A DNA stretch of 64,000 nucleotides from Selaginella moellendorffii (Eukaryota > Plantae > Lycopodiophyta), in contig NW_003314301.1 of assembly GCF_000143415.4 (NCBI RefSeq), positions 213,170 to 277,169 of the forward strand. Direction: 5' to 3'. This document shows, in pieces, positions 1 to 64,000 of the stretch (positions within the stretch are counted from its first letter, which is position 1; each line of letters begins with the position of its first letter). The position numbers and the translations under genes were made by a program. The notes below the pieces were generated by a model. It saw only the letters and a program-made list of their open reading frames with translations. It was not told the DNA's origin and searched no databases.

Positions 1-256
1 TGGGCTTCCTTCTCAGCCCTCACTGGAGCAGTAAGAAAATTTCCGGAAACGCTTAGAGCTCGCAGATCGAAGAGGACTTACCGGATTCGGCCGGAGGAAG
101 AGGCTTGGAAGGAAGCTTTGCATGATGGAGATCCTTCTTGGGCGAGGATTTGCTTGGAGCTGGAGGCGCCGCCGCGGTGGCAGCCGTGCTGTACTTCGCT
201 ACAGGATCCTCGTCCTCATCGTCGCCCAACAGCGCAAATCGATTGAAAGCAGCCAT
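1..256 (-). CDS. Hyaluronan/mRNA-binding (RGGA/Stm1-like) protein, 5' part; continues beyond window start
   Basis: N-terminus MAAFNRFALLGDDEDEDP..KLPSKPLPPAES is typical of plant RGG RNA-binding proteins; GTAAG donor at ~81. Confidence 0.7.
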
Positions 257-884
257 TTCGAGGCAAAATCAGCTGGATGCCCCAAGATTCTCACATTTGC
301 CGGCGAGGTGGGAGAAATGCGCTATCCCGGCATGGGCAGCCGCCACATCCGCTTCCATCGCCTATCTCGAAGAACCCTAAATTTGTGTAAGAGCCCTAAT
401 TTCCATTTACATTTATTTCAAACTGACATTTTATTTTGAAGGAGACTCTATCCAATGCGAATTCATATTCGTGCTACCAGCAAAATCTCAAGAAATTTAT
501 GGTGTAATATCACCACATTATATTAGCATTAAAGAATTTCTCTCGTTAATTATTATATTTTTTGGATTTTTGAGAATTGGTTTGGTTCTTTCATTTTTGG
601 TAATGGTTTGAGACCACGACCCGATCAAACTGAAACAATCCAAGCTATGGTTTTGATCAAGTCAGTGAAATTAGCGTGTTATCCTTCTTTGTCCCCTTCA
701 ATCTTTATGCTTGACCAAGTCAGATCTGGAGTGCTTGACACTGCCAGTCGGTGACAACTACTATATAAACTCAAGCAAACTCCACATTTCTCCTCACTCC
801 ATTCTCCGTCAATCAAGTAGCATCACAGCAAAAAATATCAAAAGCTTTGATCAATCAGCTAAACTCTTGCTGCCAAGATACAAG

Positions 885-1538
885 ATGTCTTACAAGTTAG
901 CCATTTGTCTGGTTGCCATTTGTGCCATTGCTTTCGTCCATGGTTCAGATGAAGATGCCCTCCAGGATTTCTGTGTCCGCGACGAAAACAGCAACACCAT
1001 CGTCAATGGATTCACTTGCAAGCCTGCTGCGGCAACTCTAGCCAGTGATTTCATGTTCCAGGGGCTCCGCAACCCCGGGAACACCAACAACGAGCTCGGA
1101 TCCATAGTCACCAATGCAAATGTTGGCGTATTCCCGGGAATCAACACTCTTGGAGTCTCTTTTGCGAGGATTGATTATGCTCCATACGGTGTCAATCCCC
1201 CCCACGTCCACCCCCGAGGAACCGAGCTCCTCTTCCTCCAGCAAGGAACACTCTATGTTGGATTCGTGAGCACCACCAACAACACACTCTTCGCTCAAAC
1301 TTTGCATCCAGGGGATCTCTTTGTGTTTCCGCGTGGTCTCATTCACTTCCAGCTCAACGTTGGGAAGACACCGGCTGTTGTTCTTGCGGGATTCAACTCC
1401 CAGAATCCGGGTGTCACCCAGGTAGCCAAAGCCGTGTTTGCATCCAATCCTCCCATTTATGACGCCGTCATCAAGAGGGCGTTCCAGATCAATCCCAAGC
1501 TCATCCAGCAGCTCAGGGACCTCATCAAGCAGACTTAA
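885..1538 (+). CDS. Germin-like protein (cupin), secreted, intronless
   Basis: Signal peptide; box A LQDFCV; germin box GVNPPHVHPRGTE; box C GDLFVFPRGLIHFQ; TATA-like ctatataaa at ~761. Confidence 0.95.
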   Translation: MSYKLAICLVAICAIAFVHGSDEDALQDFCVRDENSNTIVNGFTCKPAAATLASDFMFQGLRNPGNTNNELGSIVTNANVGVFPGINTLGVSFARIDYAPYGVNPPHVHPRGTELLFLQQGTLYVGFVSTTNNTLFAQTLHPGDLFVFPRGLIHFQLNVGKTPAVVLAGFNSQNPGVTQVAKAVFASNPPIYDAVIKRAFQINPKLIQQLRDLIKQT

Positions 1539-1853
1539 TCAGCTTGCTTTTGCAATGATTCTTCTGTAATTTTCAAGAATAAGATTGAATAAAGAACTTT
1601 ACCTTTTCAACTGCTTAAAATATTTAAAATAACAATTAAATAATTTAAACCTGAAATATTTGTACGGCCGCTGGCTCGTTGTACGGGTCCGCTTGTAAAT
1701 AACTGCCTTCACTGTCTGCTGAAGCGGGAAAACTTAAATTTTAGGGCTCGTGTGGTGCTAGGGCTAAGGGCTCCATGACAATGCCGGGGGATCCCAGCGC
1801 CATGGCAGCGATCTTGAGGTAGGGCATTTCTCGCGTCCATCGCAAGCGGCGCC

Positions 1854-3358
1854 ATGGGGCTGTCACTGGGAGGAGGATTGGAGACGGCAAACACCCCTCG
1901 CAAGAGGCGGCCGTTTGCGCCGTCGCGGCCACACACGGCAGGGGTTACCGCGATCTCGCACAGGCCACAGACGGCACCAGCGAGGCCCCAGTCGAGCCCC
2001 AGGAAGAGAATGGATCGAAACAGCCCCTATTCTCCGCGGAATCGCGTCGTCACGCCGAGGTCTGCGAACTTGAGCCGGCCCCAAACCGCTGGCGAGCCCT
2101 TTGCGCTCAATTCCTCGGCTTGGGGGATGAAGCCGATGCCTGCCGGGTCTCCAGCTTCCGGCCGGTCGAGAGGGAGCGATTCTTCCAGGTGTGGCCTCGA
2201 TCGAGAGACGCTCGTCAAAGAGCTTGTCGAGTTGAAGAAGCTTGTGGCGGAGCAAAACAGGCAGCAAAAGAAGCAGAAGCTTCTAGCTTCCGCGGTGGAG
2301 CACGAGAATAGGTACCATTTCCTTTGTCATTTCATCACATCTTGTTTTCTTTCGCTGTGATTCTTCCAACTTACAGGAAGTTGGAGAGGGACATATTGGA
2401 TCTTGAGTTGAAAGGAATTGCCGACGCCCTCAGTGATTACGACTCACCGTTTCTTCGCGAGAAACTCCAAGGTATGTTAATTGTATTTCCTTTTGATCGA
2501 AGCTCTTCAACTCTCTGGCTTGTTTGGCTGCAAACGTAGATTTCAAGACAAGGATCAGCTACTTGCAAAGGGCTTGCCGGCTCCAAAGTGAGGAGCTCTG
2601 CCTTTTGCGAAGAGATGTCCGTGGAACGCACACCAAGGTGCCTAGTAGTCTCGTGACAGGGATAGACAGCCCTTAATTTCTTTTTGTCTCGCAAGGGAAC
2701 AGGAGCTTGAAATGGAGCGAGACGTTTTTGCAGAGGAAGCGTTCTTCTTGCAGAGGGTGGCGAGAAAGCTGGCAACGATTCAGACCCGGATCAACTCCGA
2801 GAACAAGGAGATTCAGCAAATGTTAGCGAAGAACGAACAGCTGGAAGCAGCCAACTATCAAACCCAGTCCAACATCACGGTATCTCCAGCGTTGTCCCCG
2901 ATCTCTAGCTGATGGAAACGAGCAAAGTTTTGCAGGAAGTATCCAATGTGCTTCAGAAGGTGACGCATTCTCTGTCCATCTGCCGGTTCAAGACGAGCGA
3001 GGCATCCATCGCCAGCAAGAGGTATTTGAAGCAGGGCAAGGACGTGAGAAGGCGTGGATTGGCAGCCGAGCAGTCGATCCAACGCCTCAAGGATCAAAAG
3101 CTCAGGTTCCAGATCAGGATGTCCATTCTAGAGAAGAAGCTCGTCGCGTCCAAGAAGGAGCTGGCCATTGTGCTTCAAGAGAGAGACAAAGGCAGGGCAG
3201 CTAAAATGAAGAAATACATTGAGGAGCAAAGCAAGGCCATGAGATCTCCCAGGCACAGGACGCCACCTCGCCGGTCTCCAAAGCCAGTTCCAGCTGACAG
3301 CGTTGTGGGAAGTCTCTCTGATCGCTCACAAAAGGAGAAGTTTGGCAAGAAAGACTAA
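1854..3358 (+). CDS. Coiled-coil protein, IQCE-like (putative ciliary), multi-exon
   Basis: Exons ~1854-2311, 2377-2471, 2540-2637, 2703-2879, 2909-3358; spliced ELVELKK..EHENRKLERDI and FKTRISYLQRAC..RDVRGTHTKELEMERDVFAEEAFFLQ resemble the IQCE coiled coil as recalled; RPQTA motifs. Confidence 0.5.
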
Positions 3359-3584
3359 GCTTCTTCCTAAGTTCCGGGGACTTACATCCATGGGAGCCTC
3401 CACGACAAGTTAACAGACTCCTGGCCGGAAGAGTTCCTTAAGCGGCCTCTCCAGGTAGCGATTTTCTGCTTTCATCTCATATGTCACTCACACTGGTTTT
3501 TTTATTTGCAGAGCAGAGTGTAAAACAACTCCAGAGAAGCACAAGCCTTGGAGAAAATGGTAGAATTCATTCATCCATCTCCTC

Positions 3585-5093
3585 CTACTCATATTCATCT
3601 AAAGCAGGATCTTCTCGGCAGACGTGTGACACGAGCATATACGGCCCGGAAGTCGTAACGTTCAACTCCATTATCCTCTGGGCGACGCGCTCGCCTCGCT
3701 CGGTATCCCCGTGCTTGCAGCAAGCGCTCAGCAGCGTCGTCCACGCAGCCACGTCCGGCTTAAACGGCATCGAGGTAAGCAGCTCCTCCGCTTCTTCCAG
3801 TAACTTAGCTCGTCCCAGCAGGTCCACCATGCAACAAAAGTGCTCCAGCACGAGAGGAACGCCATACACGGGCTTGATCGACACGAAGTGGTCGCGCCCC
3901 TGCGAGAGGAGCCCGAGATGAGCGCAACCAACGAGCAAGTTGATGAAGGTCACCTCGTTTGGCCGGACTCCGTCCAGGTTTAGCCTCCGAAAGAGCTCCC
4001 CGACTTGATGGTGGTGCCCATTTTGAGCGTAGGCCGTCATCATCGCGTTCCAGGAGACAACGTTCCGGTTTGGCATGAGATCCAGCAACTCTCGAGCTTG
4101 GTGGAGGTGGCCGTGCTGCGTGTAAGTCGCGAGCATACAGTTCAATGAAACCATGTCCTTTTGAGGCATGCTCTCGAAGAAACTCTGCGCTTCCACGAGA
4201 TGGGCATTTGCGGCGTGTGCTGAGATCATTACGTTCCAGGTGAAAACGTCCCAGGCAGGCATTTTTCGGAACAAAGACATAGCCGTGTCAAGATGCCCCT
4301 TTTGGGCATTTGCTTGCACCATGCCATTCCACGTAACAACGTTCCGCTCGGGGCATTTGATAAACACCTCGCGAGCCTTTTCTAGTTGAAAAGCCTCTAC
4401 GCAAGCTTGTACCATGGCTGTCCAGGTTACCACGTTTCTCTGTGGCATGAGATCAAAGGTTTTGGTGGTTTTCAGCAAATCCCCCACATTGGCAAACGCA
4501 GTAATTAGAGCAGTCCAGGATATCACGTCGCGTTCTTCCATTTGGTGAAAAATTTGATGAACTATTGATGTTTCCTTCTTTTCCGCGAACGCAGTGATTA
4601 GCCTATTCCACGATCGAATCTCGTGCTGCGGCATGTAATGAAAGAACTGTTTCGCTTTGTGCAAATCCCCGGCTTGGGCAAATCCAGTTATCATCGAGTT
4701 CCACACCGCGCAATCTCTGTGGCACATGGTATCGAAGATGGATTTCGCCTCGTCGATGTGTCCCGCGAGCGTATAGCCATTGACCATGGCGGTCCAGGAA
4801 ACGGCGTCTGGATGCGGCATCATGTTGAGTGCCGCGCGCGCGCGATCGAAGTGCCCGTTGCGCACGTAGGCGGTGATGAGCGCGTTCCACGAGTAGGAAT
4901 TCGGATCCGGGATGCGATCGAACACCAGTTGGGCTTGCTCCACGCACGAAAGCCTCCCATACATGTCCACGAGGAGATTGGCGACGAACCGGCTGTGGCA
5001 ATTGCTGCTCACGATGAAAGAATCGATGGCGCGGAGCTGCGCGACGCTCTCGCTGGACCGGATCGCCCGAATCACACCGGCAAAATCGATCAT
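3585..5093 (-). CDS. PLS/SS-type pentatricopeptide repeat protein with truncated E region, intronless
   Basis: Tandem ~31-aa xxVSWN/TAMI..YA..G..A..F..M repeats; HFCCMVDLLGRA..MPFKPD..AWTTLL. Confidence 0.95.
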   Translation of the reverse strand: MIDFAGVIRAIRSSESVAQLRAIDSFIVSSNCHSRFVANLLVDMYGRLSCVEQAQLVFDRIPDPNSYSWNALITAYVRNGHFDRARAALNMMPHPDAVSWTAMVNGYTLAGHIDEAKSIFDTMCHRDCAVWNSMITGFAQAGDLHKAKQFFHYMPQHEIRSWNRLITAFAEKKETSIVHQIFHQMEERDVISWTALITAFANVGDLLKTTKTFDLMPQRNVVTWTAMVQACVEAFQLEKAREVFIKCPERNVVTWNGMVQANAQKGHLDTAMSLFRKMPAWDVFTWNVMISAHAANAHLVEAQSFFESMPQKDMVSLNCMLATYTQHGHLHQARELLDLMPNRNVVSWNAMMTAYAQNGHHHQVGELFRRLNLDGVRPNEVTFINLLVGCAHLGLLSQGRDHFVSIKPVYGVPLVLEHFCCMVDLLGRAKLLEEAEELLTSMPFKPDVAAWTTLLSACCKHGDTERGERVAQRIMELNVTTSGPYMLVSHVCREDPALDEYE

Positions 5094-5489
5094 TCGCCGC
5101 TACCTTCGCCATCAAAGAAAGAACATCCCGGGGAGATGAGACCAAGAATGTTTAAACTATTACAAGTATAGAATATTCTGGCGAGTATATGAAATATTCT
5201 ACATCATGGGTTTCTGCTGTCTCCAAGGGGCCTGCATCCCAAGCAGGAGAGCTCCTCCTGCTCTTCAACCAGAAGGGGTTGCCTCTGTGACTTGGAGTTA
5301 TATTTGCGATTGAGTTTGTGGAGTTGATGATGTTGCAGAAAAATTGGCAGAGCACTCGAAATTGTTTTGTTTCACTTTTGGCGCTCATAAGATTGTCCTA
5401 TAGACAGATGATAGAATTGTGACAATGGTGGTGATTATCAAAGACACTTTGAGTAGTCAGGTTTGGAGCAACTGATATGTTCATTGAGG

Positions 5490-6432
5490 TGGAAGTGGGC
5501 TAGAGGAGGCGATTGCAAAGGAGGAGGCTGGAAACGGCTCTCGGAAGCTCCCTGGAGGCTTCATATCTTTCTTCGCTGGAGATTCATATCTTTCGGATGA
5601 CAACGAAATTGCAAGGTAGGTAGAGCTCTGTTATTTTGAAGCTTATCTAGATCTATGATGAGGATGCATTGGGCTCTCGCGAAGTCCAGATGCTGGCTCC
5701 CTCCTGCATGACGAGTTCGTGTGCATGAATCTCCAGGCTATGGGCGAAGATGGGAACCTGAAAGATGGCGCGTTGCCCGAGTTTCTTAACTTCAGGCCTG
5801 CGTACGCGAAGCCCTCGCTTCCAGCAGCGCTTGCTCACGAGGCCTTCGGGAACGTGTTCGGACATCGTCTTCTTCATGAAGCTGGCAGTCAAGTGTTCCC
5901 GGTATTACGATTACAAGGATGAAGTCGCCGAGTTATGGAAAGCAGGAATGGACTTTATCAACGAACTCAACACTGGGGGGCTGAGCTGCCGCCACCATGA
6001 TTTGCGGGCTTTATTGACAGCTTTGGAGGCGAAAGTTGGGATATTCGCAAGCAAGTGTGACCCAGGCAAGCAAGGCCCGCAGTATGTGAGGCCCTACTGG
6101 GCAGATTGGAGACAGGGATAAGTTCTACCTGACTCGTTATCCTGCACTGCTGATCGAGCACATTGGGCCCTTCGTTCGGATCAGTGCCGTTTTTTTGTTG
6201 GCAAGGTGTGCGTCACTCCGCTGACTCAACTTGCTGCTGCTTCACTAGCACGACATGTCCGTCGTTCACCTTTGCAAGGCAACCAGGCTGGCCCTGCAGG
6301 AGCTCTCTAGCTTCTACAGGAACCACAAAGGTGGGCACCTGACTGTCCCGTACCCTCTCAAGTGTTTCAAATACGTTCCCTGGCCCTTGGCAGCAGGGAA
6401 GCTGTTTTTTCTTGTCCGCAGCATGGTGGAGG
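5490..6432 (+). pseudogene. Degenerate Crinkler-like REase(-kinase) effector-family relic
   Basis: Motifs split over frames: RPAYAKPSLPAALAHEAF, EAKVGIFASKCDPGKQ..YW, GPFVRISAVF, RLALQELSSFY..PYP; in-frame stops and frameshifts. Confidence 0.4.
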
Positions 6433-6959
6433 TAAGGCTCTTAAGAGTGTTCAGATTTGTGATTTTTCTTTAGATTTAGCTTTAGCATCATTGATTTTCT
6501 TTTATTTTTTAAATTTTTTCTCCTCTCACAGTAAGTAAATCCTTTATTTATGGAGTAATAATTGCTATAATTGCTAAATGTTATGTAGTTGTAACTAGAC
6601 AATTAAACACAATTGATAGCAATATTCATGACATATGGTGCAACTTCTCTTCCTCCTACTCCTTTTACCAATCCTTAAATCTAGTTGGATTTTTTCTATA
6701 GAAATTCTAAAGATGATATATATTATTGGTTTAATCAATTCATAGTAAGTGCCACTTATCATTTTTAGGATGATGTTTGGATTTCATTATTACTTCTTAC
6801 CATTTGTTCATGCTCTTCTCATGTTCCCTCAATAATCTTTATAGTATTATAGTTGATTGGCTCAAAAAAAAGTATATTGATTTCTTCGACTTTCATATGT
6901 CTTCTAGGGAAAAGATTGCAATATGTCAATCTTCTTATAATTAAAGATGTTCATTTAAA

Positions 6960-8530
6960 CAAGATTTATGTTTAGTATTAATCACCAAAAGAGATCAAAA
7001 TCTTGTGAGCCAATATTAAGGAAATGTTAGAGAAGGGTGTTATTTGGAAAGTTTGAAATTGTTAACTATATAAACCTTATTTATGAAGTATGATAAAAGG
7101 ATTTGGTTCAACATCAACTATCACCCATTGAATGATATGATAGTTTTGAGTATGTACCCACTTCCTCGTTTAAAACAAAGCCATTAGCTCACCATGTTAG
7201 ATCTCACCTTTATGTATTGGCAATATTTTTAAAATTATTTTCTATATGAATGGATCAAAACATCATTAATGGATCATCTTTGACATATTATAAAAAACTT
7301 TATCCATATATTAGAAAGTCACTAAAACATTACTCAAACCAAATACCATCATTAAGTACTTGTATAAACTAAATAGTGAAGGTGATGTGGGAAGAACATA
7401 TTTATGATGTACATAAGGTTTGGATTGGTTATATAAAGTTGGTTTGAAGCTAAAGTAGTTTATAAAATCTAAAAACACCACTTATCTTAGGTTTTACATT
7501 TCTTATGAAGGTTTGCAAATTAATTTTGACAAGCTTATAATTGTTTTAAATTTTTCTACACTGAAGTGTATGAATAATGCATAGTGTTTCATTGGCAAAG
7601 TGCAATATCTTATTAATTATATTTTTTATTGTACTGCACCATTGTAAACATTATTAGAGTCATTGATATCATCTTTCATCTAATGTAAAACTGTAAATAG
7701 GTATTTATAGAACTCAAGGATGTTTTGCTAACTCCTCTACTTTTGGTATACACTAATTACATTTATCCTTTCATCTTGAGCATGAATGCTTATAATATTG
7801 ATTGAAGGATGCTAATATAAGAGAGTTTGAGTGTGCCTAATAAGTGGCTTAATAGTACTATATTTATGGTTGAGACATTTTATATATTAACATATCAACT
7901 AAGGATATGCCACACTTTTGTGAATGTTTATTATCCACAAATAAATAGTTTGATAAAATGATTTGTTAAAACCTTCAAGGGGATGATGGCAAAGTATATA
8001 ACTTTTCAATTAGAATGTGATAGTTATTTACATTTCTTTGGTATAGTTATATTATGAAGTGCAAAGTTTTACTGTTTCTTCACTATATAAAGTCTTATAT
8101 ACTCATGATCCTAGTTTGCCAATAAAATTGAGTTTATCTTTGTGATAGCTATAAACTATTAACATTGGGTAATGGGATTAATAGTTAATAATCATTCCTT
8201 CATTTATTTTAGTGGAACTTGATAAACATTTGAGCAGTTGGATAAAAATGGTACTGCAACATTAATTGTCACTATTTATGAAGTGTAGAGTGGATGATCG
8301 AGTGTTAATTCATTCTACCTGTCTTATAGTATATAGTTTATGTAAGGGGTTCATTGTTAGTTGAAAAAGACTATATAGCAAATTGAGTCATAAATTTATA
8401 AGGTTTAGCATAAAACTTTGAGCCTCCAGAAATTATACATGTAAAATGCTTCATATAAAGAGATTAGGAATAAATTACACTACTTATATATCCACCAATA
8501 CCTCATTTTCCTGAACTATCAACTAAAGAA
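6960..8530 (+). mobile_element. Highly degenerate Ty3/gypsy LTR-retrotransposon pol remnant (RT-RNaseH-integrase)
   Basis: KYDKRIWFNINYHPLNDMIVLSMYPLPR (7086-7170), MLDLTFMYWQ, LLVYTNYIYPFILSMNA (RNaseH entry), LVELDKHLSSW (integrase-like), in gypsy order; many stops; very AT-rich. Confidence 0.75.
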
Positions 8531-9531
8531 CAATAATTATTTTCCATCCTTCTGAGAGAAGGGGATGGTATAAGGGTAAGTGTATAGTTATAATGCCATA
8601 TACTATTATAAGTGTAATAAAATATTTATATAGAATTGACTCAATTTTTAACTCACTCTCAATTCTCTCTAGATTTAAATAGTGATCCCAAAGAGATCTC
8701 ACTACTAATGATACTAGTTGATAAATGATTATTTGTTCAGTTTTTGGTTGGAAAACCAAAGGTATTAAGGGAAACTAGATTAAACATAGTTTTTAAGTCT
8801 AGGATACATTCTATCAATTTCAATATTAATTATAATAATAAAAATGGTATATTTATTATCAATAACTAATAATCAAATGAAAAAATATTTCAGCTCATCT
8901 TTTAGAATATTTAGAATTTTTTTTTGAGTGGGTTTTGATTTTGCAACTCAAGGAACTTAAGTTTCATATATGTTTCAGAGCATTTTGTATTTTAAAATTT
9001 TTTAATAAAACGAATTTTAGAAAGCGTTCTATGAATATTTCTTATTAAAATTAATTAAAATTAAAATATATGCTCTAAATATTGTAATATACTTTTTACA
9101 AATAAGAAATTAATAAATAAAACTTACTTCTTTTATTTTTCATTAAGATTCTCAAGAGTGGGTCCCCTAAAATACTACCTTGATAGAGGTGATATTGTAT
9201 TAACTGCCAGATCATCAATAAAGCTGAGATAATTCTGTCCATCATCTTATTATAGTATTTTAATTCTTTAAAATACATATTGACACTGTTGTTACAAGTT
9301 AAGTTTTATATAATATAAACTTATTTAATTATATTTTCTAATTTAGCCAATTGTTAGATTTTGAGAAAAAAATCTTAATGGCTAAGTTACAACTTAAAAA
9401 CCTTTAAATGTGTGTATGGTAGTAACTTCAGGTCATTTGTGTGGTGTCATCTACACAAAGTTTTTCCTTTCATAATCTTAAATGACATTGATTCACCAAG
9501 CTTAAATCTTATTTTAAATCATTTAACACTT

Positions 9532-10434
9532 ATGTTTGAAATAATGTTTTTAATATTTTTAATATTATTCATAAAATTTACTATTTCAACTATAAATTAT
9601 AGTGGAAAAAATAGTATGACAGTTGATAGTGTTAATTTAATTATTCTTGCTATTGAATTAATGATTAATAACACTGAATCTGGAGAGTTACCAAAAGGTC
9701 AAAGTATGCAATATGATTATACAATACAAGATGATATATATGGTCCTTTAAGCATGACAAATCAAATATGGATTTATAGTTCAAATGGAAACTTTATTGA
9801 TACAACTTGTGGAGCAAATCTTGTTGAATATGAACACGATGATGGTGATAATGTAAGACATAGATTGACTACTCTATTAAATTTATATCGTAATAATATT
9901 CTTAATTTACGTGCAAGATTTGTTAGAATAGTATTTGGTTCTTATGCTATTGAGTTTATGGAAAAACATTCTGCACATAGATTACCACAAATTCAACATA
10001 CTATATCCAATAATTTACATGATTGTAGAATTTATCTCACTACTTTAATTAGTAATATGCCTTACAATTCCTTAAAAGCTACTGAATTTTTATTATCACC
10101 AAATAATAAAGCTTATTTATATTTACATTTAAATTGTATTCTTGCTTTATATGTAAGAAATGCTATAAAATGGTATAAAGGATCTTCAAATTTTAAAAAC
10201 TGTGAATTTAAGATAGAAATGGATGGGAATATTGTACTGTATTCTGATAATTCAATTATGGTTTGGTCTCCTAATGTATATTGTAATAAGAAGAGAAATT
10301 GTGATATAGGAAAAACATTTCTTTCTCTTCAAAGTGACTGTAATTTGGTATTATATGAATCCCATCAGAAAACATTTTTAAAACATCCTAAATTGAAGGT
10401 ATTGTGGGCTTCAAATACAAACCCATGTAATTAA
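9532..10434 (+). CDS. Secreted protein: unknown N-terminal domain + C-terminal bulb-type (GNA/B) lectin domain, intronless
   Basis: Hydrophobic leader MFEIMFLIFLILFIKFTIS; LLSPN..LYLHLNCILALY, EMDGNIVLY..VWS, LSLQSDCNLVLY..LWASNT (QxDxNxVxY motifs). Confidence 0.8.
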   Translation: MFEIMFLIFLILFIKFTISTINYSGKNSMTVDSVNLIILAIELMINNTESGELPKGQSMQYDYTIQDDIYGPLSMTNQIWIYSSNGNFIDTTCGANLVEYEHDDGDNVRHRLTTLLNLYRNNILNLRARFVRIVFGSYAIEFMEKHSAHRLPQIQHTISNNLHDCRIYLTTLISNMPYNSLKATEFLLSPNNKAYLYLHLNCILALYVRNAIKWYKGSSNFKNCEFKIEMDGNIVLYSDNSIMVWSPNVYCNKKRNCDIGKTFLSLQSDCNLVLYESHQKTFLKHPKLKVLWASNTNPCN

Positions 10435-10628
10435 TTGTAATTTCTTTGCTATGCCCTTTGCAAATTGAGAGAAAACTGTGATAATTTGTATACAACTAGT
10501 CAACAATTTTCAAAAGAAATAAAGACTCTACCTACTTCAGTTGCTCCCTTAGAGAAACTCCTTAATACGGTTTCTATGTTTTTTGAGATGTAATTTAGAT
10601 TTACATGCAGTTTAAGGGTAATTTAAAG

Positions 10629-11820
10629 TTAAACCCTAGAAATATTTCTCTTTCGATTATGCCCTCCATCTTCCCATGTGAGATCCGAGAAGCTCCATTT
10701 CGGCGCTTGGGGATCCGCCGTTATGGTTCCCTTGGCGGAGACGGTGACGCTGTAGGTCAGCTTCTGTCCGGGCTTGTGAAGCTCAGCTTGCTGGGAGTGA
10801 CCGAGATCGAGATTCCCTTGGCGCTTCCCCGGAAGCGGTGTAGGTCGCGCCGGGATTTCCCACATTGGTCACTGTCCTCTCCACCGTCTTGCTGGATCCA
10901 TCCAAGAGGACTGCGATGGAGGGATAGTTATGGCTGAAAGAGGTGTCGTTCTTGGGGCATTTGCTGCTACTGTCGCCTGTGATGTTTTGGATTTGCTTGG
11001 AGGTATAGCCCGAGTTACATATAGTCGAGAGGATCAGTGTCGTAGACTAGTCCTGGATCGACTACTTTTGCTGGTTGGATCTCACCGTTTCCAACGTCGA
11101 AAACAGTCGCTGCCTTGTTAGTGCTTGGATCGACGATTGTTTTGTTGGTGTTGGCTTTGGTGATAGCTTGAGTCTCCAGTTTTATTTTGTTTTCTCTCGA
11201 CTTACCTGTGGTCATGACTGCTGATTTGATCGCCGCAGGACTCCATGTTGGGTGAATGGATTTCAAGTAAGCGATGGTGCCACTGACGTGAGGGCACGCC
11301 ATGGAAGTTCCAGAGAGAAAAGTGTACTCCACGAACACTTCCTTTCCATTGTCAGTGTCGGGGATATTGCTTGGCCAAGCTGCTAAGATCTCGACTCCTG
11401 GAGCGGTAACGTCCGGCTGCAACGCGAGATAAGTCACAAGCTTCATGGTATGTTTTTCGAGTACCTTGATGATATCCGGACTGATTGTGTGTGGACCTCT
11501 TGACGAAAACTCCGCTACGAGAGGTGCTGGCTTGTAAGGAATCGTTGTTCCTCTGAGAATTCGTGATTTACGACTGCACAGAAAGCACGAAGCCAAGAGT
11601 AAGTTTCCATCACCTTTTGATCATCTGTTATACTTACTTGGCTGCTATTTTAGCATCCTCGTTGATCTCCCTGTCGATTGTACTGGCACCGACTGTGAAG
11701 ATCCAGGGAGCACCGTTGGACACTAGAGTTTCCACCAGCGCAAGAGACCATGATTCCTCTTTCAACGGCGTGATAGGCACCAATCGCAATGACGTCTATG
11801 CTGTAAACTCCGAGATGGAC
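10629..11820 (-). pseudogene. Subtilisin-like serine protease (S8) pseudogene, 3' part
   Basis: FSSRGP, PDVTAPGVEILAAW, SGTSMACPHVSG, Fn3-like tail; stop/frameshift after DPLDYM; PA domain and catalytic D/H region missing. Confidence 0.85.
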
Positions 11821-11880
11821 TAAGCGATTGTTTAGATTGCTAAACCTTTCTTTTTCTTTTTATCTTTGTTTTTTGAGCAG

Positions 11881-12310
11881 GAAAAAGAAAATTTTTGCTG
11901 AGCATAATTCCTAGCTCGCTGAAGAGCTCACAATGAGGTCTGCCAACTTGCTGGAAGAGCGAAACCGAAATGCACAATCGGAGGCTGAGTTGCAAGCCAA
12001 GAATTCTTCCTTGCTACTGGCTGTTGATTGATGACTTGAATATTGAAAGGGCTGCCAAGGAGAAAGAAGACGCTCTGGTACGAAGTCGAAAGATCTGGAA
12101 ACGGAAAAACATGGATTATCTGGTGTAAGATCGTTGTGAAATGACTTGCAATGTCAGGAATTGCGATTTGTCAAAGAGGATGCTGCCGTTAAAGAACATT
12201 TATCAATTGAAGCTACCACTGTAAGATCTGTATTTTCTTGTTTTGCTTTCATACTGACAGAATCTCCTATTTAACAGGCATCAAAGCTGGCCGAACTTTA
12301 TAAACACAGT
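11881..12310 (+). pseudogene. Internal fragment of nuclear-pore anchor (NUA/TPR)-like gene
   Basis: EKKIFAEHNS*LAEELTMRSANLLEERNRNAQSEAELQAK and KEDAAVKEHLSIEATT|ASKLAELYK resemble the NUA coiled coil as recalled; in-frame stop; intron retained. Confidence 0.55.
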
Positions 12311-12789
12311 GGTCTAAAAATTAGTGCACACTTCTCTAGGATGTATGTTCTTAGTCTCCATTGACCACTACTCTGCATAAAAGACTGCAAGAAAAGTCCC
12401 AAAGCATGGTGAATGAGTGTCTTTGCTATAAACTTGCCAGTTTTCAACTTTGTGTTTATCATTCACGTAGTTGTGGGATAGGTCAGCCAGCACAATATTG
12501 TTGAGAGGTGTATGTAAAATCCCACCTCCCACTCATGCTTCTAAGCTGGCATTGGGGTTTCAGCCACCCCAATGTTCATCAACTCCCATTTTCCTGTGGA
12601 GACTGCAACAAGGAGGGGAGATCCAAAGCCATCTTTGGTCTTCCTCATTTTTTTCTTGATGTATTTGTCAGACTGTTGAAAAGCACTACTACTGTTTTTT
12701 TCTTCTGTCCTTGTTTTTTTTTTTTTTGCCTTGACAGCAACCCCAGAAAGCATTTCTCCAATCTCCTCTGAATTTGAAATTCCATGGGA

Positions 12790-13114
12790 AACTTGTGTTT
12801 GCCATTGTTCATGTTGTTGTTGAAAGCCTTCACCAAACACGCCTCCCCGATCAGCCGTACGCACTCACATATGGTCGCGACCAAGATCTTCTTGGCATCT
12901 AATCAAACTCCACAATGGCCGCCTCCACTCTATGCAATCCACACAAGCATCTGCTCGATCACCTCCACTGCCTCGTCCAGCTTCCCAGCCTTGCAAATCT
13001 CCGCTATGGAAAGGCTGGATGTCACAGCGTGTGGACCGTGCGACGAACCCGGATGGTGCAGAGCTGCACAACGCTCTTGCGGATTGCCCGAATCACACTA
13101 GCAAAATCGACCAT
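12790..13114 (-). pseudogene. PPR pseudogene, 5' fragment paralogous to the 3585-5093 gene
   Basis: MVDFASVIRAIR vs MIDFAGVIRAIR; similarity extends upstream (ggagatgaaaccaagaatgtttaaa vs ggagatgagaccaagaatgtttaaa); frameshifts. Confidence 0.85.
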
Positions 13115-13609
13115 TCGCCGCTTACCTTAGGAGATGAAACCAAGAATGTTTAAATTGTAGCATATTCCCTATCGAATAATTCATACGAATATAGAATATG
13201 CTTACCAATATAGAATATGAGTATGGAATATTCTAGCTCCTGCTTAGAACCTCGAGAGCTTGGAGAAGCTAAACTTGAATGGGTTCCAAAGGAGACCAAT
13301 CTTCAAGAGATTCCATCCACCAAGTATCTGCCATAGCCACTACCCATGAATCCTCGTGGAGAAATCCAGAGTGAAGAAGAAACACAAGAGCGGGATAGCA
13401 AGCCAAGTTACATGAGCAAGCCGGTGAATTCCAGCGAACTTTGGTACCACCCGAGCATCATCAGCTGAGCCACAGCAAGCACAGATCAATCCCAGAGAAA
13501 GGAGCAAAGAAAATTGAAGTAAACCGAGGCTTGCTTGCTTGCTCGCTCGCTTGCAATCGCTCCAGAGCGACAACGTAGAGGAATCGCTGCGTTGTCGCTT
13601 GCCAAGCTT

Positions 13610-15616
<2,007 letters not shown>

Positions 15617-15663
15617 CTAGGGCACAGGTGGAAAGGACACGTCTTTTAAGAGCGCTGGTTCTC

Positions 15664-16490
15664 TTACACGCAAGTAGAAACCGTGACAATGTCGGAGATC
15701 CAGCCAATGTACTCGAATTTGCAGCGGTGCTCCACGGTGTGGAGCTCCTGCGCGTTCTTCTTGAGGTATCGCCAGAAGCTGGGCGATCCAGGGAAGCCCA
15801 TATTGTCCGCCACGATTACGCTGCCACTCTTGAGCAGCCCCTCTTCCTTGAGCTGGAGATAATCCTTGAGATAGACGTTCTTGTTGTGATCGATGAAGAC
15901 CAGATCGATGGCGCTCAGCTGGAGCTCGTCGCGGATGATCGATTTGAGCTCCGCAAGGCAACTCTCGAGCGTGCCCTCGAGAACGCGGACCCTATCAGAC
16001 AGACCTGCGAGAGATAATCAGGGCCGTTAGCTTCAAAATCGTGATCCAACGGTGAAGGACACACGAGGAAGAACACGAGCTACTCACCTGCAATCTCCAC
16101 CATTTTCCTCGCGATCTGGACGTTCTGGGGATTCATCTCAATGCTGATCAGCAGCCCATTTGGATCTTTCATCCGCGACGCGATTCTCACTGCCGAGTAG
16201 CCGCAGTAAGCACCCAGCTCCAGCGCGAGCCGGGGATTGGAGCGCTCCACAACCGAGTCGAGAATGGGGCCTTTGTCGTCGCCGATGTTCATGAACCACG
16301 TCCCCTTGGATGCGGTGTAGCGATCGATTACATCCAGCACGGATTTGGGATTCCCTGGCTCGGCCTCTGCGACTACGTGCTCGAGGAGCCGCTGCTCTCG
16401 CCCATCGCCCACCTGGCCCCGGAAGAAGGTACTCGGGCTCGTCATCGCCCGGAGGAAGGATAGCGTCTTGGACACGGATGGAGGAAGCAT
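15664..16490 (-). CDS. Catechol O-methyltransferase (animal/bacterial COMT type), 2 exons
   Basis: Exons 16490-16088 and 16004-15664; MNIGDDKG, LELGAYCGYSA, IEMN, VFIDHNK, VADN..FPG, EY. Confidence 0.9.
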
Positions 16491-16907
16491 TCCTTCTTTC
16501 CTTTCTAGCTCTGCCAAAGGAGAGAGATCTTCGATCGATCGATCGATCTATCTATGGATCTATGGAATCGATAAGAAGCAAACTAAGAATCAAGGTCTCT
16601 CTTTTCTCTTGGGATTTTTTAGTGGTTTGTGCAAACGGTGATGGAATTAATGAGCCAGGGTCGGTTGGTCACGTTTTCGACCGAAAGCGTACCCGGAATC
16701 TCGAGAGAATCTCTCGTTCATTTATGATGGGAGAAAGATAGATCCGTCCTTCCTAACAATCCAAGGAAAATTCAAGCTTTGATCGATCATTTTATATATA
16801 CTGTTTGAGATGGGTGTCGTGAATCCCACGAAAGATAATCTCTATACGATGATCCTGTACAGCTCAAGCGAGAATTTTCTTTTCTTTTTTCTCTCTTTTC
16901 ACTTCGT

Positions 16908-18998
16908 TTATGTGCCTATAGGTGATCGATCGTCTGGGCCGGCTAGCATCACCTGCGAATGAGAAGAAAACTTTAGGAGCACACCAACAACAAGAATTCT
17001 TACATTGCAATCAAACGCAAATCTTCGTGCCAGCATGATCGCAGCGTTTCGCTCGCGCTCGGACTCAAATCCAAGCATGTAAGTCAGGCCTCGCTTCACA
17101 AGCCAAAACATGGCGAGAGGAGCGGCCTGTCCGCCGCCTCTTGCTCCGCAAAGCTGCAAAATGGAAGCTTTCGATCAGTATCCTCGTTTGTCCTCAAAGA
17201 GTTCAAAGCTTACCTGCATGCCGGCGGCGTATTTCTCTTTGATCTTCGTTGTCAGTCCTTTACGGAGCTTCATACGGAGTCTTCCAATCTCCAAAGCATG
17301 CAACGCTTGCTTTTCTACGTACTCGCCATTCTGCTGTACAATAACTACCTGCGAAAAACGAAAAGCTTGGTTGTTTCTTCAAAAGAGATCTTGTCATCAC
17401 TAACATTAAACTCTGTACCGCCCTTCTTTGCCAACGCTTCAACGTAGTTCCCCAACCCAGGCGCTGGAAAAGAAAGGGATATGTTATCCTTGAATGGGAA
17501 TAAGCTACGAACCTGGATCAACAGGGCCAGTTGTCGATAAGAATTCTTTCGCTCCACCTGGTAGAGTAATATCCACTCGCAAAATTCTTCCAGCATCAAA
17601 CGGGTCCGGAGCGTATTGTGACTTCACAGCACCTGGTGTTCACTTGTCAGTCACAGGTAGAAATTGCGTAACACGTCTAGAGATTTCTTTACCCGATATG
17701 AGTTCCTTTTTACCCCCGTCAGCTGAGATCCGATGCCATTGGAATTTGCAGAAGGATAGATCGGGTGCTTGCTCGTCTACAGGCGATAAGCTTAGCAAAG
17801 ATCCCAGACATTCAGTACCATCGACACGATAAACTCTCGCATTAGCTCCGTGTTTTGCAATATCCAACTGCAGACATACATATCACAGGTAAGTGGAGCT
17901 CATAAACTTGAAAGAGACTCGTCACCTCTTTTCTTAGTTGCAGAACCTCCGCTGACTTCACGTCAAATTGTTGTTGGATAGCTTGAAGTTTGTAGTCCAT
18001 GTCCATGACCTGCACAACCTCCAGTTATGTGACAAGCCAACTAGAAATGGAAACTAATGCAAAAAGAAGGAAAGAGAGAACCTTGCTAGGCTCGTGCAGC
18101 ATTTTTATTCTTCGAGCTTCTTGAACTTCGCGCCTCATTGCCTCGAGTTCCTGGCAGTGAAAGTTCCTGCTTGAGTTCCTCGAAAGCTGATATATGCTTA
18201 CTTACAGCTCTTTCGGAATCACTGTAGCTACGCCTCTGTTGCTCAGTAATCAACGCCTCGACTCTCAAAACTGAAGCCTTCGCCTTCTCAATCTCTGCCT
18301 GTGCCACGGAGCGAGCTTCTTCCACCATCCTCTTAGCTTCACCTGAAGCCTACAAAAAACAACACATTAGAAAGACGAAACCGAGAGATAAAATATTGTC
18401 CGGATCGTTGCAAACCTGCTTGAAAAGAGTAGCCATTTTCCGGAGCTCAATCTTTTCCTGGGACATTTCAATCTCTCGTTGCACGAGCTGAATGCCCAAA
18501 GCCTCCACCTATGAAGATCTTCCTTGTGAGAAAAGGAAAGAAACAAACATAAGAATCACGCATTGCTTCAGACCAGAGTCACGGATTCCTCGACATCATC
18601 TCTGTTTCGGCCAGCTACACGGCCTCCAAGCGCATCCAAAACGTGTCTTAGCTTAGTGATAAGCTCTTGCCTCTCGAGCATGAGGGCGCTCTGGAGCTTC
18701 TCCTGTGATACATGAAGAACATAAGAAGATGGAGAGAGAGAGAAAAGAGAAGGAGATTTATTTCACTCACATCTTCGGCGAGTTTTGCCGCGGCAGCGTG
18801 GGCAGCTTCCTGTCCTCGCTCGAATTTACTCGCCAGGTCACGAACAGACAATCGCTTCTGCTGCGCGACGAGGTCAGCAGCCTCCTTGGCCAGAATTTCA
18901 CGCTTGGAAGGCGATGGTTGATCTTCCTCATCGCTTCCCAGCGCTAGAAACACGCTCGGCACCAATTTGATGTCTGCTTCCACACCCAGCGGCATCAT
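16908..18998 (-). CDS. SCAB: Stomatal closure-related actin-binding protein (SCAB family)
   Basis: QKRLSVRDLASKFE actin-binding motif; C-terminal LGFESERERNAAIMLARRFAFDCNVMLAGPDD. Confidence 0.92.
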
Positions 18999-19966
18999 CT
19001 CATGCCCGATCGATTGGATTCATGCGAATTGGAAGAAATTCGTCCTAGGGCATGATCCCGCTGCGCGCATTGGCAGCGAGAGCCCCGAGAATCCAGTTAC
19101 CTGGGATTGCCGAGCTCTAGAGATGCAAATCGAGCGCCAGCATCTCCAGACCACAGAACCAGAGAAGAAGAACACAAAATAGAGGAACTCCAAACAAAAT
19201 GAAAAGGAAATAAAGCTTCCCGATCTTGACCGTCCATCGCAGCACTGTATCTGCACCGTCCAGCTGGACAGTCATCCAACGGCTGTCACGCACGTGTCGC
19301 GTAAAGAGCAATCCGACGGCTGGGCGCCGCTCATCATGATGTAAGGTCGAAGCTATGTGGTCACATTCTCGCCTAACACCACGATATAGAAATTTTTGGA
19401 ATGATGATTCGAAGCAACGAGAAACCATGTTGATTCTATCATACCTCCCTTTCATTTCTTAAAGACAAGGTTTGATAGACCATGAGGTGTAGCCCACATT
19501 CTTTCGTTTCCCAGAAGAAGAAATCGCGAATGGCAGACAAGCAGGTCCTGGGTTCAACTCCTCTAGGGCTTGTAATGAAAAAGCTCTACCAAATTTGTCA
19601 ACTTTTAAAAGGTTAGAGATAAGTAGAGAGTGGGCCCCACTTTATCCATACTCGGTCACCACATGCGTGACCGGACACGTGTCTCGGCAACCGGCTGGTG
19701 ATTTTGCGAAGAACACGAAATGCGAAAATAACTATAAGTAAAGAAGGCGAGAGAGATTGCGTCTCTCGTCGGCATTTTCTCGAGCTTGGCTAGGGTTTGC
19801 GGCGCGCGCGTCGTGTGCTCTTGGCGGCAATCGATTTCTTGTCGCGATTCCTGGGAAGGAAATCGCTGTAGCATAGGAGGAGGAGCGGCAAAACGTCGTC
19901 AGCTGGATCGATCTCGCTTGGTCTTGTTGCGATCGCACAGTGGCCGTCTTTCTCTAGGGTTTTGGA

Positions 19967-22380
19967 ATGGGAGGCGAGGATAATCTCGATGCCGCGCCTG
20001 TCATGCCGCCGAATTTCGGCGCTGCGTCGATCGATGCGCACAAGGAAGGCCAGGAGAGGGAGATCGGCAAGCACGGATTGAAGAAGCTCCTTGTCAAGGC
20101 CGGGGAAGGATGGGAGAGGCCGAGCACTGGGGACGAGGTCAAAGGTATGGAATGCTCGTGGTTAGAGAGATTGGCACTAATGAGAAGAAAATGTGTGTTT
20201 TCTTTGTAGTTCACTACACTGGCATGCTTCTCGATGGAACCGAATTTGATTCCAGTAGAGATCGAGGAGAGCCTTTCTCATTCAAGCTTGGTGTTGGTAA
20301 CCATCACGTCTTTTCGATCGTTTTGCCTACCTTGATACCTCATTTTTCACGTTTTATCTTTGTTTGCGCAGGTCAAGTTATCAAGGGATGGGACCATGGC
20401 ATTTCTACAATGAGGAAAGGAGAGAGTGCTACATTTACAATTCCGCCAGAGCTTGCCTACGGAGAAGCTGGCGCTGGCCCGTCGATTCCCGGCAATGCAA
20501 CGCTCAAGTTCGATGTGGAGCTGCTCTCGTGGGACAGCATCAAGGAAATTTGCAAGGACGGAGGCATTTTAAAGAAGATTGTGGCCGAGGGTCGCAACTG
20601 GGCGACTCCCAAGGATGACGACGAAGTTCTGGGTGAGTTTTTGATATTTAAAAGCTATAGTGAAACGACTTTTGATTGTTGCTGGCAGTGAGATTTGAGG
20701 CGAAGCTGGAAGATGGAACTGTCGTGGCAACAACGCCACTGGCTGGAGTTGAATTTCGCGTCACAGATGGTGAGCTCCCACCGTTTACCTTTATACCATC
20801 CAATCATCTACAGCTTATTTACAGTGTATGCTCTGTTGCAGGATACCTTTGCCCCGCTATCAGCAAGGCTGTGAGAACCATGAAAAGGGAGGAGAAAGTT
20901 ATTCTCACGGTAAAGTCGCAATGTAAGAATGAGCAGAATGAAAATTCCAGCATCTCGTTGTCTAACGTTGTAGCTATAACTGATAGATGGATTTGGAGAA
21001 GCTGGGAAGAAGGCACACGGTAATGAATGTGCTATTCCGCCAAACGCGAGTTTGATTATCAGCTTAGAGCTTTTGTCGTGGAGAGTCGTAGACTATATCA
21101 CACCGGATAGGAAGGTTGTCAAGAAAATTCTCAAGCAGGGTGAGGGTTACGAAATGCCTAACGATGGATCACTTGTTAAAGGTAAGAAAGGTCGATTATC
21201 GTCTTTTAGTGTTGCTATGTTTATAAATCTTGCAGTCAAGTACGTGGGAAAGCTTGCAAATGGGAGGGTGTTTGACGAGAGAGGCCTAGCTGGTGAACTG
21301 TTCGAATTCAGAGTTGATGAAGGTAATATTGCAAGTTTTTCTCCGTGAAACAGATTCTAAACTCTACCTTTGTGTGTGAAGAACAAGTGATATCTGGATT
21401 GGATAAAGCTGTTTCTAAAATGAAGAAGGGAGAGGTTTCCCTTATTACCATTGATCCTGAGTATGGCTATGGTAATTCTGTCACTCGTGGAAGTTTGAGC
21501 CTTATACCTGCGAATTCAACGCTTACCTACGAACTGGAGCTGGATTCTTTCGTAAAGGTGGGGAACTCTACATTTACTCACAATGATAATGCTTGGTACA
21601 GGAAAAGGATCCATGGGATATGGATACAGGGGAAAAGCTGAAAGCTGCCGGTCAGAAGAAAGAAGACGGGAATGCTCTTTTTAAAGCCGGTAAATATCAG
21701 CGCGCCTCAAGCAAGTATGAAAAGGTATTGTTTCACGAAAGCTAAGCGATGAGCTGACCCCTCGTCTTTCCGCAGGCCATAAAGTACATCCAGCACGATA
21801 ACTCCTTCAGTGAGGAGGAAAAAAAAGTCGTAAAGAAACTCAGGGCCAGCAGCAATCTGAACAATGCGGCGTGTAAGCTAAAGCTGAAGGAATACCAGGA
21901 AGCAGCAAAACTATGCACAACGGTACATTTAATTTTGCAGGTATTTGGTTGAAGGCTTTCTTCCTCCCAGGTTTTGCAAGTGGAGTCCCAGAATGTGAAG
22001 GCTTTGTATCGGAGAGCACAGGCTTACGTTGAAACTTTGGACTTGGATCTGGCCGAGTGGGATCTAAGGAAAGCGTTGGAGCTTGATCCCAATAACAGGT
22101 AACTCTGCCTAGTCCTCTATCAACGTGCTTCACATTTTCTCCTTGTTTTTTTCTTTTTGCGGGGCAGGGAGGTGAAGGTCGAACTAACAAGGCTAAAACA
22201 AAAGGTTTGCGAGTACAACAAGATACAGGCGAAGATGTACGGAAACATGTTTGCTCGTTTAAGCAAGAAGGTGGAAGATAGAGGAACGGAGGTACAAGAG
22301 GTAAGCGAGCTTTCGAAGTTGCAAATGGCTTTAGCTGACATAGTGCTGTGCAGCCGGAGCGCATGGTAACGGAGAATTAG
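19967..22380 (+). CDS. FKBP62: FKBP62/65 (ROF1/ROF2-like) peptidyl-prolyl isomerase, 3 FKBP domains + TPR
   Basis: [32 protein letters not shown]; [31 protein letters not shown]. Confidence 0.93.
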
Positions 22381-22470
22381 AGCCTGATCCCTCGTGATCC
22401 GCAATTTTGAGGTTAGCTTGGTTGTTTTAACCGAAGCGCAAAGAAGTTTTGTTTCTGAGAAGCCAAGGAA

Positions 22471-23013
22471 ATGAGTCGACAACCATTGGTGGAAGTAGAG
22501 CTGTTTATCGATGGTAAAGGGCCGGAGCATGTTTTCAAGGCCCCGCTTGGGGGCTGGGATCAGAACCGGCTCGACTTGGAACAGATCATGATCGACTACA
22601 AGCTGCGAGCAATCTATGCCTACTCGCTGAGTAGTGGGCGAGGCCAGCGGCTGCGCTACAATCCCAGGAATGGCCTCTCGATGCTTCCTTACTCCGGCAA
22701 GAGCGATAGCGTCATTCGACTCGATGGCGATCCAAAGGTTCGAAAGTTCTCCATTTTATTTTTCCGAAAGTTCTACCTCGAATGGATTTCTATGATTTTG
22801 CAGAGGTCGCGGCTGGTGCCAGTGATAAAAATTGGTGTCGGAATCGGCTTCATCGTCGCGATGGTAACTTGCATCTTTGTGGATTTTAGTAGGGACTGGA
22901 TCCAGGCTCTACGCAACGCAAGCGCTGGGAGGATGATGCTGGTGGTTTGTTTCGTCACCATGATCATCCTCCAGATCTCGAGGCAGGCCAGGTCTCACAA
23001 GAAGAGGCTCTAA
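22471..23013 (+). CDS. Conserved plant protein of unknown function with C-terminal TM segments
   Basis: VEVELF..GKGP..VFK..LGGWDQ, GRG..RYNPRNG; probable in-frame intron ~22738-22803; two hydrophobic helices. Confidence 0.65.
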   Translation: MSRQPLVEVELFIDGKGPEHVFKAPLGGWDQNRLDLEQIMIDYKLRAIYAYSLSSGRGQRLRYNPRNGLSMLPYSGKSDSVIRLDGDPKVRKFSILFFRKFYLEWISMILQRSRLVPVIKIGVGIGFIVAMVTCIFVDFSRDWIQALRNASAGRMMLVVCFVTMIILQISRQARSHKKRL

Positions 23014-23078
23014 GATCTGGAAGTGATAGACAAGTAAAAAGCTTGAGAAGTTTTACTCTTTTACGCATCACTCCTCTT

Positions 23079-23917
23079 TTACGCATCACTCTCTTCGTCT
23101 GGGAGGTAAGTCAAGCGAAAGATGGGATGGTTGACAGTTCGAACGCCCTGTAAAAGAGTTTCTTGATGGGTAAATAAAGTCCTCTTTTTTTTACGTGAGT
23201 AGAACTTACTTGCCAGAGCCATTGTGGAATCCTTGGAGGAATGAGTATGCTCCCTTGAAAGGACTCCACAAACTGGGACTCCTCTCGAGAAATCTCTCCG
23301 GTTCTCTGGAATCGACAAAACTCCGCCGTCGATGTCGATAAGTTCCAGCACTGGAGCTTTCTCAGACACATTACCTGATCCACAGAAAATCACCACCTCG
23401 TGAAAAAAATAAAACGAAGTAAAAACTGTTACTTACCACAAGGCCGGTGACATGAGCTCCATCCAAGCAGTGCAAGTAAGCCGGCAAATTCTCCACGGAG
23501 ATTATCTTGTGAAGGATTTCCACAACTTGGTTGTGGGAGAGTGTCACGACATCCTGCCAAAGTAAAGAGAATTTCAGAAGAATTTACTCGCGAACGATCA
23601 AAACAATAGACCTGGAATTTGTCCACATGAAAGTGCTGCAGATGGATCCCTTGGTCTTGACAAAAGCTCCTGAGATCTTTGTTGGGTTGAGCCTCCGGAG
23701 TGAGCGATACTATCGTCTTCAAGTGTAGCCGCTTCAAGAATCTAAAGTTCTTCATCGTTGGGTAAGCCCCCCTGTGCAAGAAAGAAGAAAATTCTCTAGA
23801 GTTAGTACTCCTCTAGAAAGGAGAAAGATCAAAAGCCTACCTGTACAGCGATTCTTCCACAATCGCATACCTGAATGGAGGAATGAGCTGCGTCTGGAAG
23901 CTCTTGGCTGTCTCCAT
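23079..23917 (-). CDS. PFA-DSP family (Siw14/Oca) phosphatase-like protein, Oca6-like
   Basis: Spliced METAKSFQTQLIPPFRYAIVEESLYRGAYP..LKTIVSLTPE..YLHCLDGAHVTGLVVMCLRKLQCW..EFCRF. Confidence 0.85.
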
Positions 23918-23990
23918 ACCCTCTCAAACAGTAGCCTACAAACCTATACCTTCTAAAGACGAAAAAACAAAGTTGTCTAGCTTGCCTTGT

Positions 23991-26323
23991 CTACCTCTCT
24001 CTCTTTCCCAAAAGCCGAACTTTTTCCTTGCCGTATTTGAGAGTCTTCTTGTCACCGTTGTCAAAATTTACTGTGAACTGCGATCTGCGTTGCTGCACGT
24101 GAGTTATCGTTCCCTTCAACCTGAACACGAGAGTGGTTATAGTTAGTGTTCTTGATATATGAAACTTTCCCGCTCACCATGTTTTATCAGACGATCGGCA
24201 GACTTCCACTCTCTTCGTCACTGCGTCCGAGCCAAGCCGGTGAAGAATAGATGTGTCGTCTTCATCCGATTCTACTGCGTCCGCGACCTCCTCCTCCTGT
24301 GAGCTCGCTGGCCTTTTCCTTTTGCTTCTCTGTCCCCGAGCTGTGTTGGAGGCTTCCACAACTTCGGTGCCCGACGGCTTTTTTATCTTGAGCTTGAGCG
24401 TCTTTCTCTCGGTTTCCGGGGGCTCAACGTTGTCACTCCTGGATCTTTTCTTGGATGAGTCGGCGGCTTCTTCACTCGACTTTCCTCTTGTTTTCGAGCT
24501 GCTATTCACTTTAAACACCCATTTCCCTTCCTTTCTGGCGGGTGCTGAAGCTGGTGCTTGCTCGTCGTCTGAGGACGGACAGAGTCTAGCCATCTCGGAT
24601 TCCGAAGGAAGACCAGCCGAAGCACGCAAGCTTTTAATCTGATCCCGATCTGCCTCGTCTTTCCGTTTCCATAATTCAACCACTGCTTCCTCAACACTCG
24701 TCGCCTAAGGCGCGAAAACATGTTTGTGCAGCGAAATAGCAAGATGGCAGTATAAATTACCTGAAAGCATTCTCCACGACAGGCAGCACATGTGAAACGC
24801 AAATTTTGTATCGTTTGAAACTCCTGATATTTTTCATCGCTACAAGTAACAAACTAGGAAGTTAATGCGCGCTAAACCAGTTGATAAAAACATTACCTGA
24901 TGCCTTCACAGACACAGTGAACCCAATGTTCACAACCATCACATAAAACCATGGGCGTCGGCTCTGATTCTCTGTACACCTGATAAGACAAAGCATGAAA
25001 ATATTGTCTTATGATTGACAATGACAATACCTTCATGCAGATTGGACAGTATTTATCTTTCACAAACAGTCGTCCGCAAGCATCGCAAAACAGATACGAG
25101 TGGAACCACCTGTGAAAAGAAAGAATCATAAAGAACTTATGCTAAGGACACGAAGTACGTACCTTGAACTAGAACCCCCTCCAGGAACACGAGTACCACA
25201 GCTATGGCACTGCGAGTGTTTTGGACAAAGAAATGGTCCTTTTGCCGGAGCCTGTGAAACCCAAACCGTCATAAAAGTTCGACGAAGTAATAAGTCTCTA
25301 CCTTAGCACCACTTTGCTTGCAGTTATTGTGGTGAGCTTCATCGCATCTTTTGCAAAACAAGAGCCTGTTGGGATCACCCGTAACTTTGCAATCCTACAT
25401 CAATTATGCTCAGATAAAACGATGTCAACCTGACAAGAAAAAAACTCACTTCACACGTCCGGCAATGCAAACAGCGCCAAGAAGCCCAGTTGAATAAATC
25501 TACATCGACCATTCGAAGTAAATGACCATCCTCTATCAAAACACAACTCACCTCGATTTCCTGCCCAGTCTTTCAAACATTTGCGGTGGAATCGTCGGTC
25601 ACATCCCTGGCAAGTTAGCATCCTTTCCTGCTTCTTACTCTCGGCTTCTGCCTGTTGACACAGCCCGCAGAATATCTCCTCGGGAGGAGCAACGCTTTCT
25701 TCCGGCTGAGAAGGCGTACTCACTTCCCCTCCTCCATCATCTGGTGTCTAAGAAACCAAGAGAAAAAATTCCATCGCTTACAAACAAAAGGACGAAGATC
25801 GAAGCGAGGTACCTGATAGTCTGGTTGATTGTCCTCCGCTGGCACGCTTTGTTCTTCCATCTCCGGCTCTGGCTCTGGTTGCTCTGGTTGCTCTGGCTCC
25901 TCCTCTTGCTCGGGTTCGTGATCGGCCTCAGGTTCTGGCACTGACTCTAGAATTTTTTCTTCTTCCTGTGCTTGGAGCTCTTGAGGATCTTGAGGAGCGC
26001 CTCCATCTTCCTCGGCCGCTGCCGCTGCCACCGACGTGGATGGTTTCTTCTTTTTCTTCTTTGAGGACTCCTTGGACTGCCGCGGCACGAGAACCTCAAC
26101 CGTGTCCTCGCCAGTCGTGATCATCAGTGGAGACTTCGCCAGGAGCTTCTGGAGAGCCGCCGCATTGCGTAAGAAGGCGTCCTTGCCGCCGAGCTTGCGC
26201 AGCGGCCCTGACGATCCGAGCGCGCAGTTGCAAATCTTCCGGCTGCCAAGACAACCTCGATCTAGATCGGGAGAGTGAGAGAATCGCTTACCATGTGAGA
26301 GGACATGCCACATGAAACGCCAT
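23991..26323 (-). CDS. PHD-finger protein (multiple PHD fingers, C-terminal Tudor-like domain)
   Basis: Start MAFHVACPLT; CGLC..CQGC..FH..C; CDACGRLFVK..YCPIC; MVLCDGCEHWVHCVC; KRVEV..W..G. Confidence 0.9.
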
Positions 26324-27247
26324 CGCCTCCAGCTTCTTCCAGCCCTAAATTATAAGAGCTATTTACACTTAATTATTTTAAATGGAAATTTAATTTATGT
26401 AATGTTTGTATTTTGCATCAAGCATAAATTTAATTTATAAACTCATTTATAATAAATATTATTAAGTTTTGTAATTTAAGTGTATTTATAAATTTAAAAA
26501 AATAAGATTAAAATCATAATAATAATAAGAATATTTTAGATAACTTGTAAAGAATTTATTAAAACTACAAAAAGCTTTTACTTATAACTAAGTGAATTAT
26601 ATATTAAATGATGTATATCTTGTACTCAAAATAAAGATCTTAATAAAATATCTTCATAATTTAAATGTTTATTTTCCTTTAAAATAATAAAATAATAACT
26701 TTATATTTTTGATGGGAATAATGAGAAGGGTATTAATAAATAAAAGATGCTGGATCATGAAACATTTTGATTATGAATATTTATATTTTCTTTAGATTTT
26801 TAATGTTTTACATACATGAATTAAAATGTTTATACTTAAGTATAATTTTGCTAATTTTCTAATTGAGATCAAATAATATATATGTAATGTTATGAATAAA
26901 ATCTTTATATTTTTCTCATAACATTTTCACCATTATGGAAAAGTATATATTTAATATTATAAAGAAAATAAAAGTAACAATAGTATGTTAATGTAATTTT
27001 ATTGTTACCCTTTATCATTTTTACTAATTAAAAACTATTAGTTTATGAGTTTTACAACTGTTTATTTTATTAATGCTATATTATATACTTCAATGTATCA
27101 ATTACTATTTTAATTAAATTTATGTTATTGTTTCTAAAGTACAAATGGCAACAACTTTAAAAGAAGATTATGTCCCCTTCATGATTAATATTATTACAAG
27201 AATAAAATTCTAAAAACTCAAATTTAGATAATCCAAAAGCCATGTTT

Positions 27248-27860
27248 TCCCGAGCTGGGAGGCCCTTGGACATCCTACACTACTCTCAGCTGGGACAACA
27301 AGTATGCTGGTGTGGATGTCCTCTTGGCAAAGGTTGCTAAAAACCCTACAATCTTCTTCTATCTTCACTGGAAAATGCTGATGCTGATCTTATCATATAG
27401 GTGTTTTTGGGAGGAAATCAGAACTGGCTTGCGGCTTACAAGGACCGTGCTGATGATTTCGTGTGCTCGGCCATGCCTGGACGAGCCAGGCTCACACCAG
27501 GTCCATCAAAATCAAAACTATCTACAATGGCAATTTGATGAGAATCGTATGTATCATAACAGGGGGGCTATTCTACCAAGGCGCAAACAATCTCCAATAC
27601 GCTACGAGCAACGCATTTCTGCTCATCACATATGCAGGATACCTGAGCAGCGCTAAACAAAGTGTCAGGTGCGGAGGAGGTAGCAATTTCAAGCCAAATG
27701 AGCTGATCACTTTTGCAAAAAGACAGGTATAGTGTGTCTCTCAAAATTGTTCCATGCTATGCAGGTTTATTTATATCATTATTATCGTTGCTATCATGAA
27801 CACACAGATAGATTACATCCTAGGCAACAATCCGCGGAAAATGTCCTACATGGTTAATCT
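27248..27860 (+). pseudogene. Glycoside hydrolase family 9 endoglucanase internal fragment
   Basis: SWDNKYAGVDVLLAK, NNLQYATSNAFLL.TY, FAKRQ|IDYILGNNPRKMSYMV; truncated at both ends within AT-rich DNA; introns retained. Confidence 0.85.
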
Positions 27861-28009
27861 TGCAAAATTAATCCAATAGCTAGAATTGTTTTAGGCTTCT
27901 AGTTATAATGGTTGAGATTTTAAGATTTTAAATTTGGATATTCGAGAGTCATTTATCTATTTAAAACTAAATGCTTGGAATTATAAGAACCCTAGTTTAG
28001 CCATGGTGG

Positions 28010-31000
28010 ATGGAGAGGAGGGATTCCAGGCTCGTCTACCAGGCGCTCGTGGACGAGGGCGTCAAGCCGAGCATTGGCGTTCTTCTCGCAGCGATCAAGG
28101 TATGTAAGAATTCACGGGATTTACAAACCGGGAGGAGGATTCACGGGGATGTGATCAACAACAGGGAATTCTCGTCTCACCGCTTCGTGGCAAGCGCATT
28201 GGTGGACATGTATGCGAAATGCGGCCGACTGGGGGATGCCAGGAGGGTGTTCGAGAGCATGAGCTCTCACGACTTGGTGTCGTGGAATTGCATGATCCAA
28301 GGCTATGCTCAGAGAGGGGAGATGGATTTAGCACTGGAACTCTACGATCGGATGCAAAGGCAGGGCTGCGATCCAAACCGAGGGACACTGCTCGCTGCTC
28401 TCAAGGCATCCGTGAGCCTGGCTGAGAGAGAAGAAGAAGTAGAAGAAGAAAGCTCGAAAGTTTCTAGACGTACGAAGCGTGGACAGTGCTTGGAAAGAGG
28501 CCGAGAGATACACTCTCACGCTGTGAAGACTGGCAACGAGCTCGATCCTTTCGTGGCCAACACTTTGGTGGCCATGTACGCGAAGTGTGGAAGCATGGAA
28601 GAGGCTCGCGAGATTTTCGACAAGATGAGGCAGCGGGACGTGGTGTCCTGGAACTGCTTGGTGATGGGATACGCGAAGAACGAGCAAGGCGAGATGGCTC
28701 TGGAACTCTTCTCGCGGATGGAAGAACAAGGCTGCCAAGCAAACGCTGTGACTTTTCTCGGTGCTCTCAAGGCTTGCGTGAGCTTGGCTGAGAAAGAGCA
28801 AGGCACGCTCGTCCAGGGAAGGGTGATAAAGTGCGAGTGCCTTGAGCGAGGGAGAAGGATCCACTCCCGAGCTGCAGAAACTTTGGGACCGGATCTCTTC
28901 GTGGCGAATGCTCTTATCGATTTCTACTCGAGGTGTGGAAGCTTAGACGAAGCACGCAGTGTTTTCGAGATCTTGGACAGGCGCCGAGACGTGGTCTCAT
29001 GGAATTCCATCATCCAGGGGTGTACTCAATCTGGAGAGGGAGATCTGGCTCTAAGTTTCTATCGAGCTATGAAAGGTGACGGCTTCCAGCCGAACAGGGT
29101 GACGGTTCTTGCCGCGTTGAAAGCTTGTGTGAGCTCGGCTGAAAAAGAAGAAGATGGAGATCCGGAAAGCAGAGTTCCATCGGCAAAGTTAGCTCGAATC
29201 CAAAAGCGTTTGGAGCAAGGCCGAGAGATTCACTTCGAAGCAGCCAAGCTTGGACTGGACTCCGACGTTTTTGTGGCCAGCGCGCTCGTCGACATGTATG
29301 CCAAGTTCGGGAGCTTGCCGGAAGCTCGCAAAATTTTCGAGAGCATGAAGAAGCGGAGCGTAGTTCCCTGGACCGCCATTATCATGGCCTATGCTCAAAA
29401 CGGCGATGGAGAGATGGCTTTGCGACTCTACTCACGCATGCAAGACGAAGGCTGTGCTCCAAACCGGGTCACCGTTCTCGCTGCTGTCAAGGCTTGCGTG
29501 ACTCTGTCGGAGAAAGAGCCCGCCATGAAAGAGCTCTCGCTGGGAAAAGGAAGAGCTATACACCGGCAGGCCGTGGAAATGGGAGTGGACTCGGAGCTGT
29601 TCGTCGCCAACGCTCTCATCGACATGTACTCGAGGTGTGGCAGCATGGCGGACGCGTCTCAAGTTTTCCACGGCATGAAGGCTCGAGATATCGTCTCCTG
29701 GAACTCCATCATCCAAGGATTTGCACAGCGGGAAGGAGGAGATCCAGAGACGGCCTTGAAACTCTACGCGAGAATGCTGGACGAAGGGAAGTGCTCGCCA
29801 AACCAAGTGACAACTCTCGCAGCACTGAGAGCCTGTGTGATTCTCTCCGGGCGGGAAGACGCACGAAAGCTAGCCGATGTCGGTGTGAAAGTCAAGAGCT
29901 TGGAAAGAGCTCGAGGCATTCATGGCGGAGTTCTCGGGAAACCCGAGACTTTGGTGGCCAACAGTTTGATCGACGTTTACTCGAAGTGTGGCAGCATGAG
30001 CGATGCACGCCAAGTCTTCGATGGTATGGAGGAGAAGCAACGTAGCACAGTTTCGTGGACGGCCATTATCATGGGCTACGCGGAGAATGGCGATGGCGAA
30101 GAAGCTCTGGAGCTGTTCGAGCGTATGATGAAGGAAGGGAGCTTTGCTCCGAGTGAAGTAACTCTTCTCGGTGCCTTGAAGGCTTGCTCAAGCCTTGCAG
30201 AAAAGGAAGAGGCGATTTACGTCCAAGGCAAGGCTGTGAAAGCTCGTAGCTTGGAACGGGGAAGATATCTTCACTCTCAAGCGATCAAGCTTTGGAACAG
30301 GGACGAAGAGCTCAACGTGTTCTTAGCCAATGCTTTGATCGACATGTATGCAAAGTGTGGAGAAATGGTGGAAGCCCAACAAGTCTTTGACGAACTGGAC
30401 CATCGGAAGAGCGTGGTTTCATGGAACTCGATGATCCAAGGCTATGCTTACGCTGGAAATGGTGCTAAGGCTTTGGAACTGTTTGATCAGATGGATGTAT
30501 TCCAAAGAGATGGAGTAACTTATCTCGCAGCTCTCAAGGCTTGTGCGAGCATTGGAAGAAAGAGTCTTGGAAAAGGACGAGTCATACACGAAGAATTTAT
30601 AGGAATGGACAATATCAATGACAATAGAATAGATGTATTGCTGGCTAACTCGCTTATAGACATGTACGCGAAGTGTGGAAGCCTGGATGAATCCTGGATG
30701 GTTTTCGAGAGGATTCATCCAAAACAACGAACAATCTCTTCGTGGAACTCTATCATTCTTGCTCATGCTGAGAGTGGCGAGGAAGAACAGGCTATGGAGC
30801 TCTACTCGCAGATGAAAGACTTGGAAAACTTCCAGCCGGATGCGGTAACTTATTTTGTGGTGCTCAAGGCCTGTGGGAACTTAGCAGCGCTTGAGACTGG
30901 CAAGAAGATCTGCAACGAGATTCGAGAAGTTCCAGGGAAACTCCAAGATCAAGTGATGCTCGCAAACTCTATCGTCAGGTTCTTCGCGAAATGTGGATGC

Positions 31001-31573
31001 ATGGACGAAGCCGAGCGAGTTTTTCACTCGATTTCCAGGAAAAACATTGGCTCCTGGAGTGCTCTCATCGCCGGCTATAGCTTCCATGGTGACACTGATC
31101 GAGTGTTTGAGCTCCTGGAAACGATGATCCAGGAAAAAAATCCTCGGCTCCTACCAAATGAGATGATCTTTCTTTCAGTGCTCAATGCTTGCAGCCATGC
31201 TGGGCTCGTCGAGAAAGGCTTGGAGCTCTTTGATGTAATGCGCTACACGTATGGGATCCCAGCAGGGATCCACCACTACGCTTGCATGGTGGATCTTTTA
31301 GCTCGAGCAAACAAGCTTGATGAAGCTTTGGCGATGGTGGAAGGCATGCCTGTGGAGGCCGACGCAGTGGTGTGGACATCGCTGCTGGCTGGAGCCACGA
31401 AGTGGAAGAATGCAAGGATTGGATGCATTGCATTTGAGAAAGGATTGGAACTAGGTTCTGGCAAAGATCGTGTAGCAAATTTGATTCTCATGTCTAATCT
31501 TTATGCAAGCCTTGGAATGTTTGAGGAGGTGATAAAGATCCAAGACATGAAAGAACAATTACATAATTCATAA
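28010..31573 (+). CDS. Large PLS-class PPR protein (E-type end, no DYW), intronless
   Basis: Repeated FVANALIDMY.KCG..A..VF..M / VSWN.II.GY / PN.VT.LAALKAC triplets; HHYACMVDLLARA, VWTSLL, LMSNLYA. Confidence 0.96.
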   Translation: MERRDSRLVYQALVDEGVKPSIGVLLAAIKVCKNSRDLQTGRRIHGDVINNREFSSHRFVASALVDMYAKCGRLGDARRVFESMSSHDLVSWNCMIQGYAQRGEMDLALELYDRMQRQGCDPNRGTLLAALKASVSLAEREEEVEEESSKVSRRTKRGQCLERGREIHSHAVKTGNELDPFVANTLVAMYAKCGSMEEAREIFDKMRQRDVVSWNCLVMGYAKNEQGEMALELFSRMEEQGCQANAVTFLGALKACVSLAEKEQGTLVQGRVIKCECLERGRRIHSRAAETLGPDLFVANALIDFYSRCGSLDEARSVFEILDRRRDVVSWNSIIQGCTQSGEGDLALSFYRAMKGDGFQPNRVTVLAALKACVSSAEKEEDGDPESRVPSAKLARIQKRLEQGREIHFEAAKLGLDSDVFVASALVDMYAKFGSLPEARKIFESMKKRSVVPWTAIIMAYAQNGDGEMALRLYSRMQDEGCAPNRVTVLAAVKACVTLSEKEPAMKELSLGKGRAIHRQAVEMGVDSELFVANALIDMYSRCGSMADASQVFHGMKARDIVSWNSIIQGFAQREGGDPETALKLYARMLDEGKCSPNQVTTLAALRACVILSGREDARKLADVGVKVKSLERARGIHGGVLGKPETLVANSLIDVYSKCGSMSDARQVFDGMEEKQRSTVSWTAIIMGYAENGDGEEALELFERMMKEGSFAPSEVTLLGALKACSSLAEKEEAIYVQGKAVKARSLERGRYLHSQAIKLWNRDEELNVFLANALIDMYAKCGEMVEAQQVFDELDHRKSVVSWNSMIQGYAYAGNGAKALELFDQMDVFQRDGVTYLAALKACASIGRKSLGKGRVIHEEFIGMDNINDNRIDVLLANSLIDMYAKCGSLDESWMVFERIHPKQRTISSWNSIILAHAESGEEEQAMELYSQMKDLENFQPDAVTYFVVLKACGNLAALETGKKICNEIREVPGKLQDQVMLANSIVRFFAKCGCMDEAERVFHSISRKNIGSWSALIAGYSFHGDTDRVFELLETMIQEKNPRLLPNEMIFLSVLNACSHAGLVEKGLELFDVMRYTYGIPAGIHHYACMVDLLARANKLDEALAMVEGMPVEADAVVWTSLLAGATKWKNARIGCIAFEKGLELGSGKDRVANLILMSNLYASLGMFEEVIKIQDMKEQLHNS

Positions 31574-32456
31574 AAATAAAATTTTAATTAAAACATTTTT
31601 ATAACTACTTTTTTCTATTGTTTAATATTATTAGATGAAATATGGAGTTTAAATACTTTTTATTAAATAAAAAATAATTTAAAATATATATTCAATTAGT
31701 TCAAAAATCTTAATTTAGATTGAAGTGTTTAGACAACTAAGGTCAAACTTGAAGTGCCTACTTTTGCACAATCATCAAGTTTCACTTAGTTGTAGATTAT
31801 ATGTAAATTATTTACATATACCATGTTATATTTAAATTTAAAGTTTATTTTGGACTTAGATTTGATGAATATATAGGTGAAAGCCTAAAATATCTATCTC
31901 CCTAAGGTGTGGTAAATTGCAATCTTTGGAAAGATGAATATTATGAATTTTAAACATATAAAAAAGTTTGTTTTATTCTAAAAAGGTTTAAAATTTAATT
32001 GGTAAACAACATATAAAATATAATTAGAAAAATTATTTAACGACATTATTAATCATGAAACTATTAAATTTTATGTAACACGAGTTAAACAGTAATAAAT
32101 ATACTAACACTCAATAAATTAATTTAATAGTATTAATGAATAGGCAAGTTAGTAAAATATTTATTGGAGCATAAAGAAGAAAGACACAAGAATAATATTG
32201 TAAACTTCTAAATTTAAAGATTTTTAAACCTAAGTATTCCAAAATCTTTATTTGATTGGATAAAAAAATGCATTCTGCATTTTTATCATTTTCAACAGCA
32301 GTTTCTCAAAAAATATTCAAGAGCTAAAATTGTTGATGAGATTAATATGAAGCATAATCCATCCTTGCAAAACAGTCTCCGAATGTTGATCTTTGGAGCA
32401 ATTGAACCAAAGCTTTGTTGTTCGATATGAAATCCTGTTAAACCCTACTCTGTGTT

Positions 32457-32471
32457 TTAGGGTTTTGGCGC
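32457..32471 (+). promoter_or_regulatory. Telo-box (TTAGGGTTTT) overlapping an E2F consensus (TTTGGCGC) just before the ORC3 start
   Basis: Exact motifs seen; function inferred. Confidence 0.4.
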
Positions 32472-32472
32472 T

Positions 32473-35400
32473 ATGGCGGAGGACTCCGAGGAGGAGTGCG
32501 GCGCGCCTGACGACAATCGCTTGCAGGTAAGCGAGAGTTTCGGAGAATGCAGGCTGTGTGACCCGCGATGCTGTGGTTTTCCCCTCGGAAGTCTTGCTTT
32601 GTCCTTCATAGCTCGAAAAGCAAGGCGAGGAAGGACAGGGTTGTCTCGCGCCTTCTTCCGGATGAGCCTGAATGCTGCGAGCAATGGCGCAAGGACGCGT
32701 TTGATAAATTCTGGAGGCACGTCGAGAGCGTTGTCGAGGTAGAAAACACGTTTTCCTTCGAGGTTTTTTAAATCTTTTTTCTTTAGTCTACCCTCGAGGA
32801 TGGAAATGCGGATTGTTTTAGCAGCATTGAGCAGTGGATTTGCAACAGCCAGTTTTGCAAAGAGCAAATAAAGCTGTACAGCTCTCGCAACGCAAGCTCC
32901 TCTCGGCTTAGTTCCGCTTTGCTGTTTTCAGGTAATGTTGTGTTTTCCTCCGTTGTTTTAGTGATGGATCCATCCTTTTCTCTTTTTATTTTCTTTTGCA
33001 GGATCCGTGGACTCGTCTGACACGCATGCCATTTTCGATGGCCTTTGCTCGCATTTGCAGAAGCAAAATAGGTGCCGTGTTGCTCGCTTGCAGCCTCACC
33101 TTTTACTTGGCAAGCATGGCGTGAATTCTCCTCTGCGAAGCCTTTTCAAGCAGTTCACCGGAATCACTCCTGAGGTTTGGCTCTCTTGTCTTGAGCTTGA
33201 GGAATCCTGATGTTTACGTTTCAGACTACAGACATGGAAATTCTTGCTGCTTGGCACCAGGAATCTTGTAATGAGCAATATCCACTGGTTGTCATTGTCG
33301 AGGACGCAGAGCATTCCCACAGCTCCGTCTTAGCAGAGCTTGTAGTTATCTTGAGGTTCGTAACGTTGTTTTTGTGGCTTCCTGTTCTTAACTTAACGCG
33401 CTTTCTTTTCTTCGTTTCCAGTGAATGGGCTGCACAACTTCCTCTTGTTCTTATCATGGGAATGGCAATGACTGAGGACTCGTTACAAATGATGTTGCCA
33501 GCGAGTGTGACCGGACGTCTTCATGTTCATAGTTTTTATTTGAAATCGCCTCTCCACAGGCTAGAAGCGGTCGTGCAGGCTGTTCTGATTGACTTGCCTT
33601 TCGTTTTTACCTGGGGAACGGCTGTGGTGAAGTACTTCTATGAATTTTTCTATTCGCATGACAACACTGTTACTTCCTTCCTCAGACTTCTCAAGGTACT
33701 TTATAATGTCTATTGTATTCTTATCCATTTTATTAAACAGGTTTCGTGTATGGAGCATTTCTCCAAGCAGCCTTTAAGTTTTTTGTGCGTAAATCTCGTC
33801 GATTCTACAAGTCAGGTCACGCCGCGCGAATCAATCTCATGGTCTTCACTCTTTGCTTTCCAGGTGGAGTTTGAAAAGTTCTGCAAGAAGCTTCCATCTG
33901 CACACTTGAAATATGCGTCCATTCTTTCACCTTCGCAAGGGTGATTTTTTGCTGGTCTTTTTCCCGTGTTGACGCGCGTCCCGGCTTTTTGGCAGTGGCG
34001 ATATATCACAGAAGATTGCAGCAGCACTTTGGAGCTACAAAGCAAATAGACGGTGTTGGAGCATGGCTTTTCAGGTGAGGGCTTTTTTGAGATTTTGTGT
34101 GTTCCAACTTCTATAACTTTTTTTTTCCTGCAGTGTTTCCTCGCAGCTGGGTTACATATGAAGTTTAAGTTTGCAGACGTGTATTACGGGGCGCTAACAT
34201 CTTCAAAATTCTCTGCAGTGGTCAAGGACGAAAATGTTTTGTCTCTGATAACTGAGAGAATGAAGTAAGTCTTATTCCGGCATACAAGATACGCCTGACT
34301 TCTTTATGCAGATATTTAGCTGTCTCGACCATGTCGGAACTTTTAAGAGAATGGGCGTTACTGACTTCTCATAATGGACAAGTAAGAGAGACGCACTGAT
34401 TTCTGTAGTAAGCTGCGTCGGTTTGGTTTGCTAGTGCAGCAAAGATCTCGAAGCTCTACGCAAACAATTATCGTCGACCGATCCAGCGGATGTGGCTCCT
34501 CCATTGCAGTCGTCTTTCTGTGGCACTCCCTCAATGACAACTCGTAGGATGAGAGCTCTTATGGGGTGCAGTTCACCACCCAGTGTTTCACACTGCAACG
34601 ATCCAAAGCCAACCGAACAGCCGAAAGGGTACGATATGTTTTCTTTATCTTGTGACGCAGCTAATTCAAATCGAAGTTTAGAGACCAGAAAGCTAAATCG
34701 ATGAGGATGGCAATGGAGTTTTTGGAGCGCCTGCAAAGGTATTTGTGGTAGAGTCTTGGACAATAGCAGACATTTTGCTTGATTTTGTGCAGGGATTACA
34801 TTGTAGCACCTGAATCAATACCATTTCATGATGTGTTTTGCTTTAAGGATGTGAATGCACTGAAACAGGTAGTGATTTCTCTTAATACGTTTTCAAGGAG
34901 CGTGCTCATTCATATTGTTTCAGGCAATGACGGGAGAAACGCGTAAGCGTGTCCATTCGGACCTTCTTTCGTCGCAGGCCACGCTGAAATGCGAGTGCTG
35001 TCCTAGTAATGGCTCTCCGGCGTTCTCTCTCCACGACACTGCTCTTGCGTAAGAGTTTTTATAAACGCTTATGTTTGTTAACTCATAGTTAATTGTGTGT
35101 AGGTACGCTCTGTCCCTTGAGCACAACGAGCTTGTTAATGTCCATGATTGGTACCAATCCTTCGAATTTTTGCATTCTGAGAACAAATCAGCTGAGACAA
35201 GTAGGAAGCGAGGTGCGAAGCGAAAAGTGTTTTCAAGCTCGGAAGGCGAAATTCCAAAGCCAGCGGTAGCATCCATCCAGTAAGTGGCTTTAAGGTTTTC
35301 GCTTTGTTTCTTTTCTTAACTTGGTTAAAAACAGAGCCAGATTCTGCAAAGCTGTCGCAGAGCTTCATGTCACGGGGCTCCTTCGTCTTCCCAAGAAGCG

Positions 35401-35485
35401 ACGTCCCGATTCCGTGCAAAGGATTTCCATTGGCTTCTCCTCAGAATCCTGTACGTACACGTCGATGTTTTTCCTTAAGATGTGA
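32473..35485 (+). CDS. ORC3: Origin recognition complex subunit 3, many short exons
   Basis: TDMEILAAW, PLVVIVED, SEW..LPLVLIMGMA, TVTSFLR.LK..CMEHF, LVNVHDWYQSF, ARFCKAVAELHVTGL. Confidence 0.93.
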
Positions 35486-35611
35486 ATCTGACCACCCCGC
35501 GTGTAACAGGAGTTTGTCATCACGGAATTCTTTCACGTACCTCCGCATGCCGCAGTGCTGATTATTTAAGAAGCACGGAGATCAGCATTTGTGAGGCGAG
35601 CGAGTAGGAAG

Positions 35612-35971
35612 ATGAAGAGGATTTCCATGCTGCTCGTCGTCGCCGTTATGGCAATTGCGATGTATGGAGCCAGTGCGGACTACTGCGACCTCACAACGCT
35701 TCTTCCTTGTCTGTCATCCGTGATTGGTGACAAGCCAACGCCTCCGTCGGAAGAATGTTGTGCGGTCGTGAGAGTTGTGGATCCCGACTGTGTGTGCGGT
35801 CACGTAGGAGACGATGAAGGCATCACTGGAATCAACGTCAAGCTGGCGGCTCAGATCCCCAAAAAGTGTGGGAGGCACGTCCCCAAAGGATTCAAGTGTG
35901 GAGGTAACTTTCTCTTATTCGGGGTTTCTTCTGATTCTGATATGTTTCCAGATGTTCCGGTTCCTTCGTGA
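35612..35971 (+). CDS. Lipid-transfer protein / 8-cysteine-motif protein
   Basis: Signal peptide; C..L.PC..CC......CVC..IPKKCG...PKGFKCG; intron near 3' end. Confidence 0.9.
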   Translation: MKRISMLLVVAVMAIAMYGASADYCDLTTLLPCLSSVIGDKPTPPSEECCAVVRVVDPDCVCGHVGDDEGITGINVKLAAQIPKKCGRHVPKGFKCGGNFLLFGVSSDSDMFPDVPVPS

Positions 35972-37311
35972 GCTCTGTGTAGTATTTAACCTGTCGCATT
36001 GATCTACTCGTCCTGAGAACATTGATTCTTATGAATACGAGATGGAATTTCATCGAACCCGATAAGCTCTTTGGCTCGAGATTGGTTTCCTAGATGCATT
36101 TGATGATGCAGGTAGTTTTTCGTGCTGCGCTCTGTCGAGGTTGGTTAACTATGTCTTGCTGTGAGTTTTCTTTTTTTCTTCCCGGAACTTGGGGTCAGCC
36201 TCAAGAGGTTAGATGAGAAACGAGTATCATTCTTAGATTATGGCTGATGTCGCTCAACTTGCTGGCTCGGAAGCCATGGAGAACAACATAAGGCTTCCTC
36301 TCTTCTTCTCGTGTTTATGATTCTAACATTCCATAGACCGATTGTCTTCTGGCACTGGCCACCCTTTGAGATGAGAAACTTTCCATGCTTCAAGGACTCG
36401 AGCTGACCAGGTTTGACTAGTTGTCTGGACTTTTTGTGCTATCAGTGTGTTCCTTGTTAGCATAAAAACACTGCGCAAGCTAATGAAGAGGTGGAGGAGG
36501 CAAGTTCAAAGAGGAGGTGATGCGGCTAATGGCGTTTTCGCAGGTTACGAAATCACAGGACACTGTTTACCACTGCTTTTGAGCAGCAGAAAACTTCTCT
36601 CTCCTTTTCCCCGATTCGTGCGTCTTAATAATTTCGTTTTGCAGAACCGTTTTCATTTGGATCGTGTGGAAGCAAAGCATATAAATTCAGCCGAGAAAGA
36701 CCGCAGGACGAAAACCACCAGGAGTCCGTATGTGATTTTTCTCTTCCGAATAATCTATCTGTCTCATAGAGAAGAACGAATTTGTCTTGTAAGTTGGCTG
36801 TTTTCTTTTTACAATAGCTTGAGGTTCATAACGACCTTCGTGCCGATGTGAGGAATTTTGGGCGCTTTGGGTATAATTGGCTGAAGCTACGCTAAACGTT
36901 AGTTCACAGGTTAAAGATCTTGCACGGAAGTCAGACAGCCACTGAACTACTGATCTTGTGCATGAATGGTGCAAGAGTTTCGAAAAAATTTTCGATGCAC
37001 GCACAGGCTCAGCTCTAGATGCGTCTGCCTGGCGTGGAAAGAAGCGGTGGACCACAGGGACAGCGATAGCTTCTTTCGCCAAAAGAGAGGAGTTGCGTGA
37101 AGAAATACTCGACGTGTGAAATCCTCAACGATCATTACTTGTAGTAATAAATTGTCAGTGGGCAGCTTTGATTTTCCTGAATGATCCGATGGTCTATCGC
37201 TGCAAAGCAAAAAAGCAAAGAAAAAAAAACTGGATTTGTCAACTCTACCGGTTGCATCTCATGGATCTTAACGTCGTTAAGAAACAGAAGCTTGCAGAGC
37301 TATATAGCGGA

Positions 37312-37620
37312 TCAGAATGAAAAGCGCAAGACTGCTTCAAGACATGAAGAGCGTGGTAGCCATGTCAAACAAAAGGACATTACAAATGGCATACATAAAT
37401 CCATACCAATTTTATTTATTTGGTTTTTAAGTTTTACAATTAAAGTTGATACTTTTCCAGCCAATAGATCCAATGCAGAATGCATATACGTGTTGCAATC
37501 CTCTTGGTTGCAAAGATCTGCTGTGTTTGTGCTTCCATCTGGGTGCCACTCCAAGCCATAACTGGATGAAGGATCTAGGATCAAAACCAAAAGAAAAAGA
37601 AAATTAATAAAGACTAGCAT
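37312..37620 (-). CDS. Putative small secreted Cys-containing protein (unrecognised)
   Basis: Signal-like MLVFINFLFLLVLILDPSSSYG; 5 Cys; 102-aa intronless ORF. Confidence 0.4.
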   Translation of the reverse strand: MLVFINFLFLLVLILDPSSSYGLEWHPDGSTNTADLCNQEDCNTYMHSALDLLAGKVSTLIVKLKNQINKIGMDLCMPFVMSFCLTWLPRSSCLEAVLRFSF

Positions 37621-37848
37621 TTTTAACCTAGATGTGTTTTTCTTTCCTTTAAACACATCTAGCAAGTTTGACTTAATCTTGGCAGTATTTCATTTAATTG
37701 AACTAATGATTAGACAGAAAGAATTAAATAAAGATTAGTCTATAATATATTTAAAATCTGCTTTGCCAAGAAAGTTTTGAGCTGTTTCTATAATCTAGCT
37801 TTCTCTGCTAGCTTTCAGAAACTTGATCTTCAAACTAATCACGCTATC

Positions 37849-40800
37849 TTACATGGAGAACTTGATAGAATCTGATAAGTTTTGAGCCTCAAACGATTTC
37901 TCAAATGACGGTGACGATGTTGACGCTACTTCATTTCCAGAGTTCCTTAAAGGTGCTCGTCCCGGGCTCTGTTGCAAAGGCATCTCTCGGGACACCGTTT
38001 TCTTGTTTGTGCCTGCTCGCTGCATCAGTCCAGCCAGTGATTGCACCACCTCAGACATGGCAGGTCGATCCACTGCTTCTGCCTGTAACGAAAATAAAAG
38101 TGGATTCTCTACCAGGTACAGACTTTTTTCAGCTTACTTGGACGCACTGTGTTATGATCTCGGCGTAGCGAGAGAGGGCCTTGGCAGCATACATGCCTTC
38201 GAGCTTTGGATCCACAATGCTTGCCAAGGTATCCAAGTCGTTGAGCTTTGGAACGGCCCATGCTACCAGAGAGAGCTCCTTGGATCTCGGCCTTGAGCTA
38301 CAAAGTTTAAATCACCAAGTAAGCTTTCTAACTTTCCTTTTGCGAGTTACCTGTCTAGAGGCTCTCGGCCGGTTAGAAGCTCCAGCATCAAAACTCCAAA
38401 GCTATAAACATCGCTCTTCACTGTGTAGATTCCAGCCAAAGCATATTCTGGAGCGCTGTATCCAAATGATCCCAACATTTGGGAAGAAATCTATCGAAGT
38501 TAAAACAGTGAGAAGTTTTTCCTCTTGATCTCTCGAATTTTTACCTGTCTTTCCAGACTGAGTGGGATCAAAGCGGCCAGGCCAGTGTCAGACACGAAAG
38601 GATTGAATTCCTGGTCGAGTAAGATATTTGCCGATTTGAAGTTGCGATGGACTGTCACTGGAGAAGCAACCTCATGCAAGTATCTTCAAGATAAAAAAGA
38701 AAATGGTGATTTTTTTGGTAGAATAGAAAAAAAAGAAAGAAGACTTACTCTAGAGCACGAGCAGCACCCAAAGAAACTTTCATTCGCTGGTTCCAACTGA
38801 GAGTTTTCTCGGGAGAGGAATGCAAGTGATCGTGAAGAGTTCCCGTGCTGAAGTATGGATACACGAGAAAACACTGGTTCTTTTCCACGCAAAATCCACA
38901 TAGCTCGACAATGTTTCCATGTCGGAGGCTGGAAATGCTGGATATAATTCTTCGTAGAGTTTCCTCGTCTTTAAAATAGCTCGACGTGCTATCCAGTTTT
39001 TTTATGGCAAATACCTGCTCCATGATCTTAACGAAAGTTCTTATATGAGAGCTTTGTTACCTGGCCGGAAGGAAATTCTGATCGATACACGCTGCCCAGC
39101 AATCCCTCGCCGATCAAGTTGTGCTTTCCAAAGTTTCGAGTTGCTGCTTGGATCTCCACGCACGAAAACGAAGCTGCTGCTATGTGATGATCCAACTCTT
39201 TGGCTTTTGTTGACAAGACCAAGTTCCCGGACGTTTTCTGGATTGGAGGATGGTACTTTTCCATTGGAAGTGGTCGAATGCTTGACAAAGTTTGTTCTTT
39301 GTCACCTTTCTCCTTGCCTGAAACAAGAACTTTAGTAGACAATAGTTTGATATTTTGTTAGACCTGAAGGATCATTTGATGGTAGTGAAGGAAGAAGCTT
39401 TGTGTTTGTGGAAGTTTGCGAGCCATGATCGATGACTCTCTTGAGCTTGCTTAGCGTGAAAACAAAGAATGTAAGCACGAAAGCTACGACGATGGCTCCG
39501 GCGATGATTCCCGCGAGCTTTGCTCCTGTGAGAAAACTAGAGCTAGTCTGGTAAGGTTTGAGTGATTCATGTGGTCGAGGACCTTGCATTGGCAATGCAG
39601 CGTTTGTTCCTTCGTGGCTGGAAGATGGATTGTATGGGAAATCATCAAATCGATTTCCACCACCCCTATAATGTCATATTTCTCCAATGTTAATGATATG
39701 GTCAAGAAGCTTGCCTGAATTTTGGAAGAGATTGTAGGCCAACAGGGAGCTTGCCAGTAAAATCATTGTTTTCAATGTTTCTGAGCACAGATATTAGTAA
39801 AAGTTAAAGAAAAATAAGACTGGTTCTTACAAGTCTTTGAGAGGTAAATGCTCCAGAAGTTGCAGTGTTCCATTGAGTTGGTTCTGCTGTATATGCCTGT
39901 TAATATTTATCTAAGATTCTGGATGAAATGTTTGAAAATCTGCTTGATTTTTCTTACAAGGTTGCCAAGCCGCTCAATAAACTAAATGAGTCCGGGAGCT
40001 CTCCAGTAAAATTATTATTTGAAATGTCACTGAATTCAAAGTTTTTAGCAAGACTTAATAAAAAATTAATTTGCCAAGACTTACAATGTGTGAAGATTAG
40101 AAAGCTTTTCAAAAATATCAGGCACATAACCAGAAAGAAAATTGGTGGTAAGATTCCTGCTCCAAATCATGTAAAACTTAAAAATTTGTTAGTAAACTCT
40201 TGTATAACTTACAGGCTTGTCAAAGACATCAAGCGTTTCATTGAATAAGGAATGGGCCCAATAAAAACATTGTTTCCCAGATTCCTGAAAAAAAAAAGAG
40301 ACCACATTTATATTTTTAAAAATAATATCCTTTTTCTCTTGATAAATTTTCATAGTTAAAAAGACTTACAAATGAGAAACACGAGCAGGAAATTCGAAGG
40401 GCAGCGTTTCACCAATGTGATTGTTACTCAAGTCCCTTCAAGAAATTATTTTTCAAAGTTAGTTAAAAGCTTACAAAATCTAGACAAACTTACAAGATGG
40501 AAAGGCTTGTGAATTTGTTGAGTGCGTAGCCCAAAGATCCTCGAAGCTTTAGACCCGAGAGTCGTCTGAAAAGATGAAATTTACGAGACAGTGAGCTAAC
40601 ACAATAGTTTTCTTCCAGATCTTACATTGCAATTACGTTGTCCCCAGAGCATTCTACACCATGCCAGTGCTCTCCGCAAGGATCTCCTCCTCCATGGGGC
40701 TTCCATCCAAGCACAGAAGGTGACCGGAGGCTCTCGTATAGAATTCGCAATGCATAGACTGATAAAGCAAGGGAAGAAACGTTAGACAAGAATGAAACCA

Positions 40801-40852
40801 TAATCCAGACAAAAAAAGAAAAAAAAACCATCTTGTGGATCCGTGAGTCCAT
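37849..40852 (-). CDS. SRF: STRUBBELIG-receptor family LRR receptor-like kinase
   Basis: [20 protein letters not shown]; single-LRR micro-exons; TM; [34 protein letters not shown]. Confidence 0.92.
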
Positions 40853-41360
40853 CACTTGCTTGTGGAGAGAGGCTCAAGATCACACCAAGAGCGAAGAATT
40901 GGAGCATCGCAAGAGCCGAGCTTTCATCTCACACAAACTCTCATGTCTGGATCAAAATGCCCGTCTTTGCAACCAATTCCAAAAGTTCCAGGCAAACAAA
41001 TTCTCATGCTGCCGCGCTTGTGACCTGAAAAAGACCTCTTTTTCTTTCCCATCCAAAGTGGTCCCAGCGAGCCACTTTTATTTTGACAAGGAACTGTACA
41101 TACGAAATTTTCAATCATCCATCATGTATCCAAATGGTGCAAAGCGGCCAAAACATCATTCCAAGAGCACAAAAATTCCAACTCACAGCTTGAGTTCCAA
41201 GCATAATCCAAGACCTTGCATTGCACTCTAGAGTTTACATCACTCCACAGATTTATATCTTGAGCAAAAGATATCTGCAAGTTTCTAGAGAACATCACCA
41301 CTTGGAGTGGAAAAGCTTATAAGATTGAACAACAAACTTACATTACATACCTTGCAAAGT

Positions 41361-41378
41361 ATATATATATATATATAT
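41361..41378. repeat. (AT)n microsatellite
   Basis: About 9 AT units just downstream of the Serinc stop. Confidence 0.8.
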
Positions 41379-41384
41379 TTTTTT

Positions 41385-42881
41385 TCAAGAGAAATCGCGA
41401 TCTGGGAAGAGGAGCGGTGCGACGAGTGACCAGACGTAGAGTATGGCCGTGAGCCACTGCGTGCAAATCCGGACCCAGACCGATGGCCATCCAACGTCGA
41501 TGGTGTCTTTGCCTTCGGCGGAGTTTCCCCACCCGGTGAGCAGCATCGCCGAGTACATGCTCGCCAGAGCGAAGATGAGGTGGAAGAACGAGTAGACGTA
41601 AGTCACGGGGCGCGGCTCGTCCTTCTTTCTCCTGTCCTCTATGTCGTCAGTCTCGTCGTCTTTGAGCAGAGGCCTCTGGCCTGCAAGTGACAGCTTTTGG
41701 GATCACAAAACGAGAAAAAGAAAAGGGAAAACAGACCTGCTCTGGGAGACGATGGTGGAGAGAGGAATGTGGTGGAAGAACCAGCTCGAACGGCGGAATA
41801 GACCACGGACAACAGCGTCGTAAGCATACCGAGAACTAGAGTTCCGGTGGAGACGACGTTCTCGTGCTTGTGGAGTCCATTGCATTCGTAGTTGCGGGGC
41901 TCGCTAGAGAGGGCGCTGTAGCATATGTATGTGCAGTAGACGGCAATCACAGAAGCTGGCAATAGACTTCCATTCACCTGTGAGGGGAAGTACGAAAATG
42001 GTTAGCTTGATCAAAGAACAAAAAGCTTTTATGCTCACCTGAGGATGGAGGGAAATAACCGCGAATGCTATGGCCAGGATGATCGTGGTGACAATGAAGA
42101 AAGTATTCAGCTGGCAGTCGTGACCACTGGGATTGAACCAGCGGAAGAGCAAACCCGAGAAGACGAAGCTGATGGTGTAGCAGAAGATCGAGATGAGCAG
42201 CAGCGCGATGTACCAGAATTGCTCATCTTTCGCGACCCAGGCTGCGTTCCAGTTGTGTGTAAAATCCAAAAGTATGATCACCTGGACGAGAAGGAAGACT
42301 CCGGATCCAAACCTCGAGATAGCTCCTGCGAAGAAAAATGAAAAGAGGTTTTTAGAGGAAAGAAACAAAGAGACAAACCAAAGAAAAAAGGGAAGAACTA
42401 CTTACCGTAAGCATCGACAAGACCATTTGGCAAGAAGAACATGAGCACCATGACCGTGAGCCAAAGTATGAGCTTCGCCATCCAGCCACCGTGATGCCAC
42501 GAATCACGTTGATCGCTCTGGTTCTTCACACCGATCATAACGATCGCGAAGGCCAAGAAAAAAAGGAAATTTCCAAGGCTGACACGAAGAACTGCCTGGG
42601 TACCAAACCATTCCTTGTTGGGTGTATGCGCGAACGAATTGATCCCTGTAGGGGAGCTAGGTTATCCACTAGAATTCTCGGGAAAACAATCACTTACATG
42701 GGATTTTCTCCAGAACCGGATACCCGAAATCGCGGAGGATCCACGCCAAGAGTAGCGACAGCGTGAAGAGGCCGCAGTAGGCGATTCGCGCCGATCGCCT
42801 CGAAATCCCTCCGGCGACGCCCTTGCAAGCCTCGCAGAGGCACGATCCACAGCAAGACGCCAGACAACCAGCTGCCCACAT
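41385..42881 (-). CDS. Serine incorporator (Serinc/TMS) membrane protein
   Basis: MWAAGCLASCC, SARIAYCGLF, YSFFHLIFALASMYSAMLLTGW, WSLVAPLLFPDRDF. Confidence 0.95.
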
Positions 42882-42940
42882 CGTCGCTCGCTTACCCTCT
42901 TTCCCAAGAACCCTAGAATGTGTCAAAACAAAACTTTCCG

Positions 42941-43002
42941 CCACGTGTCAGCCACGTGTATAGCTTTCAAATTACTACTTTTGCCGCCAAAAGTTTAGGG
43001 TT
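42941..43002. promoter_or_regulatory. Bidirectional Serinc/HOP2 promoter: two CACGTG boxes, E2F-like TTTGCCGC, telo-box-like TTAGGGTT
   Basis: ccacgtgtca gccacgtgta at 42941-42960; tttgccgc at 42980; ttagggtt at 42995; start codons 133 bp apart. Confidence 0.4.
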
Positions 43003-43014
43003 CTTGAGAGAACA

Positions 43015-43973
43015 ATGCCGGCGACGAAAGGGGGCGATAGCGCAGAAGGTAAGATCGCTTCTCGCTGCTTCTAGATCTCGCCATTTCACTCTATCTTCTC
43101 TCGAACAGCTATCATCCTGAATTTCATCAACGAGGTAAGTTGCCACGATCGCGAGCATACTGAAAACATTTGGGGCTTGATTCTTGCAGCAAAACAGGCC
43201 GCTCAACGTCCAAATCGTGGCGGACACGCTCCAGAAGCACGGGATCAAGAAGACCGCCGCGCAGAAGATCCTCGATTCTTTTGCCGAGAGTGGCAAGATC
43301 TCGTTCAAGGAGTATGGCAAGCAAAAGATTTATCTGGCAAAGCAGGACCAGTTCGAGATCCCCAGCAAGGAGGAGCTCGAATCGATGAAGGCCGACATTG
43401 CCAAGCTGCAAGAAAGCCTTGCAGCCGAGAAGAAGATCGTCGCTGGCCTTGAAACAGGTATGGAGAAAAAAAAGGTTATGGCTCTCTTAGACTTTGGTTT
43501 TTTTCTCGCAGAGGTAAGATCTGCCGAGTCGAGCTTGACGCTCGATCAAATCAATGACCGGATGAAGATGGTCTCGGACGAGGTATGATCGTTTTTCTTC
43601 TCGACGAAGCAAACTTGGTGACAACTTTCTCTGTGCTAGATTTCATCCATGGAGTCCAGAATCACCCAGCTACGAGCTGGGACGGTCCTCGTCACTGCCG
43701 AGGAACGCAACAAGGTGGAAGCCGACTACAACAAAAAGACCGGGCTATGGAGGAAACGCAAGAGGATGTTCAAGGATCTCTGGGACATGATCACGGAATC
43801 GATGCCCAAGAACCAGAGCGAACTCAAGGTAAGATCAGTGACTTTCCAGACAGACCCCTCTCAATCTACGTCGCACAATGCAGGAAGAAGTCGGGATTGA
43901 GACTGACGATGATCTAGGAATCGACATCTCAAAGTACTGCTCCTACAAATTCAAGAAAGCCAAGCTCCGATGA
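43015..43973 (+). CDS. HOP2: Homologous-pairing protein 2 (meiotic)
   Basis: QNRPLN.Q.VAD.LQK, KEYGKQKIY, WRKRKRMFKDLWD, EEVGIETD. Confidence 0.95.
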
Positions 43974-44040
43974 ACCAAGTAAGATATATGCTCTCATATT
44001 GCACCGAGTCAATCAGCAATGCTCTCAAATGGCGAAGAAC

Positions 44041-45233
44041 TCACAAGCCGTAGCCAAAAACGGCACGAATCTTGTGGAAAATCAGCTCCTTCCAGCCTCG
44101 ACGAGTGGTCTCGTAGACAGTCGCATTTCCAAACCTTTGAAACAAAACCACTGTAAGCATCACACCATGGCACAAAAAAAAGGGCCTTTTTTCTTCGTCA
44201 TACCTGTCTTCTTCCGGGACGTCTGTCTGTGTCAACTTAAGAACAGTGGTTCCAATCTCTGGCTCCTCGAATGTCATGCACACCTGATCATCAACATCAA
44301 GAGAAGAAAAGAAAGTAAGAACAAAACAAAGAACATGAAACTTAGAACAAAAGGAGAACTTACAGTCGAGTAGTGACCATCGTTCCAGTTCGCAAATCTC
44401 CACTTTTGGACGATCAGCCTGTTCTCTTCCAGCTCCTGGTTCACCCCCGTCACCGCTCCATCGAAGATCGAAAACATGCCCCCCACTTCCTTGCTCACTT
44501 TGGCATTACTCTGCGTGAATCCCTTCCACCGGTTCTCGTCCAGCAACACCTCGTACAGATCCCGAGGCCGGCAGTGGAAGCGCTCAGTCATCGTGATGGT
44601 CTTGAATCCTTCCCTGGCTTTCGCCTTTGGTGGCTCCACCGGCTTGGCCGAAACTTTCTCGTCGAGAACAGGCTTGTTGGATCCCTTCCCTTTCACTTCC
44701 AGGTTCTTGCTTTGCATCTCCTCCTGAGCCGGGCCTCCATTCGCCATTTGCTTCACGTAACTCGCAATGCGCTCGAGAACCAAAGGCTTTCCTTTGGCCA
44801 GGAACGCTTCCTTCAATCTCTGCCCGAGCGATGTCTCGTCCATGACGCTAACTTTCACTTCCGGATCTTCGTCGGCATTCTCGTCAGCGATATACGGCAG
44901 CTCCACCTTTCCCTGGACCGTTGCTAGACTATTCCCGCTACCATCCTTGGCCTCTCCCTCCCAGTTCATCACAGCACTGATCTCATACCCGGGGATGATC
45001 TTTCCTTTGCGGATGTTCACGTAGGCCTCGCCCTTGACGCTCTCCACCTTGGAGATCTTGATCCACAGGCCTCCCTCGCCGGATAGAACCACCAGACCCT
45101 CGAAGAGAGCGTCGAATCGCTTGCACGTCCAGTCGTAGCAATCCTTCTCGGCCCAGTGCCAATTGTGGACATTGGCGCCGTCTTGCCTCTCCTCCACGAT
45201 CCATCGCTTGTCGCCCTCGCCAAACTTGGCCAT
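44041..45233 (-). CDS. AHA1: Activator of Hsp90 ATPase
   Basis: MAKFGEGDKRWIVE, NVHNWHW, NIRKGK, IVQKWRF, IRAVFGYG. Confidence 0.96.
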
Positions 45234-45383
45234 GGAATCAAATCCTCGAGAACGGAGGAGATGCGAAGAACTGGCAGAGATTCGATTGCGGGAGAATCAG
45301 CTAGAAGATTGCGATCGAAGAAGAACACTCACCTCCCGCGTCTCGGACGCTCGCTAAATGGAGCCCTAAAATAAACCTCGCAA

Positions 45384-45398
45384 GGAAACTTCTAGAGT
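45384..45398. promoter_or_regulatory. Heat-shock element upstream of AHA1
   Basis: gGAAacTTCtaGAGt is close to nGAAnnTTCnnGAAn, ~150 bp upstream of the ATG. Confidence 0.4.
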
Positions 45399-45521
45399 GC
45401 GAATCCAACGGCGGAGATTAAATCAGATCGTAACTGCTGGTACGAAGTTCGATTCCCATCCGCAACGAAATAAAGTAAAGAACAATGCCGCGAATATTCG
45501 ATATTTAAATGGAAGTAGTTT

Positions 45522-47061
45522 CTATCCCAGCCATTGCTCGGCGCTGCGATCGCCGCCGCCGCCCACGGCTTTGCGAATGCTGATTTTCTCGTGCGAGTAG
45601 AGCTCGCGGTACTTCTCGAATGATGTCTCGTCCAGTTTGCCGCTGGAGCCCTTGCCTTGCTTGCGCTTCACTTGCTGCTCCCTGACGGACACGCAGAGCT
45701 TGACGATTCTCTCGCGCTGGGATTGATCGAATCGGTTTGTGTTGTCGAACGCGTGCTTCGCAGCGATGTCTACGATCGTTTGAGCCCTGTTGGAACGAGA
45801 AAACCATGAGAGAACTAGACAGAACGAATGGCAAAACGAGTGGAGCTACTACTTACCATGCCTGCTTGTAGCGTTTCGCAGCTATTGTCAAGCACTCGAT
45901 CAAGGCTTCTCTCCTGTCCCTTTGCAAGTTTTTGCCTCCGGTGGTCTCGTTTTTAGCTTTCTTCTTGCACTTGTCTTCCTTGTTTGGCAAAAGAGCGTCC
46001 AAGCCAAACGGATCCACCTCTTCGGCATCAGCAGTAGATTCTGGATTTGACTCCACGGCATCTTCTGCCACTGCCTCGGGTAGAGCAGTGATGAGTTGCT
46101 TCAGTCGTCCAGCAGCCCTGGAAAACTGCAAGAAGAAACTCCTGTTAGTTCGTCAAAGGAACGGTTGAAATAATTTCACCTCAGCCGTGATGCATAAAAC
46201 ACAACGCTAGAATCTGGCAAACACGCTAACAAAAGACTTAGTATGCAAGGCGGACCTCAAAAAACTCACCACGAACGTGTCATCGGTGTAAAAGTCATTC
46301 CCGAGTTGTGCCCAAAGAGCCCACACTTCGATTTGTTCTTGCTGTGAAGGAGTATAGGACTGCAAGAACGATTTTGTCAGTTCCAAAGGAAAAAAGTAAC
46401 TTAGAGTTGCTACTTACATTGAGTTTGTCTTGCACAGCCGAAAAGAGCTGCTGGTAATCCGCTCGAACAGCTGCTGCGTTGGCCTTAGTCGGAGGACTCA
46501 TGGCGACTTCAAGCATCTCAAAGAATAACGTCGATGTTTCGTCGTCACCCACGCTTCCAGCATCAAGCAGCTGCAAAGCGAGCTTGCAAGCCTTGGAGAA
46601 CTTTGACGGATTCCCGATGTGAGTTTTGATCTTGTGCAAAGCTTCGATCACTTTCTCCTTGCTGGTTTCAGTCGTGGTCTTGAAACGGACCTGTTTAGCA
46701 CCTGAAAAGAAGAAACACACCTTTTAGAACACTGATCGAAAATACAAACTCACACAAGCACAACAAAAAAAAAAAGAGAGAAGAGAGATAAAACTGCGAT
46801 AGGAAACACTGAAAAAAAATGTAAGCGAAGAAAAAATTCATGGAATATAGAACACACAATCTATGCCAAGAGGAAAAACGTTCTACCTTCAGCCGGATCT
46901 TGAGGAGCAGGGCGCTTGATCGCAGGCTTGGCCGGCTCGACCGATTTGAGACTTCTGGGAGCACTCACCGGTGGTGGCGGCGACACCGATTTGGCTGGTG
47001 CTGGAGCTGAGGGAGGAGGCAGTCCTTCGAAGAGACCTCCGCCATCGCCATTGCCCGCCAT
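45522..47061 (-). CDS. Conserved plant protein of unknown function, multi-exon
   Basis: LFEGLPPP, KQVRFKTTT, NPSKFSKA.KLA, DPFGLDALL, ISIRKAVGGGGDRSAEQWLG*; canonical splice sites. Confidence 0.8.
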
Positions 47062-47481
47062 CGCCTCTCCAGAAAGCCCTAAAATTTCGCCCTTGGCTTC
47101 TCTCTCGGTTTATTTATAGTGAGGTTCGAATCGCATTGCCGCCTTGCTGCTGCTCGCTTTGCCACTTCGCTGTGAAAGACTTTAGGAAAGAGAAAGAAAG
47201 AAGAAGAAGAAGAATCGCTGGAAACCTGGGTGAAATCACTTCCTGCTGCGTCGATCCAGGAACTACTCGATGAAGAAGAAGATTGCGAAACCTCCAATCG
47301 ATCAGCATACCTGTTTCGTGCCTGGAGAAAAAATCCAGGCGTCGAAGTTAGTGAGCAAAGTTCCAGAAAAATCTCGCTAAATTCTTACCGCTTCCGGTTG
47401 CGGGCATGACTGCCTCTCAAAACCATCGACGATAGTTTTTCCTTTCCGGAAAGTCTTCAAAAGCAAGACACAAAACAAAGT

Positions 47482-50400
47482 TTAGAGATTGGAAGCTTTT
47501 TTCTTTCTACGTTTTGGGCGAAGAACCTGGGATGAGGAGCTCATAAGCAAGTTGGTATTTGGACTGGGCTCTGAAGATCTGAAGCCTTTTCCCTGCTTTG
47601 GATTCTCGGTCGCAGCTTTCAAAGGAGAAACTTTGGACATGGAACACGAAGCACTTAGTTCTTCCCCGGTTTTCTCAAACAGTCCAACAATGACCTGTAA
47701 CAAACGAAAACTTTAACGAGAGAAGAGAACCAAAGCAGAAGAACTACCTCACGAATCACAGGCTTGACTCCTTTCAAGAACTTCTCCACTCCAAGACCGA
47801 TGATCTTGTAGACTTCTGTGGTCACTTTCATGGCGGCACTGCGAACTTCACCGTTTGGATAGTTAAAACAGTGGACCACGAAATGCATCAGAGGTTCTGT
47901 CGCAAATCCGGGAGATCCACTCCGACCCTGCGGTTGCAAACCAAATTTTGGTATTCCCACCAGGAGCCATTGCAAGCGTCCCAAGATTGGTTTCCACAGT
48001 GCCTAGAAAGAGAAACAAAAGTCATGTAAGAAATCAAAGAGAGATTCTGGAATGCTTACCAGAGTTTTTGGAACTTTGAGCATCAGAGGAGCGATCACGT
48101 TGAGTCCGGCTTCTTTTACCATCGCAAAGAACATCAAAGTATCACCGGCAGCTTCTTTCGTTCTTGCATTGGAATCGCCAAGTTTATCTCGAAGAATCGA
48201 TGCAATGTCGCCCAAACAGGAGTGAAGCTCTCTGCTTTGAACTTCGGCTGCATATCTCGTAACATACGCACGCAACACCTGTTGTTTGAAAGCAAGAAAG
48301 GAGAAGAGATTGTGATGAAACATCTAGTGAGAAAACCAACCTGAATGGAGCTGAAGAAAACATTCGAGACTCGATCGTTCAAGCCTCGAGTTACAACTTT
48401 GTGGATGGCTCTGCAGCAAATCGATATACTCAGATTATGATTTTCTTTCTGTCTCGCTCGAAAGAATTTCTACCTGAAAGACGTGACTGTGTCAGACATA
48501 TGAGATTTGGACTCGAGCTCTTTTTCCAAGACTTGGAGTGATTTGTCACGAAGCTGCCAATGCTTGCTGAGAAGACATTCCAGATGATAGCGATCCATCA
48601 CGGTCAAGACGTCCGAAAACTCCTTCACCACCGTTTCTGGCAGAGGCTCCGGAGTCAAAACCTCGTCGCTGTTGCTGCTTTGATCATCTTGAGAGGTTCT
48701 CATCTCAGTTACCACTGAAAACAAAACTTGTAACTTTCTGCTCTCACTAAACAGAAAATATGCTTACCTGTGTCTTCGTGCAAAGCCTGCCTGTAAGTTG
48801 GCCTGTCTTCTTGTTGCACAGATACGGGCTCTGGAGCTAAAGTTCCAGACGTTTGTTCTACGGTTTGCTGAATATCATTGTCGTCTATGCCATGGATGGG
48901 TAGTTCTTCCTTGTACTCGTCTTCCGAAACTTGCTCAGACGTCTGAGTCGAGCTATCACGGCTTTCTCTATGAGCCACACCATTGAAATCGTTTTGCTGG
49001 AAACGGTTATGCGTTGTAAGCAAAACGAAGAATAAGACCAAGAAGAAATCACCGTGTTCTTTGCAGAGCAAGGAATCACATTTGACAAATCTCCCATGTC
49101 GCTTGTTTCGTCTTCAGAATTCTCCGAGTTTAATTGACGCAGCTTTTCTATCTCCAACTGCAAAGCAGCGAGTCGAGTGTCGGTCTTACTAGCAGAAAGA
49201 TTGTTATTACCTTGCAGTATTTGGCCTGATCATAGTCCTCTTCTTCCACAGCCAACTTCTTCTTTCGTTCCAGCTCTTTAATTTTTTGTCCCAACGTTTT
49301 GAGCTTTTCAATCAGCAGCTATACAAAAAAAGAAGAGAGTTAGTCAACCATACAGAAATTCAATAAGTATGTGCCTTAAGTCTCTTAGCTTCGTCGTAAT
49401 CTTCCTCTTCCACGGCCTGCTGTTTCTCCTGCTGCAGCTGAAGCAGAAAGCTAGCTATGCCATCAAGTCAAATACTTAAAATGAAGCACAGGATCAACAT
49501 ACCCTCTGGATTCTTTGCCCCGTAATGCAATCAACGTTGGCACTCTCGCTGACACCGCCTCTTGGTTTCGTTTTCTTCTCCAAAATCTTCTGTCTGGAAC
49601 AAAAATCCGAGACAAGAGATTTTCAAATCATACAGCTTTGTGAACAAGTCCGAAAAAAAAAAACAAAAAACCTTGGACTTTCAGAGGGTATTGTGTGTCG
49701 CAATTGATGCATTATTATTTGTTCTTCACTCAAAGGATCGCCAGTTACCACCAGTGCAACTATGCCAACCTTTGCAGAAGAAAACGGAATACATAAAGAG
49801 TAGTAATAAATGGAACAAAGGGGGTGAGAAGAACATATACCTGGTTGTAAACATTTAGCTTGTTCGAGTAGCAATTGTGCAGTACAAGCCGCAGCGAGGA
49901 GGCCGGCGCGTTGATCTGGATGCTTTTCAATTCACGAGCCTGAAAACCAGTTCGTTCGTTTGGATCCAGCGATAGATGACTGATATGAAATCACCAAATC
50001 ACTCGAGAGTAAGATCATTCGTTGATTACTTTTGTTACTGCTAGCATACCCGAGTCTTTTCATCTGCTTGCTACTCATCTGCTCGTTAGCCAGAACACTA
50101 GCGAAAATTTCCACCTTGGAGGAAATCTGATAACAAAACAAATCAGAGCGCTGATCATAGCTCAAGAGAAAAAAAAAAAAAAAAACTAAAGAGACACCAA
50201 CCTTATATTCATGGCAAAGTAGCTGCATTGTGAAAACATGAGATGGCCACTGCAGCTCAATCACCAGTTCTTGAGGGTATTCGCAAAACCTGAGTGAATG
50301 GAATCAAGTCTTCAAGAGAATAATTTTTTCTTTTGCTCAAACTCACCTTTGCGCTTGCCATCCTCGACCAGATGCCCCTTTGCTCAGCTCATTCGCAGGA

Positions 50401-50529
50401 AAATCATCGTCCTGGAGCCAAGAAAATCAGAAAGACGAGACAATCCTCAGGAAAAAAACAGACTACCTGTCCAGAGCAAGAGACGACGCTGAAGGGCAAT
50501 CGCCTCTCGTCCTCAAATGGATCGTCCAT
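47482..50529 (-). CDS. CEP104: Centrosomal/ciliary-tip protein CEP104 (FAP256) homolog
   Basis: LPFSVVSCSG, FCEYPQELVI..LLCHEYKISSKVEIF jelly-roll; A(V)EEEDYD coiled coil; TOG-like SKHWQLRD, KLGDSNAR, EVRSAA; 3' end uncertain. Confidence 0.85.
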
Positions 50530-50786
50530 TTTGAGGGCATCTTTCACCTTCTCGTGGAGCACATCCTCCACGCTGTTGATGAGACAAATGCGAACCATAG
50601 CCGCTCCAACTAGCCCTAGAATAAGTTCCAACAACAGTACGTAGTAAAATATACCAAGAATATGATTGTTCTTAGAATTTAATTTTTATTATGATGTAGC
50701 AAGAAATTATGAAAATCAAGCGATCTACACAGAAAGTTTTGAAAAGAATCACTTACTTTTTTTATTTGCTAACAAAAAAATCAATT

Positions 50787-51160
50787 TCACCAAACTAGAT
50801 TACCGTCATTATTTGCTACATGAGAATCCAAACCAATAGATGCCCAGTGCAATTTCTTATCATGGCCTCTACACCAACCTCCTAGATTTACAAATTTACC
50901 TCCCCATGGAACCTTAACAGTGATAATCCTCATATCATAACAAGAAGAAGTGTAACCATTCAAGAAAGGCATCGTCGTTGCCAATATAGATATTTAGATT
51001 TATGGAAGTTTTCTTTGGCCATCCTTTGCTCCACTCGCCCCAAAACGTTCATATTTAGCCACAGCCAGCCTGCTTATATTATAAAATATAGAGTTGTATT
51101 ACTTAAATTTCTCAAATACACACACACCTTCGAATGTGGTAAAATTAAAAGCCACATAAC
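50787..51160 (-). pseudogene. Cyanovirin-N homolog (CVNH) lectin, frameshifted
   Basis: Repeat 1 ends KTSINLNIYIGNDDAFLEW; repeat 2 GYTSSCYDMRI..GWCRGHD..ASIGLDSHVANNDGNLVW* lies in a different frame. Confidence 0.75.
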
Positions 51161-51278
51161 TTGCAGATCACGGGAGTAATTTATATTTATATTACTAATA
51201 AACAAACAAAACATAACAATGTTATTTACATAAAGTTCGTGGATAGATAAAATAAAATAAAATTCTGACGAGAAATCC

Positions 51279-52574
51279 ATGGCCGCAGCTTTAGCAACTG
51301 TAGCTATGGTAGCGCTTTCGATCGCCGTGGCTGCTCTCTACTCGAGAATTCTCTCGACTTCACGCCTTGCTGATCCACTCCCACTGAATTTTCCTCGTCC
51401 GCCATCAATCCACGATTTTCCAGAGGCCAGGGACGAGATGGAGCGAATGGAACGCATCGGAGAAGGCTTGATTCCAGGAGCCGAGGACTTTGCTGTCGAC
51501 CAAGATGAAAGATACCTCTACGCAGCTTGCAGCGATGGCTGGATTCGTCAGATTGATCTGGTCGATCACAGCGTCAAGAACTGGAGCTACGTCGGAGGAA
51601 GGCCGCTTGGAATTGCTGCTGGTTTGTCCAAGGATGAAATGCTCGTCTGCGAGCCACAGATGGTAAGCAAAACTTTGAAAGAGTCTAAAAGAAACTTTGC
51701 ATACCTTTTGTTGAGAAGGGACTGCTCAGTGTCACCGAGAATGGAGTCCGAGTTCTTTCCGGCCAAGCAGACGGCCTCAGCTACAAGTCCGTTAAGTTGC
51801 TTTCGCTACCACTGATCGATCTTCTTCTGTTTTGTTCTTCAAGGTTGGCCGACGGACTGGATGTTGCTCGAGACGGGACCGTCTACTTCACGGATGCAAG
51901 CACCAGCTATGGCTTGCACGACTTTGATCTCGACTTGCTCGAAGGCCGTCCATATGGTCGACTCTTGGAATACCGTCCTCGCACGAACCAGACCACGGTG
52001 CTGCTGAGAAGCTTGTTCTTCCCCAATGGAGTCGCTCTCTCCGAAAACGAAGACTTCCTCGTCTTCTGTGAGACTTCCCAGTAAGTCTGGTCCTCCGCCT
52101 GTTTATCCTTCATTTCGTCTTCTGTTGTTTTCCCAGAGCAAGATTGCAGCGGTACTGGCTTCGAGGAGATAAAGCTGGAACAGCTGAAGTTTACGTTGAC
52201 AATCTTCCGGGACTTCCTGATAATGTGCACCGTTTTGGAAACCATTTCTGGATAGCTCTTCTTGGAGTAAGTCTTACTGTTTTGAAGATGCGTTAACAAA
52301 GCTTTTACAGGGACGCTCTTTCTTGTGGGAACAAGCCCTGAAATTTCCACTTGTCAAACACATTCTTGGAAGCCAGAGGTTGCTACTACATTACCTGCAC
52401 ACTTCTTATTCCAGAGTATTGACTGTCGACGAAGACGGCAAGCCTTTGGACATGTATGAGTCGCTCCAGAGCGAGTCCATAGGATTCATGACCACAGGAA
52501 TGCGCGTTGGAAACTTTCTCTACCTCGGCAGCCTTTCAGCGAACTACATAGGCAGAATTCCCGTCCAAGAATAA
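51279..52574 (+). CDS. Strictosidine synthase-like (SSL) beta-propeller protein
   Basis: N-terminal anchor; GAED, GGRPLG, ADGLDV..DGTVYFTDAS, FPNGVALS, LPGLPDN, LYLGSL. Confidence 0.93.
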
Positions 52575-52671
52575 GACGTCCTCAAGCTACAACAAAAGAC
52601 ATGGAAAGTATTAAGAACGGAACATGGAAAATTGAAAACTATTCCTTACGTGCTCGGCATTTGTCGGGAGC

Positions 52672-54681
52672 TTATAAACCATCCGTGACTGCCGCACGCA
52701 TAACTGCAGGAGGAATGCCACCCTTCTTGACCAAAGTTTGAGCTAGCTTGTCCGCCTGATCACCCATTCCAGCCTTCCAGAGCCGCCGTATTATCGAGTT
52801 CACAGTCATCAGCTTTATGAGACCTTTGTCGACCATCATGTAGATAACTTGAAAGCCAGGCTCCAGATTCTTCAGCCTTGACAAGATTATGTCCAGTCCT
52901 TTCGGAAAACCATCTCGCTGGTCAGCGAACTGATAGTCTTCAGCCATCTTTCCAGACCTGGTAAAGCCTTCTGTTAGAGTCTTGTAAGTGACTGCAGTTG
53001 GAAGGCATTTGGCGTCCACCATCGCAACAAAAACTGCGCAAGCTTCCTCAATCTTCACGACCTTGCAGAAACCGTCGAGAAGAATGTTGTAAGTGACAAC
53101 ACTTGGTAGGCCTTCGTCTTGCATCTCGTGAAAGAAAGCAAGAGCCTCGCCCATCTTTGCTGCCTTACACAGCCCGCCGAGCAAGGAATTGTAGATGTGA
53201 GTGTTGGCTTTGGATCCCATCTGGCCCATCGAAAGTAGAAACCAGCGTGCTTCGGAAAACCTTCCAGACTTGCAAAGACCGTCGATGATAGCACACGAAG
53301 TGACCACGCTTGGAGCACTCAAGCTCGAGCTCAGTATCCCTTTGAGATGCCTGCGAGCTTTTTCCGGCCTGTGTGTCTTGTAGAGACCATCTACGATCAT
53401 CGTGTATGTCCCTGTGTTTGCTGGAGCACGCCCCTTCCTCAACGTTTCATGAAGAAGCTTGCAAGCTTTGTCAGCTTCCCCGCTGTTACAAAGCTCCTCG
53501 ATCATCAAACAGTAGACTTGAGAACTTGGTTGGCATCCCACTCGATCCATCTCTTCGAGCAGCTCCAAGGCTTGCAAGCTCCGTCCCGACTTACAGAGCC
53601 CATTCACAAGAGTGCCAATCATGACAGGATCCGGAGCGCACTTGTTCCCTTGCGTAACGTTGCTGAAAAGCTCGAGTGCCTGTTCCACCATGTCTAGCTC
53701 GCAAAATCCAGCAACGATACTGTTGTAAGTCGCGGCGTCTGGATTCAGACCCCTGCTCGTCGACATCTCCTCCAAAAGCCTCAATCCATCCTCCACTCTT
53801 TTCGACTTGCAAAGCCCCTGGATAAGAATGCCGTAAGTGACAGCGTTGATCATAGCCTTGTCCTTGCATCCCTCGAAAACCAGCTCTAGAGCTTCGTCTA
53901 CTCTTCCGGCCCTGCACAGCCCATCGATCAGAGCATTCGCAGCGGCAAGCGTTACCATCGTGGAGTTCCTCTTGGTTCTCTCCGCCATCCGTGTGAAGAG
54001 CTTGACAGCCTTGTCAAAGCTCCCGGCCTTGCAAAGCCCCGCCACCAGCGTGTTGCAAGTCACAGCACTGGGCATCCATCCCAGGTCCACGATCATCTCC
54101 TCCGCGAGGTTGAAAGCATCGCTTAGCTTCGCCACCTTGCAAAACCCATCAATCAGTGTATTGTACATGGCAGGGTCGACTCCACTAGTATCAATCACCG
54201 ACCTGAAGTGTTCCAAGGCCTCTTCCATCCTCCCAATCTGGCAAAAGCCCTTGAGAATCTCACCGTGCGTCGTTTCGTTGGGCGCCAGATCGCGAGCTTT
54301 CATCTCCTTGACGAGCCGCAGCGCCTTGCACACCTCCCCGGTCTCGCAGTAGCCCCGGACGAGGAGATTGTAGCTCGCCACGGATGGATAGTGCAGCGGC
54401 AGGAGGAGATCTGTGAATAATCTGTGCGCCTCGCCTGGACGGCCCTCATCTACGACAACGCGCAGCAGGGAATTGCAGGTCTGCGTGTCGTGCTCGAACT
54501 TGGCCTGCGTTGGCGCCCAGCGGAAGAAATCTAGCGCAATGTCGGTCTTGTGCACGCTCGCCATAGCCTCGTGGAAGATCTGCGGCGTGATTGCGAGGGA
54601 GTACCTGTCGAGAACCTCCCTGGCCGTGATTCCGCGCATTTCCGCCCCACGCAGGAGTTCGATCAAGACCTTGGCTGCCAT
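52672..54681 (-). CDS. P-class pentatricopeptide repeat protein, intronless
   Basis: 35-aa repeats YN.LIDGFCK..A...EM...P..VTY; ALDFFRWA leader. Confidence 0.95.
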   Translation of the reverse strand: MAAKVLIELLRGAEMRGITAREVLDRYSLAITPQIFHEAMASVHKTDIALDFFRWAPTQAKFEHDTQTCNSLLRVVVDEGRPGEAHRLFTDLLLPLHYPSVASYNLLVRGYCETGEVCKALRLVKEMKARDLAPNETTHGEILKGFCQIGRMEEALEHFRSVIDTSGVDPAMYNTLIDGFCKVAKLSDAFNLAEEMIVDLGWMPSAVTCNTLVAGLCKAGSFDKAVKLFTRMAERTKRNSTMVTLAAANALIDGLCRAGRVDEALELVFEGCKDKAMINAVTYGILIQGLCKSKRVEDGLRLLEEMSTSRGLNPDAATYNSIVAGFCELDMVEQALELFSNVTQGNKCAPDPVMIGTLVNGLCKSGRSLQALELLEEMDRVGCQPSSQVYCLMIEELCNSGEADKACKLLHETLRKGRAPANTGTYTMIVDGLYKTHRPEKARRHLKGILSSSLSAPSVVTSCAIIDGLCKSGRFSEARWFLLSMGQMGSKANTHIYNSLLGGLCKAAKMGEALAFFHEMQDEGLPSVVTYNILLDGFCKVVKIEEACAVFVAMVDAKCLPTAVTYKTLTEGFTRSGKMAEDYQFADQRDGFPKGLDIILSRLKNLEPGFQVIYMMVDKGLIKLMTVNSIIRRLWKAGMGDQADKLAQTLVKKGGIPPAVMRAAVTDGL

Positions 54682-56292
54682 GAGCCCTAGAAAAACCCCC
54701 GCATTAGGGTTTTAAAGAGCTATAAGAAATTATTAATCAAATTTTAAACTTATTTTATATAATGTTAATAAAAATTTCAGAATGATGAAAAAATATATTA
54801 TGTATTTAGAAAAATTACGATATAGTATGGATGTCCAATAGTTGATAGTTAAAAAAACACAAAATGTATATAATAGTTAATATTAAAAAAATTGTTTAAA
54901 ATAGTTTAGTTGTATTGGGTAAATTTAATTTGGTTTTTTAGCTCTTTCTTAACAAATATTCAATGTATTTGTAAGTAGAACAATAACAAATTTGTGATAA
55001 TATAATACTTACTTGTCAATTACAAAAACCATGCTGTCAATATTTTCATAATTTGTAAGAACATGTTTCATGATGATATTAAAGAATGGAAAATGCAACT
55101 TTTAGTATTTTGTAAAGTCAATATCTTCCACTTAAAGTACTGTACCCTGTCATCACATTATACACCAACTCAAAAATGTTAATAATTATTTACTTTAAAT
55201 AATATATTATATACATCACAAAATACATATACTAAATTAAAATTTAAAGAGCATCCTTAAAAGATTGTACTCTATAGTGCATATATTTTACATTTTGATG
55301 AATATGTATTTTTTAATATTTTTATAACTTTTGAAATACTATTTCCCTTGGACCAAAAAGTAAAGAAAAACATATTTTATTATATAACATTTTTAAAATT
55401 AATATGCTACAAGTTTCAATTTTTTTATACTAATCTTTTAATAAAATACTATATAATGGACTATTTAGTATTTAAAAGATGGTGTTTGTCAAATGTTATT
55501 ATAAATTTTATGTATGAATTTCTTTTAAGAAACTTAGGTTATTATCTAATATTAGTAAAAAAAAGTGAAGAAAGTAAATATCAAACAAAGCTTATTTAAT
55601 TAATTAATATTTTTAAAAAAAAAATTTTAAATTCAATAAACAAGCTATTAGATCAATAAGAATTATTGTGAGTGTCTACATTTACACTAGACCTCTTTTA
55701 TAATTATTTTATATATATAATAAAAAACTTATATGTTTAATATTTAAATTTTAAATTTTAGATTTAAATGTACATATAAATGAATTTAGTTTTAAAAAAT
55801 ATTCAGAAAAAATATTACATAATCGAATAGATTTTTCATGCAACAACAGAAAAAGAAAACTTTTCTTTTTTGTAATGAGTTCTGGAAGTCATGATGGTGA
55901 TTTTGCATGGTGGGAACCTGACTGTTAGGACCATCACAGATGGTGATGCTCCCTTAGGTTTTGGGGGAGTGCTCATTGAAGTAGGCACAACTTCAGATGT
56001 CCGCATTACCATCTGCATCTCTCAAGGAACAATGAGTTGTATGTGTAGATTCTTTTGTTTCCATCAAAGATTATTAAGAGTAGGTTTTATTCATTTCAGA
56101 TGCTGGGCGAGCAGTTGTACCCACTGGTGGATATAGAACATGACCACGCATGGCCATGGAGATGGACAAAACAGAGGTTTTACATCTGATTGAGTGACCC
56201 GAGGCTCTGAAGGCCAAGGCCATGGGAGTGTTGAGGAAGGCCAAACTTTTTCAATGAGGCCTTTGCTAGCTTTAGTTGAAGGATTCTATTGT

Positions 56293-57381
56293 TTAATTCG
56301 TCTGGTGAAGCTTTGCAACTTTGAGAAGATACTCCAACAGGATGGCAGGCTTGCTGAAGAACGGGCTGTGATCGGAATGAACATGAAAAACCTGTTTTGG
56401 TGGATTGTACTCGATCATCAAATCCTGCAGCTTGGGTGAAATCAGCTTGTCTAGTGTTGTCTTCACGAAGTACCTCGGAATGGATCCATACTTCTCCTGT
56501 GAGAGCTCAGCACTGTGGTGCTTGAAAAGCGGGCGAGGTTTCAACAGCAACTTTGCTAGAACTACATCTTTGGATGGAGAAAGGTGGTAGAGCACGTCTT
56601 GTACTAAGTCGAGCTTGAATGCCGCAGCCACAGGGGTCTTTGATCCATTGGAGTAGAAGTACACTTTGCTGTTCTGTACCACCTTGTTGTTAGTAATAAC
56701 CTGTAAGTTGACACCAATTGAACACTTATAAGCATCCACTTTGCTGCTGCTCTTGATGTATCTATAGAACAGCTTTGGCAAAGAAGAAGACAAATGAAAT
56801 CAAGCACAACATCAAAACAATGTACCTGGTTGTAAACAAAAGTCCCGTTAGAGCCCCTTGGAAACATATTTGCAGCCACAAAAATAGCAGCTGCAATTCG
56901 GTGAGGGTACTTTTCCATCACATAGGTAAGACTGTCACCTCCGAGACTGTGACCAACCAAGATGATCTGCAGTAACAGTACTTGTTTTGGGTGAAGACCA
57001 GCAATAAAACAGAAATATCAGGTTTGTAATGTCAGTTACCTTGTGGCCACGCAGCACCGATCGGAGCAGCTGGAGTAGCGGGCCGGAGTATTGCTCCAGG
57101 CTGGTCACAGACCGGGGGTCAACTCCGTTGATCCCCGCGCTGGTCAAGTCAACGGCGCTGACCCTGTGGCCTCGCTTCTGTAGTTGATCGATTACCTTGT
57201 ACCAGCACCAAGCGCCGTGGCCTGCTCCATGAACAAGAACAAAATGGGAACTGGCATTCTGCTGCTGACTCGCTGTTCGGATCCTTGATGCTGTGGAAGT
57301 ACCAATTAGATTGCCGCCATTGCAGAAGAATGATCCGAACAATCCAAAGAGTAGCAGCAGCAACACAGCAACCTGATGCAT
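56293..57381 (-). CDS. Methylesterase (MES/SABP2-like alpha/beta-hydrolase) with signal-peptide-like leader, 3 exons
   Basis: HFVLVHGAGHGAWCW, GHSLGG, LDKLI, SDHSPFFSKP; exons ~57381-57040, 56987-56827, 56700-56293. Confidence 0.92.
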
Positions 57382-58541
57382 CTCCTTAGTGCACTCACCG
57401 AGATTCTCACCAAATTGGAGAAGCAGAACAAGCTGCTGCTTACCCTTGAATCAAAGGGCAATTGCTACACCACACATATATATTAAAAAAGAGATGTTGG
57501 AGCTGTCAACGTGGAAAGCAAGGGAGCAAACTGTAAGGCTTTTTCTATTATGACTTTCCGATTTATGATAAAATATGGCAATTCCAATTTATTAGAAAGA
57601 GTTTCAACCGTTTGTTCCTAGCTTAGTAAACCCCTAACCATGCGCTTGCCATGTTTGGGGACAACATTACTGTTACAATTACTCTTAACCAAGCTTGTGC
57701 TATTAAGCTTCAAGAGACCCTCGTGGTAGTAAGAAGCTCCAAGTCACAACAAGTCACAGTTACCCGATGTCCAGGTCCTTGATGGGCGGCCAGGCCTGAA
57801 TCGAGCTTCACCCTCGAGCAGCGCACTCCATGGATATAGCTGCCAGCGGTGTCATCCATCCGGCATGGCCGCTCCAAGAGCTTTATACCAAATGCGTAGA
57901 AGTTGATCTATAATAACCATGACTTTAATTTATCAAATTGAAAAATAAATAATATAAAAGAAAATAAATTGAAAACTAAACTTGACCATATACCTTTTAG
58001 GAAATTCTAGATTATTCATTACAATCCATACGTTATTCATTTAAATCTCTTATAAATATGAATAAACCAAAAAACCATATTGTATTTAATAGTTTCTATA
58101 TAGTGTACTTTGAAATTATGCTAGATTAAACTGTATACTAGTTTAAGAGAAACAACCAAAAAAACTTTGGTAAATAACGAGTATACTAATTTAAATATAG
58201 CCTATCTCTGGTTTCTAGGAAATCTGTAATTAAGGAACCAGAATCCTGTTCTAAACGTGAAACGTTCAAGTTGGTAGGACAGATAAATTGCATGGACCAG
58301 ATAACTGTATGGAAAACGTGCACCGTATAAAACAACAAGATTCCTCTCCAAGTATGTGGCTACGTGTGTAACGTACAGAATACGGACCACACGGAAATAA
58401 AAAACGTGAAATGTGATCTCTAATAGCTCTGATAGTATAAAAGACCCTTCTCCAGCCTCTGTTTCCTCAACCCACAGAGGAGTAGAAAACATTCTCCAAT
58501 CAAGTTGATCAGATCGATCAAACAGTTTTCACCATTTCGAA

Positions 58542-59585
58542 ATGGCTGCAATCGTGTTGATGATTGCGTTTCTCGTGATGGCTGCAGCATGGAAGATGGT
58601 GTGTATCCGCAAGAGAGAAGAGAGGGCACGATTTCTAGCGTCGCTCCACCCCGTGAGAGACGCACACAAGATCTTGTGGTACATGTACTCGGTGGAATTC
58701 CCCTTCCTCTCGCAAAAGGCGCTCGAGTTTGGCACAATCCGCACGCTCGGCATCCCGGGGATCACAAATCTGCTCTTCAAGACCAAGTACGGCCTCAAGG
58801 ATCCGCAGAAGCGCGCCGCCGATACCAACATTCTGGTGAGCGAGATGATCCACCACCACGTCGACAGTGATCGCGGCTCATACGCGGTGAGGAGATTGAA
58901 TGGAATCCACAACAAATTCAAGATCCCAAACGACCAATTCGCCTACGTCCTCTGTCTCAACGTGGTCAGCCCCATTGATTTCTCCGAGAGATTTGGATTC
59001 CGCAAGTGGACCGACAACGAGAAGGAGGCCGCGTATGTTGTGTGGCACGACGTGGGCGTGAGGATGGGCATCACAACCATCCCAGATAGCATTCCAGAGA
59101 TGCGGGAGTACATTCGCGATTACGAGGCCAAGAACGCCATCTTGACGGACAAGAACAAGAGCATCGTCCAGGATCTCAAGCATCTGGTGCTGGATGCATT
59201 TCCTCGCCCCGTGCAGCCGCTGGTCGAGACTGGGATCTGTGCACTCATCGATCCCACAATCAGGAGCGCTGTTGGATTGGAAAAGCCTCCAGCAATTGTG
59301 GAGTGGATCATCTTGGGTGCGTTCAAGCTGCTGGCCGGGAGCTTCGTGTCCGCGTTCTTGCCTCCCAGGCGTGTGGAGGATGCAAAGGGCAGCATTGAGG
59401 TGGACTGGTGTCCTAATCCCGCTGCCAATCCGGAAGAGTACCGGCAGCTCAACGTGAATGTGTATCGGCCACCGGCATTTGAGAAGGGATACAAGCTGGC
59501 GGAGCTGGGAGCGCTGAAATCAGGCAAGCTTGGACCATACTACGATGGAGGCTTGCGCTGCCCCTTCCGGCAAATGCACGCATAG
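58542..59585 (+). CDS. MpaB/DUF2236 (ER-bound oxygenase / rubber-oxygenase-like) protein, intronless, copy 1
   Basis: N-terminal TM; EFPF..KALEF..RT.GIP.I..LL, KRAADT, AVRRLNGIH, I.ND..YVL, FGFRKW..E, G.RMGI..IP. Confidence 0.85.
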   Translation: MAAIVLMIAFLVMAAAWKMVCIRKREERARFLASLHPVRDAHKILWYMYSVEFPFLSQKALEFGTIRTLGIPGITNLLFKTKYGLKDPQKRAADTNILVSEMIHHHVDSDRGSYAVRRLNGIHNKFKIPNDQFAYVLCLNVVSPIDFSERFGFRKWTDNEKEAAYVVWHDVGVRMGITTIPDSIPEMREYIRDYEAKNAILTDKNKSIVQDLKHLVLDAFPRPVQPLVETGICALIDPTIRSAVGLEKPPAIVEWIILGAFKLLAGSFVSAFLPPRRVEDAKGSIEVDWCPNPAANPEEYRQLNVNVYRPPAFEKGYKLAELGALKSGKLGPYYDGGLRCPFRQMHA

Positions 59586-59849
59586 AAATAGAACGGGCAT
59601 AGGACATTCGTTCGGAGAACAAAGCATCATTTGAAAATGCGTAGTTTACGTGAATCTTTTTGTAATTTTTGCAGAACAATATGGGATCCAAACAATTTAG
59701 AAACACGCTCTGGCTAAAGACAATGATTCTAAGATATTACAGGTTGTAGTTAGAAGTCTAAGTTGACACACTCACTTCACACCTAAGAGAAGGAAAAGCT
59801 TGTCAAGCGGAAGGAACAAAGGTCAAAAGCTACGTTAATCCATGGGGCC

Positions 59850-60254
59850 TCAGCATGGCACATGCCCACCATCAGGTGCGAACTGCCAAACTTTCCTTGG
59901 AGTCCAGTGCCGCACTCGCTGGCCAATCAGGATACCCGAGTACAACTTGAGCTCTCCCACTGAGATGGCTGCAAAGCCGCTTTCAAAGCTCGGCATCCCC
60001 CATGCCTGTTCAAAGCAACAGACTCTAAACACACGAACAAAACTCACCTTGGCACGTTCAAGGCAAAAGACTTTAAACACACGACAAAAACTCACCTTGG
60101 AGCAGTAGTACAACCGGCCAACAGGGGGCAACCCATCCGGAATCGTAAGGTCCTTCAATAACAAGGATGCTCTCCAGGCTGCAAACTTATCCCGAACCTC
60201 CTGCTTGGTGAAGGCCTCTTCCGATATCGGCTCTCTGGGTGAGTCAGGGAACGA
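59850..60254 (-). CDS. 3' part of unknown gene (left-arm copy); 5' end lost in gap
   Basis: Mirror of 60361-60863. Confidence 0.4.
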   Translation of the reverse strand, partial: SFPDSPREPISEEAFTKQEVRDKFAAWRASLLLKDLTIPDGLPPVGRLYYCSKVSFCRVFKVFCLERAKVSFVRVFRVCCFEQAWGMPSFESGFAAISVGELKLYSGILIGQRVRHWTPRKVWQFAPDGGHVPC

Positions 60255-60257
60255 TTT

Positions 60258-60357
60258 NNNNNNNNNNNNNNNNNNNNNNNNNNNNNNNNNNNNNNNNNNN
60301 NNNNNNNNNNNNNNNNNNNNNNNNNNNNNNNNNNNNNNNNNNNNNNNNNNNNNNNNN
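60258..60357. other. Assembly gap (100 N) at the palindrome centre
   Basis: Run of n. Confidence 1.
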
Positions 60358-60360
60358 TTC

Positions 60361-60863
60361 TGTATGCCATGGACATGAGGGAATGGCGATATGCCATTTC
60401 TGAGATCGATGGATATGTGCCGGTCAAGGGAAACCAGCTGGTTGAAGCTTCTCTGCATTCGTTCCCTGACTCACCCAGAGAGCCGATATCGGAAGAGGCC
60501 TTCACCAAGCAGGAGGTTCGGGATAAGTTTGCAGCCTGGAGAGCATCCTTGTTATTGAAGGACCTTACGATTCCGGATGGGTTGCACCCTGTTGGCCGGT
60601 TGTACTACTGCTCCAAGGTGAGTTTTTGTCGTGTGTTTAAAGTCTTGTGCCTTGAACGTGCCAAGGTGAGTTTTGTTCGTGTGTTTAGAGTCTGTTGCTT
60701 TGAACAGGCATGGGGGATGCCGAGCTTTGAAAGCGGCTTTGCAGCCATCTCAGTGGGAGAGCTCAAGTTGTACTCGGGTATCCTGATTGGCCAGCGAGTG
60801 CGGCACTGGACTCCAAGGAAAGTTTGGCAGTTCGCACCTGATGGTGGGCATGTGCCATGCTGA
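60361..60863 (+). CDS. 3' part of unknown, probably lineage-specific gene (right-arm copy)
   Basis: Open frame with coding-like GC; probable GTGAG..AACAG intron ~60618-60707; ends ..DGGHVPC*. Confidence 0.45.
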
Positions 60864-63416
60864 GGCCCCATGGATTAACGTAGCTTTTGACCTTTGTTCC
60901 TTCCGCTTGACAAGCTTTTCCTTCTCTTAGGTGTGAAGTGAGTGTGTCAACTTAGACTTCTAACTACAACCTGTAATATCTTAGAATCATTGTCTTTAGC
61001 CAGAGCGTGTTTCTAAATTGTTTGGATCCCATATTGTTCTGCAAAAATTACAAAAAGATTCACGTAAACTACGCATTTTCAAATGATGCTTTGTTCTCCG
61101 AACGAATGTCCTATGCCCGTTCTATTTCTATGCGTGCATTTGCCGGAAGGGGCAGCGCAAGCCTCCATCGTAGTATGGTCCAAGCTTGCCTGATTTCAGC
61201 GCTCCCAGCTCCGCCAGCTTGTATCCCTTCTCAAATGCCGGTGGCCGATACACATTCACGTTGAGCTGCCGGTACTCTTCCGGATTGGCAGCGGGATTAG
61301 GACACCAGTCCACCTCAATGCTGCCCTTTGCATCCTCCACACGCCTGGGAGGCAAGAACGCGGACACGAAGCTCCCGGCCAGCAGCTTGAACGCACCCAA
61401 GATGATCCACTCCACAATTGCTGGAGGCTTTTCCAATCCAACAGCGCTCCTGATTGTGGGATCGATGAGTGCACAGATCCCAGTCTCGACCAGCGGCTGC
61501 ACGGGGCGAGGAAATGCATCCAGCACCAGATGCTTGAGATCCTGGACGATGCTCTTGTTCTTGTCCGTCAAGATGGCGTTCTTGGCCTCGTAATCGCAAA
61601 TGTACTCCCGCATCTCTGGAATGCTATCTGGGATGGTTGTGATGCCCATCCTTACGCCCACGTCGTGCCACACAACATACGCGGCCTCCTTCTCGTTGTC
61701 GGTCCACTTGCGGAATCCAAATCTCTCGGAGAAATCAATGGGGCTGACCACGTTGAGGCAGAGGACGTAGGCGAATTGGTCGTTTGGGATCTTGAATTTG
61801 TTGTGGATTCCATTCAATCTCCTCACCGCGTATGAGCCGCGATCGCTGTCGAGGTGGTGGTGGATCATCTCGCTCACCAGAATGTTGGTCTCGGCGGCGC
61901 GCTTGTGCGGGTCCTTGAGGCCGTACTTGGTCTTGAAGAGCAGATTTGTGATGCCCGGGATGCCGAGCGTGCGGATTGTGCCAAAGTCGAGCGCCTTTTG
62001 CGAGAGGAAGGGGAATTCCACCGAGTACATGTACCACAAGATCTTGTGGGGGTCTCTCACGGGGTGGAGCGACGCTAGAAATCGTGCCCTCTCTTCTCTC
62101 TTGCGGAAACACACCATCTTCCATGCTGCAGCCATCACGAGAAACGCAATCATCAACACGATTGCAGCCATTTCGAAATGGTGAAAACTGTTNNNNNNNN
62201 NNNNNNNNNNNNNNNNNNNNNNNNNNNNNNNNNNNNNNNNNNNNNNNNNNNNNNNNNNNNNNNNNNNNNNNNNNNNNNNNNNNNNNNNNNNNGAAACAGA
62301 GGCTGGAGAAGGGTCTTTTATACTATCAGAGCTATTAGAGATCACATTTCACGTTTTTTATTTCCGTGTGATCCGTATTCTGTACGTTACACACATAGCC
62401 ACATGGAGAGAAATCTTGTTGTTTTATACGCTGCACGTTTTCCACACAGTTATCTGGTCCATGCAATTTATCGGTCCTACCAACTTGAACGTTTCACGTT
62501 TAGAACTGGATTCTGTGTCCTTTATTACAGATTTCTCAAAAGATGCAGTAGAAACCATATTTAAATTAGTATATTCGTAATGTACCAAAGTTTTTTTGGT
62601 TGTTTCTCTTAAACTAGTATACAGTTTAATCTAGCATAATTTCAAGAAATACCATATAATGCAATATGGTTTCTCGGTTTATTCATATTTATAAGAGATT
62701 TAAATAAATAATGTATTTTTATTGTAATGAATAATGTAGAATTTTCTAAAAGGTATATGGTCAACTTCATTTTCTTTTATATTATTTATTTTTCAATTTA
62801 AAGTCATGGTTATTATAGATCAACTTCTATGCATTTGGAGTAAAGCTCTTGGAGCGGCCATGCCGGATGGATGACATCATTGGCAGCTAGATTCATGGAG
62901 TGGGCTGCTCGTGGGTGAAGCTAGATTCAGGCCTGGCTGCCCATCAAGGAGCCTGTTGACCTGGACATTGGGTAACTGTGACTTGATGTGATTTTGCAGC
63001 TTCTTACTACCACGAGGGTCTCTTGAAGCTTAACAGCACAAGCTTGGTTAAGAGTAATTGCAACAGTAATGTTGTCCCCAAACATGGCAAGCGCATGGTT
63101 AGGGGTTTACTAAGCTAGGAACAAACGATTCACACTCTTTCTAATAAATTGGAATTGCCATATCTTATCATAAATCGGAAAGTCATAATAGAAAAAGCCT
63201 TACAATTTGCTTCCTTGCTTTCCATGTTGACAGCTCCAACATCTCTTTTTTAATATATATGCTTGGTGTAGCAATTGCCCTTTGATTCAAGGGTAAGCAA
63301 CAGCTTGTTCAGCTTCTCCAATTTGGTGAGAATCTTGGTGAGTGCACTAAGGAGATGCATCGGGCTGCAGTGTTGCTACTGCTACTCTTTGGATTGTTCG
63401 GATCATTCTTCTGCAA
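60459..63416. repeat. Right arm of inverted duplication
   Basis: Reverse complement of 57320-60254; contains N gap 62193-62292. Confidence 0.95.
61128..62171 (-). CDS. MpaB/DUF2236 oxygenase-like protein, copy 2
   Basis: 347 aa; 7 substitutions relative to copy 1. Confidence 0.8.
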   Translation of the reverse strand: MAAIVLMIAFLVMAAAWKMVCFRKREERARFLASLHPVRDPHKILWYMYSVEFPFLSQKALDFGTIRTLGIPGITNLLFKTKYGLKDPHKRAAETNILVSEMIHHHLDSDRGSYAVRRLNGIHNKFKIPNDQFAYVLCLNVVSPIDFSERFGFRKWTDNEKEAAYVVWHDVGVRMGITTIPDSIPEMREYICDYEAKNAILTDKNKSIVQDLKHLVLDAFPRPVQPLVETGICALIDPTIRSAVGLEKPPAIVEWIILGAFKLLAGSFVSAFLPPRRVEDAKGSIEVDWCPNPAANPEEYRQLNVNVYRPPAFEKGYKLAELGALKSGKLGPYYDGGLRCPFRQMHA

Positions 63417-63453
63417 CAGTAGCGGCTGCCTCCATGCAATGTGTCAATATTAG
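63355..63453 (+). pseudogene. Truncated 5' copy of the methylesterase (leader only)
   Basis: MHRAAVLLLLLFGLFGSFFCN, then diverges and stops. Confidence 0.75.
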
Positions 63454-64000
63454 TACATGCATTGGGCCTATTTACCATATGTTTATTAAGCTTTCAACAT
63501 TCCAAATGTTCTTCTTTGTTTTTGTCTGTTGTTTTTAAGTGATGATGCAGTTGACTACATTTCTAGCACATCACAGGTTCAGGAGGTTCACAATAGCAAG
63601 TCTCATTCATCAGATCAAACTCTTGACGACGTATGTAACAAGTTCTTGAACTTACACCCAGGTATAGTTTCCATTATAATCAAAACTTTCCTTTAACATT
63701 GTAAGAATGCTATAGCAACCACTGAGCTTGGGAATAATAATGACGCAGCTATGAACTGTGTTGCAACAAAGCCTAATGTCACCAAGCACCACAACATTCC
63801 TAGTATGCATTACCGACATTTTTTGCTTTTTTGATTAATCAAATTTAACGTAAAGTCAAGTGGTGCTCCTAACAATAGTGGTATGCTACAATTGCTCTCA
63901 AATGATATTTTAATTTGCATTTTAGTTGGCAAAAGTTCTAATAGCATACTTGACATTAGTGGTATGTTTATTTCATGCCAACCATGCAACACCTACCACT

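Follow-up and report, generated by a model that had tools for sequence, protein, structure and literature searches.

In Penicillium brevicompactum, mycophenolic acid biosynthesis involves MpaB', an integral monotopic oxygenase bound to the ER, which cuts a farnesyl side chain at the C19=C20 bond (bioRxiv 10.1101/524025). Polyisoprene is the substrate cleaved by Lcp, a dioxygenase with heme b; in LcpK30 three residues define DUF2236 and are essential: Arg164, Thr168 and His198, the last being the proximal heme ligand (PMC5522427). The trans-anethole oxygenase (TAO) of Stenotrophomonas maltophilia is described as turning trans-anethole into p-anisaldehyde (PMC3774712). As for the plant members of this superfamily, our literature search found no paper that studies them, although a Selaginella transcript is mentioned in passing, and it yielded no usable paper on the TAO structure 8s1j or on the heme chemistry of TAO.

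We have analysed a stretch of 64,000 nucleotides of the Selaginella moellendorffii genome (contig NW_003314301.1; hereafter the window) that carries an MpaB/DUF2236-type gene, which we call copy 1. Copy 1 resembles MpaB' in its PF09995 domain, its length of ~350 aa and its N-terminal membrane anchor, and in RefSeq the proteins of Selaginella and Physcomitrium already go by the names 'mycophenolic acid synthesis protein B-like' or 'ER-bound oxygenase mpaB'. Unlike MpaB', it does not lie in a cluster of the mycophenolic acid type: around it are PPR genes and an alpha/beta-hydrolase, the latter not duplicated along with it. TAO (~20% identity) and Lcp are distant relatives of copy 1. TAO is the closest solved structure, and its KR-DDT and N-IH motifs align with those of copy 1; it is, however, a soluble bacterial protein of ~300 aa with a catabolic role and a phenylpropene substrate, and it has neither the anchor nor the C-terminal GYK..ELG...CP tail of the plant protein. 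LcpK30 (5o1l/5o1m) shares with copy 1 the 3/3 globin core and the Arg/Thr/His triad of DUF2236, but Lcp is secreted, bacterial and equipped with extra N- and C-terminal domains, and its distal ligand Lys167 is replaced by Asp or Glu in Selaginella. Polyisoprene rubber is an unlikely substrate for an ER-anchored plant enzyme.

A preliminary description of the locus had read copy 1 as a horizontally acquired gene. We arrive at a different account: copy 1 is probably a functional nuclear gene of S. moellendorffii that encodes an anchored MpaB-type heme oxygenase, belongs to an old land-plant clade and has been inherited vertically.

An intact, anchored MpaB-type gene in a plant genome

The open reading frame of copy 1 begins with ATG and runs for 347 codons at precisely the position first described for it (Table 1; ORF listing), and all four motifs by which it was originally recognised can be read from its sequence. 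The N-terminal anchor has also stood up to inspection, with a Kyte-Doolittle mean of 2.55 over the first 17 residues; in the AlphaFold model residues 2-34 form a single long helix. By its likeness to MpaB', the protein would reside in the membrane of the ER. Copy 1 aligns with its homologs end to end with no inserted block, which bears out its description as intronless.

Table 1. Features of copy 1, copy 2 and the surrounding duplication (window coordinates)
Feature	Residues	Nucleotides	Strand	Basis or remark
Copy 1, intact intronless CDS (MpaB/DUF2236-type oxygenase)	347 aa + stop	58542..59585	+	ORF list, Pfam, AlphaFold, Foldseek
TATA-like box TATAAAAG, possible core promoter		58436..58443	+	~100 nt upstream of ATG; read from sequence
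N-terminal hydrophobic membrane anchor	~1-21	58542..58604	+	Hydropathy and predicted helix
KRAADT	90-95	58809..58826	+	R91/T95 correspond to LcpK30 Arg164/Thr168 by pattern and spacing
RRLNGIH	117-123	58890..58910	+	H123 (58908-58910), predicted proximal heme ligand, corresponds to LcpK30 His198
NDQFAYVL	130-137			Read from sequence
RMGI	174-177			Read from sequence
Codon R150, site of the homologous phase-2 intron, uninterrupted in copy 1	150	58989..58991	+	
Copy 2, intact paralog, convergent with copy 1	347 aa	61128..62171	-	tblastn, 98% protein identity
Left arm of inverted duplication	 	57320..60254	.	Inverted repeats I1-I6; also the 2.9-kb unit repeated in the genome
Right arm of inverted duplication		60459..63416	.	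Inner 1734 nt 99% identical, outer parts 90-98%
100-N assembly gap, centre of the palindrome		60258..60357	.	
Second 100-N gap, just upstream of copy 2		62193-62292	.	

That the gene sits in a plant genome is confirmed by an identical protein on a 1.74-Mb record and by the cluster of close relatives, of which 20 out of 20 named members are S. moellendorffii RefSeq proteins. The window itself encodes three PPR proteins, ORC3, Aha1, a germin-like cupin, a kinase, a subtilase, an FKBP and an alpha/beta-hydrolase exon. With ordinary plant nuclear genes on all sides and a Selaginella cluster in RefSeq, contamination is excluded.

Fold and predicted catalytic residues

In an HMM search, copy 1 matches Pfam PF09995 (MPAB_Lcp_cat) over residues 86-251 with 47.4 bits (E=3.3e-12), above the curated gathering threshold of 23; in NCBIfam it has no match, nor would one be expected for a protein from a eukaryote. 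Searched against the PDB, a profile of 25 homologs recovers TAO (8s1j) over residues 33-282 with E=4e-15. This is the sole solved structure that the profile matches, Lcp staying insignificant at E>1. The AlphaFold model of copy 1 (pLDDT 86.1, pTM 0.85) is all-alpha, and its meaningful Foldseek matches are limited to 8s1j (TM 0.75, E=1.5e-7) and to the Lcp structures 5o1m/5o1l (probability 1.0, TM ~0.45). The model thus shares the all-alpha, globin-like fold of Lcp and TAO.

Arg91 and His123 are invariant in the alignment of 25 sequences and Asp94 and Thr95 nearly so (Thr95 in >=90%), while Arg91, Thr95 and His123 are kept in all Selaginella copies examined (17 proteins and 6 CDSs). TAO places KRADDT opposite KRAADT, and its NKIH aligns at H123. 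The correspondence of R91, T95 and H123 to the Lcp residues was drawn from the alignment and the spacing of the motifs rather than from a heme-bound model. Position 94, which occupies the place of the distal ligand Lys167 of Lcp, is Asp in copy 1 alone and Glu in every other Selaginella copy, Asp being the general consensus. Since the PF09995 match, the TAO/Lcp fold and the conserved Arg, Thr and His all agree, the original assignment to the MpaB/DUF2236 family is correct. Membership in the family is in itself already on record: the databases carry 'mpaB-like' labels, and the protein scores as PF09995 by computable criteria and has the architecture of the MpaB' subgroup.

Distribution of relatives

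A word-indexed search with copy 1 alone returns Selaginella proteins only, and one with the profile of 25 sequences yields few named hits. An exhaustive phmmer search over 1.8 billion cluster representatives yields 1212 relatives, the best of which after Selaginella are proteins of the ferns Adiantum nelumboides and Ceratopteris richardii (two adjacent genes in the latter), at 36-43% identity. A search with a plant profile adds paralogs from Ceratopteris and Adiantum, a protein of Adiantum capillus-veneris and one of the moss Physcomitrium patens, annotated as 'ER-bound oxygenase mpaB'. The next relatives, at ~30-36% identity, are chytrids (Batrachochytrium, Polyrhizophydium, Chytridiales) and Basidiobolus, together with Phalansterium (Amoebozoa), Pharyngomonas (Heterolobosea), Chaetoceros and an ochromonad (Ochromonadaceae). 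Bacterial homologs come from Chloroflexia, Gaiellaceae, Limnocylindria and Chitinophagales, with many more from metagenomes, and are mostly ~280 aa long. The N-terminal anchor is common to the plant, protist and chytrid homologs and is lacking in the ~280-aa bacterial ones. The closest relatives recovered include no MpaB sequences of Dikarya, and our tree has none.

Among the named hits of the word-indexed plant-profile search, which scored the 8000 candidates sharing most words, there was none from seed plants, green algae, liverworts or hornworts. The plant-clade gene is thus apparently absent from seed plants, as far as named sequences go. In the Physcomitrium transcript contig a stop codon interrupts the frame after ...YEVKHKV, the frame shifts ~90 nt later, and the RefSeq models for this species end at 202-203 aa. 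The stop and the frameshift mean that the moss gene is disrupted, consistent with a family that is prone to loss.

Phylogeny of the anchored proteins

We inferred a maximum-likelihood tree of 64 sequences with IQ-TREE under LG+C20 PMSF; its labelled bacterial outgroups are five named MAG proteins. All anchored proteins of the eukaryotic type fall into one clade (support 100/99), and within it all plant sequences form a clade of their own (98/98), apart from bacteria. Inside the plant clade one unidentified transcript branches off first, then Physcomitrium, then a group of Selaginella and ferns (95/86), the Selaginella sequences being held together at 100/100 and those of ferns at 96/88. This is the order of the species tree, with the moss followed by lycophyte plus ferns, so that for land plants the orthologs largely follow the history of their hosts. 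When the top 150 representatives were placed on a FastTree phylogeny, only four more sequences joined the plant clade, all of them single-exon fragments. The stem branch of Selaginella is long (1.09), which could distort its placement.

The sister group of the plant clade, Pharyngomonas plus unknown sequences, is weakly supported (80/46 and 98/82), and the tree is therefore compatible both with vertical eukaryotic descent and with an ancient transfer. In the second case an anchored MpaB-like gene would have passed once from a microbial eukaryote to an early embryophyte or streptophyte ancestor, to be inherited vertically afterwards, gain its intron and be lost in seed plants. From the land-plant ancestor onward this is the same account as the one we prefer; it differs only in how that ancestor came by the gene. 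We regard the transfer as possible, if unlikely. The eukaryotes that carry the gene, from Phalansterium and Pharyngomonas through Chaetoceros and Ochromonadaceae to chytrids and Basidiobolus, are a patchy set, which speaks for a transfer, but repeated loss produces patchiness just as well, and in Physcomitrium loss is under way. Further points in its favour are that no green alga is found among the named hits of the 8000-candidate search, that the plant clade has heterotrophic protists and unknown sequences, and not algae, next to it in the tree, and that the chytrid gene does not have the intron position of the plant genes. Against this, the tree singles out no donor, and the AU test rejects an exclusive clade of plants and the sampled early-diverging fungi (p-AU 0.005, for a group that was defined after inspection of the tree).

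Inverted duplication and expansion in Selaginella

Copy 1 is one half of an inverted duplication that spans 57320..63416, with arms of ~3 kb interrupted by two gaps of 100 N. The other half carries copy 2; neither this second gene nor the duplication figured in the preliminary description. The two copies differ by 7 aa and 13 nt (dN/dS 0.33), and all 13 nucleotide differences fall within nt 1-574 of the CDS, which points to gene conversion, or else to assembly collapse, as the probable source of the identical 3' halves. With N gaps inside the palindrome, the exact arrangement of the two copies depends on scaffolding. The unit at 57320-60254 is found twice more in direct tandem on GL377654.1 (L008) at 93-95% identity, and GL377734.1 carries a gap-free head-to-head pair of oxygenase genes. 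Paired arrangements are thus typical of the oxygenase family in Selaginella, and this makes the palindrome of the window plausible in spite of its gaps.

The cluster of copy 1 at 90% identity comprises 22 protein variants, 20 of them named and all of these from S. moellendorffii. The named members sit on many scaffolds, and several are numbered consecutively, which suggests tandem arrays. Intact sequences of 345-348 aa are found in 15 of the 16 listed members and in all six CDSs examined; the one shorter member (P0007) has 300 aa and retains both motifs. Against the intron-bearing paralog described below, with which it is 68% identical, copy 1 shows a dN/dS of 0.16 at a saturated dS of 1.44, and between intronless copies at a dS of ~0.23 the ratio is 0.10-0.15. 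In very young pairs, with fewer than 20 substitutions, it is noisy, ranging from 0.1 to 0.9. Judged by ratios of 0.10-0.16, the Selaginella copies are under purifying selection.

We also considered that the copies might lack any enzymatic role, being functionless relics such as dead retrocopies, or a product of the assembly. No transcript-type (Logan) contig is recorded for any of the Selaginella proteins examined, copy 2 is flanked by N gaps, and dN/dS reaches 0.3-0.9 in the youngest pairs; these last values, however, come from fewer than 20 substitutions, and the ratio falls to its low range once there are enough of them. The intact reading frames of the 15 full-length listed members and of all six CDSs, the motifs kept in P0007 and the gap-free tandem and head-to-head pairs on other scaffolds argue in the same direction, and we consider the relic explanation very improbable.

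Intron loss and base composition

The intronless state of copy 1 and its richness in GC, in a family described as mainly actinobacterial and fungal, were what had made a horizontal origin attractive. A Selaginella paralog (XP_024536846 on GL377594.1; L002), however, contains a GT-AG intron of 98 nt in phase 2, in the codon just before FGFR. A phase-2 intron at the homologous codon is also present in a Selaginella-like genomic contig (L001), a fern-like metagenomic contig (L004) and a bryophyte-like metagenomic contig (L010). A Ceratopteris-like gene model that consists of exon 2 only starts at the same site; for ferns, the intron is read from this model and the fern-like contig. The chytrid gene has a single intron elsewhere, after residue 199. 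Given the intron in the paralog and in three other plant-clade loci, and the continuous codon R150 of copy 1, the intron was lost from copy 1 precisely and secondarily. To judge from these gene structures, intronlessness is a derived state that arose within Selaginella and holds no trace of a prokaryotic origin. Precise intron loss is usually cDNA-mediated, and such a step may lie behind the loss in Selaginella.

As for composition, copy 1 has a GC content of 55.6% (GC3 72%). It is GC-rich, as had been stated, relative to its flanks (37% and 47%), but not relative to the native ORFs of the window (50-55%); its coding composition is host-like, with no anomaly. The secondary loss of the intron and the match to the host make intronlessness and GC content misleading as signs of transfer.

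The idea that Selaginella alone recently took up a DUF2236 gene from bacteria or fungi could draw on the absence of introns, on a GC content above that of the flanks and on the abundance of the family in bacteria (hundreds of ~280-aa bacterial and metagenomic hits), but is hardly credible in the face of a plant clade in species-tree order, a conserved intron in four plant-clade loci where copy 1 is continuous, a GC content equal to that of native genes, an N-terminal anchor and a C-terminal tail of the eukaryotic type, and a dS to the intron-bearing paralog that implies long residence in the genome. The horizontal acquisition originally proposed is accordingly not upheld: the plant clade follows the species tree, its relatives are anchored eukaryotic proteins, the loss of the intron is derived and the GC content is that of the host. 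A tempting call of horizontal transfer, to which intronlessness and local GC richness had led, is thereby corrected.

Proposed history and reaction

We propose the following scheme for the vertically inherited gene. Copy 1 would encode a heme-b oxygenase of the MpaB/TAO/Lcp superfamily (DUF2236, PF09995), all-alpha and globin-like in its fold and anchored in a membrane by its N-terminus. Its land-plant clade would have been present before mosses and vascular plants diverged and have been inherited vertically since, being kept in moss (in disrupted form), lycophytes and ferns, and not seen in any named seed plant. The ancestral plant gene probably had one phase-2 intron, which one Selaginella lineage then lost precisely. 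This intronless lineage would subsequently have been amplified by tandem, inverted and dispersed segmental duplication, to give at least 22 protein variants.

By analogy with the characterised enzymes, heme b would be held through His123, and O2 would be activated on its distal side, where Arg91, Asp94 and Thr95 form the lining. At the cytosolic face of the ER membrane, a C=C bond of a lipophilic substrate, in an isoprenoid or prenyl chain or in an aryl-propene, may then be split to give carbonyl products. That the Selaginella protein cleaves an alkene of some kind seems to us moderately probable; we do not commit ourselves to a substrate. Heme binding, the ER location, the reaction and the class of substrate are predicted from the same comparison.

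The MpaB/TAO/Lcp family thus has a land-plant branch in mosses, lycophytes and ferns, which has expanded in Selaginella and is decaying in Physcomitrium. What sets this clade apart is that it has so far been seen in seed-free plants only, that it has greatly expanded in Selaginella and that its intron was secondarily lost there. If the enzymes are active, they may provide new biocatalysts for C=C cleavage and point to unexplored specialised metabolism in seed-free plants. A more far-reaching proposal, to which we give little credence, is that seed-free plants keep ER-anchored MpaB-type heme dioxygenases that were acquired once from a microbial eukaryote around the colonisation of land, and that Selaginella, having lost the intron and expanded to >20 copies, uses them for a lineage-specific cleavage of prenyl or terpenoid side chains. 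Were both the ancient transfer and the prenyl cleavage true, plants would have a nor-isoprenoid or meroterpenoid route that is independent of the carotenoid cleavage dioxygenases.

Neighbouring sequences

Two further ideas about the surroundings of copy 1 were tried and set aside. The oxygenase and the alpha/beta-hydrolase exon (56935-57381, minus strand) could be taken for a two-gene cluster similar to MpaB/MpaH, but the exon is missing at the two other loci examined. Capture by a transposable element is unsupported, as the ORFs in the 3' part of the repeat unit (59842-60108 and 60369-60863) have no Pfam match. Upstream of copy 1, the TATA-like TATAAAAG may, by its sequence and position, serve as a promoter element.

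Inverted duplication of the oxygenase gene

The two 347-aa oxygenase genes of the window, copy 1 and its convergent paralog copy 2, belong to an inverted duplication whose arms are each ~3 kb long. Identity between the arms is 99% over the inner 1734 nt and 90-98% farther out. The coding sequences of the two copies differ at 13 nucleotides, all within the first 574 nt, a pattern suggesting that the 3' halves have undergone gene conversion or were collapsed in the assembly. Two runs of 100 Ns interrupt the region (see the table). Copy 1 is head to head with the first exon of an alpha/beta-hydrolase gene, ~1.2 kb away, of which the repeat arm takes in only the first ~60 nt; on two other scaffolds that carry oxygenase copies, this exon was not found beside them.

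Features of the window
Feature	Position	Strand	Remark
Long intronless PPR gene	3585-5093	-	
AT-rich intergenic stretch	6001-10000		GC 0.25-0.34
AT-rich intergenic stretch	26001-28000		GC 0.25-0.34
Long intronless PPR gene	28010-31573	+	
Long intronless PPR gene	52672-54681	-	
AT-rich intergenic stretch	54001-56000		GC 0.25-0.34
Alpha/beta-hydrolase first exon	56935-57381	-	methylesterase-like; FVLVHGAGHGAWCWYK motif
Inverted duplication	57320-63416		
Codon 94 of copy 1	58821-58823		Asp
C-terminal tail of copy 1	59480-59585		
100-N gap	60258-60357		centre of inverted duplication
100-N gap	62193-62292		directly upstream of copy 2

Codon 94 and the C-terminal tail

Oxygenase position 94 corresponds to Lys167 of the latex clearing protein LcpK30, its distal heme ligand. 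Among the Selaginella copies only copy 1 has Asp here, all 16 of the others carrying Glu; outside Selaginella the consensus is Asp. The protein ends in a tail of the form GY[KR][IL]xE[LV]G ... CP[FL], kept from some bacteria through plants (homologs P0023, P0253, P0043 and P0024) and falling in a low-confidence region of the structure model. Its Cys-Pro dipeptide may resemble heme-regulatory motifs.

Further copies and homologs

On GL377734.1 (locus L009), short diverged oxygenase fragments of 77-81% identity (5896-6202 and 12314-12641), spanning the upstream region and residues 16-69, lie on either side of a head-to-head gene pair and are probably leftovers of additional degraded copies. The Physcomitrium patens homolog (L005; transcript contig SRR5905104, ~790-900) has an in-frame stop after ...YEVKHKV, past which homology extends, and a frameshift ~90 nt further on; its RefSeq models end at 202-203 aa, and the gene appears to be transcribed and disrupted. 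In Batrachochytrium dendrobatidis, the chytrid homolog is directly followed downstream by another DUF2236 paralog that has diverged strongly (22-28% identity; DS022304.1, locus L011, 3176-4112), so tandem duplication in the family also occurs outside plants.

Other features of the window

Selaginella has a very large RNA-editing PPR repertoire, and the three long intronless PPR genes of the 64-kb window, one of them encoding a 1187-aa protein whose C-terminus carries an E motif, are in keeping with this. Several intergenic stretches are strongly AT-rich; an ORF overlapping the one at 8-10 kb has a weak B_lectin match.
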